Below, piece by piece: positions 1 through 64,000 of a stretch of DNA of 64,000 bases. How positions within the stretch are numbered: position 1 is the stretch's first letter; each line of letters starts with the position of its first letter. The stretch spans positions 8,569 through 72,568 of the forward strand of contig JAGVXK010000020.1 of assembly GCA_018303825.1 (NCBI GenBank). The letters are read 5' to 3'. Source of the DNA: Candidatus Pacearchaeota archaeon (GTDB taxonomy: Archaea; Nanobdellota; Nanobdellia; Pacearchaeales; GW2011-AR1). Below the pieces are notes generated by a model. The model was given only the letters and a program-made list of their open reading frames with translations. It did not search any database and was not told the origin of the DNA. Made by a program: the position numbers and the translations under genes.

Positions 1-2
1 TT

Positions 3-161
3 TTTGATTTGGGGATGGCTTTCTCCCTGAAAAAACCAATAATTCCCATAAATAGATATGATGTTGAAAAAATAGCTGTTCCCGAAAAGAAAAGTTTTGA
101 AAATGTTTTGCTGGTTCTCGACAGGGAAGCAAAATTGAAATCTGTGAATGATATTTATTAA
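3..161 (+). CDS. 3' end of a gene cut by the window edge (52 codons ending ...SVNDIY*), product unknown
   Basis: Open frame from window edge to TAA at 159-161; no recognisable motif. Confidence 0.3.
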   Translation, partial: FDLGMAFSLKKPIIPINRYDVEKIAVPEKKSFENVLLVLDREAKLKSVNDIY

Positions 162-180
162 TTTTATTAAAAAACAAAAA

Positions 181-253
181 TGGGGATGCCAGAATTTGAA
201 TCTGGATCGCAAGCTCCCAAAGCTTGAATGTTGCCAGGTTGCACCACATCCCC
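181..253 (-). tRNA. tRNA-Pro (anticodon UGG)
   Basis: Reverse complement folds as cloverleaf: acceptor GGGGATG/CATCCCC, anticodon arm CAAGC-TTTGGGA-GCTTG, T arm CCAGA-TTCAAAT-TCTGG; CCA not encoded. Confidence 0.85.
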
Positions 254-335
254 ACTAAATAAACTAATAAGAAATGGCTTTTTAACCTTTGCCTTGTTTG
301 TCCTATTTGTGTGATTCAAAAGAAAAAAATTAAAA

Positions 336-1070
336 TTATTTCTTCTTGGCTTCTTTCTTTTCTTCTTTTGCCGGTACTGTTGCTGTGGGCGTTGCTGCTG
401 TTGCTACTGCCGGAGCGGTTCCTGCTGTAGGAGCTGCGCCTGAAGATCCTGGTGCTGCTGTTGCAAGCGCTGCTTTCGCTGCTTCTTCTGCAGCCTTGGC
501 TTCTTCTTCTGCCTTCTTGACTTTCTCCTGCTGCGCTTTTCTAACTGTAAAGAATTTTTCCATGTCTGCTTTCTTTTCAGCAGAAGGCTCTGTAATCTCA
601 TTCTTAATTTCATTATCATACTTTCCCGCATCGATATCTTTCTCGATATCCTTTGCTTCTTTGTTATCAATTAAAATTCCAAGAGAAACGCATGTGCCAA
701 CAATTAATTTTATTCCTGCCCTAAGATCTTTTGCTAATAGTCCTGAAAGTTTTGTCTTTGCAACAGAAACAACTCTTTCAAATGAAATATTTCCAACCTT
801 ATATTTCAAAGGCTCTCCAGAACCCTTTTCAAGACCAAGTTCTTTCTTTAATAATTCCGAGACTGAAGGTGAGGAAACTTTTATAGTGTATGTTTTTGTC
901 TTTCCATCAACATCAATTTCAACCGGAACCTTTGTTCCTTTAAAGGAAGATGTTGCTGCATTCACATCTGCAATAACTTTTCCAAGATTTATTCCTAATG
1001 GACCAATTTGCTGGGCCACAGCCGGACCAGGCTTCATATCTCCACCATCTACAATTAATTTAACTTTCAT
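336..1070 (-). CDS. rpl11: Ribosomal protein uL11 with ~80-aa Ala/Glu/Lys/Thr-rich C-terminal extension
   Basis: N-terminus MKVKLIVDGGDMKPGPAVAQQIGPLGINLGKV... is classic uL11; 4-nt overlap with upstream spt5; tail AEEEAKAAEEAAKAALATAAPGSSGAAPTAG... is low complexity. Confidence 0.9.
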   Translation of the reverse strand: MKVKLIVDGGDMKPGPAVAQQIGPLGINLGKVIADVNAATSSFKGTKVPVEIDVDGKTKTYTIKVSSPSVSELLKKELGLEKGSGEPLKYKVGNISFERVVSVAKTKLSGLLAKDLRAGIKLIVGTCVSLGILIDNKEAKDIEKDIDAGKYDNEIKNEITEPSAEKKADMEKFFTVRKAQQEKVKKAEEEAKAAEEAAKAALATAAPGSSGAAPTAGTAPAVATAATPTATVPAKEEKKEAKKK

Positions 1071-1579
1071 TGAAACTCCTCGCTTAGTTCATCACCAAGG
1101 CTTTTTGAATCTTTTGCTTCTTCCTCTTTTTCTTCTTCCTTCTCTTCCCTTCTGATTACTTTTATGTTATCTATCTTGACTGTTACTGGGATAGGAACAG
1201 ACGCTCCAAGCAGTGAGACAACTACCTCTCCTTTTTGCTTATCTATTCTCGTGACTTTGGCTTTTTCCCCTTTGAATGTCTGGCCAATCATTTCAACAAT
1301 GTCTCCAACTTCTATTTTAATATCCTCTATCTTTGGTTCAATCATATTTTTAATTTCTTCATAAGTAACTGTCTTGCCGATAATTCCTTTTACATATGGA
1401 AGATTAAATGCTGCTTCTTCCGCTGATTCTCTTTCTGCGGCTTCTAAAATTATGTACCCCCTTAACCCGTGGGGACGTGCAATTGCGTATACGTTTAGAC
1501 CTTTTTTTACAACTCTGTCCTCAATCATTTCCATTGCTTTTTCTTCTTTATTTGTCGTTACTTTTATTATGAATAACAT
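1067..1579 (-). CDS. spt5: Transcription elongation factor Spt5 (archaeal NusG) with acidic C-terminal tail
   Basis: NGN-like N-terminus plus KOW motif (GDIVEMIGQTFKGEKAKVTRID); conserved position upstream of uL11. Confidence 0.85.
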   Translation of the reverse strand: MLFIIKVTTNKEEKAMEMIEDRVVKKGLNVYAIARPHGLRGYIILEAAERESAEEAAFNLPYVKGIIGKTVTYEEIKNMIEPKIEDIKIEVGDIVEMIGQTFKGEKAKVTRIDKQKGEVVVSLLGASVPIPVTVKIDNIKVIRREEKEEEKEEEAKDSKSLGDELSEEFQ

Positions 1580-1732
1580 CTTTATGCTCCGCTACTTCCC
1601 TAGTATCTAAGAAGTAGATATATAAGTTGAGAAAAGATGGTTTATAAATATTTTGTTATCCTTTTTTCTGAATTTAAATCGAAATAATCTGCTATAAATA
1701 TCATCAGCCAAGAAGATTTTTCATACGTTTTT

Positions 1733-2002
1733 TTAGCTTCTTCCTCGATGGCAGTATCTCTTTTCTCGTTCTTCATTATGGTCCTTTATCGTTTCGGGAT
1801 TTCTTATGTCATCCCGTGCATGAATGCATTCGTGAAAGGCAGTTATTGTGAAATCTTCCTTGGAATGAATTCTATCCAGATATACTATTAATTCCAGAGA
1901 TGCTGGCTCAGAATCTCCTCTTCTCTCATCGGGACTTTTGCCCATAAAAGAAAAGCTATAACCTTCTTCATAAATTCTTTGGACTTGCCTTGCTGTTAAC
2001 AT
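1733..2002 (-). CDS. Hypothetical small protein with HExxH motif (AFHECIH)
   Basis: ORF only; track start is TTG, first ATG at 2002; one metalloprotease-like HExxH string. Confidence 0.35.
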   Translation of the reverse strand: MLTARQVQRIYEEGYSFSFMGKSPDERRGDSEPASLELIVYLDRIHSKEDFTITAFHECIHARDDIRNPETIKDHNEEREKRYCHRGRS

Positions 2003-2050
2003 GCAATATTGCAAAAACTCTCATTTTTAATTATTTCTATTGTAAAAAAC

Positions 2051-2362
2051 TTAATCTGTGCCTGTAGCTTTGTTAAACAAATCATCAATTGAATTGCATA
2101 AATATATCTTTGGCCTGCCAATAATTGTGCGAAAATCCAATCCTAAAGATTGAAAGAAATCTCCTGCAGGAATGGTTATTCTATGAGACTTTGTTCTTTC
2201 ATCCAAATATTGTATTATAATTTTTCTGTTGGGTGGTGTTTGTCTGAGCTGTTCTGCCCTTCCTGGATAGTCACAGAATACTGTCGATGAAATATTTATT
2301 GATGGAATTAAAGCCAAGAGATTGTAATTAATTATATGAACGAATCCTTCATACTTTTGCAT
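2051..2362 (-). CDS. Hypothetical protein
   Basis: ORF only, no motif recognised. Confidence 0.35.
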   Translation of the reverse strand: MQKYEGFVHIINYNLLALIPSINISSTVFCDYPGRAEQLRQTPPNRKIIIQYLDERTKSHRITIPAGDFFQSLGLDFRTIIGRPKIYLCNSIDDLFNKATGTD

Positions 2363-2396
2363 TAGCTGTTTGGGTAAAATTAATTATTAAATATTT

Positions 2397-2849
2397 CTAT
2401 TGTACATTATCTAACTTAGATAAATATTCCTTGACTCTTTCGATTGTCTGGGGAATGAGGAATTTTTCGACTTTGATTTCGAAAAGCTCTAAAACTGGCG
2501 CGAATTCAGAAATCCTGTACTGGTTTTCCTGCTTGTCAACAAGCATTGCATCCCTTAATCTTTTTAGCTGCCTTCTTATGTTGCTTTCTGCCAGCCCTTT
2601 GCTGTCAAGAGAATTTTCCTTTCTTAATTGCTCAACTTTATCCCTTATTGTGAAAGATGAAAGCCATTGCTTGTTTTTTCTTGCTTCATCTAAAACAAGA
2701 AATATGTCCACCATAATGTCCCTGGAATCTCCTGGCTGTAGAAGGCCAAGGGAAAGGCAAACTTTCCTCATCAACTCTCTTTTTCCTGTTTCATACGGCT
2801 TCTCATACTTTCTTAGAGTAATTTCACCAAGAGGAACCTCTTTTATCAT
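2397..2849 (-). CDS. Hypothetical protein, possible winged-helix DNA-binding regulator
   Basis: 150-aa ORF with a helix-rich, basic central region; fold assignment is a guess. Confidence 0.45.
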   Translation of the reverse strand: MIKEVPLGEITLRKYEKPYETGKRELMRKVCLSLGLLQPGDSRDIMVDIFLVLDEARKNKQWLSSFTIRDKVEQLRKENSLDSKGLAESNIRRQLKRLRDAMLVDKQENQYRISEFAPVLELFEIKVEKFLIPQTIERVKEYLSKLDNVQ

Positions 2850-2885
2850 CCTAATATCTAATATATTAGTAATTTAAAGATATCG

Positions 2886-2918
2886 ATATTGTGAGCTGTA
2901 AAGTTAAAGGGAGCTAAT
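2886..2918. repeat. Left copy of ~33-bp imperfect inverted repeat (partner 7021-7053)
   Basis: ATATTGTGAGCTGTAAAGTTAAAGGGAGCTAAT versus reverse complement of 7021-7053 ATATCGTGAGCTGTAAAGTAAACGGGAGTTAT. Confidence 0.6.
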
Positions 2919-2992
2919 CAATATTTCTAATTTTAGCGGGAGAACATTAACCTAAAGTTAAAGTCTCCAAAGTCTTATCTACGCTGATGTCA

Positions 2993-3008
2993 GGGGAGCA
3001 CTTAACTG
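2993..3008 (+). repeat. 16-nt exact direct repeat GGGGAGCACTTAACTG (second copy 5830-5845)
   Basis: Identical 16-mers flank the two-gene cassette 3098-5817; a related GGGAGCGTTTAACT lies at 3018-3031. Confidence 0.7.
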
Positions 3009-3097
3009 TATGTTTTTGGGAGCGTTTAACTAATAAATAAAAGAAAAGTTTTATAAGTGGCTTTATCTTCAAGAAATGATATTAAAAAGAGGATGAA

Positions 3098-5365
3098 ATG
3101 AAAAAGAAAATTATTGCCACTGGCATTTTTCTGATGTTAATGCTTTCCCTAATTGTTTTTGTTGCTGCTCAAAATGAAAGTTCTTCCAATTCAATAGAAC
3201 AGAATTCTCCACCTGATTCAGAAACAACTTCAAACTCTGTAACAAATCAAGAAGTTACATCAACTACAACTGAAAATTCTTCAAATGATATAAGCGATAA
3301 TTCAAAAAATAAAACAGAATTTAATGTTGATGCTGGAATAACCCCTGATAATCCTATTTATTTTGTAAAAGATACTTATCAAAGGATTGTAGTTGGAAAT
3401 GATCCTGAAAGAGCTCTAGGTTATAGGGAACAAAAAATTGCTGAAGCAAAAGCAATGGTTGAAAAAGGAAAGCCTGAAGAGGCTGAACAAGTTTTAGACA
3501 GAGCTTTGCAATATGGAAATATTGTTGAGAAAGAAGTTTCACCTGAACTTAAAGATAAAGTTAAAGAAAGTGCAGTTAAAGTTGAAGGCGCAATTAACGA
3601 CATGAAAGAAAATACAAAGGGTGAACAATGGAAAGATGTTAATGAAGGTTTTGATAACAATATAGAACAGGGGGAAAAAGTTGAAATTGCTGCAGAGTTA
3701 TCTGCTAAAATTGCAGAGTTATGTGAAACTCTTGCTAAACTAGACCCATTACAATATGCTGATTCTTGCAAACCTAAAGATAATTCTCCTAGGTGGATGA
3801 AAGAACAAAATAAGCAATTAACAAAGGAGCAAGAACAACAAGCCCAAGCTTTTTTTGATAAACTCTCCCAATGTTTTGAGAATCCTAAGCAGTGTGATTG
3901 TAAAGGTATGGGAATTCAAAAATTCGAGGATTTCTGTGTTCAACAAAGTGCATTAGCAGTAAAGTGCATGGATGGAGATAAAACTTCTTGTGATTCTATG
4001 AATAATGGGGCTCCTGAAGACTTATTGCCTGATTATTTAATTCCTGTAATGAAGCAAGTTGAGAGTAAATATTCAAAATCTCAGTTTGATAACTTTGCAC
4101 CTGAAGAATGTGTAAAAGCAAACGCAAAAACACCTCAAGAATGTAATAAAATTATGTTTAAGCTTAATGCGCCTGAAGAATGTTTAGATGCAGGATTGAC
4201 TGGGACATCAAGAGAAGATGAGACTAAATGCAGGGATATAATGTTTCAGCAAAATACTCCTAAAGAATGCGCTGATGCTGGAATTACTTCTCAAGATAAA
4301 AATGGTGCAAGAAAATGTGCTAAAATAATGTTTCAGTCTAGAGCACCTCAGCAATGCCTTGATGCAGGATTGACAGGAGAGGGCAGAGACGATGAGAAAA
4401 AGTGCAGAGAATTAATGCAGAGTCAGGGAGGAAATTATAAACAAATAAATAATACCTATGCTCCTCAATTTAACAGAGATTGTAATTCTATACAAGATGT
4501 TAATGAAAAAATGAAGTGTTTTGAAGAATTTTACAATAATGCTCAATTTCAGATTAAAGACGATTTCAGGCAGAGAGAGATGACAGACCAAAATACAGGA
4601 GAAAAAATAACTCCGGAAGAAGAAGCACAGAGAAAAGTATGTATGGATAAAGGAATGGGAACTATACTGAAGTATGAGAATGGAAAAAGAGTAGTGATTT
4701 GCGTTGATAAAAATCAGCTAGGGGCCCAGGGGGGGCAGCAATGTCAAAGCCAAGATCAAATAGAAAGATTAAAACAAGATTGCAAATCAAGAGGGCAAGA
4801 TGCTCAAGTTGAGACTAGGGGAGGATGCCCATGGGTTATATGTATTGGCGGAGAGACACAAAAGCAGTCTTATCAACAACCTGGTCATGTCGCAGGAGAT
4901 AAATCTGGAATCAAATGTCCTGATAATATTTGTGATGATTATGAAAAAATGAATTCTTACGCATGTCCTGAAGATTGTGGTGAAACAAGACAACCTGAAA
5001 ATTATCAACAACCTCAAAATAGAATAGACCAGCCACAGCAACCAGATCAAAACCAAGAGAATTTTTGTTCTGGGCAAGCTCCAAGTTGTGCACCAAATGG
5101 TGCTCCTTATTGCCAAAATGGAAATTGGGTTTGTCCTTCAGCACCTCAACAGGAACAAGTTCCACAGCAACCTCCACAAGAACAACAACCTACTCAGCCA
5201 ATAGAACAACCACAAACACCAGCTCCGATACAGACTCCTGAAATAACTCCATCACCTGCCCCTGTAACTGGAGGAGTAATAACTGGAAGAGTTATAACTA
5301 GTGAATATGGGAATGAGAATAGCAGAAGTGGAGACAGCTTTTTAGATTACTGGTTTAACAGATAA
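3098..5365 (+). CDS. Secreted Cys-rich repeat protein with Gln/Pro-rich C-terminal region (755 aa)
   Basis: N-terminal signal-like hydrophobic stretch (IIATGIFLMLMLSLIVFVAAQ), many Cys, internal tandem repeats, QP-rich tail. Confidence 0.8.
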   Translation: MKKKIIATGIFLMLMLSLIVFVAAQNESSSNSIEQNSPPDSETTSNSVTNQEVTSTTTENSSNDISDNSKNKTEFNVDAGITPDNPIYFVKDTYQRIVVGNDPERALGYREQKIAEAKAMVEKGKPEEAEQVLDRALQYGNIVEKEVSPELKDKVKESAVKVEGAINDMKENTKGEQWKDVNEGFDNNIEQGEKVEIAAELSAKIAELCETLAKLDPLQYADSCKPKDNSPRWMKEQNKQLTKEQEQQAQAFFDKLSQCFENPKQCDCKGMGIQKFEDFCVQQSALAVKCMDGDKTSCDSMNNGAPEDLLPDYLIPVMKQVESKYSKSQFDNFAPEECVKANAKTPQECNKIMFKLNAPEECLDAGLTGTSREDETKCRDIMFQQNTPKECADAGITSQDKNGARKCAKIMFQSRAPQQCLDAGLTGEGRDDEKKCRELMQSQGGNYKQINNTYAPQFNRDCNSIQDVNEKMKCFEEFYNNAQFQIKDDFRQREMTDQNTGEKITPEEEAQRKVCMDKGMGTILKYENGKRVVICVDKNQLGAQGGQQCQSQDQIERLKQDCKSRGQDAQVETRGGCPWVICIGGETQKQSYQQPGHVAGDKSGIKCPDNICDDYEKMNSYACPEDCGETRQPENYQQPQNRIDQPQQPDQNQENFCSGQAPSCAPNGAPYCQNGNWVCPSAPQQEQVPQQPPQEQQPTQPIEQPQTPAPIQTPEITPSPAPVTGGVITGRVITSEYGNENSRSGDSFLDYWFNR
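4094..4426 (+). repeat. Four tandem ~24-30-aa coding repeats, AP(E/Q)(E/Q)C-x-DAG(L/I)T...KC(R/A)xIMFQ
   Basis: APEECVKANAKTPQECNKIMFKLN / APEECLDAGLTGTSREDETKCRDIMFQQNT / PKECADAGITSQDKNGARKCAKIMFQSR / APQQCLDAGLTGEGRDDEKKCRELMQSQ. Confidence 0.8.
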
Positions 5366-5367
5366 AA

Positions 5368-5817
5368 ATGAAAAAAAGTGTAATAAGCAAAGAACAAAAA
5401 GTAGTTTTATCCAAAACTTATGGATGGATTATATTAATAGGATTAGTTATTCTTGATGCTTCTCTTGATATAATTTTTGCAGAGGGAAAAGGACTTGAAA
5501 GTCCAGTGTGGAAGCCAATAGCAAATTTTCTTGGAGTTAATAATCCTCTTTTCTTAACCCCTCTTATTATGATAATATTTTATTTTGGAGTTAAAGGTGG
5601 AGCTTGGTTATCTAAAAAGGTAGATAAAATTCCAACCCAAGCAGAAGAATTAGTTTTAACTACTTTAGTTATTGTTTATGGTGTTTTTGTTTTATGGTTA
5701 ATTTCAGTTTATCTCTTTAACTTTACATTGATTAAAAACCACCTTTATTTGATTCCTATTCTGATTATAATTGGAATAGCTTATAGCTGGTGGGCTGAAA
5801 AGAAATTAAAAAAATAA
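5368..5817 (+). CDS. Integral membrane protein (about 4 TM segments)
   Basis: Starts 3 nt after the stop of 3098-5365; several long hydrophobic stretches. Confidence 0.65.
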   Translation: MKKSVISKEQKVVLSKTYGWIILIGLVILDASLDIIFAEGKGLESPVWKPIANFLGVNNPLFLTPLIMIIFYFGVKGGAWLSKKVDKIPTQAEELVLTTLVIVYGVFVLWLISVYLFNFTLIKNHLYLIPILIIIGIAYSWWAEKKLKK

Positions 5818-5829
5818 AAAATCAGGTCC

Positions 5830-5845
5830 GGGGAGCACTTAACTG
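5830..5845 (+). repeat. Second copy of GGGGAGCACTTAACTG
   Basis: Exact match to 2993-3008. Confidence 0.7.
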
Positions 5846-5876
5846 CCCAATTTTGCAGAGCTTAATTTGTTTGGAT

Positions 5877-6742
5877 TTATCTGCTTATACTTGCTAATCG
5901 AATTAATCCTAACCAATGATTATCCCCAAAATTTAACTTTTGTCCTGCCCGGTTACATGGAACTTCATCTAATGTTGTATGTGCTTCTATGAAGTTATGC
6001 TGAATAACCAAAGCATTCATTAAAATTGGGGCAGACCATAAAGCTTTCAATCCTCTAAAGTCATCAACTCTATCTTTAATCTTCATAAAAACGGTTTCTA
6101 TTCGGTAGTTATGTATTTTAGTAACACTTGCATTTTGTATTTTATGCTCAATTGTTAAACCACCAATTTTATTAGAATAGAAGAGTTTTCTAAATGCTCT
6201 TGGATAGAAAACACCTCCATCAGTTTGAATAAATCTTGGCTTTCCTTTTTGAATTGACTTAAAAAGGAATTTTTGTGCTTCTATTGGATTGCCTGACAAA
6301 CTATAATGAGCCCCTGTAATTAATCGGGTATCCCAATCAATACAACACCAAAATCTATCATCTCTCCCTCCGCAATCAATTAAGGTTTCATCAGCATAAA
6401 AATTATTTCCCATGTTATACCCTAACTTATCAACAAACTTGCTGACTTTTAATGTATATCTTCTTACCCAGTCAAGAATGCTCATATGGCTTATTTTCGT
6501 GTTTAGATGTCTGCTTAACTGATTTCTCATTTTCCTACTTGACAGATTAGAAATATACATATCGATTGACATTGTAATAATCTTTTCATTATTTCTCATT
6601 CTGTAAAAGCCATTATCGAAGACAAAACGATAATTACAAATCTTACATCTGTATCTTTGGATTTTTCCTCTTTTTCTGTTGTTCTTAATTCATCTTTCTT
6701 AATGCTTTTCTCTTCACAATGTGGACAAACTATCTCTTTCAT
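5877..6742 (-). CDS. IS6-family-like DDE transposase, N-terminal CxxC...CxxC zinc finger in a different frame (-1 frameshift needed)
   Basis: ADETLI ... IQTDGG ... NYRIETVFMKIKDR spacing resembles IS6 DDE. Frame from ATG 6742 gives MKEIVCPHCEEKSIKKDELRTTEK. The main frame continues RGKIQRYRCKICNYRF... after the A-run at 6670-6676. Confidence 0.65.
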
Positions 6743-6752
6743 AATATAATTA

Positions 6753-6809
6753 GGTACCTATCGTTTATATATCTTTCGGTACCTAAGTTACTATTTGCTA
6801 GTGGGTACC
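6753..6809. promoter_or_regulatory. Three GGTACCTA boxes spaced 25-26 bp in the divergent region between the transposase and the AbrB-like gene
   Basis: GGTACC at 6753-6758, 6778-6783 and 6804-6809, each followed by TA, in an otherwise AT-rich spacer. Confidence 0.35.
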
Positions 6810-6844
6810 TAAAGATTTAAATAGAAGTTATTATTTCTTATTTT

Positions 6845-7006
6845 ATGAAGTTACAAAAACAACTTTCTAGAAAGGTGGGAAACACTGAATATGCTAAATG
6901 GGTTATAGTTATACCTCTAGAAATAATTAAAGAACTAGAATGGAAAGAAGGACAAGATTTAGAAACAGAGGTTAAAGATAAAAAGCTAACTATTAAGAAA
7001 AATTAA
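6845..7006 (+). CDS. Small AbrB/SpoVT/MazE-like DNA-binding protein (53 aa; below the ORF-track length cut-off)
   Basis: MKLQKQLSRKVGNTEYAKWVIVIPLEIIKELEWKEGQDLETEVKDKKLTIKKN resembles a swapped-hairpin AbrB-type domain. Confidence 0.5.
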   Translation: MKLQKQLSRKVGNTEYAKWVIVIPLEIIKELEWKEGQDLETEVKDKKLTIKKN

Positions 7007-7020
7007 TTTTTTTAGTTAAA

Positions 7021-7053
7021 ATAACTCCCGTTTACTTTACAGCTCACGATATT
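7021..7053. repeat. Right copy of the ~33-bp inverted repeat (partner 2886-2918)
   Basis: See 2886-2918. Confidence 0.6.
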
Positions 7054-7059
7054 GTGTTA

Positions 7060-7527
7060 TTAAAATCTATGGAATGAAACTTCATTATAAGTATTGAACT
7101 TTTGCCCAGAAATCTCAAAATATTCTTGAAAAAAATGGCCAAAATCTGAAAATTCGAATTCTCCACCTTTACCATTTTGCTCAAAAACTAATCTTTTATC
7201 TCCTACCTTTCCTAGATAAATGCCTGTATGGGCAAGATAATTGTTTAAACCATTTCTTACAGCAATTATTGCATCTGCTGTTTCTTCTACTCTTGGATAT
7301 CTTAAATCCAACTTTTCGTCGCATATCTCTTCTGGAGGAGCATAACGTGGAAGATTTATTTCTCCAATAAGGTAAAGAACTGTTCCATGACAATTTGGCT
7401 CGTTGTCCATCTTATCTTTAACTTTTCCTAAATATTGATTTTCTAATAAATAAATTATTCTTTTTCCGACAAGCGATCTTTCGACTATGGTTTGTACTTT
7501 AGGGTCTGATAATGTGTTTGAATTCAT
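7060..7527 (-). CDS. Hypothetical protein, possible Cys/His (NlpC/P60-like) hydrolase
   Basis: ORF with NCHGTVLYL and AHTGIYLG strings; family assignment weak. Confidence 0.5.
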   Translation of the reverse strand: MNSNTLSDPKVQTIVERSLVGKRIIYLLENQYLGKVKDKMDNEPNCHGTVLYLIGEINLPRYAPPEEICDEKLDLRYPRVEETADAIIAVRNGLNNYLAHTGIYLGKVGDKRLVFEQNGKGGEFEFSDFGHFFQEYFEISGQKFNTYNEVSFHRF

Positions 7528-7629
7528 GCTGCCATGATAAAATAATGGTTAAAATACCTTTCTATTATCATTAATGAGATTGTCTTCCATCATAATAAAG
7601 GTTATAAACCTATTCTATTAAATAATGAA

Positions 7630-7980
7630 ATGGAACTAGTGGCTTTTCTTGGAAATGACAAAGAAAATTGGGGGCAGGTTAAAGCCCTATGCGGAAGAAT
7701 GCAATGGAACAATATTGTTCTTGTGAAGAATAAAAATGCTAATGATTTTGAGATTGAAAATGCAGAAGTTGTGGAGATTGATTCTAATAAATCTTTGATT
7801 GGTATAAAAAATGACTTGATAAACAAATTAAAAACAAGATTGAAAGATTTTGAAGTTGCTCTTTCAATTGCTTCTGGAAATGGAAAAGAACACATGGCTC
7901 TTGTCTCTGCATTATTAACCCTGCCTGTTGGGGTAAGACTAGTTGTATTTACAAAAGAAGGCGTTGAGTTTATTAATTAA
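7630..7980 (+). CDS. Hypothetical protein
   Basis: ORF only; preferred over the antisense 7602-7895 ORF on composition. Confidence 0.45.
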   Translation: MELVAFLGNDKENWGQVKALCGRMQWNNIVLVKNKNANDFEIENAEVVEIDSNKSLIGIKNDLINKLKTRLKDFEVALSIASGNGKEHMALVSALLTLPVGVRLVVFTKEGVEFIN

Positions 7981-8033
7981 AATGTATTTTACTATATAAT
8001 AAAACTTATATATTGCTTACGAATATAATGTAG

Positions 8034-8285
8034 ATGTCATATTGCGAAGGTATGGATGTAAGTATTGAAAAGATGGATAGAAGTGACATTTTGAGCCTAA
8101 GAAATGGAGAAGTGATTAAATATAGAGATCCAAGGCATGGAACACAATATTTATTTGTTGAAAGTATTGATATGGAAAGGAAAGTAGTTAGTGGAATGAT
8201 TTTAGAACAACCTGTTGGAGTAAATGCTATTCCAATTCAAGATTTAGTTGAACAAGGGATTGCTATTGCGAAGTATAGAGTATGA
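8034..8285 (+). CDS. Hypothetical small protein
   Basis: ORF only. Confidence 0.4.
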   Translation: MSYCEGMDVSIEKMDRSDILSLRNGEVIKYRDPRHGTQYLFVESIDMERKVVSGMILEQPVGVNAIPIQDLVEQGIAIAKYRV

Positions 8286-8312
8286 AAGATAATTGTTTGT
8301 TCTATTAAAATA

Positions 8313-9695
8313 TTAAAAAATAGCCAGAGCCCACTTTAACATTAATGCCAACACTAATAATAGCAGAACCCAAGTTGATATTTTATAGGCAATTTCTCCC
8401 GCCTTCTTGCTCTTTGTTATTCCCCATATTGTAAGAAGGAAGAACTTTCCACCATCGAATATTCCCAATGGAAGCATGTTCATCAATGCTACTGAAAGAT
8501 TGATTATTATGAGCCACCATAACAAATCGTTGATAAATATTCCGAAGTCGCCTATTCTTGACTGGTAATAAACTTCTGGATGCTTTATCTTTGATATAAA
8601 TGAGTAAAAAAATCCCATTATCCCTGAAGGTTTATTCGGAATAATCCCTATGCCTAAGAAAGCTTTACCGTTTCTTTCTCCTAGTTGAATATTGTACTCT
8701 TTTGTTTTTGTTCCTGTCTTGCCGATTATCGTTGTGATTTTTATTTGATCTCCGGAGCCATAGTTATTCAATGTCTGGTTCAAATCATTATATGAATTTA
8801 TTTTTACGTTATCTATCTGTGAAATAGCCCCTTTTAATTGGGCATTAAATGCTGGGGAGTTGTCATATGCCAAAAATGCACTGACTTTTCCCTCTTTCAC
8901 CAATGAGACAATATCCAGAGTTATGAAATAAGTTTTATTGTTAACATTTATTTCCCCATATGTTATATTTGCAAAAGTCACGTTTGAAATTCCGGTTATC
9001 TGTGAGGCATTTATTGGAGTTATAGCATAAGTATTAAATTGAACTCCCGCAGGAATGAATGCAAGGGAAAAGAAGGCCCACATTATCAACGCAAAGACAA
9101 TAGTTACAAGAATGTTCGCAAAAGTTCCTGAGGCAAGAATTGCCATCTGTTCTTTCTTGCCTATCTTATTCATTTGCTTTTCATCAGGTTCAACAAAAAA
9201 TGCAAGGAATGGACCTAGAAAACCAAATCCTGTTGAATGAACTTTTATTTTGCTTAATTTGGCAAATATTCCATGGAAAAACTCATGAGGTATTGCAACG
9301 ATTGCGATTATGATTACCCAGTATGTGAAGTAAAACGGAGGAAGAAAATCCAATTTAAACAAACTTGGAATGTAAGGAAATAAGGGCAATAAGACCGGAA
9401 TTTTAATTGCCTTTGCCAAATAGCTTGAACCAATATATGTTATCGAAAACTTAACCAGAAGATAAATCATTAAAATCATTAATATAAAACCGCAGAAAAT
9501 TATCAGATATTCAAGTGCTTTCAGAAGTTTAGAATATTTCTTGGAAGTATAATTGATTATCTTTATCCCTATTTTTGTCTTATATAAGTAGAGAATGCCC
9601 TGCCTTTCTAAATTCTTTTTATGCTTGTATAAAAAAAGGATAGCAATTAAAGTGAACAGGACAAACAGAGTTAAATCGATTGCTATAAAGCTCAT
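8313..9695 (-). CDS. Site-2 protease family (M50) membrane metalloprotease with PDZ-like insert
   Basis: HEFFHG (HExxH) in a TM segment and NMLPLGIFDGG (NxxPxxxxDG) motif; multiple TM helices. Confidence 0.85.
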   Translation of the reverse strand: MSFIAIDLTLFVLFTLIAILFLYKHKKNLERQGILYLYKTKIGIKIINYTSKKYSKLLKALEYLIIFCGFILMILMIYLLVKFSITYIGSSYLAKAIKIPVLLPLFPYIPSLFKLDFLPPFYFTYWVIIIAIVAIPHEFFHGIFAKLSKIKVHSTGFGFLGPFLAFFVEPDEKQMNKIGKKEQMAILASGTFANILVTIVFALIMWAFFSLAFIPAGVQFNTYAITPINASQITGISNVTFANITYGEINVNNKTYFITLDIVSLVKEGKVSAFLAYDNSPAFNAQLKGAISQIDNVKINSYNDLNQTLNNYGSGDQIKITTIIGKTGTKTKEYNIQLGERNGKAFLGIGIIPNKPSGIMGFFYSFISKIKHPEVYYQSRIGDFGIFINDLLWWLIIINLSVALMNMLPLGIFDGGKFFLLTIWGITKSKKAGEIAYKISTWVLLLLVLALMLKWALAIF

Positions 9696-9719
9696 TATTT
9701 TATTTCTTTTTTATTTTAT

Positions 9720-9884
9720 TTATTTCTTCTTCACTGGACGGAAAGACTTACCATTGCACTTTGGGCACTTCACTTTTCTTGCTATGACTCTAACTGCCTG
9801 AGTTCTAATCTTTTTACTGCAATCTCTGCAAACGAAAATATCTCCAAACAATCTCTTCTGTGCTATTAGTATTTTTGTTGCCAT
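9720..9884 (-). CDS. rpl40e: Ribosomal protein eL40 (54 aa; below the ORF-track cut-off)
   Basis: MATKILIAQKRLFGDIFVCRDCSKKIRTQAVRVIARKVKCPKCNGKSFRPVKKK: C4 zinc-ribbon pattern and basic composition typical of archaeal L40e. Confidence 0.75.
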   Translation of the reverse strand: MATKILIAQKRLFGDIFVCRDCSKKIRTQAVRVIARKVKCPKCNGKSFRPVKKK

Positions 9885-9904
9885 TTTACTTTTTGTTTAT
9901 AAAT

Positions 9905-10294
9905 TTAAATTACCCTCATAATTGCTTTCTTGCCTTCAACATCCCAGTATTCTACTTGTTTTTCAGGAGCAAGATGGTCTTTAACTTCTTCTATGAATGG
10001 AAGGTCAATTGTTTCAAAACTTTCCAAGTCCATCACAGATACCTTGTCTCCAGAAATGCTAAGTATTTGTCCGCGTCTTTTCTCTACCATTGGAACTTCA
10101 AATCTTGTGCTCCCGGGAATTGCAGTTATTTTTTTCTTTCCTGAAAAAATCTCTATTGCCTCTATTCTACACTTGGATGCTCCGTGCTTTCCTGTTTTTG
10201 AAACATCTACTGACTTGACAGCGCAGGCTTCTCCGTCAATTATAATTGTTGTGCCCGGTCTTACCTCTGTCGCAGATATAACTTTTAAAACCAT
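9905..10294 (-). CDS. eif5a: Translation initiation factor 5A (aIF5A)
   Basis: Hypusination loop SKTGKHGASK in an OB/SH3-like protein of 129 aa. Confidence 0.9.
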   Translation of the reverse strand: MVLKVISATEVRPGTTIIIDGEACAVKSVDVSKTGKHGASKCRIEAIEIFSGKKKITAIPGSTRFEVPMVEKRRGQILSISGDKVSVMDLESFETIDLPFIEEVKDHLAPEKQVEYWDVEGKKAIMRVI

Positions 10295-10603
10295 AAATGG
10301 AGTGAGAAAGAAACGTTTATAAAACTTACGTAGTAAGTTTTATCTCCCTTTTTAGATAGAATTTTAAGTAAACCTTAATTTAAACATTATATTAAAAAGA
10401 TTCAAAGAACAAACAATATAATTAAGTGTATAATTGATTTTTCTATTATTTAGAATCACAGAAGGAGAATATAACTTTAACCATATTAAGCTTGACAATT
10501 GATTTAACAAGAAAGCAAAAGATTTAAGAGGCATAAATGGAAAAGATTATGATGACAGATAAGCTTTAGAAAAGCTTAAGAAAGTAAGGATTAATAAATT
10601 AAT

Positions 10604-11296
10604 ATGACAGATGTAGTTAAGAAAGATGATTTTGTTGAACTGAAATATACAGGGTATGCAAACGGAAAAATCTTTGACTCAAATATAGAAATGGATTTGA
10701 AAGAGCTTGATGAGAAGGCACAACCTGTTAAAACAATAATCTCTGTGGGAAATGAGATGGTTGTCAAAGGATTTGACAAAGCCTTGGAAGGAAAAGAAAT
10801 TGGAAAAGAATACGAAATAATCCTAAACAAAGACGAAGGATTTGGAGAGAGAAAAAGAGATCTTATTAAAACGATTCCCTTAAAAGTATTTCATGAAAAG
10901 AATGTCGATCCCAAGCCCGGGATGAGTTTTGTTGTTGACAATATGCTTGTCAGGATTATAACTGTATCTGGAGCAAGAGTTATTGCTGACTTTAACAATC
11001 CTCTTTCTGGGAAAGAGATTAAGTATAAATTTACCATAACAAGAAAAGTTGAAGATGAAAAAGAAAAAGTTGAATGCCTGTTTACAACATTCTTTAGATT
11101 TATGCCTGAATATAAAATAAAAGCAAAAGAAAATAAAGTTATTGCTAAGGGGCCGAAGGGATTTGATGTTTTTGTCAATGCTTATAAAGACAAATTTAAA
11201 GAAATCATCGGAAAAGAGCTTGCCTTTGAGGAAAAAAAGGAAAGGAAGAAAGAGGCAAGTAAAGAAGAGAAAAAGCAGGAAACTGCAAAGGCTTAA
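10604..11296 (+). CDS. FKBP-type peptidyl-prolyl cis-trans isomerase (long archaeal type) with Lys/Glu tail
   Basis: DFVELKYTGYANGKIFDSN ... EGFGERKRDLIKTIP pattern of SlyD/FKBP family. Confidence 0.8.
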   Translation: MTDVVKKDDFVELKYTGYANGKIFDSNIEMDLKELDEKAQPVKTIISVGNEMVVKGFDKALEGKEIGKEYEIILNKDEGFGERKRDLIKTIPLKVFHEKNVDPKPGMSFVVDNMLVRIITVSGARVIADFNNPLSGKEIKYKFTITRKVEDEKEKVECLFTTFFRFMPEYKIKAKENKVIAKGPKGFDVFVNAYKDKFKEIIGKELAFEEKKERKKEASKEEKKQETAKA

Positions 11297-11372
11297 TAAT
11301 AACTATTGTGGTAAAACAACAATACTTATAAATATACAATCTCTAAACTATTAATAATAAAAAGAGACGAAA

Positions 11373-12464
11373 ATGGCAGAATATACAAGTGAGAAGGGAG
11401 CTAAACCAACTTTAGAAATAGACAAAGAATTAGAAGAAATAATTCAAAAACAAGCTACAAGAATAAAAGTTATTGGGTGCGGAGGAGGAGGAGGAAATTC
11501 TATATCTAGGATGAGAGAAGTTGGAATAAGAGGATGTGAAATTCTTGCAATAAATACTGATGCACAAGACTTGTTATATACAAATGCGGACTCAAAAATT
11601 CTTATTGGCAGAGAATTAACACACGGACTTGGCGCCGGAAGCAATCCAAAAATAGGTGAGCAGGCAGCAAGAGAGTCTGAGCAGGAAATAAAAAAGAAGA
11701 TGGGGGAAATAGATCTTGTTTTTGTAACATGCGGACTTGGAGGAGGAACTGGAACTGGAAGCGCTCCTATTGTATGCGAGATTGCAAAAAAGATGGGAGC
11801 CTTGACAATTGGGGTTGTTACCCTGCCTTTTACAGTTGAAGGGCAAAAAAGGATAGAAAATGCCCAGTATGGCCTAGAAAAGATGGCTGCAATAACAGAT
11901 ACATTGATTGTAATTCCAAATGATAAACTTCTTGAAATTGCTCCTGACTTGCCAATCCACACAGCATTTAAAGTTGCGGATGAAATATTGACAAATGCTG
12001 TCAAAGGAATAACAGAATTAATAACAAAGGCTGGACTGGTTAATTTGGACTTTGCTGATATAAGAGCAGTCATGGCCAATGGCGGAGTTTCATTGATAGG
12101 AATTGGAGAATCTGATTCCAACAAGAACAGGGCGCAGGATGCAGTTGAAAAGGCAATTAACAATCCATTATTAGATGTCAGCATTGCAAATGCAACGGGG
12201 GCATTAGTTAACATAATAGGCGGACAGGATATGTCTTTGGATGAATACAGGCAAGTAATGCAAATTCTTGGGGAAAAAGTTGCCCCTGATGCAAAAATAA
12301 TTTCAGGAGCACAGATATCTCCGGATATGGATAAAACAATAAAAGTACTTCTTATTGTCACAGGAGTTAAGAGCTCTCAAATCATTGGAAGTTCAACTGA
12401 ATTCTCAAAGAGCGAGCAGGATGCCCTTTCAGAAGAGCTTGGAATTGACTTTGTTAAAGAATAA
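11373..12464 (+). CDS. ftsZ: Cell division GTPase FtsZ
   Basis: GCGGGGGNSISRM and tubulin signature GLGGGTGTGSAP. Confidence 0.95.
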   Translation: MAEYTSEKGAKPTLEIDKELEEIIQKQATRIKVIGCGGGGGNSISRMREVGIRGCEILAINTDAQDLLYTNADSKILIGRELTHGLGAGSNPKIGEQAARESEQEIKKKMGEIDLVFVTCGLGGGTGTGSAPIVCEIAKKMGALTIGVVTLPFTVEGQKRIENAQYGLEKMAAITDTLIVIPNDKLLEIAPDLPIHTAFKVADEILTNAVKGITELITKAGLVNLDFADIRAVMANGGVSLIGIGESDSNKNRAQDAVEKAINNPLLDVSIANATGALVNIIGGQDMSLDEYRQVMQILGEKVAPDAKIISGAQISPDMDKTIKVLLIVTGVKSSQIIGSSTEFSKSEQDALSEELGIDFVKE

Positions 12465-12657
12465 AATAACTGATAAAAAGTTAGGGCAAAAATTGTCTTA
12501 TGAATGCATGTGCGATAATGTTTCTAAATCTACAATAAATGCTACAAAAAGATGGCTTGAATTAAATATCTCTATCGATGTGATTCAAGAGATGTATCGG
12601 TGCGGAGTCAGAGATATGTACAATCAGATTAACAATTCTCCTCCTAAAGAATAATAT

Positions 12658-13191
12658 TTATTTTTTGCTTAATTCAAGAAGCATATTACTGTATGAAATG
12701 GAAATTAAATCCTTTTCTTGGATTTGAAATTCTTTTAAAAAATCCGCGCATTGTCTTATAAGAAATTCTCTTCCAATGTCTCCTTTTTTGTCTAGTGCTT
12801 CAACTTCAACAAAATTTCCGAGGCTTTTTACCTGGTCAAGATGGAATTTAACATTGTCAACAAAATATATCTCCCTTATTTTGTCTACAACTGCAAGAAC
12901 TCCAATAGATTTTGTCAGAATCTCTTTCAAATCGCGAACATTTGCAGATTGGGTGTCAAATAGTGTTACAAGAGACTGCTTCGGTCCTTGTTTATTTTCC
13001 CTTTCATAGTAAATAAGGTTATTTTCGACGTTCCCTTCCCTGAGCTTCAATCTTCCATTTGGCGGTTTGAAGTATGTATCAATCTGATGGTCTAAACCAT
13101 GAAAATTTGCATTGTAAGCAATAGTAAGTATATCTCTTATCTGACCAAGATTATGGCATCGCGCTTTAAACTCCACATTAAGATGAGACAT
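12658..13191 (-). CDS. CYTH-domain protein (class IV adenylate cyclase / triphosphatase family)
   Basis: N-terminal NVEFKARC (ExExK-type) motif and ~177-aa size. Confidence 0.7.
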   Translation of the reverse strand: MSHLNVEFKARCHNLGQIRDILTIAYNANFHGLDHQIDTYFKPPNGRLKLREGNVENNLIYYERENKQGPKQSLVTLFDTQSANVRDLKEILTKSIGVLAVVDKIREIYFVDNVKFHLDQVKSLGNFVEVEALDKKGDIGREFLIRQCADFLKEFQIQEKDLISISYSNMLLELSKK

Positions 13192-13273
13192 TGAAATCCT
13201 TTGGTTGTTTAGTTTAAAATCATTGTTGTATGAGAAAACATAATTTTAAAAACACCTTTTATTTTGTATAGAA

Positions 13274-13480
13274 ATGGGTGAAATGAATCAGACTATTGGA
13301 TGGAAAAGCAGACTGGGCTCTTTTTTAGTTCAGTGCAAAAGAGTTTGGCAAGTTTTAAGGAAGCCGACTAATGAAGAATTCAAGACCATTGCAAAAATAT
13401 CTGCAATCGGAGTTCTGATAATCGGCGCAGTAGGATTTATTATCGCTGACCTAATCAAGTTTATTACGAAGATTTTCTAA
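13274..13480 (+). CDS. secE: Protein translocase subunit SecE / Sec61-gamma
   Basis: 68 aa, ...LRKPTNEEFKTIAKISAIGVLIIGAVGFIIADLI single C-terminal TM. Confidence 0.75.
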   Translation: MGEMNQTIGWKSRLGSFLVQCKRVWQVLRKPTNEEFKTIAKISAIGVLIIGAVGFIIADLIKFITKIF

Positions 13481-13484
13481 AAAT

Positions 13485-13844
13485 CTATTGTGTCTTATCA
13501 GAAGCCTTATTAGGGTCTTTATCAAACTCAAAACTTAATCCTTCCTCAATTTTATTTGCCATGAGCTGAGTTTCCAGCATTGCATACAGCCCAACAGCAA
13601 TGCCAAAAAGGGCCAGACGCATTTCTAAAGAATGCTGCTTTAAGTATGTTCCAATGTATTCTGATAAAATCGGATCGTCTCTTAGTATTCTTTCTCCAAC
13701 CTCTTCTACATAAGCTGTCCAATCAGACTTACCCTGGTGTTTTTTGCCCACAAATCGCGCCACTAGTGTATTATAAGTATTCATAGATATTCTAGGCATA
13801 CCTGTAGGAGTATATTTATCACCTGAATTTTTATCCGAATCCAT
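13485..13844 (-). CDS. Hypothetical protein
   Basis: ORF only. Confidence 0.45.
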   Translation of the reverse strand: MDSDKNSGDKYTPTGMPRISMNTYNTLVARFVGKKHQGKSDWTAYVEEVGERILRDDPILSEYIGTYLKQHSLEMRLALFGIAVGLYAMLETQLMANKIEEGLSFEFDKDPNKASDKTQ

Positions 13845-14056
13845 CGTCTTTTTTAAGTGGTTTGGATTTTTTAAATCTATCTTACTTTTTCTTTTTATTC
13901 ACTGTATGGAAAAACAGGGGAAAAACAAATATTTAAAAAGGCGTTAAACAAAGGAATAATATTATCGTTAACTACGTACCGAAGCCATATTTTCTATGGG
14001 TTTGGGTCATAACGTAGGAGATAATGGGTAGAAAACTACAGCAGGAGTAAAACAAG

Positions 14057-14674
14057 ATGGAAATAAAGCAAGCATTAGAAGAACTTAGGAAGAATGAGAA
14101 GAAGAATTTTGACCAGACAGTAGACTTAATTATAAATCTGAAGGGGATAGACATGAAAAGAGACAATGTTTCTACAGTTATTACATTTCCTTATAACATC
14201 GGAGAAAAGAAAATATGCGGATTTTTAACAAAAAAAAGCGAGAATGTTGAAACAATAACTCTAAATGAATTCCAATTGTATAGAGACAAGAAAGCATTGA
14301 AGAATCTTATAAAAAAATATGACTATTTCCTTGCAGTTCCAAGCGTAATGCCTGCTGTTGCTACAACATTCGGAAAGATTTTAGGTCCTGCTGGAAAAAT
14401 GCCCACTCCACAGCTTGGAGTTTTGATGAAAGAAGATGAGAAGGCAATAAAAGAACTTGTGGAAAAGATAGCAAAATCAACAAGAATTAAAATGAAAGAG
14501 CCCAGCATTAAAGTCAGCATCGCAAGAGAGAGCATGAAAGATAATGAGATTATAGAAAATCTGATGGCTGCTTATAATGCCATTGTAAATGTTCTTCCAA
14601 CAAAAAAGGAAAATGTCAGATCTGTTTTAATAAAATTAACAATGAGCAAGCCAATAAAACTGGAGGTCAAATAA
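14057..14674 (+). CDS. rpl1: Ribosomal protein uL1
   Basis: Sequence (NFDQTVDLIINLKGID..., PAGKMPTP) and position ahead of P0. Confidence 0.9.
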   Translation: MEIKQALEELRKNEKKNFDQTVDLIINLKGIDMKRDNVSTVITFPYNIGEKKICGFLTKKSENVETITLNEFQLYRDKKALKNLIKKYDYFLAVPSVMPAVATTFGKILGPAGKMPTPQLGVLMKEDEKAIKELVEKIAKSTRIKMKEPSIKVSIARESMKDNEIIENLMAAYNAIVNVLPTKKENVRSVLIKLTMSKPIKLEVK

Positions 14675-15504
14675 TGGTCGAGAAGAAAACAGGAGAAAAA
14701 AAAGTAGAAAAGAGAGAAGTTCCAGAATATAAATTGAAAATAATTAATGACCTTGTTGCAAAAATAAAAAAGAGCAAAACATTATTGTTAGCCTCTACGA
14801 AAGGATTGCCAAGCTCGCAATTCCATGAAATAAAGAAAAAATTCAGAGGAAAAGCAGAAATCAAAGTTGTGAAGAAGTCTGCCGTATTAAGAGCTATTGA
14901 GCTTGCAGCAAAACCTGGATTGGATCCATTGAAAGAGCAAATAGTGGCAGATGTAGCTATATTTTTCTCAGATATAGACCCATTTGAATTATCTGGAATG
15001 TTAACTGATAATTTAAGCCCTACAAAAGCGAAGGGGGGAGATATTGCCCCAGAAGATATTAATGTCGAATCTGGACCAACAGATTTGCTTCCTGGACCTG
15101 CAATTTCCGAATTATCTGGAGTTGGATTAAGGGTTGCTGTTGAGAGTGGAAAGATTGCAATAAAACTTCCAGCTACACTTGTTAAAAAAGGAGAGATAAT
15201 TAAAGAAAATGTTGCTTCTGTTCTCGGAAAATTGAATATAACTCCTATGAAAGTGGGATTTGAACCTATTGCAGCTTATGATGCAAATAATGAAAAGATA
15301 TATGTTGGAATAAAAATAGATAAAAAGCAGACTCTTGAGCAATTGAGGTATGACATTAGCAAAGCATTTGGATTTGCCAGGAATATTAAATATATTGTAA
15401 AAGAAACACTTTCATACTTCTTCGCAAAGGCAAATACGGAAGAAAAAGCAGTACAGAAATTGATTGACAAACAAAATGCTGTGGCAGGAGAGACACAACA
15501 ATGA
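14674..15504 (+). CDS. rpl10: Ribosomal stalk protein uL10 (P0)
   Basis: Position between uL1 and P1; P0-like N-terminal domain; ATG overlaps the uL1 stop. Confidence 0.88.
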   Translation: MVEKKTGEKKVEKREVPEYKLKIINDLVAKIKKSKTLLLASTKGLPSSQFHEIKKKFRGKAEIKVVKKSAVLRAIELAAKPGLDPLKEQIVADVAIFFSDIDPFELSGMLTDNLSPTKAKGGDIAPEDINVESGPTDLLPGPAISELSGVGLRVAVESGKIAIKLPATLVKKGEIIKENVASVLGKLNITPMKVGFEPIAAYDANNEKIYVGIKIDKKQTLEQLRYDISKAFGFARNIKYIVKETLSYFFAKANTEEKAVQKLIDKQNAVAGETQQ

Positions 15505-15764
15505 ACATGGAAGAAGTTTTAGCCGCAATTAGTGAGAAAATTGACGCTGGAGAGTATACTGAAGCAAAAACAATAGTTGATGATTTTTACACTGAGAAGA
15601 ACAGAGAATTATGCGCAATGCAAAGGTTAGCAGCTAATGAAGAAACTAGATTTAGTGATACTATACCGGAATATGTTGAAATGCTAGAAGATTTGGCCGC
15701 AACTTCAAATCGCATTGGAGATATCATAAGACAAACTCAAAATACATCGGGAGGTCAAAATTAA
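15501..15764 (+). CDS. Hypothetical acidic 87-aa protein inserted between P0 and P1
   Basis: ORF overlaps the P0 stop by 4 nt and ends 1 nt before the P1 start; no motif recognised. Confidence 0.5.
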
Positions 15765-15765
15765 G

Positions 15766-16044
15766 ATGGAATACATATATGCGGCTTTATTGCTGCACAA
15801 GCTAGGACAGAAAGTAGATGAAGACAATTTGAAAAAAGTTGTTTCAGCAGCCGGAGCTAAAGTAGATGAAGCAAAAATCAAAACGTTGATTGCTGCTTTG
15901 AATGGTGTTGACATCGCTGCAGAACTAGCAAATGCAAGTATTGCAGTGGCAGTGCCAGCAGCTACGGAAGCAAAGAAGGAAGAGAAAAAGGAAGAAGAAA
16001 AGCCTTCTGAATCTGCTGCAGGATTAAGTGCACTATTCGGCTGA
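15766..16044 (+). CDS. rpl12: Ribosomal stalk protein P1 (archaeal L12)
   Basis: [11 protein letters not shown]... N-terminus, Ala-rich hinge, acidic tail ending GLSALFG. Confidence 0.9.
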
Positions 16045-16167
16045 TTATAATTTTTTATTTTTAGTTTACAACCGAATAGAAATACAGGTTTAGCAAGGCT
16101 AGATTGGTCTTGCTTGAGAATTCTTAAACCATAAAGGTTTTAAGTCAGGTATTTTATACAAATCTAA

Positions 16168-16270
16168 GCCCACGTGCGACAATGGTACTCGGACGGTCTT
16201 GAGCTGATAGTTAAGCACAGGGAAACCGTTTTCCCTTCGGGATATCCAGGTTCGATTCCTGGCGTGGGCG
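16168..16270 (+). tRNA. tRNA-Ser (anticodon UGA) with ~20-nt intron at the canonical 37/38 position
   Basis: Acceptor GCCCACG/CGTGGGC, anticodon stem ACGGT/ACCGT interrupted by about 16204-16223, long variable arm TCCC-TTC-GGGA, T arm CCAGG-TTCGATT-CCTGG. Confidence 0.8.
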
Positions 16271-16286
16271 TTTATTACATTCAAAA

Positions 16287-16709
16287 ATGCAAGAATTGAC
16301 GAATATCATTGAAAAGCTTAGAAAAGAAGGATATTTTATTTGTGATTTTGCATATGAAGAATTTAGTGACTCCAGACTGCAATTTGATCATGGAGTAATG
16401 CCCAATCCAGATAAAGCACATGGGCATAGATCTCTGGCAAGAATGATAAATGAACACCTTAAAAATGGGATTCATCTTACACCAATATTAATTCATATTT
16501 TTCTCGGATCCAGGAAAATGAAGTTGCCTGAACAAATGAACGGAAAAACGAATGATAATGATAGGTTTGATTATCCAATTGAAGTAGATGTTTCTACAAG
16601 AACTATGAACCCTTATTTAGAATATAGAAAATTGCAGAATCCAGAAAAGATATACGAGGATATAACAAGAATTTTCCAAGAATCTGGCTGGAATGCAAAC
16701 AAAGCTTAA
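16287..16709 (+). CDS. Hypothetical protein
   Basis: ORF only. Confidence 0.45.
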   Translation: MQELTNIIEKLRKEGYFICDFAYEEFSDSRLQFDHGVMPNPDKAHGHRSLARMINEHLKNGIHLTPILIHIFLGSRKMKLPEQMNGKTNDNDRFDYPIEVDVSTRTMNPYLEYRKLQNPEKIYEDITRIFQESGWNANKA

Positions 16710-16728
16710 AAATAAAAAATAAATTCTT

Positions 16729-16932
16729 TTAAGCTGAGTAATCAAGCCAGCTTGCTCGAAGAGAACCTTCTGATGAGGCACAATATTCATCTCCTTGTCT
16801 TTCCATGGTATTTTGCGGGTCTTTCTCTTTCTGCAATGCTTCTCTGAAGTTTTTCTTTTGTTTAGTTTCTTTTATAACGGTGGCTCCAGCTTGAACAGCC
16901 TCAGATGTTATTTGTTCGATTGTCTTTTTCAT
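16729..16932 (-). CDS. Hypothetical small protein
   Basis: ORF only. Confidence 0.3.
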   Translation of the reverse strand: MKKTIEQITSEAVQAGATVIKETKQKKNFREALQKEKDPQNTMERQGDEYCASSEGSLRASWLDYSA

Positions 16933-17187
16933 TTATGGAGTCCTCCTTTCAGTTTCTTATTTTTTCTTGTTTTTCTTTTGTTTTCTTGTTTTTTGTTTAA
17001 TTTTCTAAAGAAATATTAAAAAGCCATAGAAATTTCCCAACATTGTACATCGAGAACATTCCAAAGGCCAGAATCAATATGCCTTTAGAATAGCTTGACT
17101 ACGACTGCGTCTAGCGCAATAACTGCATAAGCAAATTTAGTCGCATTTTGCATCCTTTCTGAAAGCAAAGGAAGTATATAAATTTTG

Positions 17188-17613
17188 TTAAAGATGCAAA
17201 TCATGAAGTTTTTTCCAGACAGAATATGATTCTATATGTGTTGGCCTGTCTGTATTTATTACATGAGTTAATTTGAATTGTTTTATCTTTTTTATTAATT
17301 TTTTTGATGAAACTCTTCCGGGTTTTAACCCATATGCCTTGATTTCTTCTAAATCTCTTAAAGATAGAGATTTTCCTGAACAACTATTTTCCTGAGCTTT
17401 GCAGTCAGAATTGCATGGGGAATCAAGAGTATTTGTTAATGTTATAATCTGTTCTGGATTGTCTATAATTGTATTATATAAATCCTTTACTTTCTTTATA
17501 TTAAATAATCCATATCTTAATCTGTCAGGTTTGTGCTCATCTGACAGCTGATGATTAAATAAATATGTGGCAAAATCGCTCAAATGATGCCCTCTTAGTA
17601 TTATTTGTCCCAT
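17188..17613 (-). CDS. Hypothetical Cys-containing protein (RGHHL N-terminus reminiscent of DUF1284)
   Basis: MGQIILRGHHL... and a CNSDCKAQENSC cluster; weak family guess. Confidence 0.45.
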   Translation of the reverse strand: MGQIILRGHHLSDFATYLFNHQLSDEHKPDRLRYGLFNIKKVKDLYNTIIDNPEQIITLTNTLDSPCNSDCKAQENSCSGKSLSLRDLEEIKAYGLKPGRVSSKKLIKKIKQFKLTHVINTDRPTHIESYSVWKKLHDLHL

Positions 17614-17698
17614 CTTTTCTCTTTTTTCCCTTTTTTTATTTTTATCTCGGCTTCGACCTAACTTGTCCCTTGCTTCTATCTTTACTTTACTTCTATTT

Positions 17699-18442
17699 TT
17701 ATTTCAACTTTAATAGTTCTATCCTTAATCTTATTATAAATTCTGGAGTTGCCTTCTTGATTGGCTTGTCAAGGGTTTCTTTGTGAAAATTCATCTTTTC
17801 TAAAATTTCCCTGGCTTTATTTTTTATCTTTTTATCTTTCATTAATGAGTAAATTATTGCATTTCTTGTATTCCCATTTTTTGTTAAAACATTTCTTAAG
17901 ATTTCTTCCACTTTATTTTTAGGTTCTTTTCTTTTTAATTGAATGAGCCAGCAGCCAGTTTTTGGCTCGGGAGAAAGGCTTTCAGGTTCAACTTCCTGGA
18001 CAGTTTTCATGCTGAAAAATAAGTTACTTAATAGACCAAGCTTGTTTTCTCCAGATAATGTTTTCTTTAAGCCATCACTTACCAACAAAGAGAGGAGAGA
18101 AATCCTTTCCCTGATAGATTTTTGAATTAATGCTTCAGTAGCTGAAAATGGAATATTTCCTATTAATTTATTGCATCCTTTCCATGAATGTTCAAGAGCA
18201 TTGCCAAATACAATGCTTAAGTTGGGATGCTCTTTCTTTAACTCTTCTAGGAATGGCTTAAATCTCAAATCAAGCTCAAAGGCGAGAACAGGGAAGCCTA
18301 ATTTAACTAATTCGTGAGTTATATTTCCTGTTCCGGGGCCAATTTCAAGTATCTTATCCCCTTCTTTCACTTCCAATTCAGAAATCATTCTCTTTATTGC
18401 CTTCATATTTATCAGAAAATGCTGGTCTTTTTCTATTTCCAT
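17699..18442 (-). CDS. ksgA: 16S rRNA dimethyladenosine transferase (KsgA/Dim1)
   Basis: QHFLIN..., SAM motif ILEIGPGTGNIT, GNIPF. Confidence 0.85.
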   Translation of the reverse strand: MEIEKDQHFLINMKAIKRMISELEVKEGDKILEIGPGTGNITHELVKLGFPVLAFELDLRFKPFLEELKKEHPNLSIVFGNALEHSWKGCNKLIGNIPFSATEALIQKSIRERISLLSLLVSDGLKKTLSGENKLGLLSNLFFSMKTVQEVEPESLSPEPKTGCWLIQLKRKEPKNKVEEILRNVLTKNGNTRNAIIYSLMKDKKIKNKAREILEKMNFHKETLDKPIKKATPEFIIRLRIELLKLK

Positions 18443-18463
18443 ATATTATTAAGAAAGATTAAT

Positions 18464-18471
18464 TTTATAAA
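18464..18471. promoter_or_regulatory. Palindromic TATA-like box TTTATAAA centred in a 50-nt divergent intergenic region
   Basis: Exactly 21 nt from the box to the ATG at 18442 (-) and 21 nt to the ATG at 18493 (+). Confidence 0.4.
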
Positions 18472-18492
18472 TACTACTTTATTAGAGTTCGA

Positions 18493-18762
18493 ATGAGAAA
18501 AGGAGAAAATTATATTACTCAACTTGCTGAATATGTGAAGAAGAATTTAAGGAAGGGGTATACTAAAGAATCATTAAAATGGGCTTTGGTTAATCAGGGT
18601 CATTCTAAACTGGAAGTTGAGAAAGCAATGCAGAAAGCAGAAAGTGATCTAGCTGCAGAAGCGCCTGTGCTTAGAACAAAGCCGGAAATAAAAATTGAAA
18701 TAGTAGAACCGAAAGATGCTGTTCTCGAAAAGAAGCCCTGGTGGAAAAGAATATTTGGTTAA
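18493..18762 (+). CDS. Hypothetical protein
   Basis: ORF only. Confidence 0.45.
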   Translation: MRKGENYITQLAEYVKKNLRKGYTKESLKWALVNQGHSKLEVEKAMQKAESDLAAEAPVLRTKPEIKIEIVEPKDAVLEKKPWWKRIFG

Positions 18763-19079
18763 GGATATAACAACTTAAGCACTTTATTTATTGGTTGATT
18801 GTGGATATATTTTCCGTTCTTTAGTTCTTGAAAGTAATGCTTTCTTACTATCTCATTTTCGTGTATTCTTCCATTTAACCAATGTGCAAATGTGTTTGGA
18901 TCCTTCCAATCTTTTACCCAATCCCAGTTTATATAACAAAATGCTTTAACATAAGTCATATATATTACGGGCTTGTATTTTCCTACTGCCTTGCAATAAT
19001 TTGAGAAAGCCTCAGGGCTTTGTCCAGCACCATGAAGTACTCTATTTCCTTTTGGTTCAAACTTCTGTTTAAAATCCAT
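18759..19079 (-). CDS. Hypothetical protein
   Basis: ORF only. Confidence 0.4.
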   Translation of the reverse strand: MDFKQKFEPKGNRVLHGAGQSPEAFSNYCKAVGKYKPVIYMTYVKAFCYINWDWVKDWKDPNTFAHWLNGRIHENEIVRKHYFQELKNGKYIHNQPINKVLKLLYP

Positions 19080-19080
19080 T

Positions 19081-20550
19081 TTAATTTATTTCAATAACCT
19101 TTGATTCATTAAAGAAATGAATGGCTTCTTTGAGCTTCTTGCTTGACTCGGCATATAATGTTAATAATTTTTGCCCTTCTGTGATTTCTTCGTTTTTATG
19201 ATGGTGGATATAAATTCCTGCTTTTTTGTCTTCAGGGCAACCAAGCACCCTTGATATGTAATTTATCAATTTATTATCTATTAGAGTTATTTTTCCAGAT
19301 TTTTTTGCTTTGATTTCATAACTATGTTTTGCTAAACCTAAATCAGCTTTGATTTTTCCTTGCGCATCGATTATCTCTTTAAATTTGTCATATGCTACTC
19401 CTGTTTCCAGAATGCTTCTTGCAATAAATTCACCTTTCCCTGGCTTTGATTTTCCCATCATTTCTAATATTTTTGCGGCAAGAAATATTGATTTGTTTTC
19501 AAGATCTTTGGGAGAATTATTTTGTTGTAAGACGCGAAGAACGTCTTTTATTTCTAAAACCGGACCAATACCATTGCCTATTGGTTGATCGGCAGGGGTT
19601 AAAACAACATGCATATGCAATTTAAAATTTTTTGCTATTTTAAGAAATTTTAACTTTAATTTTCTTGCTTTTTCTTTCGAGACCTTTGCTTGAGGACCAT
19701 AAGGGATATCAATTAAAATATATTTGCTCCCTGCGGCAAGTTTTTTTGAGATAATTGATGCAAGAAGCTGCGGTTCAGGATCGAGATTGAGAAGTCTTTC
19801 AACGCGAATGAGTTTATCATCTGCTGGAGCCAACCCTAAAGAACCCCCCCATGTAAGACAGGCATTTGTCTTCTTAACAACTCTCTTCAAATCATTTAAA
19901 GAGAGATCAACTTTAGCTAAAACTTCCATAGCATCTGCCGTTCCGGCTGCGCTGGTTATTGCTCTTGATGATGTTTTTGGCATGGTAATCCCTGCTGCCG
20001 CACAGATGGAAACAACTATAGGGGTAGTTCTGTTTCCTGCTATGCCCCCTATTGAATGTTTGTCTGCTATTTCTTTTTTATCCCAGAAAAGTTTTGAGCC
20101 AGTTTTATAGATAGCTTCTGTTAGAAAACAGATTTCTTTGAAAGACATTCCTTTCTCATAAACTCCGGCAACGAAATAGGCAATCTCTGCTTCAGTAAGA
20201 GAATTATCAACTATATCTCCAACTACAGCGAATATCTCTTCTCTTGAGAGAGATTTTCCATTTAGTTTTTTTATAATGTATGTTGTACTTTCCGGGCTCA
20301 GGGCCAAGTTTATATGAACTTCTTTTTTAGAATTGAATTTAGCATACTCAAATACTTCCTGGGAGAGAACCACTTCCTTTTCACTAACAAGACTCTTAAC
20401 AATATCAAAGATTGCAATTGCCCTCAAATTCTTCTGGGTTATTGCAATTCTGTCTCCTATGTGGATGTTTAGCTTCTGGGCTGTTTTTTCATGGAGAAAA
20501 ACTATCGGCCTACCCGCTTCTAATTTTAATTTTTTTATTTTTAGCCTCAT
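19081..20550 (-). CDS. deoA: AMP phosphorylase (archaeal thymidine-phosphorylase family, DeoA-like)
   Basis: ~490 aa with the archaea-specific N-terminal domain (MRLKIKKLKLEAGRPIVFLHEKTA...), then a glycosyltransferase family 3 core (HSIGGIAGNRTTP, TSSRAITSAAGTAD). Confidence 0.8.
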   Translation of the reverse strand: MRLKIKKLKLEAGRPIVFLHEKTAQKLNIHIGDRIAITQKNLRAIAIFDIVKSLVSEKEVVLSQEVFEYAKFNSKKEVHINLALSPESTTYIIKKLNGKSLSREEIFAVVGDIVDNSLTEAEIAYFVAGVYEKGMSFKEICFLTEAIYKTGSKLFWDKKEIADKHSIGGIAGNRTTPIVVSICAAAGITMPKTSSRAITSAAGTADAMEVLAKVDLSLNDLKRVVKKTNACLTWGGSLGLAPADDKLIRVERLLNLDPEPQLLASIISKKLAAGSKYILIDIPYGPQAKVSKEKARKLKLKFLKIAKNFKLHMHVVLTPADQPIGNGIGPVLEIKDVLRVLQQNNSPKDLENKSIFLAAKILEMMGKSKPGKGEFIARSILETGVAYDKFKEIIDAQGKIKADLGLAKHSYEIKAKKSGKITLIDNKLINYISRVLGCPEDKKAGIYIHHHKNEEITEGQKLLTLYAESSKKLKEAIHFFNESKVIEIN

Positions 20551-20559
20551 TTTTACTGG

Positions 20560-21627
20560 TTATTTCTTATCTGCAGTTGGTTGGATTTGTGGAGATTCTT
20601 CATCCAGGAACAAGCTGCTTAGCTCTTTTTCCTTGTATAATTGCAAAATAATTAAAAAGTATGCAAGTATTAATGGACCAAGAAGTAGTCCCATAAGGCC
20701 AAACATGAACATTCCGCCCATCATTCCTACAAAGACAACTACTGAACTAATCTTTGTCTTCCTTGCAACAATATACGTTCTTAAGAAATTATCCAAAGTA
20801 GAAACTATCGCAAAGTTATACAGCAGATAAGCTATGCCAAGTCCAGTATTTCCATTAAGAAACATAAAGAATGCGACTGGAAGATAAACTACAAACGGCC
20901 CAAGAATTGGGATTATGGACATGAAAATTGCCAAGAGCGTAAGAACTAAAGCATTTTGGACCCCAAAAATTAGGAATCCCAGGCCTGCAAGAAGACCCTG
21001 TACTATTCCTACGATTATCTGGCCGTAGACTAGCGAATCTGTGATATCCTTAAATTGCTGGACCAGAAGCTTTTCTTTCGATTTGTTTAATGGAGATAAC
21101 TCCCTCATCAGTTCCAAAAGTTTATTTGAATCCCTCAACCCGAAGAAAAAGACGAAACCAACAATAAACAAATGCAGAAGAATATTTGGCAGTTCAATAA
21201 GAGTATTTACCAAAGTATTGAGCGCAACCGCAGACGCCTTTCCAAATATAGTATTTACAGTTGTCGTTGCTTGAACTATGAATGCATCAGATGCTGTTGG
21301 AAACAATCCTTTGATAAATCCATCGATATTTAATGTCTGGGAAAGTTTGAACAGGCCGAAAAATTGGTTAACCAATATTGGAATGACAAACCACAACAAG
21401 GAAACTATAACAATAATCAGCAACATCAGCACTACCCAAGCTGTTGCGTTCCTGCTTTTGAATACCCTTAACAGCCTTTTATAAACAGGCAGAAGAAGGT
21501 AAGCAAGAATAAGGCCGCTGAAAACAGAGACAAACACCGGCTTTAACAAGAAAAATACCAGAATGCCGACGATTATTATGACTGCGATAGTCAAAAATCT
21601 GCTTACTTCTTTCTTCTCAAATACCAT
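20560..21627 (-). CDS. AI-2E family (PerM/UPF0118) membrane transporter
   Basis: Multi-TM protein with ...MSIIPILGPFVVYLP... signature region; track start is TTG, ATG at 21627. Confidence 0.7.
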   Translation of the reverse strand: MVFEKKEVSRFLTIAVIIIVGILVFFLLKPVFVSVFSGLILAYLLLPVYKRLLRVFKSRNATAWVVLMLLIIVIVSLLWFVIPILVNQFFGLFKLSQTLNIDGFIKGLFPTASDAFIVQATTTVNTIFGKASAVALNTLVNTLIELPNILLHLFIVGFVFFFGLRDSNKLLELMRELSPLNKSKEKLLVQQFKDITDSLVYGQIIVGIVQGLLAGLGFLIFGVQNALVLTLLAIFMSIIPILGPFVVYLPVAFFMFLNGNTGLGIAYLLYNFAIVSTLDNFLRTYIVARKTKISSVVVFVGMMGGMFMFGLMGLLLGPLILAYFLIILQLYKEKELSSLFLDEESPQIQPTADKK

Positions 21628-21796
21628 CAAAGTTAAATGAAATTTAACTATATAAACTTTAACTTCGAATTTGATTGAAGTTAACCCTGATTAGCCTTAG
21701 CGCCTGTTGGCAGGGTTTATAATAAGATTTGGGAAATCTTAAGAAAGCAAGGTTGCTAACGCAAATGTTTATAAATAAAAATTTGATGTAACTTCT

Positions 21797-22453
21797 ATGG
21801 AAAGCTTTATAAAAAAAATATTAACTGGAAAAGGGGATGAAGATTCTCATAAGTATTTAATTAGGTTTGGAAAGGGAGCTTATAATAGAAGATTTTTGAT
21901 AAGTTATGCAAAATCAGCCGATAAAATAAAGATAAAAACAAGCTTTGAATTCGCAAATGATCTTGTCAAATTTATTAGAGAGAATAAAGATGTCAAGTTT
22001 TCGGGAAAAGTGCTTTCAAAACAGCAAGTTTCTGGGATGTCTGGAAGAAAAAAAGCAGGAGTATACTTATATGAAATGACAGATTCAGATTTAAGGGGTT
22101 TTGACAATCCATATTATTTCCTGCTTGATGCTAATGACTCTGACATTGTTTTAAAAATGAAGAAATCATTGCCCAAACCAGGAAAAAATTCTGAAAAAAT
22201 AGATGATGGTTTCTGCTCTTTAATAATATCAAATAAATATTGGCAGAAAGTGAAAGAAACTTTTTTTTGGGATGTTCCAGATGGAAAGAAAGCAGAAATT
22301 GAACATAAGCTGGATATCAAAGAAATTATCCTTCCAAAAAATGAGAAAGACTCTGTTAAAATAAGAGAAAACTCACTAAGAAAGGGGGCGATAACGAGAA
22401 AGATTAATGTTGATGGCAAAGAGGAAAGCAAGAATATTAATTTTGAAGCCTAA
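21797..22453 (+). CDS. Hypothetical protein
   Basis: 218-aa ORF preceded by GTTTATAAATA about 25 nt upstream. Confidence 0.55.
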   Translation: MESFIKKILTGKGDEDSHKYLIRFGKGAYNRRFLISYAKSADKIKIKTSFEFANDLVKFIRENKDVKFSGKVLSKQQVSGMSGRKKAGVYLYEMTDSDLRGFDNPYYFLLDANDSDIVLKMKKSLPKPGKNSEKIDDGFCSLIISNKYWQKVKETFFWDVPDGKKAEIEHKLDIKEIILPKNEKDSVKIRENSLRKGAITRKINVDGKEESKNINFEA

Positions 22454-22604
22454 ATATTAATTACATTTAAATAGGGCGGAAATTATTTTTATATAATAAT
22501 TAATATCGGAATATGAAGTAGTAATCCCTCTTGGTCCAAGGAGATATGCTATTTCTAACATACCAAGATAATAGGTTCAGATTGAGAAAAAACAAGATAA
22601 CAAA

Positions 22605-23936
22605 ATGGAAAAGTTTAGAAAATTGAAAATAAGTGGGAAAATTTTGAAAGCCATAGAAAGTTCAGGATATAAAGAACCTACAGAAATACAAGAAAAGACA
22701 ATACCTTCCATAATTGAGGGAAAAGATGTAATTGGCAGCTCTGCAACAGGTTCTGGAAAGACATTTGCATTTGGCTCTGGAATAATTGATAAAATAATAG
22801 TTGGAATGGGAGTACAAGCCTTAATTTTGACGCCAACAAGAGAACTTGCCAATCAAATATCGAAGCATTTGAAAATTTTTGCCCAGCATTATGATATAAA
22901 CATAACAGAAGTTTATGGAGGGGTCGGAATGGAGCCGCAAGTAAGAGCAATTTCTCATTCTGAAATTGTTGTTGGAACTCCTGGAAGAATATTAGATCAT
23001 ATTGGAAGAAGAAGTCTTAATCTTGGCAAAGTAAGATTTCTCATTCTTGATGAAGCGGACAGAATGCTTGAAATGGGATTCATTGAAGATGTTGAAAAAA
23101 TTATTAATGAATGTCCAAAGGAAAGACAGACATTGTTGTTCTCCGCAACAATACCCTTAGATGTTCAAAAGATAGCTAGAAAATATATGAAAAATCCTAT
23201 TAATATAGAAGTTGACGCATATGTTGACCCTTCAAAACTCTATCAGATTTATTATGATCTTGGGAGCAGTTCAAAATTCTCTCTTCTTGTTCATCTGTTG
23301 AAAAAAGAAAAATCTGGATTAGTCATGGTTTTCTGCAATACCAGAAGGAACACAGATGTTGTAGCAAAAAATCTTATAAGATATGGAATAAATGCCTTGG
23401 CAATACATGGAGGATTATCTCAGAATCAAAGAGACAATGTAATGAAGGCATTCCATTCACAAAGAGCACTTATTCTTGTATGCACTGATGTCGCAGCAAG
23501 AGGATTAGACATAAAGGGAGTATCGCACATTTACAATTATGACACTCCAAAAAACAGCACAGATTACATTCATAGGATAGGAAGAACGGCAAGAGCAGGC
23601 AAGAAAGGGATTGCGGTAAGTCTTGTTGCCCAAAGAGATTACGATAATTTTAGAGAGGTATGCAAAAATCCTGATTTGAATATAGAGAAAGTTGAAGTTC
23701 CTAAGGATGTAGAGATTCTCGAAGTTAGTTTTGTTGGAAGAAGTTCATTCAGAGGTGGAGGTTTTAGAGACGGCGGAATGAGAAGGGGTGGATTCAGGGG
23801 AAGACAGGGAGGACAAGGAGGAGGGTTTGGAGGAAGAAGAGATGATAGAAGAAGTTTTAGAGGCGGAGACAGGGAAGGACAGAGAAGTGGAAGAAGTTAT
23901 GGTCAGTCAAGCAGAGGAAGTTTCGGAAGAAGATAA
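22605..23936 (+). CDS. DEAD-box ATP-dependent RNA helicase with RGG-rich C-terminal tail
   Basis: Motif I GSGKT, DEAD, SAT, HRIGRTARAG; tail GGFRDGGMRRGGFRGRQGGQGGGFGGRR. Confidence 0.92.
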   Translation: MEKFRKLKISGKILKAIESSGYKEPTEIQEKTIPSIIEGKDVIGSSATGSGKTFAFGSGIIDKIIVGMGVQALILTPTRELANQISKHLKIFAQHYDINITEVYGGVGMEPQVRAISHSEIVVGTPGRILDHIGRRSLNLGKVRFLILDEADRMLEMGFIEDVEKIINECPKERQTLLFSATIPLDVQKIARKYMKNPINIEVDAYVDPSKLYQIYYDLGSSSKFSLLVHLLKKEKSGLVMVFCNTRRNTDVVAKNLIRYGINALAIHGGLSQNQRDNVMKAFHSQRALILVCTDVAARGLDIKGVSHIYNYDTPKNSTDYIHRIGRTARAGKKGIAVSLVAQRDYDNFREVCKNPDLNIEKVEVPKDVEILEVSFVGRSSFRGGGFRDGGMRRGGFRGRQGGQGGGFGGRRDDRRSFRGGDREGQRSGRSYGQSSRGSFGRR

Positions 23937-23942
23937 ATTTAC

Positions 23943-24347
23943 TTAATTTCTTAGAGACACGTTCTTTAACCCTCTAAAATCATTGTCTAGTGTTATTAAT
24001 TCTGCATCATTCTCTAAACTTGAGGCATATATTAATGAATCCATCGCAGGAAGATTATTCTCTATTGCTAAATCTGCAGCTCTTTCTGCTATTCTATCCT
24101 CAACATTGATTATGAGACTTCTCTTTTTAATAAAGTCAATTATCTTTTCTATATCTTTTCTGAGCACCTTATCTTTAATCAATCTTTTTTTTACCTCAAA
24201 TAAAGACAAAGCAGAAGTAAGTAAATTTTTGTCTGAATTTATTATATCTGCATTCTCATTGTTAATGTTAATTGCAAAGTTAATCCATATTGAAGAATCT
24301 ATAAAATTAAAATCTGTCACCTTCCCTCCTCTCTTTTTGCAGCTCAT
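23943..24347 (-). CDS. vapC: PIN-domain toxin (VapC-like)
   Basis: FIDSSIW... N-terminal acidic motif and ...LITLDNDF near the C-terminus; overlaps the upstream small antitoxin-like ORF. Confidence 0.65.
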   Translation of the reverse strand: MSCKKRGGKVTDFNFIDSSIWINFAININNENADIINSDKNLLTSALSLFEVKKRLIKDKVLRKDIEKIIDFIKKRSLIINVEDRIAERAADLAIENNLPAMDSLIYASSLENDAELITLDNDFRGLKNVSLRN

Positions 24348-24531
24348 TTAAAACATCTTTTAATTTCTTACGTTTATAGTACTTTGCTAAAGAACCGCCT
24401 ATCTGGCTTTTATTTGCTCTTTGCATAACTAATCTTTTTATAGCCTCCTCGTACGAAGCTACTGCATATTCTGCTTTAAGCCTCTTTAATAAAAGCAGGG
24501 TTTTTTCGTCTACTTGTATTGTTGTAACCAT
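24307..24531 (-). CDS. Putative antitoxin (VapB-like) paired with the PIN protein
   Basis: 74-aa ORF immediately upstream of and overlapping the PIN gene. Confidence 0.5.
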   Translation of the reverse strand: MVTTIQVDEKTLLLLKRLKAEYAVASYEEAIKRLVMQRANKSQIGGSLAKYYKRKKLKDVLNELQKERREGDRF

Positions 24532-24574
24532 ATATTATATAACTATATTCTATATATAAATTTTTCTGTTTTGA

Positions 24575-25135
24575 TTAATATTCTAAGCCCTTTCTCGCAA
24601 TTATCCCAGAATCATATGGATGTTTAATCTTTTTTATTTCGGTGACTAAATCAGCTAATTGAAAGATATTCAGCAAGGGGATATGACTTCCTGTTAGAAT
24701 TAGTTCTTTATTTTTCGGCTTATTTTTTATTAAATCTATAACTTTTTCTTCCTCTAAAAGTCCCAACTGGACTGCATAAAGAATTTCATCTGCAATTATT
24801 ATATCATAATTGTTATTGTTTACTGAATTTAACAGGTAATCATAAGTTTCTTTTACATTTAATTTATGTGCTTCATCATTCTTTCCTCTTTTATACCAAT
24901 CTCCTAAGCCAAACCTCTTATAAGTAAATGTTGGGAACTTGCTGAGGGCTTTTATTTCTCCAGGAATCTGATCTTCTTTTAAAGAAGAAGCTCCATTTTT
25001 CATGAATTGAACTAAATGCACCGAATAGCCGTTTCCGGAAGCTCGAAGAGCAGTGCCAAGCGCGGAGGTAGTTTTGCCTTTTCCATTACCATAAAATATC
25101 TGAACAAGGCCTAATTTTGACTTGTCCAATTCCAT
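24575..25135 (-). CDS. cobO: Cob(I)yrinic acid a,c-diamide / cob(I)alamin adenosyltransferase (CobA/BtuR family)
   Basis: P-loop GNGKGKTTSALG, VHLVQFMK, DEILYAV, ELILTG pattern. Confidence 0.75.
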   Translation of the reverse strand: MELDKSKLGLVQIFYGNGKGKTTSALGTALRASGNGYSVHLVQFMKNGASSLKEDQIPGEIKALSKFPTFTYKRFGLGDWYKRGKNDEAHKLNVKETYDYLLNSVNNNNYDIIIADEILYAVQLGLLEEEKVIDLIKNKPKNKELILTGSHIPLLNIFQLADLVTEIKKIKHPYDSGIIARKGLEY

Positions 25136-25173
25136 TAACTTAATAGTTTCTTTGAGCTAATAAGCTTTATGCC

Positions 25174-25237
25174 ATACGTATTATTACGTATAAATACTTA
25201 AGAATACATTTAAATACTAATTATTACGTATTGTACT
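25174..25237. promoter_or_regulatory. Repeated TTATTACGTAT / TAAATACT boxes upstream of the RHH gene (candidate operator/promoter)
   Basis: TTATTACGTAT at 25181-25191 and 25221-25231; TAAATACT at 25191-25198 and 25210-25217; TACGTA palindromes. Confidence 0.35.
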
Positions 25238-25306
25238 TATAGGAAAATGTTGTAATGAAAAAAGAGAATAGGCTTTAGAAAAGCTTAGGAAAGTTGAGGT
25301 TCATAA

Positions 25307-25471
25307 ATGAAAAGAGAAAAAGACAAGCTGACAATCCTCATAAACAAGGAAGTCAAGGACAAATATAAGGAATTCTGCGAAAAAAAAGGCCTGAAAATAG
25401 GAAAACAAGTTGAGATATTCATGCAAACTGAACTAGAAGCTGAAAATAAAAGGGGGAAAAATGCAAAATAA
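25307..25471 (+). CDS. Small ribbon-helix-helix (CopG/Arc-like) protein, 54 aa (below the ORF-track cut-off)
   Basis: MKREKDKLTILINKEVKDKYKEFCEKKGLKIGKQVEIFMQTELEAENKRGKNAK: beta-strand then two helices; overlaps the next gene by 11 nt. Confidence 0.5.
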   Translation: MKREKDKLTILINKEVKDKYKEFCEKKGLKIGKQVEIFMQTELEAENKRGKNAK

Positions 25472-26216
25472 AAAGGGGCAGATGATAATATGGGTAATAG
25501 TTGCCATTGCAATAGTTGTAACAATTGTTATCCTTTTCTTTTTTAAGATAAAGCCAAGCTTCCTGCCGCAGCAAATATCATCTCCGGAAGCGTTCATACA
25601 AAAATGCGCTGGATATAACGTCCTTGAAGCAGTGGATAAAATGATGCCACAGGGTGGTTTTGTCAATCCGGAAAACTACAAGGTTTATCAAAATACCAAG
25701 ATAGAGTATCTGTGCCAGAATCTTGGAAATTATCTTTCCTGCATAAATCAGCACCCTGCTCTATTGAATGAAGAAAAAGAAGAAATAAAGAATTACATAT
25801 CGCCTAAAATTGAAAAATGTTTCAATGATTTAAGGGACGAACTTGGAAAAAAGGGAGAAAATATAGTATATGGTAAAATGAATCTTGATGTTTTCCTCGC
25901 TCCAAGAAGAATAATTGTTGAAATTGAAAGAGAAACAACAATATCAAAAAGTGGAGAAATAAATAGATTTAATAATTATAAAACTGAAATTGAATCCCCG
26001 TTATATGAATTGGCTAATGTGGCGAATGAGATTGCAAGCAATGAAGCAAAATATTGCTATTTTGAATATGTGGGATATATGATTCTTTATCCCGAATTTG
26101 ACATAAGAAAGTTTACAATGAGCGATTCGACAAAGATATATACTATTGAGGATAAAGAATCCGGAAAGAAGTTCAATACCGCCATAAGGGGGTGTGCAAT
26201 TCCTGCTGGAATCTAG
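25461..26216 (+). CDS. Pilin-like protein with class III-type signal (KKGQ + hydrophobic helix); paralog of 30295-31128
   Basis: MQNKKGQMIIWVIVAIAIVVTIVILFF; shares QGG(F/Y)xNPE, YLCxN...C and C-terminal CAIPAG/PPGYG-type end with 30295-31128. Confidence 0.65.
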   Translation: MQNKKGQMIIWVIVAIAIVVTIVILFFFKIKPSFLPQQISSPEAFIQKCAGYNVLEAVDKMMPQGGFVNPENYKVYQNTKIEYLCQNLGNYLSCINQHPALLNEEKEEIKNYISPKIEKCFNDLRDELGKKGENIVYGKMNLDVFLAPRRIIVEIERETTISKSGEINRFNNYKTEIESPLYELANVANEIASNEAKYCYFEYVGYMILYPEFDIRKFTMSDSTKIYTIEDKESGKKFNTAIRGCAIPAGI

Positions 26217-26229
26217 GCAAAGAAAAATT

Positions 26230-29200
26230 ATGAAGAAAAAAAGTAAAAAGATAAGAGGTGAAAAGATAATTGTTCTGTTTGAAATCTTGCTGGCAGTATC
26301 TATAGCTATAACAACTTCTTATTTTATTCACGAATCTGCAGTAAGTCTGGTTAATTCGGATTTAAACAATGATGTAAATGACGAAAGCAAAATTGCAGAG
26401 CTTGCAATTGTTCTTGGATTTTTTGGAAAGATAATATTTGGAGAAAAAGGAATTGTTTCTGCTCTTGAATCTAGTGACTTGCAGAATGGAGCATATACCT
26501 GCTTGAAAACAAAAAATAACTCTATATGCCAGGAGTTTCCGGCAAGTGAATGCAACTCTAACTGCCAGGCAAATTGCGTTCCAACTGGAAGAAATTTAGT
26601 ATCTCAATGCCTGATTGGAACCTGCTATGATAAAGATGAAGGGACCTGCTCAACTGGAAGTCCAAAACAAGCTTGCGAAGACCATAGCGGGCAATGGTTT
26701 AGTGACCAATATGGAAATATTCAGGAATGCAAAAAAGGATGCTGCATCCGGGGAGAAAATGCCAACTTTGTTACCGAACAGCAATGCGCTGCATCTGCCG
26801 CAGGGCTTGGAATAGTGAAAAATTTCAAGCCTGAAACAAATAATGAACTTTCCTGCATACAGCAAAGCAAAACACAGGAACAAGGCGCTTGTGTGTTTGA
26901 ATCTGAATTTGAGAATACATGCAAGTTTACGACAAAGGCTAATTGCTTGACTCTTGGAGGAGGATTTTATTCTGGATATCTTTGCTCAACTGCTGAGTTA
27001 CAGACAAATTGCAAACCTCAAGCCACAACTTCCTGCATTAATGAAAAAGATGAAGTATATTGGTTTGACTCCTGCGGGAACAGGGAAAATATATATGATG
27101 CTAATAAAGTCAAGAGCTTTAATAATGGAAAGGTATTGAGCAAGAATGAATCCTGTTCTTTGGGGACATCATCAAATGCATTTTCAAATAAAAATATATG
27201 TGGGAACTGCAATTATCTTCTTGGAAGCACTTGCGGGTTGAAAGAATCAGGAGACAGCATATATGGAAATTCTATATGCAAAGACCTTAGATGTAAAGAT
27301 GAAAATGGAGCAGTAAGACAAAATGGAGAATCCTGGTGCGCATATCAGGGAGCGATAGGGATTGATAAAGGAGTTGGCACAACAAAAGACAAGCAACCCC
27401 TTTTCAGGTCAATTGATGTTGTTGGAAGCAGAAATTTCAGAAAAGTCTGCATCGATGGAGAAGTAAGAATAGACCCCTGCGCAGATTATAGAAATGAAAT
27501 TTGTGTCCAAGCAGATACAAAAGCAGGAAGCAAAACGTTCTCGTCTGCGGCATGCAGAATAAACAGATGGCAGCAGTGCCTTGAATATAACACACAAATT
27601 CAAACTGACAACAATCCAAACGGAATAACAATAGAACAGAGAAACACCAAATGCACGGAAAACTCTGATTGTTTTATTAAATCTGTAAATCTTGGAAAAG
27701 GATTTAGTTTTGGCATGTGCGCTCCAAAATATCCAGAAGGATTTGATTTATCAGATACAAATTCAGGCAGTGGCGCCGAGGCAATATGTTCTTTTGCTTC
27801 TCAGAAATGCACAGAAGTATGGGTCAAAGATGTGGGTGGTAGCTGGGAATGTGTAGCTAATTGTCAATGCCATACGACAAAGTTCTCGGAACAGATGAAC
27901 GATTTATGCATTAGTTTGGGCGATTGCGGAACAAAGGCAAATGTTCGGGGAGAAGTTACATATAATAGCAAAGTTTTTCGAAGTAATAATGTGAAGAAGC
28001 TCGGAAAAGATGTTACATTAAAAGGAAAGGGATGGTTCCCTGCCGATTATGTTTCAGCTTTGAAAAAATATTCAGATTATGAAAATTCACCGAATAAATT
28101 TGCTGCTCCTGGAAATCTAAGCGCTTTCTACGGCTCGCTTGGAATACCTGAAGGATTAGGAAGTGCCCAAACACCAACAGATCCTGCAGCTGCTTTAGGA
28201 AGTATTGGAATGATTGCTGGGATGACTGGAATTTTGCTGGTTGCTCTATCATATACTGGTGTTGCTCTTGGGGCTGGTGCTGCAGCTTTCTTTGCCGGTG
28301 CTGCTTCTGTTACTGGAGCGCATGTCGGAAGTGCCGCTGTAGGTGCTGCTGTAGCAGCCAATCCTGGGATGGTTGCGGCTGGTGGAGCTTTGGCCGGAGC
28401 AGCAATAGGATTCGCGGTTGTTTCTATGCTAATTCAGTTTACAGGAATAGGGGGAGCGATCGGAGAAGAGGGAGCATATGCATTAATGGCTGCTGGAGCA
28501 GTTGCTGGGGCAATTATAGGAGCGAATATTGCTGCAGGTACTTCTGCCCTTGCTGGTATGGGTCCATTAGGAGCTTTTGCCGCCGCAGCTCTGACTTTTG
28601 CGATAGTAATTATAATAGCCGTAGTCGTGTTCATAATCATAGAAGCGATACTTGGAGCAGGGGATATAAAGAAAGTGACATATACTTTCCAATGCCAGCC
28701 ATGGCAGGCTCCGCTTGGTGGAAAAGATTGCAACAAATGCGGAAAAAATGAATTGCCATGCGGAAAATATGAATGCCAAAGTCTTGGACAGACATGCCAA
28801 TTTATCAACGAGGGAACAGGGCAAGAAGCCTGCGTAGATGTAAGTCCAAATGATGTTAGTTCTCCAATTATAAATCCACTTCAATCTGTATTAACGCAAG
28901 GATTTAGTTATAATGATGTAAGTGATTCCGGATTTAAAATAAAGAGCAATGAAAATGATGGCTGCTTGAAATCTTATCAGACATTAATATTTGGAATAGG
29001 GACAAATGAAGCCAGCTATTGCAAATTTGAAGCAAACCATACTGCAAGTTTTGAAGAAATGGAAAGTGATTTGGGGGGAAGCAACTTGTTCTTGATAAAT
29101 CACACACAGATAGTGCAAATACCAAGCTTGGATAGTCTAGGAATTCCAGGATATGATCCTGAAAGAAAAGCAGATTACAGCTTATATTTAAGATGCCAGG

Positions 29201-30294
29201 ATAAATCTGGAAATGCAAATGTGAATGAATATGTTGTGAACTTTTGCATTAAACCTGGAAATGACTTAACACCACCTGTTGTTACAGGACAAGAGCCAAC
29301 ATATAACTGGTTGAAATATAATTCAACGGATATAAAGGCTTCTGTATTCACAAATGAGCCAAGTGATTGCAAATGGGATAAATTAGATACTGGCTATGAG
29401 CAAATGCAGAATAATATGACTTGCAAGAATGGGCTTGATGAGCAAGAGCTTCTTGGATGGAGATGTTCAAGCACATTCCCAATAACAGCAAATGATAATT
29501 CATTTTATGTTAAATGCAAAGATCAACCCTGGCTCATGGACACACCGAGCGGGCAGCAAATAATTGTAGATGATAAGATAAATGCTTCTGAATTAGATAA
29601 TGTTGATCAGGATATATTAAATGCTATCAATAATCCGGCAACAATAAATACAACTGGAAAGCAAAGAAATGCCATGTCTACAAGCTACCTTCTTTCATTC
29701 AAGAGAACGCAAAGCCAATTAAACATAGATTATTTGAAACCAGATAATCAGACTATTGTTTCGGGAGTTGAACCTGTTTCGGTTAAAGTAGAAGTAAAAA
29801 CTTCTGGGGGAGTTGATGGAAAATCAGATTGCCAATATCAGATAAGATCAGAAAGATATCTTCCTTTGACTGGCGATACGTTTGTTCCTCCTAGAGTGAG
29901 CGAGCATAGCATTATTTTGCAGCTATTCAATGGTGAGCACTGGCTTTATGCAAAATGCTGGGATAATGCAGGAAATATCGCGGAGAAAACTACAAGATTT
30001 GGTGTTGAAATTGACACAACTATGCCTATTGTTACAAGAGTTTACAACTCAAATGGATTAAATGTGATTACTGACGAGAATGCTGAATGCACCTATTCCC
30101 CCTCAAATTGCGAGTTCAGCTTTGAAAATGCAACATTGATGGATGGAAGTGAATTAATTCACACAACGAGATTCAATGCCAATTCAATTTACTATGTTAA
30201 ATGCAAAGATAAATATGGGAATGCGCCCGGAGGATGCAGTATAGTTGTAAAGGGAGTTGACTTAAAACCTGAAATTCAAGGAAGTGGAGTATAA
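26230..30294 (+). CDS. Giant (~1354 aa) Cys-rich surface protein: Cys-rich N-half, Gly/Ala-rich hydrophobic core, C-half with repeated Cys-pair modules
   Basis: Track ORF starts at GTG 26194, first ATG 26230 (MKKKSKKIRGEKIIVLFEILLAV). N-half is homologous to 31125-32774 and C-half to 33414-35669. Confidence 0.85.
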   Translation: MKKKSKKIRGEKIIVLFEILLAVSIAITTSYFIHESAVSLVNSDLNNDVNDESKIAELAIVLGFFGKIIFGEKGIVSALESSDLQNGAYTCLKTKNNSICQEFPASECNSNCQANCVPTGRNLVSQCLIGTCYDKDEGTCSTGSPKQACEDHSGQWFSDQYGNIQECKKGCCIRGENANFVTEQQCAASAAGLGIVKNFKPETNNELSCIQQSKTQEQGACVFESEFENTCKFTTKANCLTLGGGFYSGYLCSTAELQTNCKPQATTSCINEKDEVYWFDSCGNRENIYDANKVKSFNNGKVLSKNESCSLGTSSNAFSNKNICGNCNYLLGSTCGLKESGDSIYGNSICKDLRCKDENGAVRQNGESWCAYQGAIGIDKGVGTTKDKQPLFRSIDVVGSRNFRKVCIDGEVRIDPCADYRNEICVQADTKAGSKTFSSAACRINRWQQCLEYNTQIQTDNNPNGITIEQRNTKCTENSDCFIKSVNLGKGFSFGMCAPKYPEGFDLSDTNSGSGAEAICSFASQKCTEVWVKDVGGSWECVANCQCHTTKFSEQMNDLCISLGDCGTKANVRGEVTYNSKVFRSNNVKKLGKDVTLKGKGWFPADYVSALKKYSDYENSPNKFAAPGNLSAFYGSLGIPEGLGSAQTPTDPAAALGSIGMIAGMTGILLVALSYTGVALGAGAAAFFAGAASVTGAHVGSAAVGAAVAANPGMVAAGGALAGAAIGFAVVSMLIQFTGIGGAIGEEGAYALMAAGAVAGAIIGANIAAGTSALAGMGPLGAFAAAALTFAIVIIIAVVVFIIIEAILGAGDIKKVTYTFQCQPWQAPLGGKDCNKCGKNELPCGKYECQSLGQTCQFINEGTGQEACVDVSPNDVSSPIINPLQSVLTQGFSYNDVSDSGFKIKSNENDGCLKSYQTLIFGIGTNEASYCKFEANHTASFEEMESDLGGSNLFLINHTQIVQIPSLDSLGIPGYDPERKADYSLYLRCQDKSGNANVNEYVVNFCIKPGNDLTPPVVTGQEPTYNWLKYNSTDIKASVFTNEPSDCKWDKLDTGYEQMQNNMTCKNGLDEQELLGWRCSSTFPITANDNSFYVKCKDQPWLMDTPSGQQIIVDDKINASELDNVDQDILNAINNPATINTTGKQRNAMSTSYLLSFKRTQSQLNIDYLKPDNQTIVSGVEPVSVKVEVKTSGGVDGKSDCQYQIRSERYLPLTGDTFVPPRVSEHSIILQLFNGEHWLYAKCWDNAGNIAEKTTRFGVEIDTTMPIVTRVYNSNGLNVITDENAECTYSPSNCEFSFENATLMDGSELIHTTRFNANSIYYVKCKDKYGNAPGGCSIVVKGVDLKPEIQGSGV

Positions 30295-31128
30295 ATGACA
30301 AGGAAAATGGAAGAGAGAAATTATTATAAACTAAAAAAACGAGAAACTGGCATGAATGGGGGGGTAAAAGTGAGCAAAAGGGGTCAGATAGCTATCTTTG
30401 TTATAATTGCGATAGTTATCATTGCTGTGATACTTGTGATAATGCTTTATCCTAAAATAAAAATTATCACTGGTGGCACTCCAAGTCCTGAAGAATTTTT
30501 GAAGTCATGCATTGTAAATGATGTTAAAAGTTCTGTTGATTTGCTTGCAAAGCAGGGAGGATATGCAAATCCTGAAGGATTTTATGTTTACAACGACCAA
30601 AAGATAAAATTCTTGTGCTACACAAATGAATATTACAAAACCTGTGTTGTCCAGCAGCCGATGATAGAGACTCATTTTGAGCAGGAAATGGACAGAATCT
30701 TAGAGCCAAAAGCAAGAGATTGTTTAACAAAATTAAAGCAGGAATATGAAAGCAGGGGATATTCTATAACTGGAAATTTTATTGATGCAAAAACAGGCAT
30801 AGAACAGGGAAAAATAAAAGTGATTTTCAATTCACCACTAACAGTAACAAAGGCTTCAACTGAAAGATTTAATGATTTTGAAATAGGTATAGACAGCAAG
30901 ATGTCTGACCTTTTAGCTATTGCGCAAAGCATTGTGGAATTTGAGTCAGTATATGGCGATTCTGAAACTACCGCATATATTCAATACTATCCTGATTTGA
31001 GAATAGAAAAAATAAAATTAAGCGAAGGCACAAAGATTTACAAACTTTCAGATGTAATTACTAAGGAAGAGTTTGTATTTGCTTCAAGAAGCTTATCCTG
31101 GCCTCCAGGATATGGGGTTTCACAATGA
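30295..31128 (+). CDS. Pilin-like protein with class III-type signal (KRGQ + hydrophobic helix); paralog of 25461-26216
   Basis: ...VSKRGQIAIFVIIAIVIIAVILVIML; TAAATG junction with the upstream gene; start may be the internal ATG at 30352. Confidence 0.65.
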   Translation: MTRKMEERNYYKLKKRETGMNGGVKVSKRGQIAIFVIIAIVIIAVILVIMLYPKIKIITGGTPSPEEFLKSCIVNDVKSSVDLLAKQGGYANPEGFYVYNDQKIKFLCYTNEYYKTCVVQQPMIETHFEQEMDRILEPKARDCLTKLKQEYESRGYSITGNFIDAKTGIEQGKIKVIFNSPLTVTKASTERFNDFEIGIDSKMSDLLAIAQSIVEFESVYGDSETTAYIQYYPDLRIEKIKLSEGTKIYKLSDVITKEEFVFASRSLSWPPGYGVSQ

Positions 31129-32774
31129 TGAATATAAACAATAGGAAGAAAAACGATAATATTAACAGCATCAGCAGTTATAGATTAATTATAACTTTAT
31201 CAGTTGTTAGTCTGTTGTTTATTATACTATTAAGCTTTGGTGTGAGTGCGGAAGTAAATGCAACTTCATGCTGTGAAAAAACTACATCAGGATTTTACTG
31301 CCAGAATGCTCCTCAAAATGAGTGCAATGCTAATTTTAGAAATGTTCCGAGCGCCTGTGAATCCACTTCTTATTGTAGATTGGGAACTTGCTATGATTCG
31401 AACAAAGGAACATGCACAGGAAATACTCCTGAAATAGTCTGCAATAAGGAAAGAAATGGGACATGGTTTGAAACTCCCCCGGCTCAATGTAGTTTAGGAT
31501 GCTGTGTTCTCGGGGATCAGGCGGCTTTTGTTTCTCTTGTCAGATGCAAGAAGCTTTCAGCGTCATTTGGATTGCAAACAAATTTTGACAAGACAATAAC
31601 TAATGAAGTTTCCTGCGTATTGAGCGTGCAAAGCCAGGATAAAGGAGCCTGTGTGTTTGAATCCGAATTTGAAAAAACATGCAAGTTTACAACAAGGGCA
31701 GATTGTAGTAATACTGTAAATGAAAATGGAACAAGCGGAGAATTCTTTAAGGGAAAGTTATGCACTGCTCCCGAACTAGGAACAATCTGCGGGAAGACAA
31801 CTGAAACACTTTGCGCCCCAGGAAAAGATGAAGTCTACTTTAAAGACACATGCGGAAATCCTGCAAATATTTATGATTCTTCAAAGATAAATGACGCTGA
31901 TTATTGGGCTAATATAAGAACGAAGTTAGAATCTTGCAATCCTGATAAGGACAATGGAAATTCTAAGAGCTGCGGAAACTGCAATTATCTTCTTGGAAGT
32001 TTCTGCAGAAATAGCAAAGATGCAGGCTCTAGCGCAACCTATGGAAATAACATATGCGCAAATCTGAATTGCAAAAACACGCAAAACGGAAATTCTTACA
32101 GGCATGGAGAATCATGGTGCGTTCAGAATGATGCCGGAACAACAAACCAGGGAGATAATTCTGTAGGAAGCAGATTTTACAAGCATATCTGCATAAATGG
32201 AGAAGAAGTTCTTGAGCAATGCGCTGATTTCAGACAGGAAGAATGCATAGAAGATACAATAAAAACAAATGCTGGAGATTTTTCTCAAGCTGCATGCAGG
32301 GTTAACCGATGGCAGGATTGTTTAGTGCAAACAAGCAAGAGTGATTGCGAGAACACTGATAAGAGGGACTGCTTATGGAAGGAGGGAATTTCACTGAATT
32401 CAACAAAAGCAAGCAAAGACGATGGAGTATGTATTCCTAAGAACACTCCAGGATTGCAATTCTGGGCAAGCACTACCTCCAGCGCTGTTGGAAGCGCAGG
32501 AACAAGTACAAGTGCAATTTCAGGAACAGATGCGCAGGCGGTTTGCGGACAGGCAAATACCAAATGTGTTGTTACTTATGAAAGTGGATTATTCAGTGGA
32601 GAGAAATGCGTTGGGAATTGTGAGTGTCTTACTGATACATGGGCAAAAGAAAGAAACCAGGTTTGTGTTGCATTAGGAGACTGCGGTCCAAAGATAAACT
32701 GGCTGGGACAGCAGGGATATAAACTTGGATTTAACATCACGGTAGGAAAAGTAAAAACAGGAGAAAAGAAATGA
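31125..32774 (+). CDS. Cys-rich secreted/anchored protein, paralog of the N-terminal half of 26230-30294
   Basis: Shared strings GACVFESEFE(N/K)TCKFTT, CGNCNYLLGS, GESWC, AACR(I/V)NRWQ, LGDCG(T/P)K; ATGA overlap on both sides. Confidence 0.85.
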   Translation: MMNINNRKKNDNINSISSYRLIITLSVVSLLFIILLSFGVSAEVNATSCCEKTTSGFYCQNAPQNECNANFRNVPSACESTSYCRLGTCYDSNKGTCTGNTPEIVCNKERNGTWFETPPAQCSLGCCVLGDQAAFVSLVRCKKLSASFGLQTNFDKTITNEVSCVLSVQSQDKGACVFESEFEKTCKFTTRADCSNTVNENGTSGEFFKGKLCTAPELGTICGKTTETLCAPGKDEVYFKDTCGNPANIYDSSKINDADYWANIRTKLESCNPDKDNGNSKSCGNCNYLLGSFCRNSKDAGSSATYGNNICANLNCKNTQNGNSYRHGESWCVQNDAGTTNQGDNSVGSRFYKHICINGEEVLEQCADFRQEECIEDTIKTNAGDFSQAACRVNRWQDCLVQTSKSDCENTDKRDCLWKEGISLNSTKASKDDGVCIPKNTPGLQFWASTTSSAVGSAGTSTSAISGTDAQAVCGQANTKCVVTYESGLFSGEKCVGNCECLTDTWAKERNQVCVALGDCGPKINWLGQQGYKLGFNITVGKVKTGEKK

Positions 32775-33400
32775 GAAAACAATTAATTTCACTTATTGCT
32801 GCGGGTGCTCTTGCTGCAGGATGTGCTACTGAACAGGATTCCCAGAGAGGACTTGGAATGCTGATTGCTGCAGCTATTCCCGGAAATGCTGCTGCGCAAA
32901 TAATCGGTGGGGGATTGATTAGCGGAGCTAATTCACAACAGCAGGGACTTGCAACAGCTCAATATCGAAACCAACAGGCACAACAATATCAACAACAAGT
33001 ACAGCAGTTTGTATCTGGGAATGTTAAGGAAGTTACATTCCAATTAAATGCAAAAAGAGGTGATGAATATGGTATAGGAATAAATACAAAATTAGACATT
33101 GCAAATGGTGTTGGAAGACAATTTAGGTGCGACACTTATTTCTGCTATGAAGATGAAAGTCCGTTAATGGGTGGAAAGGAAGGATTTAGAACAACTGAGG
33201 GAGGGGTAGTTCTCCCTGGAACGATTTTTGAAGTGCCATATCAAATCTCGGAGGTTAATCACTTTATGTTTATGCCAAGTAGCCAGCTGGTAGTTGAAAG
33301 GCCAGGAAAACAGATAATAAGATTTGTTGTTGTCTTAGAAGATATAGCAACCAGAAGAACATTATCTGTCAGCAGACCGAGTTATTTTAGTTATAGATAA
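32771..33400 (+). CDS. Lipoprotein-like protein (lipobox-like LAAGC), Gln-rich linker
   Basis: MRKQLISLIAAGALAAGCATEQ...; present only in the split module, exactly between the N-half and C-half genes. Confidence 0.6.
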   Translation: MRKQLISLIAAGALAAGCATEQDSQRGLGMLIAAAIPGNAAAQIIGGGLISGANSQQQGLATAQYRNQQAQQYQQQVQQFVSGNVKEVTFQLNAKRGDEYGIGINTKLDIANGVGRQFRCDTYFCYEDESPLMGGKEGFRTTEGGVVLPGTIFEVPYQISEVNHFMFMPSSQLVVERPGKQIIRFVVVLEDIATRRTLSVSRPSYFSYR

Positions 33401-33413
33401 AATAAAAAATAAG

Positions 33414-35669
33414 ATGAAAAAGCAAAACGAAAGGAAGGAAATAAGGAAGAAGAAAGCAATTTCAATAGTTGAAATTTTCTTAATGATAAGCGTGAGCTTT
33501 GCCGTTGCATTTTCACTTGGACAAAATTTTGTGAGCGCAGATGTGACATCTTTACTTCCGGTTCCATTGAGCAAAGTTTACAGAGGTGGCCCACTTCCGG
33601 CTCCAACAGGTTCAGCATCAGGAGCCGCATTGGGAGCAGACACTTTTCCACCACAGACAGCTCTTTCACAAGACGGAGTTATTGTGGTTGCCGATAAAAC
33701 TACTGGGGGTGTGTCTCAATTTACATGGGACAATCCAATTAAAAAAATATACAGCGGACAGGCAACGTCTGGAGTTGGTGGTTCTCTTGTTGCAGGTGTA
33801 GCATGGGCAGCAACTGCATATATAGCAGTTAAATTAATAGGAAGTTTTCTTGGATTAAAAGATGGACAGCAGAAAGCATTGGAAAATGCTGCTCTTGCAG
33901 GAGGATTCACGGCAGGATTCTTGAGTAGTGCTGCCACTAACGTTCCAGGATTGTTCGGAGCTGCAACTCCAGGATTGGCTGGAAGCGGGGGAGCACTTAA
34001 TTTTATGACTTTCGGGGGAGGAGTTCCGGCAGGATTAATTATAGCTGCAGCAGTATTCATATTGACATATACAGATGAGAAAAAAGAAGTTGTTACTTAT
34101 TTGTGTCTGCCTTATGAGCCGCCGATAAAAGGAGAGAAATGCGAGCAGTGCAACAAAGACCCTTTCAAGCCTTGCTCTGAATATAGATGCAAGGCTCTTG
34201 GGCAGGCTTGTGAATTAGTTGACAAGGGAACTGGACATGATAAATGCGTCTGGGTGAATAAGTTTGATGTTAAAAGTCCTACAATATCTCCATTGAAATC
34301 AGCTTTGACAACAGGATTAAAATATGACCCTGACAATTCAATAAGGCCCCCAAACAGGGGAGTTAAAATAGTCAATCCATTAAATCAAAATGGCTGTCTG
34401 CAGGCATTTACAAAGTTAACATTTGGAATTACAACAAATACATCTGATGAAAATTCAGAGCCAGCAAGGTGCAAGATTGATTATACAAGAGGCAATTCAA
34501 CAGGGAAAGCAGGATTTGACTCGATGCAGTATTATTTCGGAGGAAGCAATTACTTTGAATACAATCATGTTCAGGAAATGAAACTGCCGAGCCCTAACGC
34601 AACGGGAGTTGACCTTGGACCATTGTTGAAGAATGGAGAGACAGCAACTCTTTATGTTAAATGCATGGATGCAAACGGAAATGTGAATGAAGATGATTTT
34701 GTGTTCACATTCTGCGTTGACAAGGGACCGGACACAACACCCCCAATAATAGAAGCAACTTCAATTAACAATGACGCTTATGTGCAGTACAATGCTGATA
34801 GTGTGCCTATAGATGTTTATGTGAATGAGCCCGCAGAATGCAAGTGGTCCAGAATAGACAAGTCATTTAATGACATGGAAAACAATATGAATTGTGCGAC
34901 AAAGACTTATGAAGTTAACTCGCAGTTGACATATACTTGCTCCGGGAGTTTGACTGGAATAAAGAATGAACAGGATAACATATTCTACTTCAGATGCAAA
35001 GACCAGCCAGGCAAGCCGGAGAATGAAAGATATTCAATGGAGCAAAGCTATGTATTAAATTTGAAAGGCTCAAGACAATTAACATTGATAAGTTTAATTC
35101 CGAATGAGACAATAAGGGGAAATACTGAAGTAGTCCCTGTTACATTGGAAGTTCAAACAGGCGCAGGAGCTGAAGAAGGAAAAGCTGTCTGCTACTTCTC
35201 TTCAACCGGAGATAAAGATTCGTATGTGGCGATGTTTGAAACAGATAACTACATCAGTCGACAAACACTTGACTTGACTGGAAGTCTGGCAGGAATTCCT
35301 TACAAATATTATGTGAGATGCGTTGATGCAGGAGGGAATGCAGCAGAAGGAAGTACAGGATTTACAATATTCGTTGACAAAAACCAGCCAATTGTCACGA
35401 GAGCATATAAAGAAGTTCCAGATGCACTGAAAATAGTTACAAATGAAGATGCACAATGCGTGTATTCTCTTAATTCGTGCAATTATAATTTTGCTGACGG
35501 GAAGCAAATGTTGTACATTGACACAAGTGTATTGAATGTGCACGCAGCAGAATGGAAGAATAATGCTTATTATTATATTAAGTGCAAAGACAAATATGAG
35601 AATCAACCGAGCCCTAATGCTTGCTCGATAGTTGTGAGCGCAATTGAACTAACTCAGAGAAATGCTTAG
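33414..35669 (+). CDS. Membrane/surface protein, paralog of the C-terminal half of 26230-30294 (Gly/Ala-rich hydrophobic region plus repeated Cys-pair modules)
   Basis: Shared strings TPP(V/I)(V/I), NEP(S/A)(D/E)CKW, F(Y)(V/F)(K/R)CKDQP, PIVTR(V/A)Y, YY(V/I)KCKDKY(G/E)N; N-terminus KKKAISIVEIFLMISV. Confidence 0.85.
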   Translation: MKKQNERKEIRKKKAISIVEIFLMISVSFAVAFSLGQNFVSADVTSLLPVPLSKVYRGGPLPAPTGSASGAALGADTFPPQTALSQDGVIVVADKTTGGVSQFTWDNPIKKIYSGQATSGVGGSLVAGVAWAATAYIAVKLIGSFLGLKDGQQKALENAALAGGFTAGFLSSAATNVPGLFGAATPGLAGSGGALNFMTFGGGVPAGLIIAAAVFILTYTDEKKEVVTYLCLPYEPPIKGEKCEQCNKDPFKPCSEYRCKALGQACELVDKGTGHDKCVWVNKFDVKSPTISPLKSALTTGLKYDPDNSIRPPNRGVKIVNPLNQNGCLQAFTKLTFGITTNTSDENSEPARCKIDYTRGNSTGKAGFDSMQYYFGGSNYFEYNHVQEMKLPSPNATGVDLGPLLKNGETATLYVKCMDANGNVNEDDFVFTFCVDKGPDTTPPIIEATSINNDAYVQYNADSVPIDVYVNEPAECKWSRIDKSFNDMENNMNCATKTYEVNSQLTYTCSGSLTGIKNEQDNIFYFRCKDQPGKPENERYSMEQSYVLNLKGSRQLTLISLIPNETIRGNTEVVPVTLEVQTGAGAEEGKAVCYFSSTGDKDSYVAMFETDNYISRQTLDLTGSLAGIPYKYYVRCVDAGGNAAEGSTGFTIFVDKNQPIVTRAYKEVPDALKIVTNEDAQCVYSLNSCNYNFADGKQMLYIDTSVLNVHAAEWKNNAYYYIKCKDKYENQPSPNACSIVVSAIELTQRNA

Positions 35670-35816
35670 GGTGTTTTGTTAAGCTAACTGATAATGACTA
35701 ATTTCATCGTTGATATTTTATTATATTAATTCAAAAGAACTTTCATAGTTTATTAAGGTATTCTGGGTTTTATCACCTTTTAATTTAACAGAACCAAAAA
35801 AAAATAAAGATTTGAA

Positions 35817-36029
35817 TTATTTTTGCTGGACTTCATAGCCGCCAAGGGCATCATAAGGCTGTTTTCCCTCTCCTCCGCCCTTCAGATATTTTTCCCCTCT
35901 TTCCTCAATACTATTGAATGGAAATGGGTAATAAGGCTTCCGGGCACCAATGCTTCTGCATCCACAATTAGAAGTTAAGACTACAATTCCTGCTGTGAGA
36001 AGAACTATCTTTAACAGCTTGCTTACCAT
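35817..36029 (-). CDS. Small lipoprotein-like protein
   Basis: MVSKLLKIVLLTAGIVVLTSNCGC...; ORF only. Confidence 0.35.
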   Translation of the reverse strand: MVSKLLKIVLLTAGIVVLTSNCGCRSIGARKPYYPFPFNSIEERGEKYLKGGGEGKQPYDALGGYEVQQK

Positions 36030-36084
36030 TTTTTAGGCAAGGATATGCTCTATTTAAGGGTTTTGATATTTAATAAATATTTTC

Positions 36085-36474
36085 TTATTCGAAAAATTGA
36101 GAAAATCTCTTTCCCTCTGTTTTTGCCTTCTTTAAAGAAATGACCCAATTTTTTCCAGAATCTTCTAACTGGCTTGGATTGATAAAAAGCCATCCTTCAT
36201 AATTAAATCTGACTGCTATAACTGGAATCAGCCCCATCGTGCTTGAAAATAAAATGAAATCTTCTATTTGTCTTTTTGTAATGTAAATAGAGGTCTTTTT
36301 TGATGATTTTGCTTCTATTGTATACGCTTTCTTTCCCAATTTTGCAGCCATTAAATCACAGGGAGAATCATCGTTTACTCCTGAACCTGCAACTCTAACA
36401 CATCTCCAGCCATTTTCGGTCAACAAGGAAAGTAATTCTCTCTCCACTCTTGAACCCTTTGCTTTGTTTGACAT
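36085..36474 (-). CDS. hjc: Holliday junction resolvase Hjc
   Basis: GSRVERELLSLLTENGW ... DLMA ... IEAKSS pattern of the archaeal Hjc nuclease fold. Confidence 0.8.
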   Translation of the reverse strand: MSNKAKGSRVERELLSLLTENGWRCVRVAGSGVNDDSPCDLMAAKLGKKAYTIEAKSSKKTSIYITKRQIEDFILFSSTMGLIPVIAVRFNYEGWLFINPSQLEDSGKNWVISLKKAKTEGKRFSQFFE

Positions 36475-36569
36475 ATTCCCTCTTTATATCAAATAGAATA
36501 ATTACTGAATATTAAAACCTATCTTATGTTAAATATTAAAAAAGTTGAAATTGAAATTAATAAATTTAT

Positions 36570-36743
36570 TTATAAATCTCGAGTCTGAAGGGTTCTTCTT
36601 CCGTTTGCCTTTGCTCTTCCAGCTGCATCCTTTAACAATGCAAGAACTTTTTCATTTAATGCCTCTGGAACATCCGAAGCAACATTCAAGTCAGAGGCTG
36701 CTTCTTTTATCTTGCTTTTCACAACCAGCATTACATTTGCCAT
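36570..36743 (-). CDS. Small histone-fold-like protein (DUF1931-like), 57 aa (below the ORF-track cut-off)
   Basis: MANVMLVVKSKIKEAASDLNVASDVPEALNEKVLALLKDAAGRAKANGRRTLQTRDL. Confidence 0.5.
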   Translation of the reverse strand: MANVMLVVKSKIKEAASDLNVASDVPEALNEKVLALLKDAAGRAKANGRRTLQTRDL

Positions 36744-36780
36744 TTTTATTTCCCTCCTTTTAGTTTTTTATTTGTAGACT

Positions 36781-38313
36781 TTACCTTTTTGTCTTCTTTT
36801 TTTGTATTTTCCCCATTTTCAATTCTTTTTTAATGAGCTTATCAAGAGGCTTCATGAACGGAAATGCGATTACATCTCTTATTGAAGGGGAATCTGTAAG
36901 AAGCATTACTAATCTATCAACTCCTAAACCTAGGCCTGATGTTGGAGGCATCCCTACTTCCAGAGCATTTACAAAATCAGAATCATAGGGGGCGGCTTCT
37001 TCATCTCCTCTTTTGATTAACTCTGCTTGTTTTAACAGAACTTCTTTTAGCCTTCCCGGGTCATTGAGCTCTGTATAATTGTTCCCCATTTCCCAGCCAT
37101 TAATTATGGGTTCAAACCTTTCGCATATCTCTTTATCTTTTTCCTTTGCCTTTGCTAAAGGAGATGTATCTGCAGGATAATCATAAATTATTGTTGGCTG
37201 GATTAATTTTGGCTGAACTAATTCTGAAAATATTTCTTCGACTGCCACTCCTTTGCTAAATTCATGCTTTAATATCAAATTATTCTTTTCCAGAGTTTCC
37301 TTTAATTCTTTTTCAGACATCTTGTCAACATCAAGGCTAGTATGCTTCCTGATGGCTTCATTCATAGTCATTCTTTTCCAAGACCTTTTCAATTCTATCT
37401 CCTTTCCTTGATAAGTTATCTTAGTTCTGCCAAGGACTTTTTTCGCAATAAACTCCACCATTTCTTCAAATAAGTCCATATTAGAATTATAATCTACGTA
37501 AGCCCACATAGTTTCCAAGATAGTGAACTCTGGATTATGAGTGGCATCTATTCCCTCATTTCTAAAAACTCTATTCATAGTATAAATCCTATCAAATCCC
37601 CCGACAATTAATCTTTTCAAGTATAATTCATTTGAAATTGCAAGATAAACATTCATCTTCAAACTATTAAGTTCTGTGATAAATGGTTTTGCAGCTCCGC
37701 CTCCGTAAAGTGGCTGCAACATAGGAGTATCTATCTCTATAAACCCTTTTGAGTTCAAAAATTCCCTTAATGAGTTAATTACCGCTGTTCTTTTTTGGAA
37801 GACAGATTTCACATCAGAATTAATGACTAAATCAATGTATCTTTTCCTGTATCTTTCTTCCTTGTCCTGAAGGCCATGCCATTTTTCAGGGAGAGGAAGA
37901 ATTGATTTTGTTAAAAGCTCAATATTTTTTACAGAAACAGACAACTCTCCTCTCTGCGTTCGAAAAATTGTGCCTTCAACTCCGACTATATCCCCTGAAT
38001 CAATATACTTCTTGCAAAAGTCAACTATCCTATTAGGTGTTTCTTTATCTTGCAAGACTACCTGGATTTTTCCAGTGCCATCCTGTAAAACTCCAAAAGC
38101 TATTTTTCCCATATCTCTTAAGGCCATTAATCTGCCTGCAACTTTTACATGGTCTTTTGTCTTTCCTTCCGCCTTTAACTTAGAATATTTTTCTTGGAGA
38201 TCTTTTGCATAATTTTTAACATCATATCTATTAGGATAGGGATTAACTCCTAGCTGCCTGAGCTCTTTTATTTTTCTCAACCTCTCCTCTATTATTTGGT
38301 CTTCTCTTCCCAT
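36781..38313 (-). CDS. lysS: Lysyl-tRNA synthetase, class II
   Basis: OB anticodon-binding N-domain plus class II motifs (FRNEG, GLGLGVDRLVML). Confidence 0.9.
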   Translation of the reverse strand: MGREDQIIEERLRKIKELRQLGVNPYPNRYDVKNYAKDLQEKYSKLKAEGKTKDHVKVAGRLMALRDMGKIAFGVLQDGTGKIQVVLQDKETPNRIVDFCKKYIDSGDIVGVEGTIFRTQRGELSVSVKNIELLTKSILPLPEKWHGLQDKEERYRKRYIDLVINSDVKSVFQKRTAVINSLREFLNSKGFIEIDTPMLQPLYGGGAAKPFITELNSLKMNVYLAISNELYLKRLIVGGFDRIYTMNRVFRNEGIDATHNPEFTILETMWAYVDYNSNMDLFEEMVEFIAKKVLGRTKITYQGKEIELKRSWKRMTMNEAIRKHTSLDVDKMSEKELKETLEKNNLILKHEFSKGVAVEEIFSELVQPKLIQPTIIYDYPADTSPLAKAKEKDKEICERFEPIINGWEMGNNYTELNDPGRLKEVLLKQAELIKRGDEEAAPYDSDFVNALEVGMPPTSGLGLGVDRLVMLLTDSPSIRDVIAFPFMKPLDKLIKKELKMGKIQKKKTKR

Positions 38314-38419
38314 TTTTATTATAAAGTTAAAAGGCCTTTATAAGCCTTATTTAATCAAAATTTGAACATTTAAATATCTTTAGTATATTTTGTAGAATTA
38401 TTATCTCTTGATAAATATT

Positions 38420-38656
38420 TTATAATAAATGCATCAGACCTTGCAATATCTTATTTGGCATCCCACTATTGTATTCCAATCTAACTCCTTCATATACTGG
38501 CGGCACCCCACTAACTTTGTCGATACCTTTTAGTTTTATATAAGGTAAAAGATTACTATTTTTTCCTTTAGGATACCTACTCTTATCCAAGTACATTATC
38601 AATTCAGAGAATTTTTCGTGCTCTAACTTGTCTATTTTTAGTTCTAGGAGTGCCAT
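38420..38656 (-). CDS. Hypothetical small protein
   Basis: ORF only. Confidence 0.35.
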   Translation of the reverse strand: MALLELKIDKLEHEKFSELIMYLDKSRYPKGKNSNLLPYIKLKGIDKVSGVPPVYEGVRLEYNSGMPNKILQGLMHLL

Positions 38657-38678
38657 GATTATATTGATAAATTAATTT

Positions 38679-38954
38679 CTAGAAATTAATTATCCTGAAA
38701 TCCTTAAAATCCTGCAATTTTTCCTCTTTTTGCTCAAAAGACCTTACTTGGGCATATTTTGGCCCCGCCTTGCATATATCTACGACAGTGTCAACATTTC
38801 CAGATTCGCCTTCCAAAAATATCTCAACTTTCCCATCGCTTTTTATCCTCAAAAAACCCCTAACATTATAGCCATCAGCCACATCTTTTATTGATTGCTT
38901 GTAAAATAAGCTCTGCATATTTCCAGTTAAAAACAATCTCATTGCCTTTTTCAT
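38679..38954 (-). CDS. Acylphosphatase-like protein
   Basis: 91 aa; ...VRGFLRIKSDGKVEIFLEG... resembles the acylphosphatase fold signature, first motif degenerate. Confidence 0.55.
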   Translation of the reverse strand: MKKAMRLFLTGNMQSLFYKQSIKDVADGYNVRGFLRIKSDGKVEIFLEGESGNVDTVVDICKAGPKYAQVRSFEQKEEKLQDFKDFRIINF

Positions 38955-39025
38955 AATTATACCTATTAATTGGAGTTAAAAAGGTTTATGGTAAAATAAA
39001 ATATAGTCCAAGCAAAGTAAAATTT

Positions 39026-39799
39026 TTACTTTATTAAGATGATGCTATTAGATCTCTTTGAACCCTCTTCTCTTGGGCTAAAAGATTCATCTAAAAGCTT
39101 CAAATGCTGGATTGATTTCCATTCTTTTCCTAAAAGTCTTGCTGCCTGTTTATCCATTTCAAGAGGCTGACCCGCTAGCAAAGAACCTTTTGCTGATGCG
39201 TCTATAATAGCAAGGTCAGGCATCTTTGCCTTTAATATATCATGAATTGCATATTTTATTGGTTCCTTTCTTATCTTTTTCTTTTTTGAGGAAAATACTC
39301 CCTTATAGAATGAAGAAGGGAATGCGCCAATCATAGAAGATAAGGAGCCTATCATCTCCAACTCTGCATCTTCATTCAAAAATGGAAGAGAGATGACAAA
39401 TGAGTCCATCAGAATTTCAGGATACATTATTCTATTAAATTTTAGAAATCCTCCATCCCGTATTTCTTTTGTTTCGGCGTCATTTAAATCAATTAATCCT
39501 ATTGAATACTTTTCAGACAGACCCTTGTATCCTAACTCATCGAACAAATCCATTGTTGATGCGCCATCTGCCCCCTCTGCTATGAATATTTGCGCTTCAG
39601 GATTTTTATGCTTCAAACAATACTGCAAAACAGACTCAACAAACTCTCCTTTGGTTGATTTTGCCAAATCTGAGGACAAATAAGGCTTCAACACTATCTT
39701 ATTATGCTTCTTTAACTCTTCATTCAGCTTAATCAAGGAAAGTAACTTAGGAACGGTGTCCTGATAACTTTTTAATTTAACAGATATCCCTTTTGCCAT
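39026..39799 (-). CDS. Hypothetical protein (DUF362-like)
   Basis: IVLKPYLSS ... IFIAEGADG pattern; weak. Confidence 0.45.
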   Translation of the reverse strand: MAKGISVKLKSYQDTVPKLLSLIKLNEELKKHNKIVLKPYLSSDLAKSTKGEFVESVLQYCLKHKNPEAQIFIAEGADGASTMDLFDELGYKGLSEKYSIGLIDLNDAETKEIRDGGFLKFNRIMYPEILMDSFVISLPFLNEDAELEMIGSLSSMIGAFPSSFYKGVFSSKKKKIRKEPIKYAIHDILKAKMPDLAIIDASAKGSLLAGQPLEMDKQAARLLGKEWKSIQHLKLLDESFSPREEGSKRSNSIILIK

Positions 39800-39895
39800 C
39801 TTTCTTTTTGATTTTTCCCGCTTTTAAATATTATTATGCTTCATCATAATGGCTATTTATCATCGTGTTTTTCAGATAAGAATACATATTTTCTA

Positions 39896-40485
39896 TTATT
39901 TGGAAGTTGACTTTAATTTTTTTATCTCTTCAAGCGCTTCTTTCCATCCAGTTACCCTAATTAAGTTAACATGATTGATTTTTTGATTCCATGGTTGATC
40001 AAATAAAATGACTTTTATTTCATTTTCTGCGCATTTAAGAGCAGTATCTGGAGCATCTTCAAGCAATACTGGAATTTTTAGTTCCTTGCATATCTCTGCT
40101 TTTGTTGCACTTTGCCCTTTATGAAAATCTCCAGCACTGATTATTTTTATTGTTCTTCTGATATGATGTTTTACCCGATTTTCTGCTCTATTTTTAAATC
40201 TGCTCGGTCTGGAAGTTATAATAAAAAGTTCGTTATTGGAAGAAAGATTTGTTATCGCCTCTTCTGCGCCTTCAATTGGTTTAACGTCTTCAAGATTATG
40301 TGTTTCATGTGAAATTCATCAACATTTTTTATGGCTTCCTCTCTGGTTTCTCCTAAGAGGGGCCACCATTTCCATTCTGGAAAATCCTCTTTTTTATACA
40401 GCTTTCCGGTTTTTTTATGATAAAAAATAAGAAGTGCAGTCATAAAGTCAGCAATTACTTCATCCAGATCCAAAGCAATTTTCAT
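39896..40485 (-). pseudogene. HAD-family 5'(3')-deoxyribonucleotidase-like gene interrupted by a 1-nt frameshift
   Basis: Frame 1: MKIALDLDEVIADF...EFHMKHI. Shifted frame continues ...LEDVKPIEGAEEAITNLSSNNELFIITSRP...LLEDAPDTALKCAENEIKVILFDQPWN... to TAA at 39896. Confidence 0.55.
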
Positions 40486-41099
40486 TTTAACTTTCCAGAA
40501 TCCTCTCTTCTGTCCAATTCATTATTGACAACAGCAATTGTTTGAGAGGCAAAATAGGTTCTTTTTCCTATAGTAACTGCCTTACATAGGGCTTTTAATC
40601 TTTTTAGCTCTTTTATTGGGAGACCTCTGTGGTCTCCGAGAACAAATATAGGATTTTCTTTTATTTCGCAAGTCCTGATATCTTCTCCATTGGGGTCAAG
40701 AACATAGATATTTCTCCCCTCTTTATGCAAATCATTCACAACTTCAAGGAAATTCTTCTTTTGAATCCAAAATCCCGGAAAAACCTCTCTTCTTTCTCCT
40801 TCTCTATATTTGTAAAGCATCTTTTTTAAAACTGCAGAAATATTTGTTTTTGACAGATAAATTTTATCAACTCCTGTTTCTCCTTCAGTAACTGGTTTTA
40901 TTTCCAAATGTCTTGGGGGTGTTGGAGGTCCGGCAAAGCATAAATGCAATTTTGCATCTGTTCTTATCTTATGTGACAAAAAGAAAGCAGCAATAACAGT
41001 ATGTATTGCTATGTCTATTCTTCCAGATTCCTGCAAATTCTCTCCAATGTAACTTCCTGAAGTTGGCGCTGTCCTTGAATAATAAATAAATTCCCTCAT
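40482..41099 (-). CDS. trmY: tRNA (pseudouridine54-N1)-methyltransferase TrmY-like SPOUT protein
   Basis: MREFIYYSRTAPTSG...GRIDIAIHTVIAAFFLSH typical of COG1901/DUF358. Confidence 0.65.
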   Translation of the reverse strand: MREFIYYSRTAPTSGSYIGENLQESGRIDIAIHTVIAAFFLSHKIRTDAKLHLCFAGPPTPPRHLEIKPVTEGETGVDKIYLSKTNISAVLKKMLYKYREGERREVFPGFWIQKKNFLEVVNDLHKEGRNIYVLDPNGEDIRTCEIKENPIFVLGDHRGLPIKELKRLKALCKAVTIGKRTYFASQTIAVVNNELDRREDSGKLK

Positions 41100-41139
41100 A
41101 GAATATTCTTGAATTTATAGGTTAAAAGGCTTTGGATTT

Positions 41140-41724
41140 TTACCTCTGCAACTTTTTCTTTATCACAGATTCTACAACATAAAGAGCAACGATTACACTT
41201 ATAGCCAAAAGAGCTATTTTGTGCAAGTCCTCGAATATATTTATAGCTGTAAAGAATGTATTTCCTATAAACCAGCCAAGAGAGAGCATTATGGCAGACC
41301 ATATTAAAATAGCCAAAGCATCAAGCAACAAAAACATCCAGAATGACTTTTTTCTTCTTGAAACTCTAAGAACACTTATAATTCTCAATCCATAAAGAAA
41401 TTTAGTAAACAACAGATAGAGAAAATCGTTTTCATGGCTGAATTTTTTTATTATATTTGTTGCATGCTTATACAATGCATATCTTTTTGATTTATTTTTT
41501 AATCTTTCAAATGTCTTTGTCCTTGCTATAAAGAACCAGAATATATCGGAGATTAAGATACCTAAAAATCCAATAACTGCCACTGCCCATATGCTCAACA
41601 AGCCATGCCCTGAAAGAATAGAGAAGAATATAAGCAGCTCTTCTCCGCCAAGCAAAGCAGCCAAAGAAACTATCCAATATGAGTATTGGACTAGAAGCAA
41701 AATAATCACCCCTAAAGTATTCAT
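41140..41724 (-). CDS. DedA/VTT-like membrane protein
   Basis: Multi-TM ORF with a ...GEELLIFFSILSG...ISDIFWFFIAR... pattern. Confidence 0.45.
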   Translation of the reverse strand: MNTLGVIILLLVQYSYWIVSLAALLGGEELLIFFSILSGHGLLSIWAVAVIGFLGILISDIFWFFIARTKTFERLKNKSKRYALYKHATNIIKKFSHENDFLYLLFTKFLYGLRIISVLRVSRRKKSFWMFLLLDALAILIWSAIMLSLGWFIGNTFFTAINIFEDLHKIALLAISVIVALYVVESVIKKKLQR

Positions 41725-41773
41725 TTCCTATAAAGGAGATTGGAGTTTATAAGGCTTATTTAATTTTTAATGT

Positions 41774-42637
41774 TTAATTGAAAACGAACTCTGCTCTTGC
41801 GATTATATCTCCTTCGTCTGCTTTGTGATAGACTCCAATAAAGATGTCTTTATTGAATATACAAAATCTATCAGTTATCTTATTATCCAATTCAATGTCT
41901 TTTTTGAATATTGGCTTTCCAGTCAATAATTCATGGATGAGCTTTTTGCCAGATATCTGAACTATAGGAAGAAGAGTTGAGATAATTTCTGCAGGAATTA
42001 CTATGTCTCTTAATGGCTTATCCTTTCCCTTATTATATTCTTCAACAGCCTTATCAAAATCATAGAGGCTTACTATTTTATCTTCTCTGAATAACCCTGC
42101 TTTGATCCTTCTTAATTCCAGCATGTGGGCTCCATTGATTCCCTGTTCTTTTCCCATATCATCTATTAATTTTCTTATGTATGTTCCAGCTTGGACTTCT
42201 GTTGAAAACAAGACATCTTTTCCAGACCTTTCCAAAATATCAAATGAAATGATTTCTCTTTCCCTTATTTGTCTTTTAACACTGCTTCTTACTGGAGGAA
42301 GCTGTTTTATTTTTCCTATAAACTTAGATATTGCATCTTTTATCTCTTTATCAAATACATTTTCTTTATGAAGACGCATAATCCCAACGTATGTTTTATT
42401 TTTATGCATAAAATAATCGCTTAACCTACAGGCTCTCCCCAATAGGATAGGAAGAACCCCTGTAACCATTGGGTCAAGTGTTCCCATGTGGGATGTTTTA
42501 TTCAGTTTCAACTGCTTTGCAATATAATTTGTAACTGAAAATGATGTTGGGCCTGTCGGCTTGTCTATATTAATCACTCCAAATTTGATAAGTTCTTCGA
42601 TTGGCTTTTCTTTTCTTATTTGCTCTATGTTTATCAT
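41774..42637 (-). CDS. cbf5: tRNA/rRNA pseudouridine synthase Cbf5 (TruB family, H/ACA RNP catalytic subunit)
   Basis: GVINIDKPTGPTS, GTLDPMVTGVLPI catalytic Asp motif, C-terminal PUA-like region. Confidence 0.9.
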   Translation of the reverse strand: MINIEQIRKEKPIEELIKFGVINIDKPTGPTSFSVTNYIAKQLKLNKTSHMGTLDPMVTGVLPILLGRACRLSDYFMHKNKTYVGIMRLHKENVFDKEIKDAISKFIGKIKQLPPVRSSVKRQIREREIISFDILERSGKDVLFSTEVQAGTYIRKLIDDMGKEQGINGAHMLELRRIKAGLFREDKIVSLYDFDKAVEEYNKGKDKPLRDIVIPAEIISTLLPIVQISGKKLIHELLTGKPIFKKDIELDNKITDRFCIFNKDIFIGVYHKADEGDIIARAEFVFN

Positions 42638-43587
42638 AATATGCTCCTTACTTCTTCTTCGCTTAATTTTACAGAATATCTTTCCTTGTTTAGCGCAAAA
42701 ATAAACTTGCCTTTCTTGTCCGCCTTCATAATCTCTATTATCTTATTTTTGTCCAGGTTTTCTGGAATAGATGTTGGAAGTCCAACTGATTTTAATCTGT
42801 TAATTATTATTTCAGAATCTTTTTTGTTCGTAATGCCTCGTTTGACTGCTAACTCTAACTCTTTTGCCATGCCTATCGAGATGGCTTCCCCGTGATTTAA
42901 TCCTGACAAGAGTTCGATTGCATGTCCGATTGTATGCCCGAAGTTGAGAACATGCCGGTATCCTGAATCAAAGGGATCTTTCTCTACTACTTCAGCCTTG
43001 CTTTTACAGCAGTCAAAGATTACTTTATCTAATTCTTTACTATCTATTTTTAGAGATATCTTTTTTATATCCGGCTTGCCGAAAAGATAGCTGTACTTTA
43101 TTACTTCAGATAAGCCGTTTTGCCATTCTTTTTCTTGAAGAGTCTCCAAAAATAAAGGATCAATTATAACTTCAAATGGCTGGTAAATAGTTCCAATGTA
43201 GTTCTTTTTTTCTCCGAGATTGACTCCATTCTTTCCACCGATACTGCTGTCTACCATTGCAAGCAATGTGGTTGGAATGTGAATCAATTTAACTCCTCTT
43301 TTGTATGTAGATGCAACAAATCCTGCAATGTCACCTACTACTCCCCCTCCGAAGGCAATAATTGTGTCATTATCTCTAATCTTTTCCAGGATTTCTTTGT
43401 AGACATCAATATCCTTGCTTTGCTCCCCTGATTTTATACAGAAAAAATCATCTTTAATCAATGATTTATATATTTCATATACATTTGAATCTGTTATTAT
43501 GAAGCCCCTTGGAAGCCCATTTTCCTTAATTAGGCCTTTTTCGATTTTAATTGTGTAAGATGGTTTTGTTTTTACAAATATTTTCAT
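42634..43587 (-). CDS. aroB: 3-dehydroquinate synthase-like (AroB family)
   Basis: GGGVVGDIAGFVASTYKRGVKLIHIPTTLLAMVDSSIGGKNGVNL...KNYIGTIYQP. Confidence 0.75.
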   Translation of the reverse strand: MKIFVKTKPSYTIKIEKGLIKENGLPRGFIITDSNVYEIYKSLIKDDFFCIKSGEQSKDIDVYKEILEKIRDNDTIIAFGGGVVGDIAGFVASTYKRGVKLIHIPTTLLAMVDSSIGGKNGVNLGEKKNYIGTIYQPFEVIIDPLFLETLQEKEWQNGLSEVIKYSYLFGKPDIKKISLKIDSKELDKVIFDCCKSKAEVVEKDPFDSGYRHVLNFGHTIGHAIELLSGLNHGEAISIGMAKELELAVKRGITNKKDSEIIINRLKSVGLPTSIPENLDKNKIIEIMKADKKGKFIFALNKERYSVKLSEEEVRSIL

Positions 43588-43595
43588 GATTCTTC

Positions 43596-44297
43596 TTATG
43601 AATTGCTGTTTAAATACGTTTTCCTCTGCTTTTCAGGAAGCTTTTCAATTGAATATCTTAGCATTGTCCGAGGCATTTTTTTATAATATGTATTAAGGAA
43701 TTTTATTAATTCATTTGTGTTTCTTTTTCCAATCTCCCTTAACATCCAACCCACTGCTTTGTAAATTAAATCGTGTTTGTCTTTCAACAAGAGCTCGGCT
43801 ATTTTCAATGCATCTTCAAAATCATTATTTCTTATGAATTCAAATGTGGAAAGAACTGCAATTCTTCTTTTCCATATATTTTTTGATTTTAGGAAATAAT
43901 AAAGAGAAGATTTATCTATTTTAAGGAGGAATTTACCTACAATGTTTGGCGCGGATAAGTCAACTAAGTCCCAATTATTGACATGTTTTATGTTTTTCAA
44001 ATAGAATGCATAAATTTCTTCCCTCATTTCTTGATGTTTTTGATAATTATAAACTAATAAAAGAAGGGCTATTAACCTTTCTTCGTGAATCTTTGACTTC
44101 ACTAAATCCTCTATGTCACGAAGGGGGAGATCCTTGAATTTTTTGACTATTTCTCTCTGCTTTGGAACTGTGATGCCAAGAAAAACATCTCCTTCTCCAT
44201 ATTCTCCCTTGCCTGTTTTAAAGAATCTTAAGAGAAGTTTGGCTTTTTTTGGATTAGCTGCTTTCCTTATCTCTTTTCTAATTAACTTTAGGGACAT
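43596..44297 (-). CDS. DNA alkylation repair protein (AlkD-like HEAT repeat)
   Basis: ~230-aa helical repeat protein, ...NNWDLVD... and WMLREIGK strings typical of the family. Confidence 0.7.
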   Translation of the reverse strand: MSLKLIRKEIRKAANPKKAKLLLRFFKTGKGEYGEGDVFLGITVPKQREIVKKFKDLPLRDIEDLVKSKIHEERLIALLLLVYNYQKHQEMREEIYAFYLKNIKHVNNWDLVDLSAPNIVGKFLLKIDKSSLYYFLKSKNIWKRRIAVLSTFEFIRNNDFEDALKIAELLLKDKHDLIYKAVGWMLREIGKRNTNELIKFLNTYYKKMPRTMLRYSIEKLPEKQRKTYLNSNS

Positions 44298-44325
44298 GAG
44301 AATAAAAGAAACTTAGACTATTTAA

Positions 44326-44874
44326 TTATTTTTTACCTTCTCTTTCTGAGAGTAAATTATGTTCATCAGGATATATTTTGTCCAGCATAACCCTGCAGGC
44401 ATCGCTTATAGATGAGTAAATTTTGATGTCCGGACACTCTCTTGCAAAACTTTTTCTTATGTAACTGCTACAGGGAAATCCATTTTCAACTCCGAGAACA
44501 AAATTGAATTTATCTCTCTGATATCTAACCATCCATTTGCCAAGCATAAACCTTGAAATCTGCGCATAATCGCTGTCATAATTATGCTCATCTTCTTCAG
44601 CAAGCCAGAACATTATGCCACCTTTTTTTGCAGCCCTTTCCAGGTAGAAATCGTCCCATTTCATTTGGTCATCATCCATCTCAGAATGGCTCAAGAGATT
44701 GTCCAACTCTGGATGCCTTCTTGGGGAAGCTATGTTTGCCTCTCTATTAATACTATGAATTATATCTATGGCTCTATCCTGCCATCTTCCAGTTCCTGCT
44801 CTGGGTCCTCCGAGAAATATCAGGGGACCTATTATTTTCCTGTAGTTTGGAGCAACTATTACTTTTCCTTTCAT
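44326..44874 (-). CDS. Hypothetical protein, possibly nucleoside 2-deoxyribosyltransferase-like
   Basis: LIFLGGPRAG...W...FWL pattern; weak. Confidence 0.4.
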   Translation of the reverse strand: MKGKVIVAPNYRKIIGPLIFLGGPRAGTGRWQDRAIDIIHSINREANIASPRRHPELDNLLSHSEMDDDQMKWDDFYLERAAKKGGIMFWLAEEDEHNYDSDYAQISRFMLGKWMVRYQRDKFNFVLGVENGFPCSSYIRKSFARECPDIKIYSSISDACRVMLDKIYPDEHNLLSEREGKK

Positions 44875-45060
44875 AAAACTATGCCAAACAAGAGATTTAT
44901 AATGCTTTCTATGTTGGGTTGTGTTAACTAAATTGGTGATAAAATTACAATTATAGACTATAAAGAATAATGTTCGTTGAACATAATGCTATAAATATTA
45001 ATAAATCTATAATCCTCTTTTAATTTAATGGAACGTATTAGTTAAAAACTAAATAAGATA

Positions 45061-45426
45061 TTAAGCCGCTGCAATTTTTTTACTAGGTTCAACAAGTTCC
45101 ACTCTTATGCCTTCAAGAACTTTCTCCAAGCCAAGAGTTAAATCAGAACCTAATCCCTGGGCATTTTTTATCATCAAATAATTATTTTCTAAGAATTCGG
45201 TATTTCCCCTGAATTCAGGAAGATTTATGTCATCAAAATATATTGCTGTTGCAACTGCCTGTTCTGCACGGTTATATATTGTTAATCTGCCTAGCTCACA
45301 TCCTTTTTTGCCCTTAAACACGGCTCTTAATCCATTTGATAAAACTAATTCGCTGTAATTCCTTCCGAATTCATTAAAATTTCTTTTGTTTTGCCAGTTC
45401 AAGGTTTTTTGTTGGGGATTTGTCAT
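45061..45426 (-). CDS. Hypothetical protein
   Basis: ORF only. Confidence 0.4.
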   Translation of the reverse strand: MTNPQQKTLNWQNKRNFNEFGRNYSELVLSNGLRAVFKGKKGCELGRLTIYNRAEQAVATAIYFDDINLPEFRGNTEFLENNYLMIKNAQGLGSDLTLGLEKVLEGIRVELVEPSKKIAAA

Positions 45427-45442
45427 TTTAAAAATGAAAAAT

Positions 45443-46021
45443 TTATTTCTGCAGGGCCATTCTTTGCGGATGACTCTTTTGTTTTTCTAATTTTGCCACA
45501 TGCTTTTGCTCTTTGGCTTTTGCCTCAAATTCTTTGCTTCTCTGCTCTGCTGTTGCTGTCTCTTTTTCCTTTTCATCTTTCTTCTGCTCTTCAGTCTTTC
45601 CTTCCTGTGCTGCTGGAACTTCCCTCTTTTTTTCTTTCTTATCTTCCTTTGCCTCTTCCTTCTTTTCAAATCTCTTCAATAATTTCTCATGCTTTGCTTT
45701 CAAAAATTTGACATGTGCTGGAAAATCAACTAATTCAACTCTTACTATGTTATCCTCTTTTACTGCTCTTACTTTTACTTTTGCTGGAGGATTTGCTCTT
45801 CCTCTGAACCAAAGTTCATTGTTTGAATATACATCCAACCTGACATTATTTACATCTCTATCAAGCACTTTCATGTGCTTGGCAATGAACTTCTTTATGG
45901 CTTTTATTGCCTTGCCAGTTCTCTCATACATTGGAGCTTTAAGCCACTCTTTTCTCAATGGAATTATATATTCTCTTTCCAGCTTTTTCGTTTCTGCTTT
46001 TGGTGTTTTTGTTTCTGCCAT
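45443..46021 (-). CDS. rpl31e: Ribosomal protein eL31 with ~100-aa Lys/Glu-rich C-terminal extension
   Basis: EREYIIPLRKEWLKAP...RTGKAIKAIKKFIAKHMK...VRLD...NELWFRG core; ATG at 46021 (track start is TTG). Confidence 0.85.
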   Translation of the reverse strand: MAETKTPKAETKKLEREYIIPLRKEWLKAPMYERTGKAIKAIKKFIAKHMKVLDRDVNNVRLDVYSNNELWFRGRANPPAKVKVRAVKEDNIVRVELVDFPAHVKFLKAKHEKLLKRFEKKEEAKEDKKEKKREVPAAQEGKTEEQKKDEKEKETATAEQRSKEFEAKAKEQKHVAKLEKQKSHPQRMALQK

Positions 46022-46022
46022 T

Positions 46023-46292
46023 TTATACAACCTCTGCTTCTAGCAAATCGATACCTATAATTCTTTTAATCCCTGCTAGGATGCTAGTTAAATCCTTTTC
46101 TGGAGCGATTATTTCGACTTTTGGTTTTTCAGTCTTTTGCAATATTAATCTTGCATTTTCATAGTTAAAAACAGCAGACATTCTATCGTATGAGATAGCA
46201 GTAGGATTTAGAACCCTGCCAACTACCCGATAAAATCTATCATATATTGTCTTGCTCAAGTTTATTGTCGTTACGTTTATTGTGTTTTTCAT
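46023..46292 (-). CDS. Hypothetical 89-aa protein embedded in the eS19-eL39-eL31 operon
   Basis: Tightly packed between eL39 and eL31; no motif recognised. Confidence 0.5.
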   Translation of the reverse strand: MKNTINVTTINLSKTIYDRFYRVVGRVLNPTAISYDRMSAVFNYENARLILQKTEKPKVEIIAPEKDLTSILAGIKRIIGIDLLEAEVV

Positions 46293-46293
46293 T

Positions 46294-46494
46294 TTATCCT
46301 AGATGGGTCTTCTTGGCTCTCCTTGGTTTTATTCTTAGTTTTGTTCTTCTCCAATGTCTTCTTTTCTTGGTAATCTGAGATGGATGAACTCTTTTTCCCT
46401 GGCCGTGCTTTCGCAGAACTGCCCAGAACGGAGCCCATTTTGTCCTTCTGTTGTGGACGCCAAGCTTTACTTTTTTTTGAAGTGCCTGTTTCAT
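46294..46494 (-). CDS. rpl39e: Ribosomal protein eL39
   Basis: ...HNRRTKWAPFWAVLRK...KKRRHWRRTKL...; ATGA overlap with eS19. Confidence 0.85.
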   Translation of the reverse strand: MKQALQKKVKLGVHNRRTKWAPFWAVLRKHGQGKRVHPSQITKKRRHWRRTKLRIKPRRAKKTHLG

Positions 46495-46910
46495 TTTGCT
46501 TCTCCTGCAAGATTTTCAAGAAATTCCTTTCCTTTAGCTGTTAATTGCCTGCCTGAATGCTTTGCTTTTACTTTTTCTGTTAATCCAGCGGAATCTGCCT
46601 GTTGTAATATCTTTCTTATTATTTTTCCTCCAGCCTTGTAAAAATGCGCTGGTTTTGCTCCTTTTCCTTTTCTGGAGCCATACCTTGTTCTCAATCTTTC
46701 TACACCAACTACTTTTTTTACATAAATCTGTCTTAATATAGAAGCAGCTCTTTTATACCAAAAGTCTGAATCAATATTTGGTCTTTTCTTGCTTGCTCCT
46801 GTTTTTACAAAATCAACCCACTCTGGCTTCTTGAATTCTGGAAGTTTCTTTAAAGCCTCAGCTAGAGAACTATTATACTTACCAGGCTCAATCATTCTTA
46901 TGTCTGTCAT
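46491..46910 (-). CDS. rps19e: Ribosomal protein eS19
   Basis: PEWVDFVKTGASKKRPN..DFWYKRAASILRQIY...VGVERLRTRYGS; ATG at 46910 (track start is GTG). Confidence 0.85.
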   Translation of the reverse strand: MTDIRMIEPGKYNSSLAEALKKLPEFKKPEWVDFVKTGASKKRPNIDSDFWYKRAASILRQIYVKKVVGVERLRTRYGSRKGKGAKPAHFYKAGGKIIRKILQQADSAGLTEKVKAKHSGRQLTAKGKEFLENLAGEAK

Positions 46911-47043
46911 CTTAATGTAGTAGGCCGTGCTTTGCAACACTAGATCGGCTCAAGGCCGCTAGACCCAACACTCCTTAAGAAATTTGCTTTATAAATCTAT
47001 GGTTCTGGCGTGTATTTATTGCATCTTCGGGACTTAAATCTAT

Positions 47044-48106
47044 TTAAAGAAGATACCTAGAAATAGAAACCTGCTTCAATCTTTCTTTTTTGACTTTTTG
47101 AATCTCCTTTAATATTTTCTTCCTAAGATTAAATGAATTTGACCATTTAACATATGCTTGCCAACCTTGACAGCTTTCCATTAATTTCCAATAAGAGATC
47201 TCGCACTTTTTCAGTTCGTTTATCCTTTTTTGCATTTTTCTTATATTTCTCTTCCTTACCAATCTGAAACGATAAAAATTTCTGAATCCAACAAAGTCAG
47301 TCCCCCTTGAAAGAGGAATTATCCTTGATTTTTGAGGATGAAGTTCTATCTTCAATCTTTCTCTCAAAAAGGGGTCAATTTGTTCTTTCCATATTTCTAA
47401 TTGTCTGTCAGATTCATGCAAAATAACAAAATCATCAACATAACGAATGTAGTACTTAGCTTTCAAAATGTGTTTAACGTAATAATCTAACTTATTAAGA
47501 TAAACATTAGCGAAGAATTGAGAAGTTAAATTGCCCAAAGGCATACCCTTCGGGCGTCCGCCCCCCCCCCGATTGGACTGTATTGCTAAGAATTCGGCGA
47601 ATCAGCCAAATAACTTTTTCATCAGCTATTTTTCTTCTAATTATCTTTAAAAGAATTTCATGATCAACCTCTTTAAAATAATGCCTTATATCTGCTTTAA
47701 GGCAGAAAGCATTTCTCGTAAGGTTTTTTGTAATTTTTCTTGAAAATAAGTTAAATCTGCTCAAAGCAAACAAATTGCCCTTACCAATCTGATTGGCGCA
47801 TGAATCATAAATAAATTCTCTCTCAAACATGCGACTTATAACTAAGATGATAGCGTGATGAACAACTCTATCCCTAAAATCTGATTTAGAGATTACTCTT
47901 GTTTTCGGGTCTCTCAAAACAAAAGTTGTTAATGGCCTTAGTTTATAGGTTTTATTTTTTAATTCATAATGCAAAGCAAGAAGATTTTCTATTAGGTGCT
48001 TTTCAAATTCAACAACATCTTTATGCAAGGTTTTTCCTTTTCTTGCTTTTCTCCAAGCAAGAATCAAGTTTTCCATAGAGTAGATCTTACAAAATAAACT
48101 TTCCAT
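47044..48106 (-). CDS. DGR-type reverse transcriptase, split into two frames at a G10 (coding-strand) homopolymer
   Basis: Track ORFs 47507-48106 and 47044-47544 join across 47561-47570. Motifs LRDPKTRVI, C-L-K-ADIRHYF, GMPLGNLTSQFFANVYL ([LIV]GxxxSQ), YVDD. Confidence 0.85.
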
Positions 48107-48116
48107 ATTATGATAA

Positions 48117-48131
48117 TTCTGGTAGCCAGAA
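48117..48131 (-). other. Hairpin TTCTGG-TAG-CCAGAA between TR and the RT start codon
   Basis: 6-bp perfect stem, 3-nt loop; lies 2 nt from the TR 3' end (coding orientation) and 10 nt from the RT ATG. Confidence 0.55.
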
Positions 48132-48132
48132 C

Positions 48133-48223
48133 TATTCCAAAGACAGAGCCATTATCATTGTTCAGGTTCCTGTTGTTGCAGTTGAAGTTAGACCTGTTGT
48201 TCCTGTCAAGCCTGTTCAACCAG
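48133..48223 (-). repeat. DGR template repeat (TR)
   Basis: Ungapped 91-nt alignment to 48548-48638; 77 identities; all 14 differences are A on the coding strand of TR. Confidence 0.88.
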
Positions 48224-48328
48224 GCGTTATAGTCAATTTATCTTCATGTCACCACTGCTTCACGTATGTTGCAGTTGAATTTTATGGCTTAAAATAAACC
48301 TAAATATGCGCTAATAAACTAACTTGTA

Positions 48329-48347
48329 GTTCTGGTGCTACCAGAAC
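48329..48347 (-). other. Hairpin GTTCTGGT-GCT-ACCAGAAC downstream of the target gene stop / upstream of TR
   Basis: 8-bp perfect stem; stem sequence related to the 48117-48131 hairpin. Confidence 0.5.
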
Positions 48348-48382
48348 CAATTTGATAAGAAATAAGGATTTTATAAATCTGA

Positions 48383-49210
48383 TTACTTTTTAAAGAAATC
48401 AGCAACCTTTCTCAGTGAAGCTGTGCCTCTCTTACCTTCAATAACACCATCTATTATAGTTAAATATTGTTTTGCCTGTCTCGGAGTATAACCACGAACT
48501 TTTGGCTCGTTAATTTGGCGCGAAGTGCCTTCGGCACTTTCCACAGAAACCCCAAAGACAGAGCCATAATCATCGCTCAGGCTCCTGTCGTTGCAGATGA
48601 AGGCAGACCTGTAGTTCCTGTCAAGCCCGTCCAACCAGTGTCCTCTTGCATAATCTTCCCCAGTTATTCTTGGCAAATAAACAGTAACTTCTGGCAATCT
48701 CAAATTCTCTGGCAATTCATTTCTTAAAAATAATCCATATCTATTAGCTAATTCTGGACTTTCAGCTTTCCATCTTATTGTTGGATCATCAGCAAAACTA
48801 TCTGTTGGAACTGGATGAGTTTTAGCCTGTCCAAGATTCAAAACCCTTTTTTGTTCTAAAGGTTTTATTTCATCTTTTTCAGCTATCTGCCTAAGTACTT
48901 GAGTAAATGGTCTCTTGCCTTTTCTTATTTCATCAGTTAAATAAAATTCGCCTGTTCTCTGAGCTTCTACAGCTTGTTTTGCATAGGGAATAAGCGGATT
49001 AAATTCTGCTCTTGCCAGCAATATTGCTCCATCAACAACATTAGAATCTTCTGCTGTCCAAGCTCCTCCTTCAAAATGTGTTTGATCATTAACTCCTCTT
49101 TCTAATCTATCTTCAATAAGTTCTCTTCCTGTAGAAACACGCTTATTTGCATTCTTAGCTTGTGCTAAACAATATGCCCAATTTCCTTGGTCAATTCTTT
49201 GTAATTTCAT
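48383..49210 (-). CDS. DGR target (variable) protein, 275 aa, VR near the C-terminus
   Basis: Contains the VR (WLDGLDRNYRSAFICNDRSLSDDYGSVFG); no N-terminal hydrophobic signal visible. Confidence 0.85.
   Translation of the reverse strand: MKLQRIDQGNWAYCLAQAKNANKRVSTGRELIEDRLERGVNDQTHFEGGAWTAEDSNVVDGAILLARAEFNPLIPYAKQAVEAQRTGEFYLTDEIRKGKRPFTQVLRQIAEKDEIKPLEQKRVLNLGQAKTHPVPTDSFADDPTIRWKAESPELANRYGLFLRNELPENLRLPEVTVYLPRITGEDYARGHWLDGLDRNYRSAFICNDRSLSDDYGSVFGVSVESAEGTSRQINEPKVRGYTPRQAKQYLTIIDGVIEGKRGTASLRKVADFFKK
48523..48539 (-). other. Hairpin AAGTGCC-GAA-GGCACTT (coding strand) 9 nt downstream of VR
   Basis: 7-bp GC-containing perfect stem, 3-nt loop, inside the coding region just after the adenine-free GGCTCTGTCTTTGG end of VR. 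Confidence 0.6.
48548..48638 (-). repeat. DGR variable repeat (VR)
   Basis: See TR; in frame within 48383-49210. Confidence 0.88.
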
Positions 49211-49287
49211 ATTTTTTATAGAAATAATACCTATTTAAACCTTTCGCTATTGTTACTATCTAATAGTTAATACAACTCATCTTACTG

Positions 49288-49542
49288 TTATACTTTATCT
49301 TTATTTTTTCCAGCTTGTCGTCTTAAAATTATAGTAAATCCGATTATTCTGAACTCGCAATGAACATCCAGCTTGGATTGAATGGATTTTGCCATTTCCT
49401 GGATTGAATCTCTGTCTCTTCCAGAGGATTTGAGGACAGCGATTCTTATTCTTTTGTGGGTTTTGAGAGCATTATTTAATCCTTCTATTACTCCTCCCGT
49501 AATGCCATTCTTTCCTATTTGGAATTTTGTTTCTGTTATCAT
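49288..49542 (-). CDS. YhbY/CRM-domain RNA-binding protein
   Basis: FQIGKNGITGGVIEGLNNALKTHKRIRIAVLK pattern. Confidence 0.7.
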   Translation of the reverse strand: MITETKFQIGKNGITGGVIEGLNNALKTHKRIRIAVLKSSGRDRDSIQEMAKSIQSKLDVHCEFRIIGFTIILRRQAGKNKDKV

Positions 49543-50120
49543 ATTTTTTCTATCCTGATGCCTCCTGCGGGAAGGGCAGAAAAAAGCTCTTCCTGAGATA
49601 AAGACTCTTTAACAGAAAGCTGTATCTTAGTTATTATTTCATCTTTTCTTAGTTTTCCTGGAAGTATCTTTAAAATGCCTTTTTTAACTGTTTTTTCTGG
49701 GACAGCTCTTAAAACTCCTTCCTGCCTTGTTAGAACTAATTCTAATGGAACGGTTACTGTTTCTACCTCTCCTAGAACCTGCCAAGTTCCAACCTTTGCT
49801 TTTCCAGGCTTATTAAGTTGGGAGGACCTAAAAATATCAACATCTGCTGTTTTTTTTCCTGATTTCCAGGCTTGGGAAAAACAGGCTGTGAAAACTGCCG
49901 TTTCCTCCAAGTCATTTTTACTGATTTTTTTGATATTATCTAAAATTATGCTGAACGGACTTCCTGGAGAGGAAGTATGCATAACTATGAAATCTTTTTT
50001 TTCTTTCTTAGTCAAATGAAGCATCTCTTCGTTCTGGACTGCATTCTTTCCCCCAACTACCAGCTTGCCAGAATTTGTGTAAAACCACTTATATTTCTTG
50101 TAGTTGTCAATTAAACTCAT
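49539..50120 (-). CDS. NFACT-R (DUF814) domain protein
   Basis: ...VVGGKNAVQNEEML...DFIVMHTSSPGSPFSII... typical of DUF814. Confidence 0.65.
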   Translation of the reverse strand: MSLIDNYKKYKWFYTNSGKLVVGGKNAVQNEEMLHLTKKEKKDFIVMHTSSPGSPFSIILDNIKKISKNDLEETAVFTACFSQAWKSGKKTADVDIFRSSQLNKPGKAKVGTWQVLGEVETVTVPLELVLTRQEGVLRAVPEKTVKKGILKILPGKLRKDEIITKIQLSVKESLSQEELFSALPAGGIRIEKI

Positions 50121-50183
50121 ATTTTAGGGTAATAAATTCAGTTATTAAACTTAGCTATTTAAAAAATATTTCCCAAAGAATAA

Positions 50184-50768
50184 TCAGCACATCGCTGACC
50201 TTATGAATCCGAGTCTCTTTATCTCAAAATGAAGATTTTGATCATAAACTGCGTCTGAAATTGGATTGGCAGTTGTTGTCTTCTCGACCTTGACTTGGAA
50301 TGTGACTGGAACTTCAGCAGCGTTATCTGGAAGGTTGATAGCTATAACGTCTTTTGACTTTCCATCGCTCGGGCCAATATCATATGTTCTTGTCAATGGT
50401 TTTTGTATCCAGCTATTTAATACAGCAGATGTCAAAGCAGCCTGACCAGAATTGGCATTTATTAGTGTGAATTTATATTTTGCCTGTTCTGATGCATGAA
50501 CTGCACAGGTAATATAGTTAGTCTTTCCTGGAGCAAGTTTCACAGCTTCTTCGCTCTCTCCTATGCAGGCAACTTCTCCCCCGCTGGTCCCGAATATCCT
50601 GTTTATCTCTTTATCAGCAGTATCTGAAACTCCCGCTGTTAGTCCTATTGCTTTGCACATTATACTTCTGACTAAAACCATCCCGAGAATTAGCATTGTA
50701 ACACCTAAGACAATTATGATGATAGTTCCGACAGATAATTCAATTGCTGCTTTCTTATTTTTTGTCAT
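50184..50768 (-). CDS. Putative archaeal type IV pilin-like protein
   Basis: From ATG 50768: MTKNKKAAIELSVGTIIIIVLGVTMLILGMVLV (short basic leader, then hydrophobic helix); track start is TTG 50792. Confidence 0.5.
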   Translation of the reverse strand: MTKNKKAAIELSVGTIIIIVLGVTMLILGMVLVRSIMCKAIGLTAGVSDTADKEINRIFGTSGGEVACIGESEEAVKLAPGKTNYITCAVHASEQAKYKFTLINANSGQAALTSAVLNSWIQKPLTRTYDIGPSDGKSKDVIAINLPDNAAEVPVTFQVKVEKTTTANPISDAVYDQNLHFEIKRLGFIRSAMC

Positions 50769-50769
50769 T

Positions 50770-51129
50770 TTATACTGGAAGTTGACTGGCAACCTGCTGC
50801 TGAGTTAATGCCTGAAGATACTTCTCGCATCCTCCAAAAGCATTGCACTGTTGAATGAAATTGGACAATGCCGAGATTACCCTCGCTAGTATGAAGCTGT
50901 TAATTAACAACCCTATGAATGAAAGAATTAATCCTGCGACCGCCCAGCTCGTTTTTCCTTTTCTAATTTGAATAAAGCCAAATATTACCCCCAGTACTGA
51001 CAAAACAAAGCCAACTGCCGGAGAAAAAACTGCAAATATTATCAAGAAAGCAATTAGAACGCTCAAAACTCCGAAGATAAAAGAGACTAACCCAAATGAG
51101 TTATCTACCATTTCCCCTTTTTTATCCAT
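50770..51129 (-). CDS. Small integral membrane protein (DUF4190-like)
   Basis: Three hydrophobic helices, 119 aa. Confidence 0.45.
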   Translation of the reverse strand: MDKKGEMVDNSFGLVSFIFGVLSVLIAFLIIFAVFSPAVGFVLSVLGVIFGFIQIRKGKTSWAVAGLILSFIGLLINSFILARVISALSNFIQQCNAFGGCEKYLQALTQQQVASQLPV

Positions 51130-51184
51130 TATTATCTTTATGCAAAGGGTTTTATAAAGTTTTAGTTTTGGTCGGCTTTGCGTA

Positions 51185-51892
51185 CTAATTAGCCCTTAAT
51201 TTTGCCAGAGCTTCATTTTGAATTTGCCTAATCCTTTCTCTAGTCACATGGTAGATTTTTCCAATTTCTTCAAGTGTTTTTTTCTTCCCATTTAGTCTAA
51301 GAAATCTTAGCTCCAAAACCTTTCTTTGTTGGGGGTTCAATTTTTTAAGAAGATTATGCACAAAAGCAGAATCAGATCTTTCACATATATCATCGTAGGG
51401 CATTCTTGCGTGAATATCTGTTATTAATGTCTCCATTGACTCCCCATCATCGCCGGTTGGTTCATCTATGGAAACAAATGTAACTGGTCCGTCTTTTGGA
51501 TGATATTTTGCCAGATATCTTCTTCTTTCTTTTTTCAATGCATTAAGAATATTTTTTCTTACATAATACCTTGCATAGGTACTCAATTTTGCTTTTTTCT
51601 TATTGTATGGATTATACCTATCAATTCCTTCCATTAATCCTTGATTGCCCTCGCTTATTAAGTCCAATAGTGGAACCCCTCTATAGGTATATTTTTTAGC
51701 GACATTCACAACAAGCTTCAAATTGCGATTAATTAATTCTCTTCTCGCATTTCTGTTCCCCCTCATCTTTTTTACAGCGAGTGCAAATTCTTCCTCTCTT
51801 GTTAAAAGAGGCCCAGATATCTGGGAAAGATAGACATCTAATCCATCATATGCCCTAGACCTTCTTGCTCCATCATATAATATTTTTGACAT
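51185..51892 (-). CDS. Bacterial-type sigma-70 family RNA polymerase sigma factor
   Basis: Region 1.2/2: YLSQISGPLLTREEEFALA...LINRNLKLVVNVAKKY...LLDLISEGNQGLMEGIDRYNP...KLSTYARYYVRKNI. Region 4: QRKVLELRF...TLEEIGKIYHVTRERIRQIQNEALAKLR. Confidence 0.85.
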   Translation of the reverse strand: MSKILYDGARRSRAYDGLDVYLSQISGPLLTREEEFALAVKKMRGNRNARRELINRNLKLVVNVAKKYTYRGVPLLDLISEGNQGLMEGIDRYNPYNKKKAKLSTYARYYVRKNILNALKKERRRYLAKYHPKDGPVTFVSIDEPTGDDGESMETLITDIHARMPYDDICERSDSAFVHNLLKKLNPQQRKVLELRFLRLNGKKKTLEEIGKIYHVTRERIRQIQNEALAKLRAN

Positions 51893-51973
51893 AAAAATTG
51901 ACAAGAATTGGAGTTTAAAAACCTTATAGCCTAGTTTTGCTACTGATTTGGGAGAAAATAACAGCAGATAAGA

Positions 51974-52714
51974 TTATGCAATTGAGGGTTTGCGGGTTAT
52001 CGAAGCATTGTCAAATAACCTCTTGCCGATAATAGAAAAGTCCAGGACTCCATTGTCGCGAGCATTTTCGAAAACTAAACCATAGGCATGCATTCTGTCT
52101 ATTGCCAAGCCAAATCTCACTATTCTGTCAAAATCTTCTACATAAGATCTGCTTAAATAAATTGGATTGATTTTCAGAGGAGTTGAAATAAATTTGCTTA
52201 AATCTCTGGAAACATAATCACTTCCCGGATGGTCTTTACAATCAGATGGAATCAGAAGAACTGATGCCCTCCAGGGACTTTCTCTAAATTCTCTTTTTGC
52301 CTGTTCCTCAGATGCAATTTTTCGAAATGGGGCAACTTTTTCAGCAAGGAATTTTTTATATTCTTCGAACAAAATATCTGTATTTCTTGCTGCTCTGACA
52401 AATAATGGAACGATTGGGACTGAAACTCTTCTTATTATTTCTTTAGTTAAATTTCTTTTATCATAGGGGTAAGTCACCTCATTAATCTGCATTGCCCATT
52501 CAGAGATGCCATACTCATTAATTCCTTCAATAGGTTCTAATTCTAAAAGTAATTCATCTGCCCTTTCAACTTTCTTTGCTCCAACAAGCTTATCATACTG
52601 TGTTGGGATAATTCTCAGATATAACGAATCAGAAATCTTTGGGAGCTTGCCAAACCTTCTGTTGTATGCTGCTCTTGCTTTTTTTAGAATATATTCCAAC
52701 ATTTCCATTACCAT
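51974..52714 (-). CDS. Hypothetical protein upstream of the sigma factor gene
   Basis: 246-aa ORF, no motif recognised. Confidence 0.5.
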   Translation of the reverse strand: MVMEMLEYILKKARAAYNRRFGKLPKISDSLYLRIIPTQYDKLVGAKKVERADELLLELEPIEGINEYGISEWAMQINEVTYPYDKRNLTKEIIRRVSVPIVPLFVRAARNTDILFEEYKKFLAEKVAPFRKIASEEQAKREFRESPWRASVLLIPSDCKDHPGSDYVSRDLSKFISTPLKINPIYLSRSYVEDFDRIVRFGLAIDRMHAYGLVFENARDNGVLDFSIIGKRLFDNASITRKPSIA

Positions 52715-52761
52715 AATAAAGAATATTTTCTAGCATATTTAAGTCTTCTATTTAATTTTTA

Positions 52762-53922
52762 CTACCCGCACAGACTAAATTTATCTGATGTTAACCTGAT
52801 CAAATCACTGTCAAGAATTTTCTTTCTATCGTCGGCAAAAGCTTTGAATTTAATGAAAAGAGATTCAAATTCATCCTCCCTGAAAGAATATCCTAATTGT
52901 TTATACTTTGTTCTAAGAGCATTTCTTCCTGATCTTGGACCAAAGGTTTGAATGCTTTCATAGCCAAACATTTTTGGTTCAAATATCTCATATGTATTCC
53001 TGTCTTTCAACATCCCATCCTGATGAATACCGGCTTCATGGGCAAATGCATTCTTTCCTACTATGGCTTTATTATCTTGGGGGTAATGGCCTGTGAATTG
53101 AGAGCACATCTCGCTTGTTTCTTTGATAAACTCTGTTTTTATTCCAGAATAGCCGACATTTTTCAAAATCATTGCTGCAACAATTTCCTCCAAAGCTGTA
53201 TTTCCTGCCCTTTCTCCTATTCCATTTATAGTAACCTCTGCTTGTCTGGCTCCTGCAAGAATTCCCATCAGAGTATTCGCTGTAGCCATTCCAAGATCAT
53301 TATGATTATGAATGGAAAAAATTGCGTCTAAACCAGAGTTTCTTACATTATCAATTACATATTTTATTTTTTCATATGATTCTAAAGGAGCAAGGCAGCC
53401 GACAGTATCTGGAAGATTAATAGTTGTTGCGCCCTCCTCTATTGCCGCTCTAACAACTTGAACAACATAATTTAAATCAGATCTTGAAAAATCTTCGCAT
53501 GAGAATTCTACATCATAAACATAAGATTTCGCTTTTCTAACTGCATTTCTGGCTTTTTCTATAACCCATCCATTAGTTTTCTTGAATTTTCCACTTATGT
53601 GGATGTCGCTTGTTGCAATGAATGTATGAATCCTTTGATTTTTTGCATTTTCAATGGCTTTTGCTGCTAATTCTATATCTCCCTCTACAGCTCTCGCCAA
53701 TGAGCATATTACAACATCTTCTTGCCCAAATTCCTTGGATATTTGTTTTATTGATTCGAAATCTCCGCATGAAGAAACTGCAAAACCGGCTTCTATTACA
53801 TCAACTCCCAGCTTGTGAAGCTGCTTTGCCAGAGCTAGCTTTTCATTTCTAAGGAAATGAAACCCTGGGGCTTGATCCCCGTCCCTTAATGTTGTATCGA
53901 ATATAGTTATTTTATTTGTCAT
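52762..53922 (-). CDS. 2-isopropylmalate / citramalate / homocitrate synthase family enzyme (HMGL-like domain only)
   Basis: ITIFDTTLRDGDQAPG, HNHNDLGMATANTL; lacks the long C-terminal regulatory domain; ATG at 53922. Confidence 0.8.
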   Translation of the reverse strand: MTNKITIFDTTLRDGDQAPGFHFLRNEKLALAKQLHKLGVDVIEAGFAVSSCGDFESIKQISKEFGQEDVVICSLARAVEGDIELAAKAIENAKNQRIHTFIATSDIHISGKFKKTNGWVIEKARNAVRKAKSYVYDVEFSCEDFSRSDLNYVVQVVRAAIEEGATTINLPDTVGCLAPLESYEKIKYVIDNVRNSGLDAIFSIHNHNDLGMATANTLMGILAGARQAEVTINGIGERAGNTALEEIVAAMILKNVGYSGIKTEFIKETSEMCSQFTGHYPQDNKAIVGKNAFAHEAGIHQDGMLKDRNTYEIFEPKMFGYESIQTFGPRSGRNALRTKYKQLGYSFREDEFESLFIKFKAFADDRKKILDSDLIRLTSDKFSLCG

Positions 53923-54156
53923 AGAAACCTCTAAAGATTTATGATGTAGTGAAATCAAACTAAAAATAAACTGAAAGCAAACTAGAAGCTTAATTTCACA
54001 AAAGTAAGAGCAGCAAAGCTAAAGAACTTGTTCCACTGAAGGATTTATCTGCACTTTGCATTTCTTTTAAAGAACTGGAATCTATTTAAATTTTTGCTTT
54101 TCACAGTTTATCTTCAGTACAATAAATGTTATATACTTCTTCCAGAACTTAATTTA

Positions 54157-54252
54157 ATGAAAAAAGTCAAAGCAGGAATACTTGGAGCAACTGGAGCAGC
54201 CAGAGGAGCAATCCTAACTGCTGAACTACTTCATCACAAAGGCCTTTTGTAA
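54157..54252 (+). pseudogene. 31-codon relic resembling the N-terminus of an NAD(P)-dependent semialdehyde dehydrogenase (ArgC/Asd-like)
   Basis: MKKVKAGILGATGAARGAILTAELLHHKGLL*: GxxGxxG Rossmann start, then immediate stop. Confidence 0.3.
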
Positions 54253-54323
54253 TTAATTCAATTATTCTTTTGTTTCTACCTTTTAACAAATGGTTTTATA
54301 AAGATTTGATTTTATATATAGAA

Positions 54324-55052
54324 ATGAGAGAGGTTGAATTCAGGCCTTCGACTTTGGAAGAAAGAGAGGCGTTCTACAGGAAAGAATTCGATATAAACAA
54401 AGTTAAGAGATGGTTTAAGAAAAATGGGATGAAACTTCCCCAGATATGCGCTCTTGACGCCGGGACGGATACTGGAATAATAAAAAATCCCAAACTAAAA
54501 GGTGAAATGATTTACTTTCTGTTCTCTGAGCTGAAAGGGAAGATAAAAGAATATGTTCCAGAAGATGTTTATTATGATAGGGGAAGATACAAGCATGCCT
54601 GGCAGAAGCTCAGACATTTAAACAAAAAAAGCTGGACAGAACAAGAGATAGTATTTGATGTAGACAGCGACAATATCTCTAAATGCGACAAATTAAATGG
54701 AAGATGCCTGTCGACAGCATATAGTTATGCAAAAAATATGAAGAATGCACTAAAAAAATATTTCAAGGAAATGAAAATGGTTTATTCCGGGAGGGGATTC
54801 CATATCCATATTTTGGATAAGAAGGCGTATATGATGAACAAGCATGAAAGGAAAGAATTCACCGCTAAATTCAGGAGATTTCCAATAGATCTATGGGTTT
54901 CGCAGGGAAATATAGAATTGATACGACTTCCGTACTCTCTTAACTCATTAGTTTCGAGAAAAGTTACGCCGATAAATAAAAAATTCAGGGCAAAAGAAGC
55001 AATCCCTGATTTTTTAAAGAAAAATTATCTTCTCTTTCTTTTCTTAGCGTAG
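54324..55052 (+). CDS. priS: DNA primase small (catalytic) subunit PriS, compact form
   Basis: AEP motifs IVFDVDSD, SGRGFHIHI, ELIRLPYSLNSL; track start is TTG 54270, ATG at 54324. Confidence 0.75.
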   Translation: MREVEFRPSTLEEREAFYRKEFDINKVKRWFKKNGMKLPQICALDAGTDTGIIKNPKLKGEMIYFLFSELKGKIKEYVPEDVYYDRGRYKHAWQKLRHLNKKSWTEQEIVFDVDSDNISKCDKLNGRCLSTAYSYAKNMKNALKKYFKEMKMVYSGRGFHIHILDKKAYMMNKHERKEFTAKFRRFPIDLWVSQGNIELIRLPYSLNSLVSRKVTPINKKFRAKEAIPDFLKKNYLLFLFLA

Positions 55053-55162
55053 TATTTTTTCTTCTTGGAATAATACTTTTTCTTTTTAGAGTAGTATTTC
55101 TTCTTCTTGCTCGAGACTCTCTTCGTCCTTTTAGAAACTTTTCCGCGCGCTTTTTTTGACAT
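55025..55162 (-). CDS. Possible 45-aa hyper-basic miniprotein with three KKKKYY(S/A)K repeats
   Basis: MSKKARGKVSKRTKRVSSKKKKYYSKKKKYYSKKKKYYAKKRKRR; 21-nt tandem repeats; overlaps the 3' end of priS convergently. Confidence 0.3.
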   Translation of the reverse strand: MSKKARGKVSKRTKRVSSKKKKYYSKKKKYYSKKKKYYAKKRKRR

Positions 55163-55260
55163 TTTTACCACCTCTTTTCAATTTTTGCAAACATTTTTTG
55201 ATATTACTATCAGGACAAACTAGTATTTAAAATTATTGCAAAAAATAAAAAATAATTTAA

Positions 55261-55794
55261 TCAATAAATTGCATATCCTCTTGACCCGTCATTAATAATT
55301 ATTTCCGGATTGAAAACATTTCTTATTTCATCACTGTTTGCTGGGGCATATCCATCAATATTATTAAATTTATTGACATAATTAACCATGAATTGTGAAT
55401 TCATCAGCTGTGCATGTAAATGCGGCCACCAATTTCCATTCTCGGTTGTTTCGCCTATAATTCCGACAATTTCTCCCTCTTTAATTGGCTGTCCAAGTTG
55501 TAATTTTATGTCTTGTTTTAGATGTCCGAACAACAAGTAATTTCCACCTTCTAACTTGAAAATTAATCTTCCTCCCCAGCCGATTTTGTTCTCGGGATCA
55601 AACATTATATGATAAACTTCCCCCGGTTTTGGCAAACATACGGGTGTTCCAAAAGGAACAGTATAATCTGTTCCTAAATGAATCAAACTTTCTCCTTTTT
55701 CAGTTGGATGATTTCTCCATAGATATGTTCTATCTTCAAGAAAACCTCCATAAAAATAGTCTATTCTTTTTGCTCTCCCAGACTGTCTAGCCAA
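55261..55794 (-). CDS. M23 (LytM/lysostaphin-type) metallopeptidase domain protein
   Basis: HLGTD (HxxxD) and WPHLHAQ (HxH) motifs. Track start is TTG. A 45-codon ATG-initiated ORF (start 55898) lies upstream in another frame, so the true start is uncertain. Confidence 0.75.
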   Translation of the reverse strand: MARQSGRAKRIDYFYGGFLEDRTYLWRNHPTEKGESLIHLGTDYTVPFGTPVCLPKPGEVYHIMFDPENKIGWGGRLIFKLEGGNYLLFGHLKQDIKLQLGQPIKEGEIVGIIGETTENGNWWPHLHAQLMNSQFMVNYVNKFNNIDGYAPANSDEIRNVFNPEIIINDGSRGYAIY

Positions 55795-55928
55795 TCTTGA
55801 CAGGCTGAAGGATTAGAAAAATCAAGTCCGGACTTGCAAGATTCTTCATCCAAATCAACACGAGCCCATTTGCTGCTTAGGGTTGGAAAAATATTCATCA
55901 GAATGCACAAGAAGAGAAATATTTAAAC

Positions 55929-56747
55929 TTATCTTCCAAGTGCTAATCTTTCTATTAATAATTCTGGAAAATCTGCCCCGACCATTTTTTCCTGTGTTTG
56001 TTTAAAATCGTATGGAAGCCTTATAATTTCCAGAGTTTTTGAATCTGAATCGTAAATAACATATCCTGTTTTATTGTTTTTATCTCTTGGCTGACCTAGT
56101 CCCGGAACGACAATCAGAGAAGATTCTGAATTTGCAAGAGAAAATTTCTTTGACATTCTTTCATTTTGCTTTCCAAGAGGCATTTCCTTAGAAATATCAA
56201 TTCTTGTAGTTTCATTATTATAATGATATAATTGAGGCTTATGGATATGACCTGCGAAGGCAATTTTGCCTTTGAACTTTTTATCTCCAAAAAAATACAT
56301 TGTCGCATCGTAACTTGACTCGATATAATCCATTCTTCCCGGCTCAATTGGTGTGCTGTGAGTAAAAATTAAATTTTCCTCCCCCATAATATATTTATCG
56401 GATTTAACTAACTCTACTAATCTTTGTTTGTTTTTATCATTTAAATTCTTAGCAGTCCAAGATAAAACCCATTCTGCATATTGATTCATTATAAACTGTT
56501 CTGCCAGATATCTCGCATCTCCAACAATACGCCAGGCAACAGACCTATCATGATTTCCAATAACAACATTCTCTCCAACAGCATCAAGAACTATATCGAT
56601 GCATTCATTTGGATTTGGACCATACCCTACAATATCTCCTAAACATATTTTTTTTGCCTTTTCAAGATTCCGAGATTTGATATCATCAAGAACAGAAGAA
56701 AGAGCTTCAAGATTAGAATGAACATCTGAAAATACAACATGTTTCAT
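55929..56747 (-). CDS. Calcineurin-like metallophosphoesterase
   Basis: VFSDVHSN, GDIVGYGPNP, GNHD, GHIH motifs. Confidence 0.8.
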   Translation of the reverse strand: MKHVVFSDVHSNLEALSSVLDDIKSRNLEKAKKICLGDIVGYGPNPNECIDIVLDAVGENVVIGNHDRSVAWRIVGDARYLAEQFIMNQYAEWVLSWTAKNLNDKNKQRLVELVKSDKYIMGEENLIFTHSTPIEPGRMDYIESSYDATMYFFGDKKFKGKIAFAGHIHKPQLYHYNNETTRIDISKEMPLGKQNERMSKKFSLANSESSLIVVPGLGQPRDKNNKTGYVIYDSDSKTLEIIRLPYDFKQTQEKMVGADFPELLIERLALGR

Positions 56748-56852
56748 AACTTTTCACAATGATAAGGATATTAAAAGATTATTATAATCGGGTAGTTTTA
56801 TAGTTATTGCAAGCAAAAATAGATGAATAATGAAAAGATAATGAATCTCAAT

Positions 56853-57260
56853 TTACTGAAAATCAAGCATCACTCTTTCTATTAAGCTGCCTCTTACAAA
56901 TTTTACTCTTCCAGTTATATTTGGCCAGTTAAAATCTGGACAAATTCGATATATTGAGAAATATGAATACTTTCCGAGATTAACATTATTAGGATAGCCT
57001 AAAATCTCTATTATTCTTGTCTTTGATCTGTTAATTATTCTATCTTTTTCTTCTCTACTTAGTTGTTTCCTCTGCTGGAAAGATAAACCACTCATAACAT
57101 TGATTGTTATTGTTGAGCTTCTGAAATAACCATTATTCTCTTTATCCCAATATGTAAAATATTTAATCTTTTCAGAGTCAAGTCTGGAAGAAATAATTTC
57201 GTTTGGTAGACCCTCTTCTAGTATCAGTCCTAAGGGTAGAGCCTTTGGGTTTTTATTCAT
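56853..57260 (-). CDS. Hypothetical protein
   Basis: ORF only; track start is TTG 57287, ATG at 57260. Confidence 0.4.
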   Translation of the reverse strand: MNKNPKALPLGLILEEGLPNEIISSRLDSEKIKYFTYWDKENNGYFRSSTITINVMSGLSFQQRKQLSREEKDRIINRSKTRIIEILGYPNNVNLGKYSYFSIYRICPDFNWPNITGRVKFVRGSLIERVMLDFQ

Positions 57261-57791
57261 ATCTGATGTTGATGTGCTTAGATACAAATATCTTAGATAT
57301 AAATATCTTTGGTAATCAAATGTCAGAATAAGAGATAATCAAATAAAACAAGCAGAAGAGAATCATGTTATAATTCCTGGACTTTGAACCAAGAATTGTA
57401 TTTTATGTTTTCATATATTTTTATGTATATTTCTACGCGCAAATAATTTAAAATTATTATGAGGCTTTTAGTAGATGCATGCTGAACCCCTCGTTTTCTC
57501 GGGGCGTACACATCATCTCTATCAACGTCATCTTCTTTGACGGCCTTAGTTGTCTCGTCTTGCGGACGGCTTCGCACTTAGATGCTTTCAGTGCTTATCC
57601 GTAAATGCGTAGCTGCGCGGCCTGCTCATAACAACCGCTATACCAGAGGCATCCGATTACCGTTCCTCTCGTACTAGATAATCGTTCCACTCAGACAACA
57701 GCGCGCCTAGTAGATATCATACATACTGTCTCGCGTATATACTCAAAACTTATTTATTTGTTTTGTATGGACTATACCTTCACCCTTGTCA

Positions 57792-57871
57792 ATGTTTAAA
57801 CCGAAATAATTATCTTATACGCCTACTTTGATAAGCGATGTACGAGCTAACTACTTAATCTAACCCTTGAA
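57792..57871. repeat. ~80-nt repeat, copy 1 (inside the 23S domain V insertion)
   Basis: ATGTTTAAACCGAAATAATTATCTTATACGCCTACTTTGATAAGCGATGTACGAGCTAACTACTTAATCTAAC, roughly 85-90 percent identical by eye to 58169-58250. Confidence 0.75.
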
Positions 57872-58168
57872 TGAGGGGATTCGCGTTTTACCTATCTTTG
57901 TAAAAGATAAGTCTTAGGAATTTAATCCTAAAGTCTCTACGGGGTCAATTCTAAGCGAACCTTACGGTTCTCTTACAAACTCTCCCTTGCATTTCTGCTT
58001 AGGGCTAGTTAAAACGACTTCCCTCGGGGTTACCATCTTATTACAGTATTGAATAAGAAGACTTCACCGATATGAGCGAATTTTATTTTTCATGAAATTG
58101 CTTTCATGCTACGCCGCGATGTGAATTATTGTTTGTTTTTCGTGGTTTGCGTTCTTGTTTGTGTTATT

Positions 58169-58250
58169 ATGTTTAAACTGAAATAATTATCTTATACATC
58201 TACTTTGATAAGCGATGTTAAAGCTAATTACTTGTAATCTAAACTATGTG
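58169..58250. repeat. ~80-nt repeat, copy 2 (same insertion, direct orientation)
   Basis: ATGTTTAAACTGAAATAATTATCTTATACATCTACTTTGATAAGCGATGTTAAAGCTAATTACTTGTAATCTAAAC. Confidence 0.75.
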
Positions 58251-58985
58251 TTTTCCATTGAGATTTACATTTGTCATAACGTTTTATGTTTGCTTGCTAA
58301 TTCTTGGTTTGGTTCTCTAATTAGACTGGATTGTCTTTCGACGTATTTAACCCAGCTAACGATCCCTTTTAATGCGTGAACTCCGACACCCTTGGTTGCT
58401 AATGCACAACCAGGATAGGAAGAGCCGACAGCGATGTACCAAACCGCGCCGTCAATATGGACTATCGGGCGCGACAAGCCTGTTATCCTTGAGGTACCTT
58501 TTCTGCCACACTCAGGTCCTAGTAAAAGACCATGAGGGGTCGCTAAGCCCGACTTTCATCTCTGCATCTTTTGCTGTGCAAGATACAGTCAGGTAAACTT
58601 TTGCCTTCGCACTCAACTCCAGATTTCCAACCTGGATGAGTTTACCATTAGGCCCTACAGATATCTTTTCTGTAGGGTGCCGCCCCAGCCAAACTGCCCG
58701 CCTGCTGGTGTCCTCTCTCGAGTAAGCAGCTTTAAGGAAAATAAGTAGTGTTACATGGTTGCTCCCCTTTCGCCGAAGCTAAGGTTCTAAGCTCCTACCT
58801 ACGCTATGCATTCCCCTTAAAGCTACAACAACAAGTTGCAGTAAAGGTCTACAAGGTCTCCGCTTCCCACTAGGCGTCACCGGCATTTTCACCGGTAAGT
58901 GAGTTCAGAAGGTTCTGGTTAGGGACAGTGACCATCACGTTGATCCATTCATGCACGTCACCATTCAGATGACAAGGCATTACGC

Positions 58986-59183
58986 TCATTCTGGTAAATT
59001 GATTTTTACATCGAGTGTTACCGAAGTTCCTGAATTTCTTGCAGCTTCTAAAGTCTTCTCTTGTAAAGCACTCATTGGTATCAACAACATAACTGGCGCA
59101 CTGCCAGTTGTTTTAACCTCATAAGTGCTATGCGCTTCAGATGCAATTCTTCGAACTTCAATTCTGCAATTATATTCAGTCAT
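58986..59183 (-). CDS. Hypothetical 65-aa ORF at the 3' end of the 23S intron
   Basis: ATG-initiated; its TGA stop is the last three intron nucleotides; no motif recognised. Confidence 0.3.
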   Translation of the reverse strand: MTEYNCRIEVRRIASEAHSTYEVKTTGSAPVMLLIPMSALQEKTLEAARNSGTSVTLDVKINLPE

Positions 59184-59355
59184 TCTTAATCCTTAAATTA
59201 AGAGTATTTAAAAATTTGTATACTAAAATAAAAGTTGTATTTTTCACAACTTCTTTTTCTCGCGAAAAAGATCGGAACATATCTTCGTAAGCAAACCAAG
59301 GTTTTCTTACAAACTTTCCTTGTTGTTACGTCTAACGTATGTTCTCTGAGGATTT

Positions 59356-60111
59356 TCAATACGACTGATATCTTACATTTACCTTATATTTTTCGAGTAA
59401 ATTCTGTTTTCTACGACAATTGAAATAAAAACCATTTTCAACAAAGCTTCTTAAATTTATATTTATCTGAAAACAATCTTTTTCATTAATACTTCTATAT
59501 TTCTTTTTCAAGGTCTTTTTACCAACCTTTACTCCGAAATTTCGCAACAACGAAATAAAATCATCAATCCAGTCTCCAGAATTAATAAACCCTAAAGAAA
59601 ATCTTTGCCAACCGAACTTGTTAGTTCCAGTGCTTATGTATCCATCCGTATCCATTAAACCTGCTACAAATGCAGAAAATATCTCTTTTTCTGAGTTTGT
59701 AACAAATTCAGGAATCTTAGATTTATTATTTGTTTGAAGAGTTAAACATTCAAATAAACTTTTTCCATAAACTCTGTATTTATAAAGTATAGTTTTATTT
59801 GGTATTATTTCTTTTAAAAATCCTTTTTTATTGAATAATTTATTTACAATAAAGCATGTTTTTTCGATTACATCTTTATCTCCAGAGACTATACAAAAGC
59901 CATAGCTTTTTGATTTAAAGCAACAGCCATCTCCTAAATAAACTCCAAATAAATAAGATTTTTCAATCTCATTAGAAAGCTGATTATATTGAATCTTTCC
60001 TGCTTGGTTGTCTGCAGTCATCTTATTTTCACGCCAACAAACTTTAAAAATTAAGTTGTCGTCGTAAAGTGACATTCTCAGATGTTCCAGCATATAGTTA
60101 GATTTTCTCAT
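59356..60111 (-). CDS. Double-motif LAGLIDADG homing endonuclease
   Basis: LFGVYLGDGC and FVAGLMDTDGY motifs about 100 aa apart; located inside the 23S intron. Confidence 0.85.
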   Translation of the reverse strand: MRKSNYMLEHLRMSLYDDNLIFKVCWRENKMTADNQAGKIQYNQLSNEIEKSYLFGVYLGDGCCFKSKSYGFCIVSGDKDVIEKTCFIVNKLFNKKGFLKEIIPNKTILYKYRVYGKSLFECLTLQTNNKSKIPEFVTNSEKEIFSAFVAGLMDTDGYISTGTNKFGWQRFSLGFINSGDWIDDFISLLRNFGVKVGKKTLKKKYRSINEKDCFQININLRSFVENGFYFNCRRKQNLLEKYKVNVRYQSY

Positions 60112-62053
60112 GGATCTCGCATATGTTTATTTCAATTTTCAAATATGTCTTTTTGTTTATTTTGCCTGTCTATGAAGCTTGAGCAAAATTAATTTTTATT
60201 TTAATTTATTTCTTAATCTCGTAAGGCAGTTTAGTTTTCTATTCAACCTTAAGAGCCTCATAGTTAGGCCCGCCGTTTCACGGGTCTTAGCCCTCTTGAA
60301 CGAGGGTTTGAAACACCGCGACTGGGCAGGACTCACCGATTATATAAATCCTTTCAGATTGGCAATCGGCTACGTTTTTGATAAACAGTCGGACGGTCCT
60401 TGTTACTGAGATCTACAAACGCCTTCGATAAATCAAAGACATCCATAGACACCCCTTCTACCGAAGCTAGGGGGCCAATATGCCGAGTTCCCTTAACCAG
60501 GTTATACCTTTCACGTCTTAGCCTTTTCAGCTAGAGCACCAGTGTCAGTTCTTGGTACGGCTTCTATGTAAAGTACACAAATTTTTCAAGGACTCTAGGA
60601 GTCAGCAAATTTATCCAAACAATTCAACTAGATTAAAGCATTACGCTCCCTAATTTTCTTGCCTAGAAGTTCTCTCGAACCTCCGCTTATCCCCAAGCAC
60701 ATCGTGCAATGTAATACATAGAAAGTTCTGGAATATTAACCAGATGTCCAATCGCCAACCGCAGTTAAGAGTTGACTTAGGAGCCGACTAACCCTTGGTT
60801 AAACAATAGTGCCAAGGAAACCTTGCTCTTTCGACGCTATCCGTTCTCAGGATAATCTGATCTTACTAGCACCACGATACTCATTACTTTTCGCTCCATA
60901 CTTTCTTTCGAAAATACTTCTACGCAAAAAGTACGCCTGCCTACCAGAACACTCTTGCGAGTGCCTCTGGAGTGTCGGTAATGTGTTTAGCCCTGTCCAT
61001 TTTCCCTGCTTCAAACCTCGATAGGTGAGCTGTTACGCTTTCTTTAAATGGTGGCTGCTTCTAAGCCTACATCCCTACTGTCTCAGGTTTAAAACTAGGT
61101 TTGTTACACTTAACACATATTTTGGGACCTTAACTCCAGTCTCCCTTGTTCGGGTCTTCGAACAGTACCTTACGCACTGCCCGCCATTCCCGTTGATTAC
61201 AGTCAGCAAGTTCAGAGTTGGAATCGAACTCCGTAGCCATATAGGCTCTGCAAGTTCCATCCGTGCTTTACCCCGCTGACAAGCTCAAACGAGACTATAC
61301 TTAGGCATATTTCGACAGGAACCAGCCATCGCCAGATTAGATAGGCTTTTCACCCCCACTCGCAGATCATCCAAATGCATGTGCACAATACTGGTTCGAA
61401 CCTCCATTCTCCTTTCGGAGAACTTCGTTCTGCCCACGAGTAGATCATCTGGCTTCGGGTCATGCGCATGTGACTAACGCTCTTTCGAACTCGCTTTCGC
61501 TACGGCTTCATAAATTAACCTCGCCACATGCGAATACTCCGTGGCCTGTTTTTCAAAACGTACGCTACAACACCTTAATGCTGTAGCCAGCTGTAACTGC
61601 TAGATTTCAAGTCTTTTAACCCTCTATTAAGAGTGCTTTTCAGCTTTCCCTCGCGGTACTAAGTTCGCTATCGGACTTGAATTTATATTTAGGGTTGGCA
61701 GTTAATCCTGCCGTCTTCAGACCTCCTATCTAGGGGGCCCTACTCTTTTGGAATATAGCATATCACGTTAGAGTACGGGACTATCACCCTTTAAAGTGCT
61801 TCATTCCAGAAAACTTTCTCTCCATGACTTAGCCTTAACTTCCACCACATCTCTACCTTCTTTTCAAAAGGAGATTCGGTTTGCCCTGATCCCTTTTCGC
61901 TCGCTGCTAATGGGGGAATCATTTTTATTTTCTCTTCCTGCTGGTACTAAGATGTTTCAGTTCCCAGCGTATGCTTATATCTCTATATTCTATTACTAGA
62001 ACGTTGTCGAATTCGGAAATCTTGGGTTCAAAGCCCGCATGCGGCTACCCCAA

Positions 62054-62084
<31 letters not shown>

Positions 62085-62337
62085 AATTCAAACCAAGCTA
62101 TCCGTCTAGCAGTGTATGTAGTAATTCCTCAACAACTGACACGAAATCAGTTGTCTTGTCAAAATCAAATTATCCACGCCTGATTCTCTCCTGCTTGCTT
62201 CATTGAATATTATCTCTGCGTGATAAGCCTCCGATGGAGACTCACCACTCTCGCCAAATCCGGGACCTTGTGAGTGCCGGACCCTTGGGAACTTAATCCC
62301 AGACGATCTCGGTAATTTTAAAGTCTTTTCTTGACTC

Positions 62338-62559
62338 TCATTGCTGAGCATGATTTGTGATTTCGCTTGACGGTCTAGGACTTCTGTCTTCGACTTTCCT
62401 TAACAATCGATCATACTGCCCCTGATATGCTGGGCAGTTATGAAAATCGTCAAACGTAGCAGTTCCTTCACATATTTCCTTGCTTCTGAACGGTTCATAA
62501 CAACTTTCCCCTATCGCAAATGGACAATTTTTTGAACCACGTATTATTCCTTCCATCAT
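62338..62559 (-). CDS. Possible 73-aa Cys-containing protein encoded in the tRNA-Ala/23S spacer
   Basis: ATG-initiated ORF MMEGIIRGSKNCPFAIGESCYEPF...CEGTATFDDFHNCPAY...; may instead be non-coding spacer. Confidence 0.3.
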   Translation of the reverse strand: MMEGIIRGSKNCPFAIGESCYEPFRSKEICEGTATFDDFHNCPAYQGQYDRLLRKVEDRSPRPSSEITNHAQQ

Positions 62560-62589
62560 TTTATTGTTTGTATTTTATATTTAGTAAAG

Positions 62590-62660
62590 TGGACCTGCCG
62601 TGAATCGAACACGGAGCTGCTCAGTGCAAGTGAGCTATTTTACCATTAGACTACAGGCCC
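62590..62660 (-). tRNA. tRNA-Ala (anticodon UGC) in the 16S-23S spacer
   Basis: Acceptor GGGCCTG/CAGGTCC (one G-U), anticodon arm GCTCA-CTTGCAC-TGAGC, T arm CCGTG-TTCGATT-CACGG; D stem weak. Confidence 0.8.
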
Positions 62661-63024
62661 TTTTGTTTATGCAAGAGCTGCAGTCTCTTGCACAGACTTG
62701 ACTAAATACAATTTAGTTTTATCCAATCAAAAATCTCTGTGAGATTTTCTCATCTCGGACATTTTTATCAAAAGTTAGAGAGGTATGCAGTAATTAATCA
62801 TAAATATTTCTCGTTTAACCATTATTTCAAATTTAAAACTTAGAGAATTATTAAATTCTCTAGCATTCAAAAAATTAATTTTGAATAATTTAGGAGGTGA
62901 TCCATCCGCAGGTTCCCCTACGGATACCTTGTGACGACTTAACCTACCTTGTCTTACAAAGGTTCGTCCCTTGCGAGCCTCGTCAATGCAAAACTCGGTT
63001 GGTTTGACGGGCATTTCCTTTTTC

Positions 63025-63135
63025 ATTAATTATTATCTTATACAACTACTTGAGCTGTCTTGCCATTAACTTAAATTATCATTAACGATAACTAAATTAT
63101 TGACTTTAGATATTAACTAATTACTTGGTTCCCCA
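63025..63135. repeat. Diverged third copy of the rRNA-insertion repeat (with an internal ~50-nt insert)
   Basis: TTAATTATTATCTTATACAACTACTTGA and ATTAACTAATTACTTGGTTC match the two ends of the 57792/58169 repeats. Confidence 0.5.
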
Positions 63136-63186
63136 CAGTACAGACAGTTTTCCCGTATACTGCGAGCCCGAAATATATTTTAAGAG

Positions 63187-63477
63187 TTAATTTAACAATT
63201 TTTCAGAAGAAACTTTTTGTTCCAGTGGTTCAAGAACTATTTTGAATCCTGGCGGTGCTTCAACTTTGTGCACATTACTAATAGCAGTATTAACACTATC
63301 CCAGAAAAATCTTTCATTATATTTACTTTGAATTTTACTTCTAAGTTCGCTAGCACATACTCTTGCTCTGTCTTCATTCTGAGCAAGAATCATTCTTACA
63401 TCTACGTAAGTTCGTGTATAGCTGTTACCTTCTGGTGTGTGTGACATTTTGAAAACGCCAACGTAAATTTCTTCCAT
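63187..63477 (-). CDS. Hypothetical 96-aa ORF inside the 16S insertion
   Basis: ATG-initiated ORF; no LAGLIDADG/GIY-YIG/HNH motif seen. Confidence 0.35.
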   Translation of the reverse strand: MEEIYVGVFKMSHTPEGNSYTRTYVDVRMILAQNEDRARVCASELRSKIQSKYNERFFWDSVNTAISNVHKVEAPPGFKIVLEPLEQKVSSEKLLN

Positions 63478-64000
63478 AAGTTTTTGCTAAATCTTCTGTT
63501 TAAAAATACTTCGGTTGGTTCCCTTCATCTTTTAAAATTAATTAAAAGATTACTATGAAACCAGCTGACTTCCTCTCGACTAATCTTGAGTAGGATCTCC
63601 TTGGGTCACTTTGTTTTCTATTTCATCCATTCAAGTTAACGATTTTTTGTTTAACTTCCATCTATCACCGACCCGACTAGATGTCGTTAATCGTTGATTA
63701 CCTATTACTAGGTACTAGACTGGATTTTGTCTTGAGCCCTTCATCTTTACCATTACTGATAACGACTGCTCTAAACTAAATTATTTTTTCTGCACTAATT
63801 ACATTTTGGTTTTGAAAAAATAACTACAAGAATTTCACTTGTTAGAATACAAAGCTGCCAAGCACATTTCTTTCGGTGAGTGCAAGGAGCATTGACTTAT
63901 TCACCGGACTCTAATAAAATCCGATTACTACGAATTCCAGCGTCATGAGGGTGAGTTGCAACCCTCAATCTGAACTAAGCTGCAGTTTATGAGATTAATG

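What the first reader, a model, noticed from the sequence alone, without database searches (positions are those of the whole stretch)
25307..35669. 10.4-kb twin-module surface-protein cluster: one module fused, its paralog split with an extra gene at the split point
Eight same-strand genes are tightly coupled (11-nt overlap at 25461, TAAATG at 30292-30297, ATGA overlaps at 31125 and 32771). After a small RHH gene, the layout is [pilin-like 251 aa][giant ~1354 aa] followed by [pilin-like 277 aa][549 aa][lipoprotein-like 209 aa][751 aa]. The 549-aa protein is colinear with the N-half of the giant protein. Shared strings are GACVFESEFE(N/K)TCKFTT, CGNCNYLLGS, GESWC, AACR(I/V)NRWQ and LGDCG. The 751-aa protein is colinear with the C-half. 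Both have a Gly/Ala hydrophobic block, then C(N/E)(K/Q)C..PC..Y.C..LGQ.C, TPP(V/I)(V/I), NEP..CKW, PIVTR.Y and YY.KCKDKY.N. This is therefore a duplicated cassette caught in fused and split states. I recognise no characterised family for any of the large proteins. In a putative small-genome archaeon, a large Cys-rich, membrane-embedded surface apparatus is a candidate cell-cell attachment or host-interaction system (speculative).
Basis: partly seen in the sequence, partly recalled or inferred. Interest (0 to 1): 0.85.

Follow-up and report, generated by a model that had tools for sequence, protein, structure and literature searches.

The report
Conserved twin surface-protein operon in Pacearchaeota
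This is a real seven-gene operon, shared by a large group of tiny uncultured archaea (Pacearchaeota), that encodes an uncharacterised, cysteine-rich, membrane-anchored cell-surface complex in two ancient paralogous versions (one fused, one split); its job is unknown, and a role in contact with a partner cell is my best guess.

Summary
Seven (not eight) tightly coupled same-strand genes lie at 25307-35669. The 1354-aa giant is colinear with the 549-aa protein (E=1e-91) and the 751-aa protein (E=1e-94). The two ~260-aa proteins are paralogues (E=8e-34).

The interpretation needs correcting. This is not a cassette caught in transition. The order small regulator, PA, giant, PB, N, (lipoprotein), C recurs in more than 80 Pacearchaeota-type genomes, and each paralogue has its own orthologues. 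C keeps the giant's N-terminal anchor, so the split came from duplication and complementary loss, not simple fission.

PA and PB carry conserved prepilin-type signals. The N-module is a novel disulfide-rich fold with no PDB, viral or Pfam relative. The C-module is a Cys knot plus four Ig-like (Big_13-type) domains behind a glycine-zipper membrane hairpin.

Conserved cysteine counts (N 43, C 21, giant 64) predict one N-C disulfide. The core is as conserved as LysRS. The "extra gene" occupies a recurrent lipoprotein slot that is hypervariable; here it is a sequence orphan.

Function is unproven. I favour a regulated cell-contact complex (about 0.4) over an S-layer-like scaffold, a membrane conduit or a pilus-tip set.

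The parts
25175..25231 (+). Candidate operator: TACGTA palindrome x3 (25175, 25185, 25225) and exact 11-mer TTATTACGTAT x2 (25181, 25221; 40 bp apart) in the intergenic region upstream of the operon
   Evidence: Three of the window's seven TACGTA sites lie here (2.5 expected for the whole window). The 11-mer occurs exactly only here. Not conserved in related loci. A role as operator is inferred.
25307..25471 (+). 54-aa small DNA-binding protein, probably ribbon-helix-helix (Arc-like); likely operon regulator; overlaps PA by 11 nt
   Evidence: Weak hits only: PHROG Arc-like repressor E=0.0013, phrog_33224 E=5e-5; Pfam RepB-RCR_reg E=0.004 and DUF6364. A small regulator overlaps the PA start in 44/62 loci, but from non-homologous families (wHTH or RHH).
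25461..26216 (+). PA: 251-aa type-IV-pilin-like protein (class III signal KKG|QMIIWVIV..., then a ~214-aa globular domain with 6 conserved Cys); paired with the giant
   Evidence: [KR][GA]Q plus hydrophobic helix conserved in orthologues. 328 homologues, all unnamed. No recurrent Pfam hit or PDB sequence hit. PA->G gap median 0 nt, 56/65 at <=10 nt.
26230..30294 (+). G: 1354-aa fused giant = N-terminal anchor + Cys-rich N-module + linker + Gly/Ala membrane block + Cys knot + four Ig-like domains
   Evidence: 911 homologues, all 'hypothetical'; 60 Cys columns conserved in >=80% of orthologues; median 64 Cys per protein, 64 in the window's copy.
26485..27939 (+). G residues 86-570: disulfide-rich N-module, paralogous to the 549-aa protein
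   Evidence: The split paralogue's AF2 model has no structural relative.
28180..28683 (+). G residues 651-818: Gly/Ala-rich hydrophobic block with glycine zippers; predicted multi-pass membrane hairpin(s)
   Evidence: 18% Gly, 17% Ala; [GAS]xxxGxxx[GAS] 5.1 per 100 aa against 0.9 in AI-2E transporter TM segments. Length varies 75-275 aa.
28684..30264 (+). G residues 819-1345: membrane-proximal Cys knot (819-870) and four Ig-like domains, paralogous to the C-terminal 525 aa of the 751-aa protein
30295..31128 (+). PB: 277-aa type-IV-pilin-like protein (KRG|QIAIFVII...), paralogue of PA; paired with N
   Evidence: 70/83 orthologues fit the strict motif; 83/83 PB-type; PB->N gap median -4 nt.
31125..32774 (+). 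N: 549-aa secreted Cys-rich protein (Sec-type signal, VSA|EV read by eye; 43 conserved Cys; no membrane tail)
   Evidence: AF2 pLDDT 76.9; no fold match; 57% identity to orthologues; 1,476 clusters at 50% identity; 0/71 orthologues have a hydrophobic tail.
32771..33400 (+). Lpp: 209-aa lipobox-type protein (LAAG|C), Gly/Ala/Gln-rich tether plus a C-terminal domain; occupant of a hypervariable lipoprotein slot upstream of C
   Evidence: 30/36 loci with gap genes have a lipobox ORF; 39/73 gap ORFs against 26/1069 background; orphan: only self-hit in 5.8 billion proteins; unrelated to the giant's linker; native GC3.
33414..35669 (+). C: 751-aa protein = giant-type N-terminal anchor (1-44) + variable linker (45-120) + Gly/Ala membrane hairpin (121-225) + Cys knot (226-280) + four Ig-like domains (281-745); 21 conserved Cys
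   Evidence: AF2 pLDDT ~90 over 230-745; 433 PDB hits, tandem Ig-like; N-terminus aligns with giant N-termini; Big_13 hits in 35/40 orthologues.

Best explanation
This is an ancient, vertically inherited operon of Pacearchaeota-type DPANN archaea. It builds a stoichiometric, disulfide-rich complex on the outer face of the cytoplasmic membrane.

There are two paralogous units. One is the single-chain giant G. The other is the two-chain N + C. Each unit has three parts: a novel Cys-rich head, a glycine-zipper membrane hairpin, and a membrane-proximal Cys knot followed by a stalk of four Ig-like domains. Each unit is co-translated with its own type-IV-pilin-like partner (PA with G, PB with N).

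Export is by Sec-type signals (G, N, C), a class III prepilin-type signal (PA, PB) and a lipobox signal (Lpp). N has no anchor and is predicted to be tied to C by a single interchain disulfide, which would be the intrachain link in G. A small DNA-binding protein encoded at the operon start probably regulates it.

Most likely function (inferred, not shown): a regulated cell-contact or attachment apparatus. Its conserved core is the machine, and its exposed, fast-changing element is the lipoprotein encoded just before C.

Shown or directly supported by computation: paralogy, conservation, synteny, signal motifs, predicted folds, cysteine pattern. Inferred: topology, the disulfide link, complex formation, function.

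The confidence of 0.4 is for the whole statement including the contact function. That it is a conserved membrane-anchored surface complex I hold at about 0.85.
For: Paralogy.

The order PA-G-PB-N(-Lpp)-C recurs: 38 loci have it in full and 25 more have PA-G-PB-N, many with little contig left after N. Orthology is clean: 75/76 N, 78/79 G N-halves, 71/71 PA, 83/83 PB.

Coupling: PA->G gap median 0 nt and PB->N -4 nt.

Export signals: the class III motif is conserved in PA and PB only. N orthologues have no membrane tail.

Folds: the C-module is tandem Ig-like by structure and by recurrent Big_13 hits in 35/40 orthologues. The N-module is a confident model with no relative.

Cysteines: nearly all are invariant. 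Conserved counts are N 43, C 21 and G 64, with odd totals in 81%, 88% and 16% of orthologues respectively. Losses in N occur in pairs. N and C are both odd in 31/39 loci.

Conservation is at housekeeping level (N 57%, PA/PB ~50%, G and C 44%, against LysRS 48%), and no domain is hypervariable. GC3 is native.

The lipoprotein slot is hypervariable and stays next to C even when C is displaced from N.

A regulator slot is filled in 44/62 loci.

Cultivated DPANN are ectosymbionts that depend on host contact (abstracts listed), and lineage-specific extracellular families of unknown function have been reported for Pacearchaeota (PMC8204110).
Against: No expression, localisation or binding data exist, because Pacearchaeota are uncultured.

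The large proteins evolve at housekeeping rates across an order-level clade that presumably has diverse partners. That is not what host-specific adhesins usually do.

The lipoprotein slot is empty in lineages where N and C abut, so it cannot be an obligatory specificity subunit.

No pilus-assembly ATPase, platform protein or prepilin peptidase lies near the operon in the window or in four related loci.

Topology is unproven. AF2 confidence in the membrane block is low, and a conserved KxKK after the last hydrophobic segment runs against the positive-inside rule for an external C-module.

Sequons are not enriched.

The Ig-like fold matches are generic: adhesins, S-layers and receptors score alike.
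Confidence: 0.4

Rival explanations
1. Structural envelope scaffold. The complex is the S-layer, or an S-layer-like stalk-and-canopy lining the pseudo-periplasm, of Pacearchaeota. C and the giant's C-half would be the membrane-anchored stalk (SlaB-like), and the Cys-rich heads would be the canopy.
For: Present in every surveyed locus, within core-genome synteny between the AI-2E transporter/CobA genes and Hjc/LysRS. Fixed domain lengths and uniform purifying selection. Ig-like arrays are typical of archaeal S-layer proteins; the Deinococcus HPI S-layer is among the fold hits, and the S-layer candidates of Nanobdella are multi-Ig-like (10.1101/2023.10.27.564410).
Against: S-layer proteins are generally poorly conserved above genus level, heavily N-glycosylated, and anchored by a terminal TM helix or not at all. 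Here conservation equals or exceeds LysRS, sequons are not enriched (observed/expected 0.55-0.76), and the anchor is a central or N-proximal Gly-zipper hairpin. A six-protein, translationally coupled operon with its own regulator is unlike the one- or two-protein S-layers known.
Confidence: 0.25
2. Membrane conduit. The Gly/Ala glycine-zipper helices of G and C, together with the PA and PB helices, form an oligomeric pore. The ectodomains dock it to a partner cell for uptake of host lipids or metabolites, that is, the base of a feeding bridge.
For: The membrane block has 18% Gly and 17% Ala and about five times the glycine-zipper density of ordinary TM segments from the same genomes. Glycine zippers are a hallmark of tightly packed channel-forming helices (established knowledge: Kim et al. 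2005 PNAS). An essential uptake machine would explain housekeeping-level conservation. Cell-to-cell interaction structures have been imaged in other DPANN (PMC11329633, listed; abstract only read).
Against: The sequence and length of the block are poorly conserved (26-30% identity, 75-275 aa), unlike a precise pore. C has only two or three predicted helices. There is no energising component (ATPase) in the operon. AF2 gives low confidence there. GxxxG is only modestly above the level expected from composition (7.2 against 5.0).
Confidence: 0.15
3. Pilus-tip or minor-pilin set. PA and PB are minor pilins that present G and N/C at the tip or base of a type IV-like filament assembled by machinery encoded elsewhere, as with bacterial minor pilins and PilY1.
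For: Conserved class III signals on PA and PB. One pilin-like gene is coupled to each head-bearing gene. Archaeal TFF loci with an adjacent adhesin remotely related to PilY have been described (bioRxiv 10.64898/2026.04.22.720090).
Against: G and C have their own multi-helix membrane anchors and lack class III signals, which does not fit transport to a filament tip. No ATPase, platform protein or peptidase lies in any surveyed neighbourhood. PA and PB match no pilin family in Pfam or the PDB.
Confidence: 0.1
4. Recent or foreign element: a recent tandem duplication with a pseudogenising split, an assembly artefact, or a viral, mobile or defence island.
For: Local G+C is higher than in the flanks. 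A transposase and a homing endonuclease occur elsewhere in the window.
Against: GC3 equals the genome background for the six envelope genes; the extra G+C lies in codon positions 1 and 2, from Gly/Ala/Cys-rich composition. The same arrangement occurs in more than 80 independent assemblies with separate orthologues of each paralogue. There are no PADLOC hits, no significant PHROG hits for the large proteins, and no viral fold match.
Confidence: 0.01

Closest known systems
Sulfolobales S-layer pair SlaA/SlaB and the multi-Ig-like S-layer candidates of DPANN (NEQ300; MJ1_0160 and MJ1_0707 of Nanobdella)
   Same: Sec-exported archaeal envelope proteins built from arrays of Ig-like beta-sandwiches, with a membrane-anchored stalk component plus a second large component (fold class).
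   Different: No sequence or family relationship. The anchor is a Gly-zipper hairpin rather than a terminal helix. Extreme, invariant cysteine content. No sequon enrichment. Much higher conservation. Encoded with two pilin-like genes, a regulator and a lipoprotein in one coupled operon.
Type IV pilus minor-pilin/PilY1-type tip complexes, and archaeal TFF subsystem 4A with an adjacent adhesin
   Same: Pilin-like proteins with class III signals encoded next to a large surface protein.
   Different: No assembly ATPase, platform protein or peptidase nearby. The large proteins carry their own membrane anchors. The globular domain of PA and PB matches no known pilin.
Sulfolobus bindosome (sugar-binding proteins with class III signal peptides); from my own knowledge, not tested here
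   Same: The precedent that archaea use prepilin-type signals to hold non-filament proteins on the membrane surface, which is how PA and PB may behave.
   Different: Bindosome subunits are ABC-transporter binding proteins assembled by BasEF/BasABC. Nothing comparable is present here.
Bacterial Ig-like (Big_13) adhesins, cadherin-type ectodomains, and the GhpA grappling hook
   Same: The C-module is a rod of four tandem Ig-like domains. Foldseek E down to 9e-12; Big_13 hits in 35/40 orthologues.
   Different: The hits are fold-level and below Pfam's curated cut-off. There are no Ca-binding cadherin linker motifs. The domains carry conserved Cys pairs and follow a unique Cys knot directly after the membrane.
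Giant extracellular proteins proposed for DPANN host interaction (murein-transglycosylase family fam00969 of Pacearchaeota/Woesearchaeota; SPEARE proteins of Nanohaloarchaeota)
   Same: Large, lineage-restricted DPANN surface proteins suspected of a role in symbiosis (PMC8204110; PMC6642349 appears, and the SPEARE description is from my own knowledge).
   Different: Those carry recognisable enzymatic domains. The proteins here have none, are smaller, and come as a conserved multi-subunit operon.

Membership tests
Type IV pilin-like proteins (class III signal peptide), for PA and PB | N-terminal [KR][GA]|[Q/A..] cleavage motif followed by a ~20-residue hydrophobic helix | tested here: met
   Strict FlaFind-type motif in 55/72 PA and 70/83 PB orthologues, almost all KGQ, RGQ, KAQ or RAQ; 5-8 chance-level matches in G, N and C.
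Type IV pilin-like proteins (class III signal peptide), for PA and PB | Genomic association with TFF machinery (secretion ATPase, platform protein, prepilin peptidase) | tested here: not met
   None in the 64-kb window among the 28 flanking proteins scanned, and none within +/-10 kb in L001, L003, L005 or L006. The rest of the genome was not searched.
Type IV pilin-like proteins (class III signal peptide), for PA and PB | Sequence or profile membership in a described pilin or archaellin family | tested here: not met
   No Pfam family recurs among 55 members. No PDB sequence hit with the profile.
Archaeal S-layer proteins | Membership in a known S-layer family, or heavy N-glycosylation with a terminal anchor | tested here: not met
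   No family hits. Sequon observed/expected 0.55-0.76. The anchor is internal. There is no C-terminal TM helix or PGF-CTERM-type tail in the sequences.
Archaeal S-layer proteins | Very high abundance and formation of a 2-D lattice | not testable with these tools
   Needs expression data or cryo-ET.
Big_13 / bacterial Ig-like domain proteins (C-module) | Pfam PF19077 match and an Ig-like beta-sandwich fold | tested here: inconclusive
   35/40 orthologues hit Big_13, best E=5e-6. The window's own proteins score below the curated cut-off: 16 bits against 27. The fold is clearly tandem Ig-like.
Fusexins / HAP2-type class II fusogens | Three-domain class II fusion-protein fold | tested here: not met
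   The N-module has no PDB or viral match at E<=0.001. The 50 C-module matches shown are generic Ig-like arrays, with no fusexin or HAP2 entry among them.
Lipoproteins (lipobox), for Lpp | Signal peptide ending in a lipobox with an invariant Cys | tested here: met
   LAAG|C at residue 18. The same type of motif occurs in 39/73 gap ORFs against 26/1069 background ORFs. Actual lipid modification in these archaea cannot be tested here.
Ribbon-helix-helix (Arc/CopG) regulators, for the 54-aa protein | Profile match to an RHH family | tested here: inconclusive
   Only weak hits: PHROG Arc-like E=0.0013, Pfam RepB-RCR_reg E=0.004.
Anti-phage defence or phage-derived island | Match to PADLOC or PHROG families | tested here: not met
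   No PADLOC hit for any protein. No PHROG hit for G, N, C, PA or Lpp; PB has one weak spanin hit (E=0.005) over its TM helix.

The most novel reading that the evidence does not exclude
The operon encodes a previously unrecognised kind of archaeal envelope machine: a pseudo-symmetric heterodimer (single-chain G beside disulfide-linked N-C). Its glycine-zipper helices, together with two pilin-like helices, would form the membrane base of the host-contact or feeding conduit of Pacearchaeota. The hypervariable lipoprotein would act as an exchangeable specificity or decoy subunit. If so, this would be the first molecular handle on how this large uncultured DPANN clade couples to its partners.
Probability: 0.15. 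Interest if true: 0.9.

Novelty: new variant of a known kind. Interest (0 to 1): 0.62.

Why it matters
Pacearchaeota are among the most abundant and least understood DPANN archaea. None is cultured, their partners are unknown, and published surveys report only that lineage-specific membrane or extracellular families "completely lack functional predictions" (PMC8204110).

This work assembles five such unnamed protein families, plus a variable lipoprotein slot and a regulator slot, into one defined operon with a clear gene order. It is as conserved as a tRNA synthetase and was found in every surveyed relative.

That gives concrete targets for antibodies, cryo-ET labelling, metaproteomics and AF-multimer modelling. 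It also gives sharp, falsifiable predictions: a single N-C disulfide, PA:G and PB:N pairing, and an external Ig stalk.

The locus is also a clean natural example of a paralogous pair kept for a very long time as a single chain and as two chains, produced by duplication and complementary loss rather than by fission.

Tried and rejected
1. Prepilin signal with Glu+5 on G and C. A few sequences fit [KR][GAS]xxxxE, but only 2-11% overall. What is conserved is a signal-anchor helix, (E/Q)I(F/L)L(I/L)..FAFS(F/Y), often followed by a VSA site.

2. Lpp as a remnant of the giant's linker or membrane region. No similarity (one earlier coordinate error).

3. Fusexin or viral glycoprotein reading of the N-module. 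No PDB or BFVD fold match.

4. Defence system or prophage. No PADLOC hits and no significant PHROG hits.

5. Horizontal transfer to explain the higher G+C. GC3 is native for the six envelope genes.

6. N-glycosylation sequon enrichment as evidence for external location. Not enriched. Only one homologous NHT site is conserved in both paralogues, plus one further site in each.

7. Conservation of the TACGTA operator in relatives. Absent: 1/63 loci.

8. Mapping the operon to Module 222 of Castelle et al. 2021. The stored supplementary table is truncated.

9. Literature searches for a prior description. Nothing specific found.

10. Bacterial promoter and terminator scans. At chance level, and not applicable to archaea.

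11. A membrane-spanning tail on longer N orthologues. None: 0/71.

Full report
**Observation.** The region 25307-35669 holds seven same-strand ORFs, not eight. They are:
- a 54-aa RHH-like gene, 25307-25471;
- PA, 251 aa, 25461-26216, overlapping the RHH gene by 11 nt;
- the giant G, 1354 aa, 26230-30294;
- PB, 277 aa, 30295-31128, with the junction TAAATG read directly;
- N, 549 aa, 31125-32774, starting at an ATGA overlap;
- Lpp, 209 aa, 32771-33400, starting at an ATGA overlap;
- C, 751 aa, 33414-35669.

G aligns colinearly with N (E=1e-91, 35% identity) and with C (E=1e-94, 31%). PA aligns with PB (E=8e-34). Pfam, NCBIfam, PADLOC, PHROGs and PDB sequence searches give nothing significant for the large proteins.

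**Whose genome, and how widespread.** G is identical to NCBI J4217_03810 of a Candidatus Pacearchaeota archaeon. It has 911 homologues, and every one that a source names is called 'hypothetical'. An exhaustive HMMER search with N finds 1,476 clusters at 50% identity with E<=1e-3 and 683 at <=1e-30, with fused (~1,200-1,500 aa) and split (~480-690 aa) forms interleaved. A scan of GTDB species representatives returned at least 405 encoding stretches, and I kept 80 loci from Pacearchaeota, 'Woesearchaeota' and Nanoarchaeota MAGs. The window itself is ordinary core genome: FtsZ, ribosomal proteins L1, L10 and L11, LysRS, Hjc, and rRNA.

**The arrangement is ancient, not transitional.** I classified ORFs in 83 non-redundant loci.
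- 38 loci show PA-G-PB-N-C and 25 show PA-G-PB-N, many with little contig left after N. The remainder are truncated loci or minor variants, including two loci with tandem G copies.
- Each paralogue has its own orthologues. 75/76 split N proteins are N549-type and 78/79 fused N-halves are giant-type. 44/48 split C proteins are C751-type. PA and PB separate 71/71 and 83/83.
- Cross-paralogue identity is about 30%, while orthologues are 44-62% identical.
- The flanking synteny (AI-2E transporter, a 218-aa unknown protein, CobA on one side; Hjc and LysRS on the other) is also conserved.
- GC3 of the six envelope genes equals the genome background. The raised G+C comes from codon positions 1 and 2.

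So the duplication and the split predate the radiation of this clade, and both have been kept by selection.

**How the split arose.** The N-terminal 44 residues of C (KKKAISIVEIFLMISVSFAVAFS...VSA) align with the N-terminal signal anchor of the giants, for example KKRAVSYFEILLLIGMTFAFSY...VSA. They do not align with the middle of the giants. C is therefore a giant-like copy that lost its N-module, and N is a giant-like copy truncated after its N-module. This is duplication followed by complementary degeneration, not a stop codon splitting one gene. That history also leaves room for a gene between N and C.

**The parts.**
- *PA and PB.* Both carry a conserved class III (prepilin-type) signal, [KR][GA]Q plus a hydrophobic helix. 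The strict motif is present in 55/72 PA and 70/83 PB orthologues. G, N and C lack it. Their ~214-aa globular domain has 6 (PA) or 4 (PB) conserved Cys and matches no recurrent Pfam family and no PDB sequence.
- *N-module.* The AF2 model is reasonable (pLDDT 76.9, 190 residues at >=90). It has no structural relative in the PDB or BFVD; the best hit is a 50-residue fibronectin-type-I finger at E=0.25-0.3. It appears to be a new disulfide-rich fold.
- *C-module.* It models with pLDDT around 90 over residues 230-745. It consists of a membrane-proximal Cys knot followed by four Ig-like domains. There are 433 PDB matches at E<=0.001, spread over PTP-delta, cadherins, the GhpA grappling hook, the HPI S-layer and RTX adhesins. 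Big_13 hits occur in 35 of 40 orthologues.
- *Membrane block.* Between head and stalk lies a Gly/Ala-rich hydrophobic block with 18% Gly and 17% Ala. Its glycine-zipper density is 5.1 per 100 aa, against 0.9 in AI-2E transporter TM segments from the same genomes. Its length and sequence vary, and AF2 confidence there is low.
- *N has no anchor.* None of 71 N orthologues has a membrane-spanning tail.

**Cysteine arithmetic.** Nearly every Cys is invariant.
- N has 43 conserved Cys, and 81% of orthologues have an odd total.
- C has 21, and 88% are odd.
- G has a median of 64 (64 in the window's copy, the sum of 43 and 21), and only 16% are odd.
- PA has 6 and PB has 4.
- Where N has lost conserved Cys, it lost them in pairs (481+501, 495+499, 499+501). 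C never loses any of its 21. N and C are both odd in 31 of 39 loci.

The simplest reading is that the cysteines are disulfide-bonded, with one unpaired Cys each in N and C. Those two would form an interchain bond in the split unit and the corresponding intrachain bond in G. This is an inference. It also supports placing both modules on the same (outer) side of the membrane.

**Conservation.** Median identity to the window's orthologues, within the same genomes, is N 57%, PA 49%, PB 50%, G 44% and C 44%. The comparators are LysRS 48%, AI-2E transporter 47.5%, CobA 68.5% and Hjc 70%. The Cys knot (51-59%) and the N-module are the best-conserved regions. Domain lengths are tightly fixed, and no domain is hypervariable. 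That is unusual for exposed surface proteins.

**The 'extra gene'.** The window's Lpp has a lipobox (LAAG|C). It is a sequence orphan: among 5.8 billion proteins it matches only itself. It is unrelated to the giant's linker. Its position, however, is not an accident.
- In 30 of 36 loci with genes between N and C, at least one encodes a lipobox-type small protein. That is 39/73 gap ORFs against 26/1069 background ORFs.
- Where C has been displaced several kb from N, such a gene still sits directly upstream of C (L005, L006, L065, L078).
- These proteins share an outline: a lipobox, a Gly/Ala/Gln-rich tether, and a C-terminal domain that looks beta-rich by eye. No structure was predicted for them.
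- In lineages where N and C abut, there is no such gene.

So this is a hypervariable accessory slot next to a housekeeping-grade core.

**Operon grammar and regulation.** The PA->G gap has a median of 0 nt, with 56/65 at <=10 nt. The PB->N gap has a median of -4 nt, with 50/65 at <=10 nt. The G->PB gap has a median of 35 nt. A 40-110-aa same-strand ORF overlaps or abuts the start of PA in 44/62 loci. It comes from non-homologous families: a ~61-aa winged-helix type in most loci, a ~47-aa 'KERISATVD' RHH type, or the window's own type, which is shared with L012 and L018. In the window, three TACGTA palindromes and two exact copies of TTATTACGTAT sit just upstream. That is a plausible operator, but it is not conserved elsewhere.

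**What it most likely is.** The computations support a stoichiometric, membrane-anchored surface complex made of two paralogous head-hairpin-stalk units. Each unit is paired with a pilin-like protein, and the operon is regulated by a small DNA-binding protein. The surface location, topology and subunit pairing are inferred, not measured.

Function is also inferred. I favour a regulated cell-contact or attachment apparatus, at about 0.4. The reasons are the adhesin-like Ig rods, the receptor-like Cys-rich heads, a dedicated regulator, a hypervariable exposed subunit, and the ectosymbiotic lifestyle of cultivated DPANN (abstracts).

- *S-layer-like scaffold, about 0.25.* Its universality fits. 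The points against it are the high conservation, the lack of sequon enrichment, the internal anchor and the multi-gene coupling. Known DPANN S-layer candidates differ on each of these.
- *Glycine-zipper conduit, about 0.15.* It would explain housekeeping-level conservation. However, the block is variable in sequence and length, and the operon has no energy source.
- *Pilus-tip set, about 0.1.* The anchors on G and C and the absence of nearby assembly genes count against it.
- *Recent or foreign element.* Excluded.

**Novelty.** I found no paper describing this operon. Castelle et al. 2021 note Pacearchaeota-specific modules of membrane or extracellular families without any functional prediction. 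I could not check whether these families are among them, because the stored table is truncated. The building principles are known: Ig-like stalks, prepilin-type anchors and lipoproteins. The N-module fold, the PA/PB domain and the overall twin architecture match nothing described. I rate it a new variant of a known kind (an archaeal multi-subunit surface complex), with a 0.15 chance that it is a categorically new envelope or contact machine.

Noticed in passing
window 57448-62130 (-), ORF 59356-60111 (-): The 23S rRNA gene spans 4,683 nt against a 2,987-nt Rfam model, so it carries about 1.7 kb of insertion(s). A LAGLIDADG homing-endonuclease ORF lies inside it, so this is probably an rRNA intron with a homing endonuclease. 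The 3' end of the 16S gene is at 63807-64000, and tRNA-Ala lies in the spacer at 62589-62660.
   Followed up: partly
window 48224-48346 (-): Rfam RT-16 RNA motif (78.5 bits, E=1.6e-10), directly 3' of a 275-aa ORF (48383-49210, -) that has no Pfam hit.
   Followed up: no
window 5877-6599 (-): IS240-type DDE transposase (PF13610, E=9e-11) within an otherwise core-gene region.
   Followed up: no
window 25175-25231: Three TACGTA palindromes and two exact TTATTACGTAT copies 40 bp apart, upstream of the RHH gene. This is a candidate operator, specific to this genome.
   Followed up: partly
window 35817-36029 (-): A 70-aa ORF convergent with C that has a signal-like N-terminus and a lipobox-like ...LTSNCGC motif, resembling the 'CGC' lipoboxes of some slot lipoproteins in other loci. 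Its conservation was not checked.
   Followed up: no
related loci, immediately upstream of PA (e.g. L006, L003, L012): The regulator position is filled by non-homologous small DNA-binding proteins: a ~61-aa winged-helix type ('VTSSEIAK.L.ISWNTA'), a ~47-aa RHH type ('MKERISATVD...YRNKSHVIE'), or the window-type RHH. This looks like non-orthologous displacement at a fixed slot.
   Followed up: partly
L057 (34-4040 and 5198-9030), L072 (292-3905 and 4860-8525): Two fused giants in tandem ahead of PB-N in these genomes, so further duplication of the fused unit occurs.
   Followed up: no
window 21797-22453 (+): A 218-aa protein of unknown function (no Pfam hit), syntenic with the AI-2E transporter just upstream of the operon in most loci. 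It is poorly conserved, with a median identity of 35%.
   Followed up: no
L058 (JACQIA010000010.1), L085 (JAUUWR010000018.1): Contigs carrying the full operon are labelled 'Candidatus Aenigmatarchaeota archaeon' and 'bacterium' in their records. These are probably taxonomic mislabels or mis-binned contigs.
   Followed up: no
window 25461-25484: One public gene call (P0121, JGI, 244 aa) starts PA at the internal Met (MIIWVIV...), which removes the KKGQ prepilin motif. Conservation of [KR][GA]Q across orthologues supports the longer start.
   Followed up: partly
window 3098-5365 (+); L003 20021-21247 (-): A 755-aa ORF with a weak DUF5667 hit (E=5e-4). A DUF5667 protein also lies near the operon in L003.
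   Followed up: no

Follow-up and report, generated by a model that had tools for sequence, protein, structure and literature searches.

Does the reverse transcriptase (RT) gene that lies next to ribosomal protein genes in this DNA from a Pacearchaeota (DPANN) archaeon belong to a diversity-generating retroelement (DGR), and is that element complete? The sequence-only reading of the window (the whole 64-kb stretch of DNA analysed) had answered yes to both. It described an RT, a non-coding template repeat (TR), a target gene bearing a variable repeat (VR) and no avd gene, set between an eS19-eL39-eL31 operon and a yhbY-like gene. The element is almost certainly a DGR: the affinity of the RT to bRT, the divergence at adenines only, an AvpA-like target, a hairpin after the VR and the same architecture in relatives all support this part of the proposal. 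The description as complete is not borne out by the assembled sequence, in which the RT is split by a frameshift in a homopolymer tract. Pfam matches identify the neighbouring S19e, L31e and YhbY/CRM genes, and eL39 is without Pfam confirmation (Table 1).

Table 1. Features of the retroelement and its neighbours (window coordinates).
Feature	Position	Strand	Basis and remarks
L31e gene	45443-46030		Pfam
S19e gene	46491-46940		Pfam
RT, C-terminal part	47044..47560	-	ORF and PDB alignment; GMPLGNLTSQ, YVDD, thumb
Homopolymer tract	47561..47570	-	G10 on the coding strand (C10 on the plus strand); frameshift site; encodes a Gly run in the loop before motif 4
RT, N-terminal part	47571..48106	-	Motifs 1-3; includes R70, aligned with bRT R74
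Post-TR element GTTCTGGCTACCAGAATT	48115..48132	-	Complementary to the RT-16 5' strand (about 48335-48348); closes the TR-containing loop
Template repeat (TR)	48133..48223 (core 48137-48223)	-	Non-coding, 31 adenines; alignment and repeat search
RT-16 RNA (Rfam RF03019)	48224..48346	-	Structured leader; abuts the TR 5' end; cmscan
TATA-like box TTTATAAA	48370..48377	-	About 22-29 nt upstream of the first RT-16 helix base; putative promoter of the DGR RNA
Target (variable-protein) gene	48383..49210	-	ORF, 275 aa; AvpA-like C-type lectin fold in the model
GC-rich hairpin AAGTGCC-GAA-GGCACTT	48523..48539	-	7-bp stem inside the target CDS; encodes SAEGT
Variable repeat (VR)	48548..48638 (conservative core 48552-48638)	-	Target codons 191-221 of 275; alignment and repeat search
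TATA-like box TTTAAATA	49233..49240	-	Read from the sequence; 23-30 nt upstream of the target ATG
YhbY/CRM gene	49288-49542		Pfam

Scripted pairwise alignment of the TR and the VR, both on the minus strand, reproduces the gapless 91-nt repeat (offset 415) and its 14 adenine-only mismatches as first noticed. Read from TR to VR on that strand, the changes are nine A>G, four A>T and one A>C, 14 of 14 at TR adenines. Because the TR has 31 adenines in 91 nt, the probability that all 14 fall on an A is about 2.8e-7. An independent repeat search also recovers the pair, as an 87-nt core with 87% identity and 11 mismatches, and self-BLAST of the whole window yields no other A-biased repeat pair. In frame, the TR translates as WLNRLDRNNRSNFNCNNRNLNNDNGSVFGI and the VR as WLDGLDRNYRSAFICNDRSLSDDYGSVFGV, and a recount gives the same numbers as before, 11 AAY codons in the TR with nine changed in the VR. 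The TR adenines are concentrated at codon positions 1 and 2 (16/13/2 at positions 1/2/3), and for this reason no stop codon can be reached by A>N substitution. About 5.6e16 protein variants are theoretically possible. The VR coincides with the hypervariable block of the family protein alignment. Its divergence from the TR is confined to TR adenines, from which we conclude that mutagenic retrohoming has acted on the target gene.

The last three mismatches (GGAATA in the TR, GGGGTT in the VR) look like a fixed difference of the IMH/IMH* type rather than the product of mutagenesis, because at this position the VR of relatives invariably reads GG and the TR invariably AA. The conservative figure is 11 of 11 mismatches at TR adenines over 87 nt. 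The homology ends on its 3' side in an A-free, IMH-like segment, GGCTCTGTCTTTGG. A search for related loci with an 8-sequence subset of a 20-sequence alignment found the 87-nt TR/VR architecture with A-only mismatches in L004/L013, L007, L008 and L009, and a 149-nt pair in L012. In a further relative, 85% identical (L105), the TR and RT seem to be absent, an observation that is uninformative because the scaffold contains N gaps.

The RT also groups with those of DGRs. Its best PDB match, 8ub7_A, is a reverse transcriptase of 328 aa that aligns over the full length with E = 1.8e-40, whereas group II RTs reach only 2e-17. R74, I181 and Q187 in the numbering of this entry stand exactly at the places given for bRT in PMC7826257, from which the role of R74 is also taken; length and residue numbering thus fit an attribution of 8ub7_A to the Bordetella phage bRT. 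The YVDD box and the signature motif GMPLGNLTSQFFANVYL named in the sequence-only reading are both present, in the second of the two RT ORFs that the frameshift separates. The motif LGNLTSQ fits the [I/V/L]GxxxSQ signature described for DGR RTs (PMC7826257), not QGxxxSP.

Could this instead be the RT of a group II intron, a retron or an Abi/DRT defence system, with the 91-nt repeat an ordinary duplication? The top NCBIfam model is a group II intron RT/maturase, weaker matches are Drt3a, AbiA and retron RT, and some database sources label the homologues 'retron-type RT'. However, every NCBIfam match lies far below its cut-off (140.7 bits against 300 for the group II model), no DGR RT family is among the NCBIfam matches of the RT, and the maturase assignment was discarded as classification evidence. 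The PDB match attributed to bRT surpasses that to any group II RT by about 23 orders of magnitude in E-value. The SQ motif, the confinement of mismatches to adenines with a codon-position bias, and an Rfam result in which intron RNA domains are absent and an RT-16 RNA appears instead also speak against this alternative, to which we give a negligible probability. Strong homologues of the RT number more than 7,600. When IMG/VR was scanned with the RT alignment, the matches were all distant phage relatives (33-46% identity). An A-biased repeat pair is present in 73 of the 80 IMG/VR loci that hold a related RT; these relatives are informative on membership of the DGR clade, not on the homopolymer tract discussed below.

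The target protein has no match in Pfam, NCBIfam or PDB sequence searches. Its homologues form only 20 clusters, named hypothetical protein of Candidatus Pacearchaeota, and structure prediction followed by Foldseek was the only informative approach. The AF2 model (pLDDT 81.8) has a sole significant match in the PDB, 5ioo_A (E = 6e-6, prob 1.0, TM 0.69 on the target), the C-type lectin DGR variable protein of a Nanoarchaeota; all matches ranked after it have E > 1. The structural alignment with this protein, AvpA, has only 12% identity, and neither of the two AvpA sequence motifs (GxxVVVYAH, HPxxxPFxG) is clearly recognisable. The VR is internal, spans 30 codons near the C-terminus and is followed by about 54 aa modelled as two helices. 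In the model the target thus has an AvpA-like C-type lectin fold, an internal VR and a C-terminal two-helix extension.

Counted from the end of the 91-nt VR, the hairpin inside the target gene begins after 8 nt, and counted from the 87-nt core after 12 nt. Ten of 12 family loci have a hairpin at this position, with stems that differ by compensatory changes (GTGCC, GCGCC, GCGCT, CGGCAGC, CTGCGGAC and GTGGC). It corresponds to the DGR target-site hairpin described in PMC3240598 and to the in-ORF hairpin of AvpA (PMC5006420). The TATA-like box upstream of the target ATG is a putative promoter of a leaderless mRNA, a role suggested by general archaeal promoter geometry.

The cassette had been considered very compact. 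Its intergenic space is filled by an RT-16 RNA that was overlooked earlier and that cmscan detects over the full model (positions 1-158); the score of 78.5 bits (E = 6e-12) exceeds the gathering threshold of 50. RT-16 occurs in 14 related loci and abuts the TR in every related locus where both were mapped. A TATA-like box, TTTTTAAA or TTTATAAA, lies at the same distance from RT-16 in L004, L007, L008 and L009, and its recurrence suggests that it could serve as the promoter of the DGR RNA.

The minimum free energy fold of 48104-48352 (z = -3.6) includes a helix between the 5' strand of RT-16 and the post-TR element, which encloses the TR. This closing helix covaries between lineages (TTCTGGTAGC/GCTACCAGAA, TTGTCTTAGGG/CCCTAAGACAA, ACCTCGACC/GGTCGAGGT and others). 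With the TR ends as anchors, cognate duplexes have a mean of -16.4 kcal/mol and non-cognate duplexes -8.9 kcal/mol. The partner strand of RT-16, past the TR, lies outside the Rfam match. A 16-nt partial copy of the TR within RT-16 (48267-48282) is conserved only in the closest relative and was for this reason treated as chance.

The RNA agrees with the RF03019 family in its full-length match above the gathering score and in its position beside an RT gene. The original description of RT-16 (Weinberg et al. 2017, PMC5737381) assigned no role to it and, for RT motifs apart from RT-10, went no further than the speculation that they might belong to DGRs. Here, in contrast, RT-16 is part of the cassette in this and the 14 related loci, abutting the DGR TR where that was mapped, and its 5' strand has a covarying partner that RF03019 does not include.

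Avd is required in the Bordetella system. No avd-like ORF had been visible on first inspection, and none is found by ORF listing or by Pfam searches of the neighbouring ORFs; between target and TR there is no ORF of at least 40 aa except one that merely translates the TR. A factor that substitutes for Avd may be encoded elsewhere. The lack of avd sets the element apart from the prototype DGR of Bordetella phage BPP-1 (mtd-avd-TR-brt), and the lack of a nearby Avd-like protein, together with an RT frameshifted at poly-G, from the AvpA DGRs.

In other respects the element resembles both systems. It shares with the BPP-1 DGR the adenine-only mismatches, an A-free 3' end of the homology, a GC hairpin downstream of the VR (PMC3240598), a structured RNA close to the TR and, if 8ub7_A is bRT, the closest solved RT, with equivalents of R74 and I181 and the SQ motif (PMC7826257). 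RT-16 lies upstream of the TR here and the gap between TR and RT is only 26 nt, whereas RT-10/Spacer lies between TR and brt in the phage (PMC5737381). A cellular protein takes the place of the phage tail fibre as target, the hairpin lies within the ORF, and its loop has 3 nt (GAA) in place of the 4-nt GRNA of phage DGRs (PMC3240598).

The likeness extends further with the AvpA DGRs of Nanoarchaeota and other DPANN archaea (Paul et al. 2015, 2017; Handa et al. 2016, PMC5006420; 5IOO). Both have a DPANN host, the order target-TR-RT, a C-type lectin target of the AvpA subclass (known here from the predicted structure), an internal, AAY-rich VR of about 27-30 codons followed by a two-helix tail of about 50 aa, and a hairpin within the CDS (PMC5006420). 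In contrast to this structural agreement, the target has no sequence-level match to AvpA and falls in a separate, small family. According to PMC6349945, which cites Paul 2015/2017 and Handa 2016, DGRs are prevalent among Nanoarchaeota, Pacearchaeota and Woesearchaeota, and the element therefore adds one member to a known class. Its only potentially new aspect is a possible phase-variable switch in the RT.

The RT is not translatable as one protein from the assembled sequence. It is split into two ORFs (47507-48106 and 47044-47544) at a run of ten G, the longest G/C run in the window. Removing one G produces a single RT ORF of 353 aa, and tracts of G9 or G12 are in frame. An independent assembly (L001), otherwise identical over 8.2 kb, has G11 and is likewise out of frame. 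The G10 fragment occurs on nine contigs from several sources and the G11 fragment on one contig; fragments of this RT are already in GenBank (AQS32202/AQS32203, 'uncultured archaeon'). The protein collection searched contains no in-frame, full-length copy.

No class of base call is more prone to error in sequencing and assembly than homopolymer length, and runs of at least 10 bases are affected. The true tract could be G9 or G12, in which case the RT would be intact and the DGR complete and active. The disagreement between two assemblies of the same organism, G10 against G11 in otherwise identical sequence, fits such an artefact. However, both lengths are out of frame, G10 is repeated across its nine contigs from several sources, an in-frame version of this RT was never assembled as far as the protein collection shows, and other lineages repeat a single out-of-frame length in independent assemblies (G8 on five contigs, G9 on 13). 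We consider an artefact improbable, and the frameshift is probably real in the population consensus.

The same RT loop is occupied by pure G/C tracts of 8-20 nt in relatives, and their frame varies. In-frame tracts are G20, G16, G13, G13, G12, G11 and C10, and out-of-frame tracts are C11 and the G8 and G9 just mentioned; any ratio of the two is a biased estimate because the in-frame relatives were selected as full-length proteins. Synonymous sites between these RTs are saturated (pS >= 0.71), and pN is about 0.2 in both halves. A search with the C-terminal half returned, among the best 120 matches, 92 proteins of 150-170 aa that start exactly at MPLGN. The conserved methionine of GMPLGN could suggest a separate C-terminal polypeptide. 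This candidate was rejected, as the residue gives no specific support because it is conserved also in RTs without the tract and in phage DGR RTs.

Does the frameshift then mark a dead or decaying DGR? The RT would be a pseudogene with a permanent frameshift, the VR a frozen relic and the tract a non-regulatory weak point in a tolerant loop. All copies of this RT found in the collection are split, split RTs are numerous, and in the sister strain L007 a 23-nt out-of-frame deletion has removed the tract. The VR sequence is the same on 14 of 14 target-bearing contigs, and at the consensus level this lineage shows no sign of current diversification. Against decay, both RT halves are intact ORFs apart from the frameshift and retain every catalytic motif, and in more than 90 other clusters the C-terminal fragment likewise runs full length (148-170 aa). 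Pure tracts persist across lineages despite the saturation of synonymous sites, although GGG accounts for only 15% of the Gly codons in the window. The sister lineage, whose alleles comprise an in-frame G20 as well as the out-of-frame deletion, shows recent VR turnover: L104 and L007 are 99.4% identical over 4.8 kb, and 14 of their 27 differences fall in the VR, 13 of these 14 at TR-A positions. In the lineage studied here, the alleles seen are only the out-of-frame G10 and G11. We regard decay as unlikely, if less so than an artefact. A reversible or recoded switch in the tract, as opposed to a mark of decay, is a serious candidate, to which we would give slightly less than an even chance.

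Such a switch would have precedents in homopolymer phase variation in Campylobacter, Neisseria, Haemophilus and Bordetella (PMC8355987, PMC2831843). The contingency loci of these bacteria likewise combine a poly-G/C tract of 8-20 nt inside a gene, a small, AT-rich genome, a tract length that is polymorphic between otherwise identical sequences, and in-frame and out-of-frame states among close relatives. They differ in that the host here is an archaeon, the gene encodes a mutator-type enzyme and not a surface structure, and switching is so far a candidate. No report of a poly-G tract in a DGR RT was found in the literature searched, a search that did not extend to Paul et al. 2017.

We propose the following working order for the element. 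Starting from the 5' end of RT-16, about 25 nt after the TATA-like box, transcription would proceed through the TR. Pairing of the RT-16 5' strand with the post-TR segment would bring the 3' end of the TR beside the RT-16 core, where the RT may bind and prime. cDNA synthesis with misincorporation opposite A would follow, and the cDNA could then replace the VR, with the A-free 3' homology GGCTCTGTCTTTGG and the hairpin as guides. Either Avd is not needed for these steps or an unrecognised factor may substitute for it. Because the RT is frameshifted, the element is presumably OFF or weakly expressed at present. A return to ON could occur by slippage of the tract from G10 to G9 or G12; alternatively, transcriptional or ribosomal slippage might allow read-through. 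Taken as a whole, a chromosomal DGR of DPANN-archaeal type on the minus strand, including this mechanism and an OFF or weak state, is in our view a highly probable account of the locus. More tentatively, and with the odds against it, we speculate on two points jointly: that DPANN DGR RTs carry a conserved hypermutable poly-G (sometimes poly-C) tract before motif 4 as a reversible on/off switch or slippage throttle for targeted hypermutation, here OFF, and that RT-16 is the dedicated DGR RNA scaffold of this lineage, which clamps the TR between its own 5' strand and the complement past the TR and perhaps spares Avd.

The locus provides one more DPANN DGR, now fully dissected into an AvpA-like target, an in-ORF hairpin, an RT-16 leader, a TR and an RT. 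RT-16, functionless in its source paper, can now be tied to DGRs, with a TR-enclosing covarying helix that is testable. The RT-16/TR architecture would guide the in vitro reconstitution of an Avd-less archaeal DGR. Surveys that demand an intact RT ORF will undercount the DGRs of DPANN archaea. If the switch is real, the poly-G tract is a contingency locus that controls a diversity generator. The recurrence of tracts at one RT loop, together with many otherwise intact out-of-frame copies, suggests that symbionts with minimal genomes may gate hypermutation stochastically.

The diversity-generating retroelement (DGR) had been called complete in the sequence-only reading. The reverse transcriptase (RT), the template repeat (TR) and a target gene bearing a variable repeat (VR) are all there, but a frameshift in a homopolymer tract in the loop before RT motif 4 divides the RT into two ORFs. 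Deleting one G from the tract restores a single 353-aa protein, and this joined RT matches Pfam RVT_1. Its closest solved structure is a 328-aa reverse transcriptase (8ub7_A, E 1.8e-40, full length), and group II intron RTs reach only 2e-17. We take 8ub7 to be bRT, the RT of the Bordetella phage BPP-1 DGR, because the chain numbering of R74, I181 and Q187 in the alignment agrees with the bRT positions in PMC7826257; the window RT carries an Arg at the R74 position. The RT had been assigned to the DGR type by motif, and its LGNLTSQ indeed agrees with the [I/V/L]GxxxSQ signature of DGR RTs (PMC7826257). NCBIfam models for group II, Drt, AbiA and retron RTs all scored far under their cut-offs, and these identities were rejected. 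More than 7,600 RT homologues were retrieved at E <1e-40, the best (62-76% identical) from Nanoarchaeota, Pacearchaeota and Woesearchaeota. An A-biased repeat pair lies within 3 kb in 73 of 80 IMG/VR loci with RT relatives (33-46% identity). The reported absence of avd holds: target and TR are not separated by any ORF of at least 40 aa, and Pfam gives no Avd-like match for the neighbouring ORFs.

Features of the DGR cassette and its surroundings (window coordinates)
Feature	Position	Strand	Detail
Target ORF	48383-49210	minus	
VR	48548-48638	minus	codons 191-221 of target ORF
Target-site hairpin	48523-48539	minus	AAGTGCC-GAA-GGCACTT; 8 nt past 91-nt VR, 12 nt past 87-nt core
RT-16 RNA (Rfam RF03019)	48224-48346	minus	78.5 bits vs gathering score 50, E 6e-12
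TR	48133-48223	minus	
RT ORF, N-terminal	47507-48106	minus	
RT ORF, C-terminal	47044-47544	minus	
Frame-change tract	47561-47570	minus	G10 coding (C10 on plus strand)
66-aa ORF	46294-46494	minus	between S19e and L31e
89-aa ORF	46023-46292		same operon as S19e/L31e
Sigma-70-domain ORF	51185-51904	minus	Sigma70_r2 7e-13, r4 2e-18, r1_2 1e-5 (Pfam)
23S rRNA match	57448-62130	minus	4,683 nt vs 2,987-nt model

The ungapped 91-nt alignment of TR and VR (offset 415) was reproduced by a script, and a repeat finder confirmed the pair with an 87-nt core and 11 mismatches. At all 14 mismatches over the 91 nt the intergenic copy has an A (A>G nine times, A>T four times, A>C once), as had been noted; since the TR holds 31 A in 91 nt, the probability of this is ~2.8e-7. 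The count of 11 AAY codons in the TR, read in the VR frame, with nine altered in the VR, was likewise recovered. TR adenines occupy codon positions 1/2/3 in the numbers 16/13/2, a stop codon is unreachable by A>N from any TR codon, and ~5.6e16 protein variants are possible. The final three mismatches (TR GGAATA vs VR GGGGTT) are invariant across relatives and thus look like a fixed IMH/IMH*-type difference between the TR and VR ends, not mutagenesis. When the entire 64-kb window was compared with itself by BLAST, no second A-biased repeat pair appeared. Two related archaeal cassettes, L099 (1497-1580, 2377-2461) and L100 (1427-1531, 2162-2259), have one TR and two VRs in adjacent upstream genes; only one target accompanies the window cassette within the 64 kb.

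The target protein, named by NCBI as a hypothetical protein of Candidatus Pacearchaeota archaeon, has no match in sequence searches of Pfam, NCBIfam and PDB, and its homologues form only 20 clusters among 5.8 billion proteins. In the family alignment the VR block is hypervariable and its flanks are conserved, including SAEG(T/A)S directly after the VR. An AlphaFold2 model built from this alignment (mean pLDDT 81.8, pTM 0.73) has one significant Foldseek match in the PDB, 5ioo_A ('Accommodation of massive sequence variation in Nanoarchaeota by the C-type lectin fold'; E 6e-6, probability 1.0, TM 0.69, 12% identity); all others have E >1. This structure is AvpA, a nanoarchaeal DGR variable protein with an internal VR followed by a tail of ~46 residues predicted as two helices; a hairpin lies inside the coding sequence of this tail (PMC5006420). 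The layout of the window target is alike, with 54 residues after the VR and predicted helices at 243-259 and 264-274; the low-confidence stretch 224-238 of the model overlaps the hairpin codons.

A GC-rich hairpin occupies this post-VR position in 10 of 12 family loci, and its stems vary by compensatory changes (GTGCC, GCGCC, GCGCT, CGGCAGC, CTGCGGAC, GTGGC). BPP-1 retrohoming requires such a hairpin, in which stem structure counts and stem sequence does not; the window hairpin corresponds to it, but with a 3-nt loop instead of GRNA (PMC3240598). Past the hairpin, after a conserved EPKVR, the target tail (residues 236-275 in the window protein) takes two or more unrelated forms, including a YTPRQAKQYLTIIDGVIEGKRGTASLRKVADFFKK-like and a SxxEVLxYxxPxVPxxVxxxFExGL-like form, and differs even between near-identical proteins (from locus L007 and P0003). 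The sequences suggest tail swapping or frameshifting 3' of the hairpin.

The TR had been described as intergenic. It does lie between target and RT, but the 160 nt from the target stop to the TR are not empty and contain an RT-16 RNA. RT-16 is one of nineteen motifs adjacent to RT genes described by Weinberg et al., who tied RT-10 alone to a DGR (the BPP-1 spacer) and speculated that others might act in DGRs (PMC5737381). We found RT-16 in 14 related loci, with its end only a few bases from the start of the TR wherever a TR was also mapped. The segment directly after the TR (48115-48126) can pair with the 5' strand of the first RT-16 helix (~48335-48348), and the complementarity is kept in other lineages with quite different sequences: TTCTGGTAGC / GCTACCAGAA, TCCTAGTCATGCAC / GTGCATACTAGGA, TTGTCTTAGGG / CCCTAAGACAA, ACCTCGACC / GGTCGAGGT and TCTTGGTAA / TTACCAAGA. 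Mean duplex energies are -16.4 kcal/mol for cognate and -8.9 +/- 3.4 for non-cognate pairs, and the cognate partner ranks best in five of eight representative lineages. Folding of the complete RNA (48104-48352) yields -67.6 kcal/mol (z = -3.6) and includes the closing helix. In each of the five aligned loci the helix is preceded, at a distance of 22-29 nt, by a TTTATAAA or TTTTTAAA box; because this box fits archaeal promoter geometry, we infer that the DGR RNA would start at RT-16. RT-16 and the post-TR strand may position the TR 3' end for priming. Separately, 16 nt of RT-16 (48267-48282) are 94% identical to a TR stretch (48174-48189), a similarity that recurs in no relative but the closest, L007, and is thus probably chance.

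The window also encodes archaeal 23S rRNA, the 3' end of 16S rRNA and two tRNAs. Pfam confirmed the S19e, L31e and YhbY/CRM genes named around the cassette and added an NFACT-R gene. The eL39 call is less firm: the 66-aa ORF has no Pfam ribosomal match at E up to 1, but its basic composition and position fit eL39. The 89-aa ORF in the same operon has no family match. A gene 2 kb from the DGR encodes bacterial-type sigma-70 domains within this archaeal chromosome; it is not a chimeric join, since the same gene and context occur in two independent assemblies (L001, L002). The 23S match exceeds its model by a length that implies insertions totalling ~1.7 kb, which may represent one or several rRNA introns.

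L001, another assembly of the window's organism, is identical to the window over 8.2 kb except for a G11 tract. The N-terminal RT fragment occurs with G10 on nine contigs (GenBank AQS32203.1, AQS33209.1, 'uncultured archaeon') and with G11 on one, and the C-terminal fragment on 11. No full-length copy of the window RT exists in a collection of 15 billion proteins (best full-length match 76% identical); in the consensus the gene is thus out of frame. The tract also occurs outside the window's genome: 32 of 113 intact relatives have at least three consecutive Gly in the loop. In the six with at least four Gly whose DNA was obtained, all are pure G runs (G20, G16, G13, G13, G12, G11), and one relative encodes Pro there by C10; GGG makes up only 15% of Gly codons in the window. 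Split relatives break at the same tract, with C11 in L008, G8 in L106-108 (5 contigs, three assemblies), G9 in L109-112 (13 contigs) and, in L007, a deletion of 23 nt that removes the G20 tract present in the 99% identical L097. That the tract shifts the frame only through assembly error is quite improbable, as out-of-frame lengths recur across independent assemblies. The base of the tract can vary while its position is kept. Among the best 120 matches to the RT C-terminal half, 92 are proteins of ~150-170 aa starting exactly at MPLGN, a proportion that is not a frequency since the search is biased to short proteins; the search does show that split RTs with otherwise full-length halves are common. 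Loop variants include T10 directly followed by G12 in locus L102 (~784-805), Pro-coding poly-C in place of poly-G in L103 and L008, and a duplicated GCCCCGAAT...GCCCCCCCCCCGAAT segment in L103 (~1400-1480).

Related cassettes carry 87-nt TR/VR pairs with mismatches at A in 12/13 (L004/L013), 14/15 (L007), 17/17 (L008) and 11/11 cases (L009), and L012 has a 149-nt pair (9/10). L104 and L007, two contigs of a sister lineage, are 99.4% identical over 4,790 nt; of 27 differences, 14 lie inside the 87-nt VR, 13 of them at TR-adenine positions. This clustering points to recent DGR turnover in the sister lineage. In the window's lineage, 14 contigs drawn from several assemblies encode one and the same target protein, and the consensus sequences show no sign of current diversification. 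Simple decay at a fragile position is an unlikely account of the tract, although the static VR and the exclusively out-of-frame alleles observed in this lineage speak for it. With a chance a little short of even, the tract could be a reversible slipped-strand-mispairing switch, or the RT could be expressed via transcriptional or ribosomal slippage: pure tracts persist although synonymous sites between the compared RTs are saturated, both RT halves are intact, and in-frame and out-of-frame alleles occur within the one sister lineage with recent VR turnover. The remaining probability falls to mixtures and unknowns.

The element lacks an intact RT ORF and an accessory gene, but every other sequence-level criterion tested places it in the DGR family, and it is predicted to function like the Bordetella phage DGR. 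The closest described relatives are nanoarchaeal/DPANN DGRs with AvpA-type targets. The element is not new in kind, since DGRs are already known to be prevalent in Nanoarchaeota, Pacearchaeota and Woesearchaeota (PMC6349945), and given the AQS accessions it has possibly been catalogued. The searchable literature, which did not cover Paul et al. 2017, yielded no earlier report of a recurrent tract in a DGR RT. The link of RT-16 to DGRs and the recurrent RT homopolymer tract may be the new parts.

Follow-up and report, generated by a model that had tools for sequence, protein, structure and literature searches.

An open reading frame (ORF) on the minus strand of a Pacearchaeota contig proves to be a genuine sigma-70-family gene, intact and bacterial in descent, that resides in an archaeal chromosome. 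The gene entered its lineage on a 3,144-bp insertion that also brought in an ORFan and a leuA-like gene of bacterial type. This insertion split a 50-nucleotide bidirectional promoter shared by PriS and a membrane-protein gene, duplicating 37 nucleotides. The identity of the sigma gene, its archaeal residence and its horizontal origin are secure. As to its role, we lean somewhat towards a retained regulator that would bind DNA through its sigma-4 domain and would possibly touch the archaeal RNA polymerase.

Identity and anatomy of the sigma-70-family protein

Positions are those of the window, by which we mean the whole stretch of DNA analysed (64,000 nucleotides). The gene, its promoter and the parts of its product are placed as follows.

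51185..51892, minus strand: sigma-70-family gene, 235 aa, with its stop codon at 51185-51187 (Pfam and NCBIfam profiles)
51907..51921, minus strand: predicted archaeal-type promoter of the sigma gene, a TATA-like box plus a genome-specific element
51515..51847, minus strand: region 1.2 and sigma-2 domain (regions 2.1-2.4), codons 16-126 (Pfam, RpoS/RpoD alignment, 55 homologs, pLDDT >90)
51398..51514, minus strand: junction and region-3.2 finger, codons 127-165 (RpoS alignment; no PF04539; disordered in the model)
51188..51397, minus strand: sigma-4 domain, codons 166-235 (Pfam, RpoS alignment, homolog comparison)

The 235-aa product is identical to the NCBI entries MBS3091575.1, AQS32209.1 and AQS33203.1, the first of which is named there 'sigma-70 family RNA polymerase sigma factor [Candidatus Pacearchaeota archaeon]'. 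An earlier note on this DNA had read sigma-70 region 1.2/2 and a region 4 helix-turn-helix in the frame. All of the peptides that it quoted are in the translation, and the ORF matches three Pfam domains, each above its cut-off: Sigma70_r4 (PF04545; 66.3 bits against 24.1, E = 1.7e-18), Sigma70_r2 (PF04542; 48.6 bits against 24, E = 7e-13) and Sigma70_r1_2 (PF00140; 25.6 bits against 22, E = 1e-5). The Pfam scan gave no match to Sigma70_r3 (PF04539) in the ORF, a domain that all 119 listed homologs have. Among the NCBIfam models, the protein passed the superfamily model TIGR02937 (106.9 against 42.9) and reached no equivalog cut-off, the best being RpoS (168.9 against 378.7), with RpoD at 140.9 against 572. 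We assign the protein to the sigma-70 family because of this domain content, and we place it outside groups 1, 2 and 3 because it lacks sigma-3 and falls short of the equivalog cut-offs. Nor is it an ECF factor, since region 1.2 and a group-1-type finger are present. The ATG at 51892 is the likely true start, rather than a TTG upstream at 51904, because a TATA-like box (TTTTTAAA, 51914-51921) lies at -29 to -22 from this ATG, the standard position in the genome; the box is followed by AACTCCAAT at 51907-51915.

An AlphaFold2 model of the protein, computed with 55 homologs in the alignment (mean pLDDT, 79), has a sigma-2 domain at residues 30-125 (pLDDT >90), a disordered linker at residues 134-159, a sigma-4 domain at residues 165-234 (pLDDT about 85) and no sigma-3 domain. 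Its top Foldseek matches in the PDB were RpoS and SigA chains from holoenzyme structures. In the alignment to E. coli RpoS, residues 7-130 of the query (239-aa numbering) correspond to RpoS 45-166 and residues 144-237 to RpoS 221-315. Where the entire sigma-3 domain would be, a span of 54 RpoS residues is represented by a 13-residue junction, after which comes a retained region-3.2 'finger' (SIDEPTGDDGES). Region 2.2 keeps its core-binding helix (LLDLIsEGNqGLM, LLDLISEGNQGLM), the recognition helix of region 4.2, TRERIRQI, is identical to the bacterial consensus, and the C-terminus lies directly after region 4.2.

Conservation is uneven along the protein. The 55 best bacterial homologs define 120 columns that are at least 90% conserved, of which 76 are kept, 37 substituted and 7 lost. 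Identity to the bacterial consensus is highest in region 4 (0.58), reaches 0.54 in regions 2.1-2.2, and in region 2.3-2.4 (0.39) and the 3.2 finger (0.38) is among the lowest of the named functional regions; for region 2.3-2.4 the bacterial homologs score 0.89 against the consensus that they form. The region 2.3 Trp-Trp dyad (W433/W434 in E. coli sigma-70 numbering; coordinates from an alignment to RpoD chain 4jk1_X), whose conservation among the 55 homologs is 90% or more, is Tyr-Tyr in the archaeal protein. In the same E. coli numbering, Q437 is replaced by Lys and R441 by Asn. The region 2.3 tryptophan dyad is used for DNA melting. As far as sequence conservation can tell, the pattern fits a protein that would have kept -35-type DNA reading and its fold while the part concerned with -10 recognition and melting drifted.

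Archaeal surroundings and the 3,144-bp insertion

The host is a small groundwater archaeon (Pacearchaeota, DPANN). Its ribosomal RNA genes lie downstream on the same contig.

57448-62130: archaeal LSU rRNA
63807-64000: archaeal SSU rRNA, 3' end

Pfam identified PriS, NFACT-R and YhbY on the window, which also encodes S19e and L31e; L1, L10P with the archaeal/eukaryotic insertion domain, and FtsZ; the elongation factor Spt5 (NGN-KOW) and L11; and, as parts of a DGR, an RT-16 RNA and a reverse transcriptase. The archaeal markers listed in the earlier note were thus largely recovered (S19e, L31e, YhbY, the DGR parts, PriS and the rRNAs), the exception being eL39, for which Pfam gave no confirmation in the window. 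These contig markers, the protein's domains and a set of identical assemblies sustain the note's core reading of a bacterial-type sigma-70 gene embedded in an archaeal chromosome.

The note had also asked whether the segment might be mis-joined. An assembly chimera or a mis-binned bacterial fragment is ruled out by six loci from different samples and assemblers (JGI, ENA, Logan), which match the window at 100% identity for up to 14 kb, both insertion junctions included, and by a flat composition across the region. GC is level across 48-56 kb, and the z-scores of the sigma gene against 55 window genes are -0.01 for GC, -0.23 for GC3 and +0.20 for codon usage. In all, 18 contigs carry the sigma gene with the same neighbours, and the promoters inside the insertion are of host type, which again speaks against a chimera. 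We regard the chance of such an artifact as negligible.

The insertion and the genes in and around it are as follows.

51170..54276, no strand: insertion body (3,144-bp repeat period); L031, L034 and L035 have an empty site here
51133..51169, no strand: left copy of a 37-nt direct repeat, which has the TATA box of the membrane-protein gene (ATG 51129, minus strand)
54277..54313, no strand: right copy of the 37-nt direct repeat, which has the TATA box of PriS (ATG 54324)
51974..52714, minus strand: 246-aa ORFan in the insertion (profile, homolog and structure searches)
52762..53922, minus strand: bacterial-type 2-isopropylmalate-synthase-like gene (leuA-like), 386 aa, in the insertion (profiles)
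54324..55052, plus strand: PriS, primase small subunit, ancestral flank (relatives' synteny)
50770..51129, minus strand: 119-aa multi-pass membrane protein, ancestral flank outside the insertion (homologs adjoin PriS in L031 and L035)

In the three syntenic relatives (L031, L034 and L035), PriS and a small membrane-protein gene are neighbours in divergent orientation, and beyond the latter come, in order, a pilin-like gene, NFACT-R, YhbY, S19e, L31e, a DNA-alkylation-repair gene and TruB. The leuA-like gene, the ORFan and the sigma gene are missing from all three. Identity between PriS and its homologs in the closest relatives sampled reaches 60% at most. In L034 the unoccupied site is a 50-nt intergenic region with a single palindromic TATA box, TTTTATAAAG, shared by both genes. 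In the window, TTTTATAAAG is found in each of the two repeat copies, 21 nt away from a start codon, that of the membrane-protein gene in one and that of PriS in the other; the copies, 3,144 bp apart, are identical at 29 of 37 positions. As a control, TATA-bearing promoters from the window were set against one another in the same geometry, and the 600 ordered pairs gave 17.4 +/- 2.5 matches of 37. Only a pair physically sharing DNA exceeded 29 matches, and the next best had 23, setting aside the same two promoters in reverse order (25). Given that the repeat exceeds the control promoter pairs and that the site is empty in L034, we conclude that the ancestral bidirectional promoter was duplicated when the 3.1-kb segment inserted.

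Besides the sigma gene, the ORFan and the leuA-like gene, the insertion contains 354 nt of non-coding or remnant DNA. The leuA-like gene scores 484-521 bits with bacterial LeuA models against 375 bits with the archaeal model, and its product is without the C-terminal regulatory domain. For the ORFan, profile searches (Pfam, NCBIfam) returned no family match, and its structural model (pLDDT 57.6) had no significant Foldseek match. An exhaustive search of 1.84 billion representatives gave it a sole remote homolog, P0244 (24% identity, E = 5e-9), on a contig with low GC, pilin-like neighbours and a TATA box at -28 that is probably from another DPANN archaeon. The insertion is a mosaic, in which a bacterial-type leuA-like gene lies beside an ORFan whose homolog is on a DPANN-like contig. 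A 52-aa ORF at 54094-54252, considered as an Asd/ArgC fragment, was set aside as it had no Pfam support.

Among 5.8 billion clustered proteins, the only near match to the sigma protein was the protein itself, and no ortholog in any other archaeon was found; the next best sequence was 39% identical and bacterial. The homologs that follow are bacterial sigma factors of 280-370 aa, and the named ones come from Verrucomicrobiota, Kiritimatiellae or Acidobacteriota. A scan for the Tyr-Tyr dyad (K[LF]STYAx[YF][YF][VI]) found 24 loci, all bacterial and at most 34% identical over the full length, and no archaeal locus among one representative genome per species in GTDB release 232, a set that the window's own genome lies outside. 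The lineage-specific 3.1-kb insertion and the bacterial nearest relatives bear out horizontal acquisition from bacteria, one of the origins that the earlier note had proposed. The donor cannot be named, because identity is too low and there is no close relative. We also considered whether leuA and sigma came over together from the closest bacterial clade and rejected this: in the four bacterial contexts the sigma gene adjoins Rrf2 (with thioredoxin) or IlvD, never leuA.

A bacteriophage source, which the note had likewise offered, gained no support. The PHROG 351 match of the sigma protein is to the generic sigma family, tblastn against 50,697 phage records gave generic similarity at 43% identity at best, and IMG/VR held no relative of the protein. 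The same searches weigh on the idea that the insertion is an integrated mobile element or virus and that the sigma factor serves the element, as phage sigmas do. Phages commonly encode sigma factors, and the PHROG 351 match, the strain- or lineage-specific presence and the flanking direct repeats, which resemble attL/attR at an otherwise empty site, would all suit such cargo. However, 3.1 kb is too small for a virus, and Pfam, NCBIfam, PHROG and PADLOC found no integrase, transposase, replication or structural gene within it; with only generic phage similarity and nothing in IMG/VR, we judge this origin improbable.

Retention and possible function of the sigma gene

Across the window, about 25 of the 67 ORFs have a TATA-like box starting 27-29 nt before the ATG. 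A TATA box at this distance is the signature of leaderless archaeal transcripts. The element AACTCCAAT occurs five times in the window against 1.0 expected, and three of the five occurrences come directly after TATA boxes. Judged by its sequence, the sigma gene has the host's own TATA promoter at the standard leaderless distance and typical host codon usage, and with this native archaeal promoter and codon usage it appears to be domesticated.

The coding capacity of the insertion has also been kept. All three of its ORFs are intact, although 6-7% of random substitutions would make a stop codon. The two repeat copies differ at 8 of 37 positions (22%; Jukes-Cantor distance, 0.255), and if these mismatches measure the time since insertion, the chance of an ORF remaining open under neutral drift is about 0.002 each for sigma and the ORFan, and about 0.0002 for the leuA-like gene. 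Such low odds argue for purifying selection, with the caveat that the repeat may never have been perfect. The population copies of the sigma gene are all identical.

The main rival to a retained regulator is that the gene is a functionless passenger, a remnant of foreign DNA inserted by chance that has so far escaped degradation and does nothing for its host. That would agree with its lineage-specific presence and absence from three syntenic relatives, the orphan status of the protein, the loss of sigma-3 and the replaced Trp dyad, and with a window in which neither cognate promoters nor bacterial core RNA polymerase genes are in view. Its travelling companions, a leuA-like gene without its regulatory domain and an ORFan, point the same way, as does the finding of no other leucine-pathway gene among the scanned window ORFs. 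Against this stand the three intact frames between repeats that have already diverged by 22%, and the gene's own host-type promoter and host codon usage. DPANN genomes are streamlined, and the sigma-70 family recurs in them (PMC8204110). We consider a passenger unlikely, though a real possibility.

If the gene is instead a retained regulator, as we favour, selection would have kept it as an accessory DNA-binding transcription regulator within the archaeon, and it would not be a general initiation factor in its host. The sigma-4 domain, its -35-type recognition helix unchanged, would bind TTGACA-like DNA, and the classical -10 melting function was probably lost or changed. The conserved sigma-2.2 helix and the 3.2 finger may still contact an RNA polymerase, which in this cell could only be the archaeal enzyme, presumably met at the clamp coiled-coil. 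In archaeal RNA polymerase the clamp coiled-coil is the site used by Spt5. Against polymerase contact, the sigma-2.2 motif may be kept for folding instead. A fuller version of the contact would dock sigma-2.2 on the clamp coiled-coil of Rpo1 and place the finger in the cleft, with sigma-4 bound to DNA, so that the protein competes with Spt5 or TFE or directs initiation at a few TTGACA-bearing sites; we find this doubtful.

Searches for target sites gave little signal. TTGACA-N17-TATAAT sites were not enriched in the whole window (16 against 15.6 expected), and sigma-70-type promoters showed no excess across 38-57.4 kb (79 against 67.5 +/- 8.3 expected). TTGACA alone was mildly over-represented (59 against 43 +/- 6), with 52 of the 59 inside ORFs. 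One arrangement lies at the sigma gene itself.

51886..51903, plus strand: a pair of perfect TTGACA hexamers spaced 12 nt apart, antisense to the sigma gene, whose ATG and presumed transcription start they span

These paired hexamers make the gene a candidate for autoregulation, which we offer as a weak lead.

Several possible partners were considered and rejected. The membrane protein at 50770..51129 is not an anti-sigma factor, being ancestral to the locus and present in relatives without sigma; because it and the pilin-like gene are ancestral PriS neighbours found in such relatives, neither is a sigma partner. No anti-sigma signature was found in the upstream ORFan (Pfam, NCBIfam, structure), and it was rejected as a recognisable partner on its lack of a family match, its low-confidence model and its lack of a structural match. 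A defence-system sigma (MzaA) was dismissed because the similarity is generic to sigma factors and the partner genes are absent; no other defence-system signal turned up.

The protein might instead act on a bacterial RNA polymerase, its core encoded elsewhere in the genome or belonging to a partner cell after delivery. A bacterial core would be the easiest explanation for the kept helix 2.2, 3.2 finger and -35 recognition helix. However, no secretion genes are linked to the locus, the contig encodes an archaeal Spt5, DPANN genomes are reported with archaeal TBP, TFB and TFE (PMC8204110), and the loss of sigma-3 and the Trp dyad would weaken the classical function. Delivery to a partner recalls the effector aimed at a bacterial partner that the earlier note had listed among its options, and the N-terminus, read by eye, has neither a hydrophobic, signal-peptide-like segment nor a membrane anchor, which tells against that option. 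Action on a bacterial polymerase thus seems to us very improbable.

Sigma factors and TBP/TFB are usually held to form a clean divide between bacterial and archaeal transcription, and DPANN sigma genes that persist are an unexplained breach of it. The present locus is a compact, well-defined test case, with exact boundaries, an empty site in relatives, a captured host promoter and a stripped-down sigma. If the protein binds archaeal RNA polymerase, it bears on the interchangeability of initiation factors across domains, and docking of the kind proposed above would amount to a functioning initiation system that is part bacterial and part archaeal. If it is a DNA binder or a passenger only, it speaks to the extent of bacterial-gene domestication in streamlined symbionts, with no role in initiation.

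Comparison with known systems

The best NCBIfam and PDB matches of the protein are RpoS, RpoD and SigA (E. coli RpoS, PDB 5ipl_F; T. thermophilus SigA), with RpoS at 168.9 bits and a PDB E value of 4e-33. As in RpoS and RpoD, regions 1.2, 2.1-2.4, the 3.2 finger and 4.1-4.2 are recognisable, and TRERIRQI is identical. Unlike them, the archaeal sigma protein has no sigma-3, region 1.1 or C-terminal tail, carries YY in place of WW together with Q437K and R441N, scores far under every equivalog cut-off, and has no bacterial core enzyme in view.

The closest sequences anywhere are sigma factors of Verrucomicrobiota/Kiritimatiellae and allied metagenomic bacteria (P0002-P0120, 300-350 aa), at 39% BLASTP identity and 39-45% in the multiple alignment. 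They share the motif AKLSTYA with the archaeal protein but, unlike it, all carry Sigma70_r3. Their contexts are bacterial: of four, two have both Rrf2 and thioredoxin upstream and another has only Rrf2. Group 4 (ECF) factors have the same two-domain plan as the archaeal protein, namely sigma-2, a linker and sigma-4 with no sigma-3, whereas the archaeal protein has region 1.2 and a group-1/2-type finger (GDDGES). Because of these two features, and because its best matches are the RpoS/RpoD models, we attribute the plan to deletion, not to ECF descent.

The functional counterpart of sigma in the host is archaeal TFB (TFIIB in eukaryotes), to which we detected no sequence relationship. TFB recognises promoters with TBP on TATA/BRE promoters, and its finger-like B-reader lies in the active-site cleft. 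The sigma gene's own promoter is of the TATA/BRE type that TFB and TBP serve.

Sigma-70 genes have been described in many DPANN genomes, most commonly in Woesearchaeota; mis-binning was excluded and no anti-sigma factors were found (Castelle et al. 2021, PMC8204110). Those genes co-exist with TBP, TFB and TFE, and their mechanism was left open (Castelle et al. 2021, PMC8204110). The family reported there, fam00359, resembles the present case in that a sigma-70 gene stands beside archaeal markers with no anti-sigma factor (Castelle et al. 2021, PMC8204110). The emphasis of that report is on Woesearchaeota; the present gene, by contrast, is in Pacearchaeota and has no detectable archaeal ortholog. 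Given that sigma-70 in DPANN is published (PMC8204110) and that this protein is already annotated at NCBI, the phenomenon is not new. The present analysis adds that sigma-3 is deleted, that the dyad is Tyr-Tyr and that the protein is an orphan; it also adds the exact insertion, with empty sites as controls, and the capture of a host promoter.

Content of the insertion and the relative of its ORFan

Besides the sigma gene and the 246-aa ORFan, the lineage-specific insertion carries two further open reading frames:

52762-53922, bacterial-type gene resembling 2-isopropylmalate synthase, C-terminal regulatory domain absent
54094-54252, 52-aa ORF with a glycine-rich motif, GILGATGAARG

The host of the synthase-like gene is a genome-reduced archaeon, and we found no further leucine-pathway genes among the window ORFs scanned. 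The motif of the 52-aa ORF resembles a Rossmann-fold N-terminus; the ORF had no Pfam match and may be a gene remnant. For the 246-aa ORFan, the sole remote homolog was P0244, a 211-aa protein encoded on contig L041 (1962-2597) and also on L042. Both contigs are short, with a GC content of 36%; the P0244 gene is flanked by pilin-like genes and preceded by a TATA box at -28. This setting suggests a protein family that is rare and specific to DPANN archaea.

Mobile elements and other genes in the window

A diversity-generating retroelement (DGR) neighbours the sigma locus at 47044-49210, and additional features lie farther out:

47507-48106 and 47044-47544, DGR reverse transcriptase, a split gene of two overlapping ORFs
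48224-48346, RT-16 RNA of the DGR
48383-49210, candidate variable protein of the DGR, no family match
5877-6599, IS240-type DDE transposase ORF
55261-55794, M23 peptidase, adjoining a metallophosphoesterase
59356-60111, LAGLIDADG homing-endonuclease ORF

The split of the reverse transcriptase may be conserved, since L034, a syntenic relative with an empty insertion site, likewise holds two adjoining ORFs at the corresponding position (51-55% identity by tblastn). The transposase ORF establishes that mobile DNA exists elsewhere on the contig. Between 25461 and 35669 lie six co-directional ORFs, one of 1,354 aa, that yielded zero Pfam matches; five of the six have a GC content of 0.39-0.41, compared to 0.35 in the remaining window. 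The M23 peptidase, encoded by an archaeon, is similar to bacterial peptidoglycan DD-endopeptidases. The archaeal LSU rRNA match (57448-62130) spans 4.7 kb, compared to 2,987 nt in the model, and contains the LAGLIDADG ORF; the 23S gene is therefore interrupted by one or more introns.

Promoter architecture and the sigma dyad

In approximately 25 of the 67 window ORFs, a TATA-like box begins 27-29 nt upstream of the ATG, which indicates that this Pacearchaeota genome produces leaderless mRNAs. One palindromic TTTATAAA can serve both genes of a divergent pair across a 50-nt intergenic region (for example, 18443-18492). TTGACA occurs 59 times window-wide (43 +/- 6 expected), the majority within ORFs, and two copies 12 nt apart on the antisense strand span the ATG of the sigma gene (51886-51903).

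Among representative bacterial genomes (loci L007-L030), Tyr/Phe sporadically replaces the Trp-Trp dyad in sigma factors from Verrucomicrobia, Bacilli, Cloacimonadota, Saccharibacteria, and Gastranaerophilales, and the dyad substitution is thus compatible with bacterial sigma factors.
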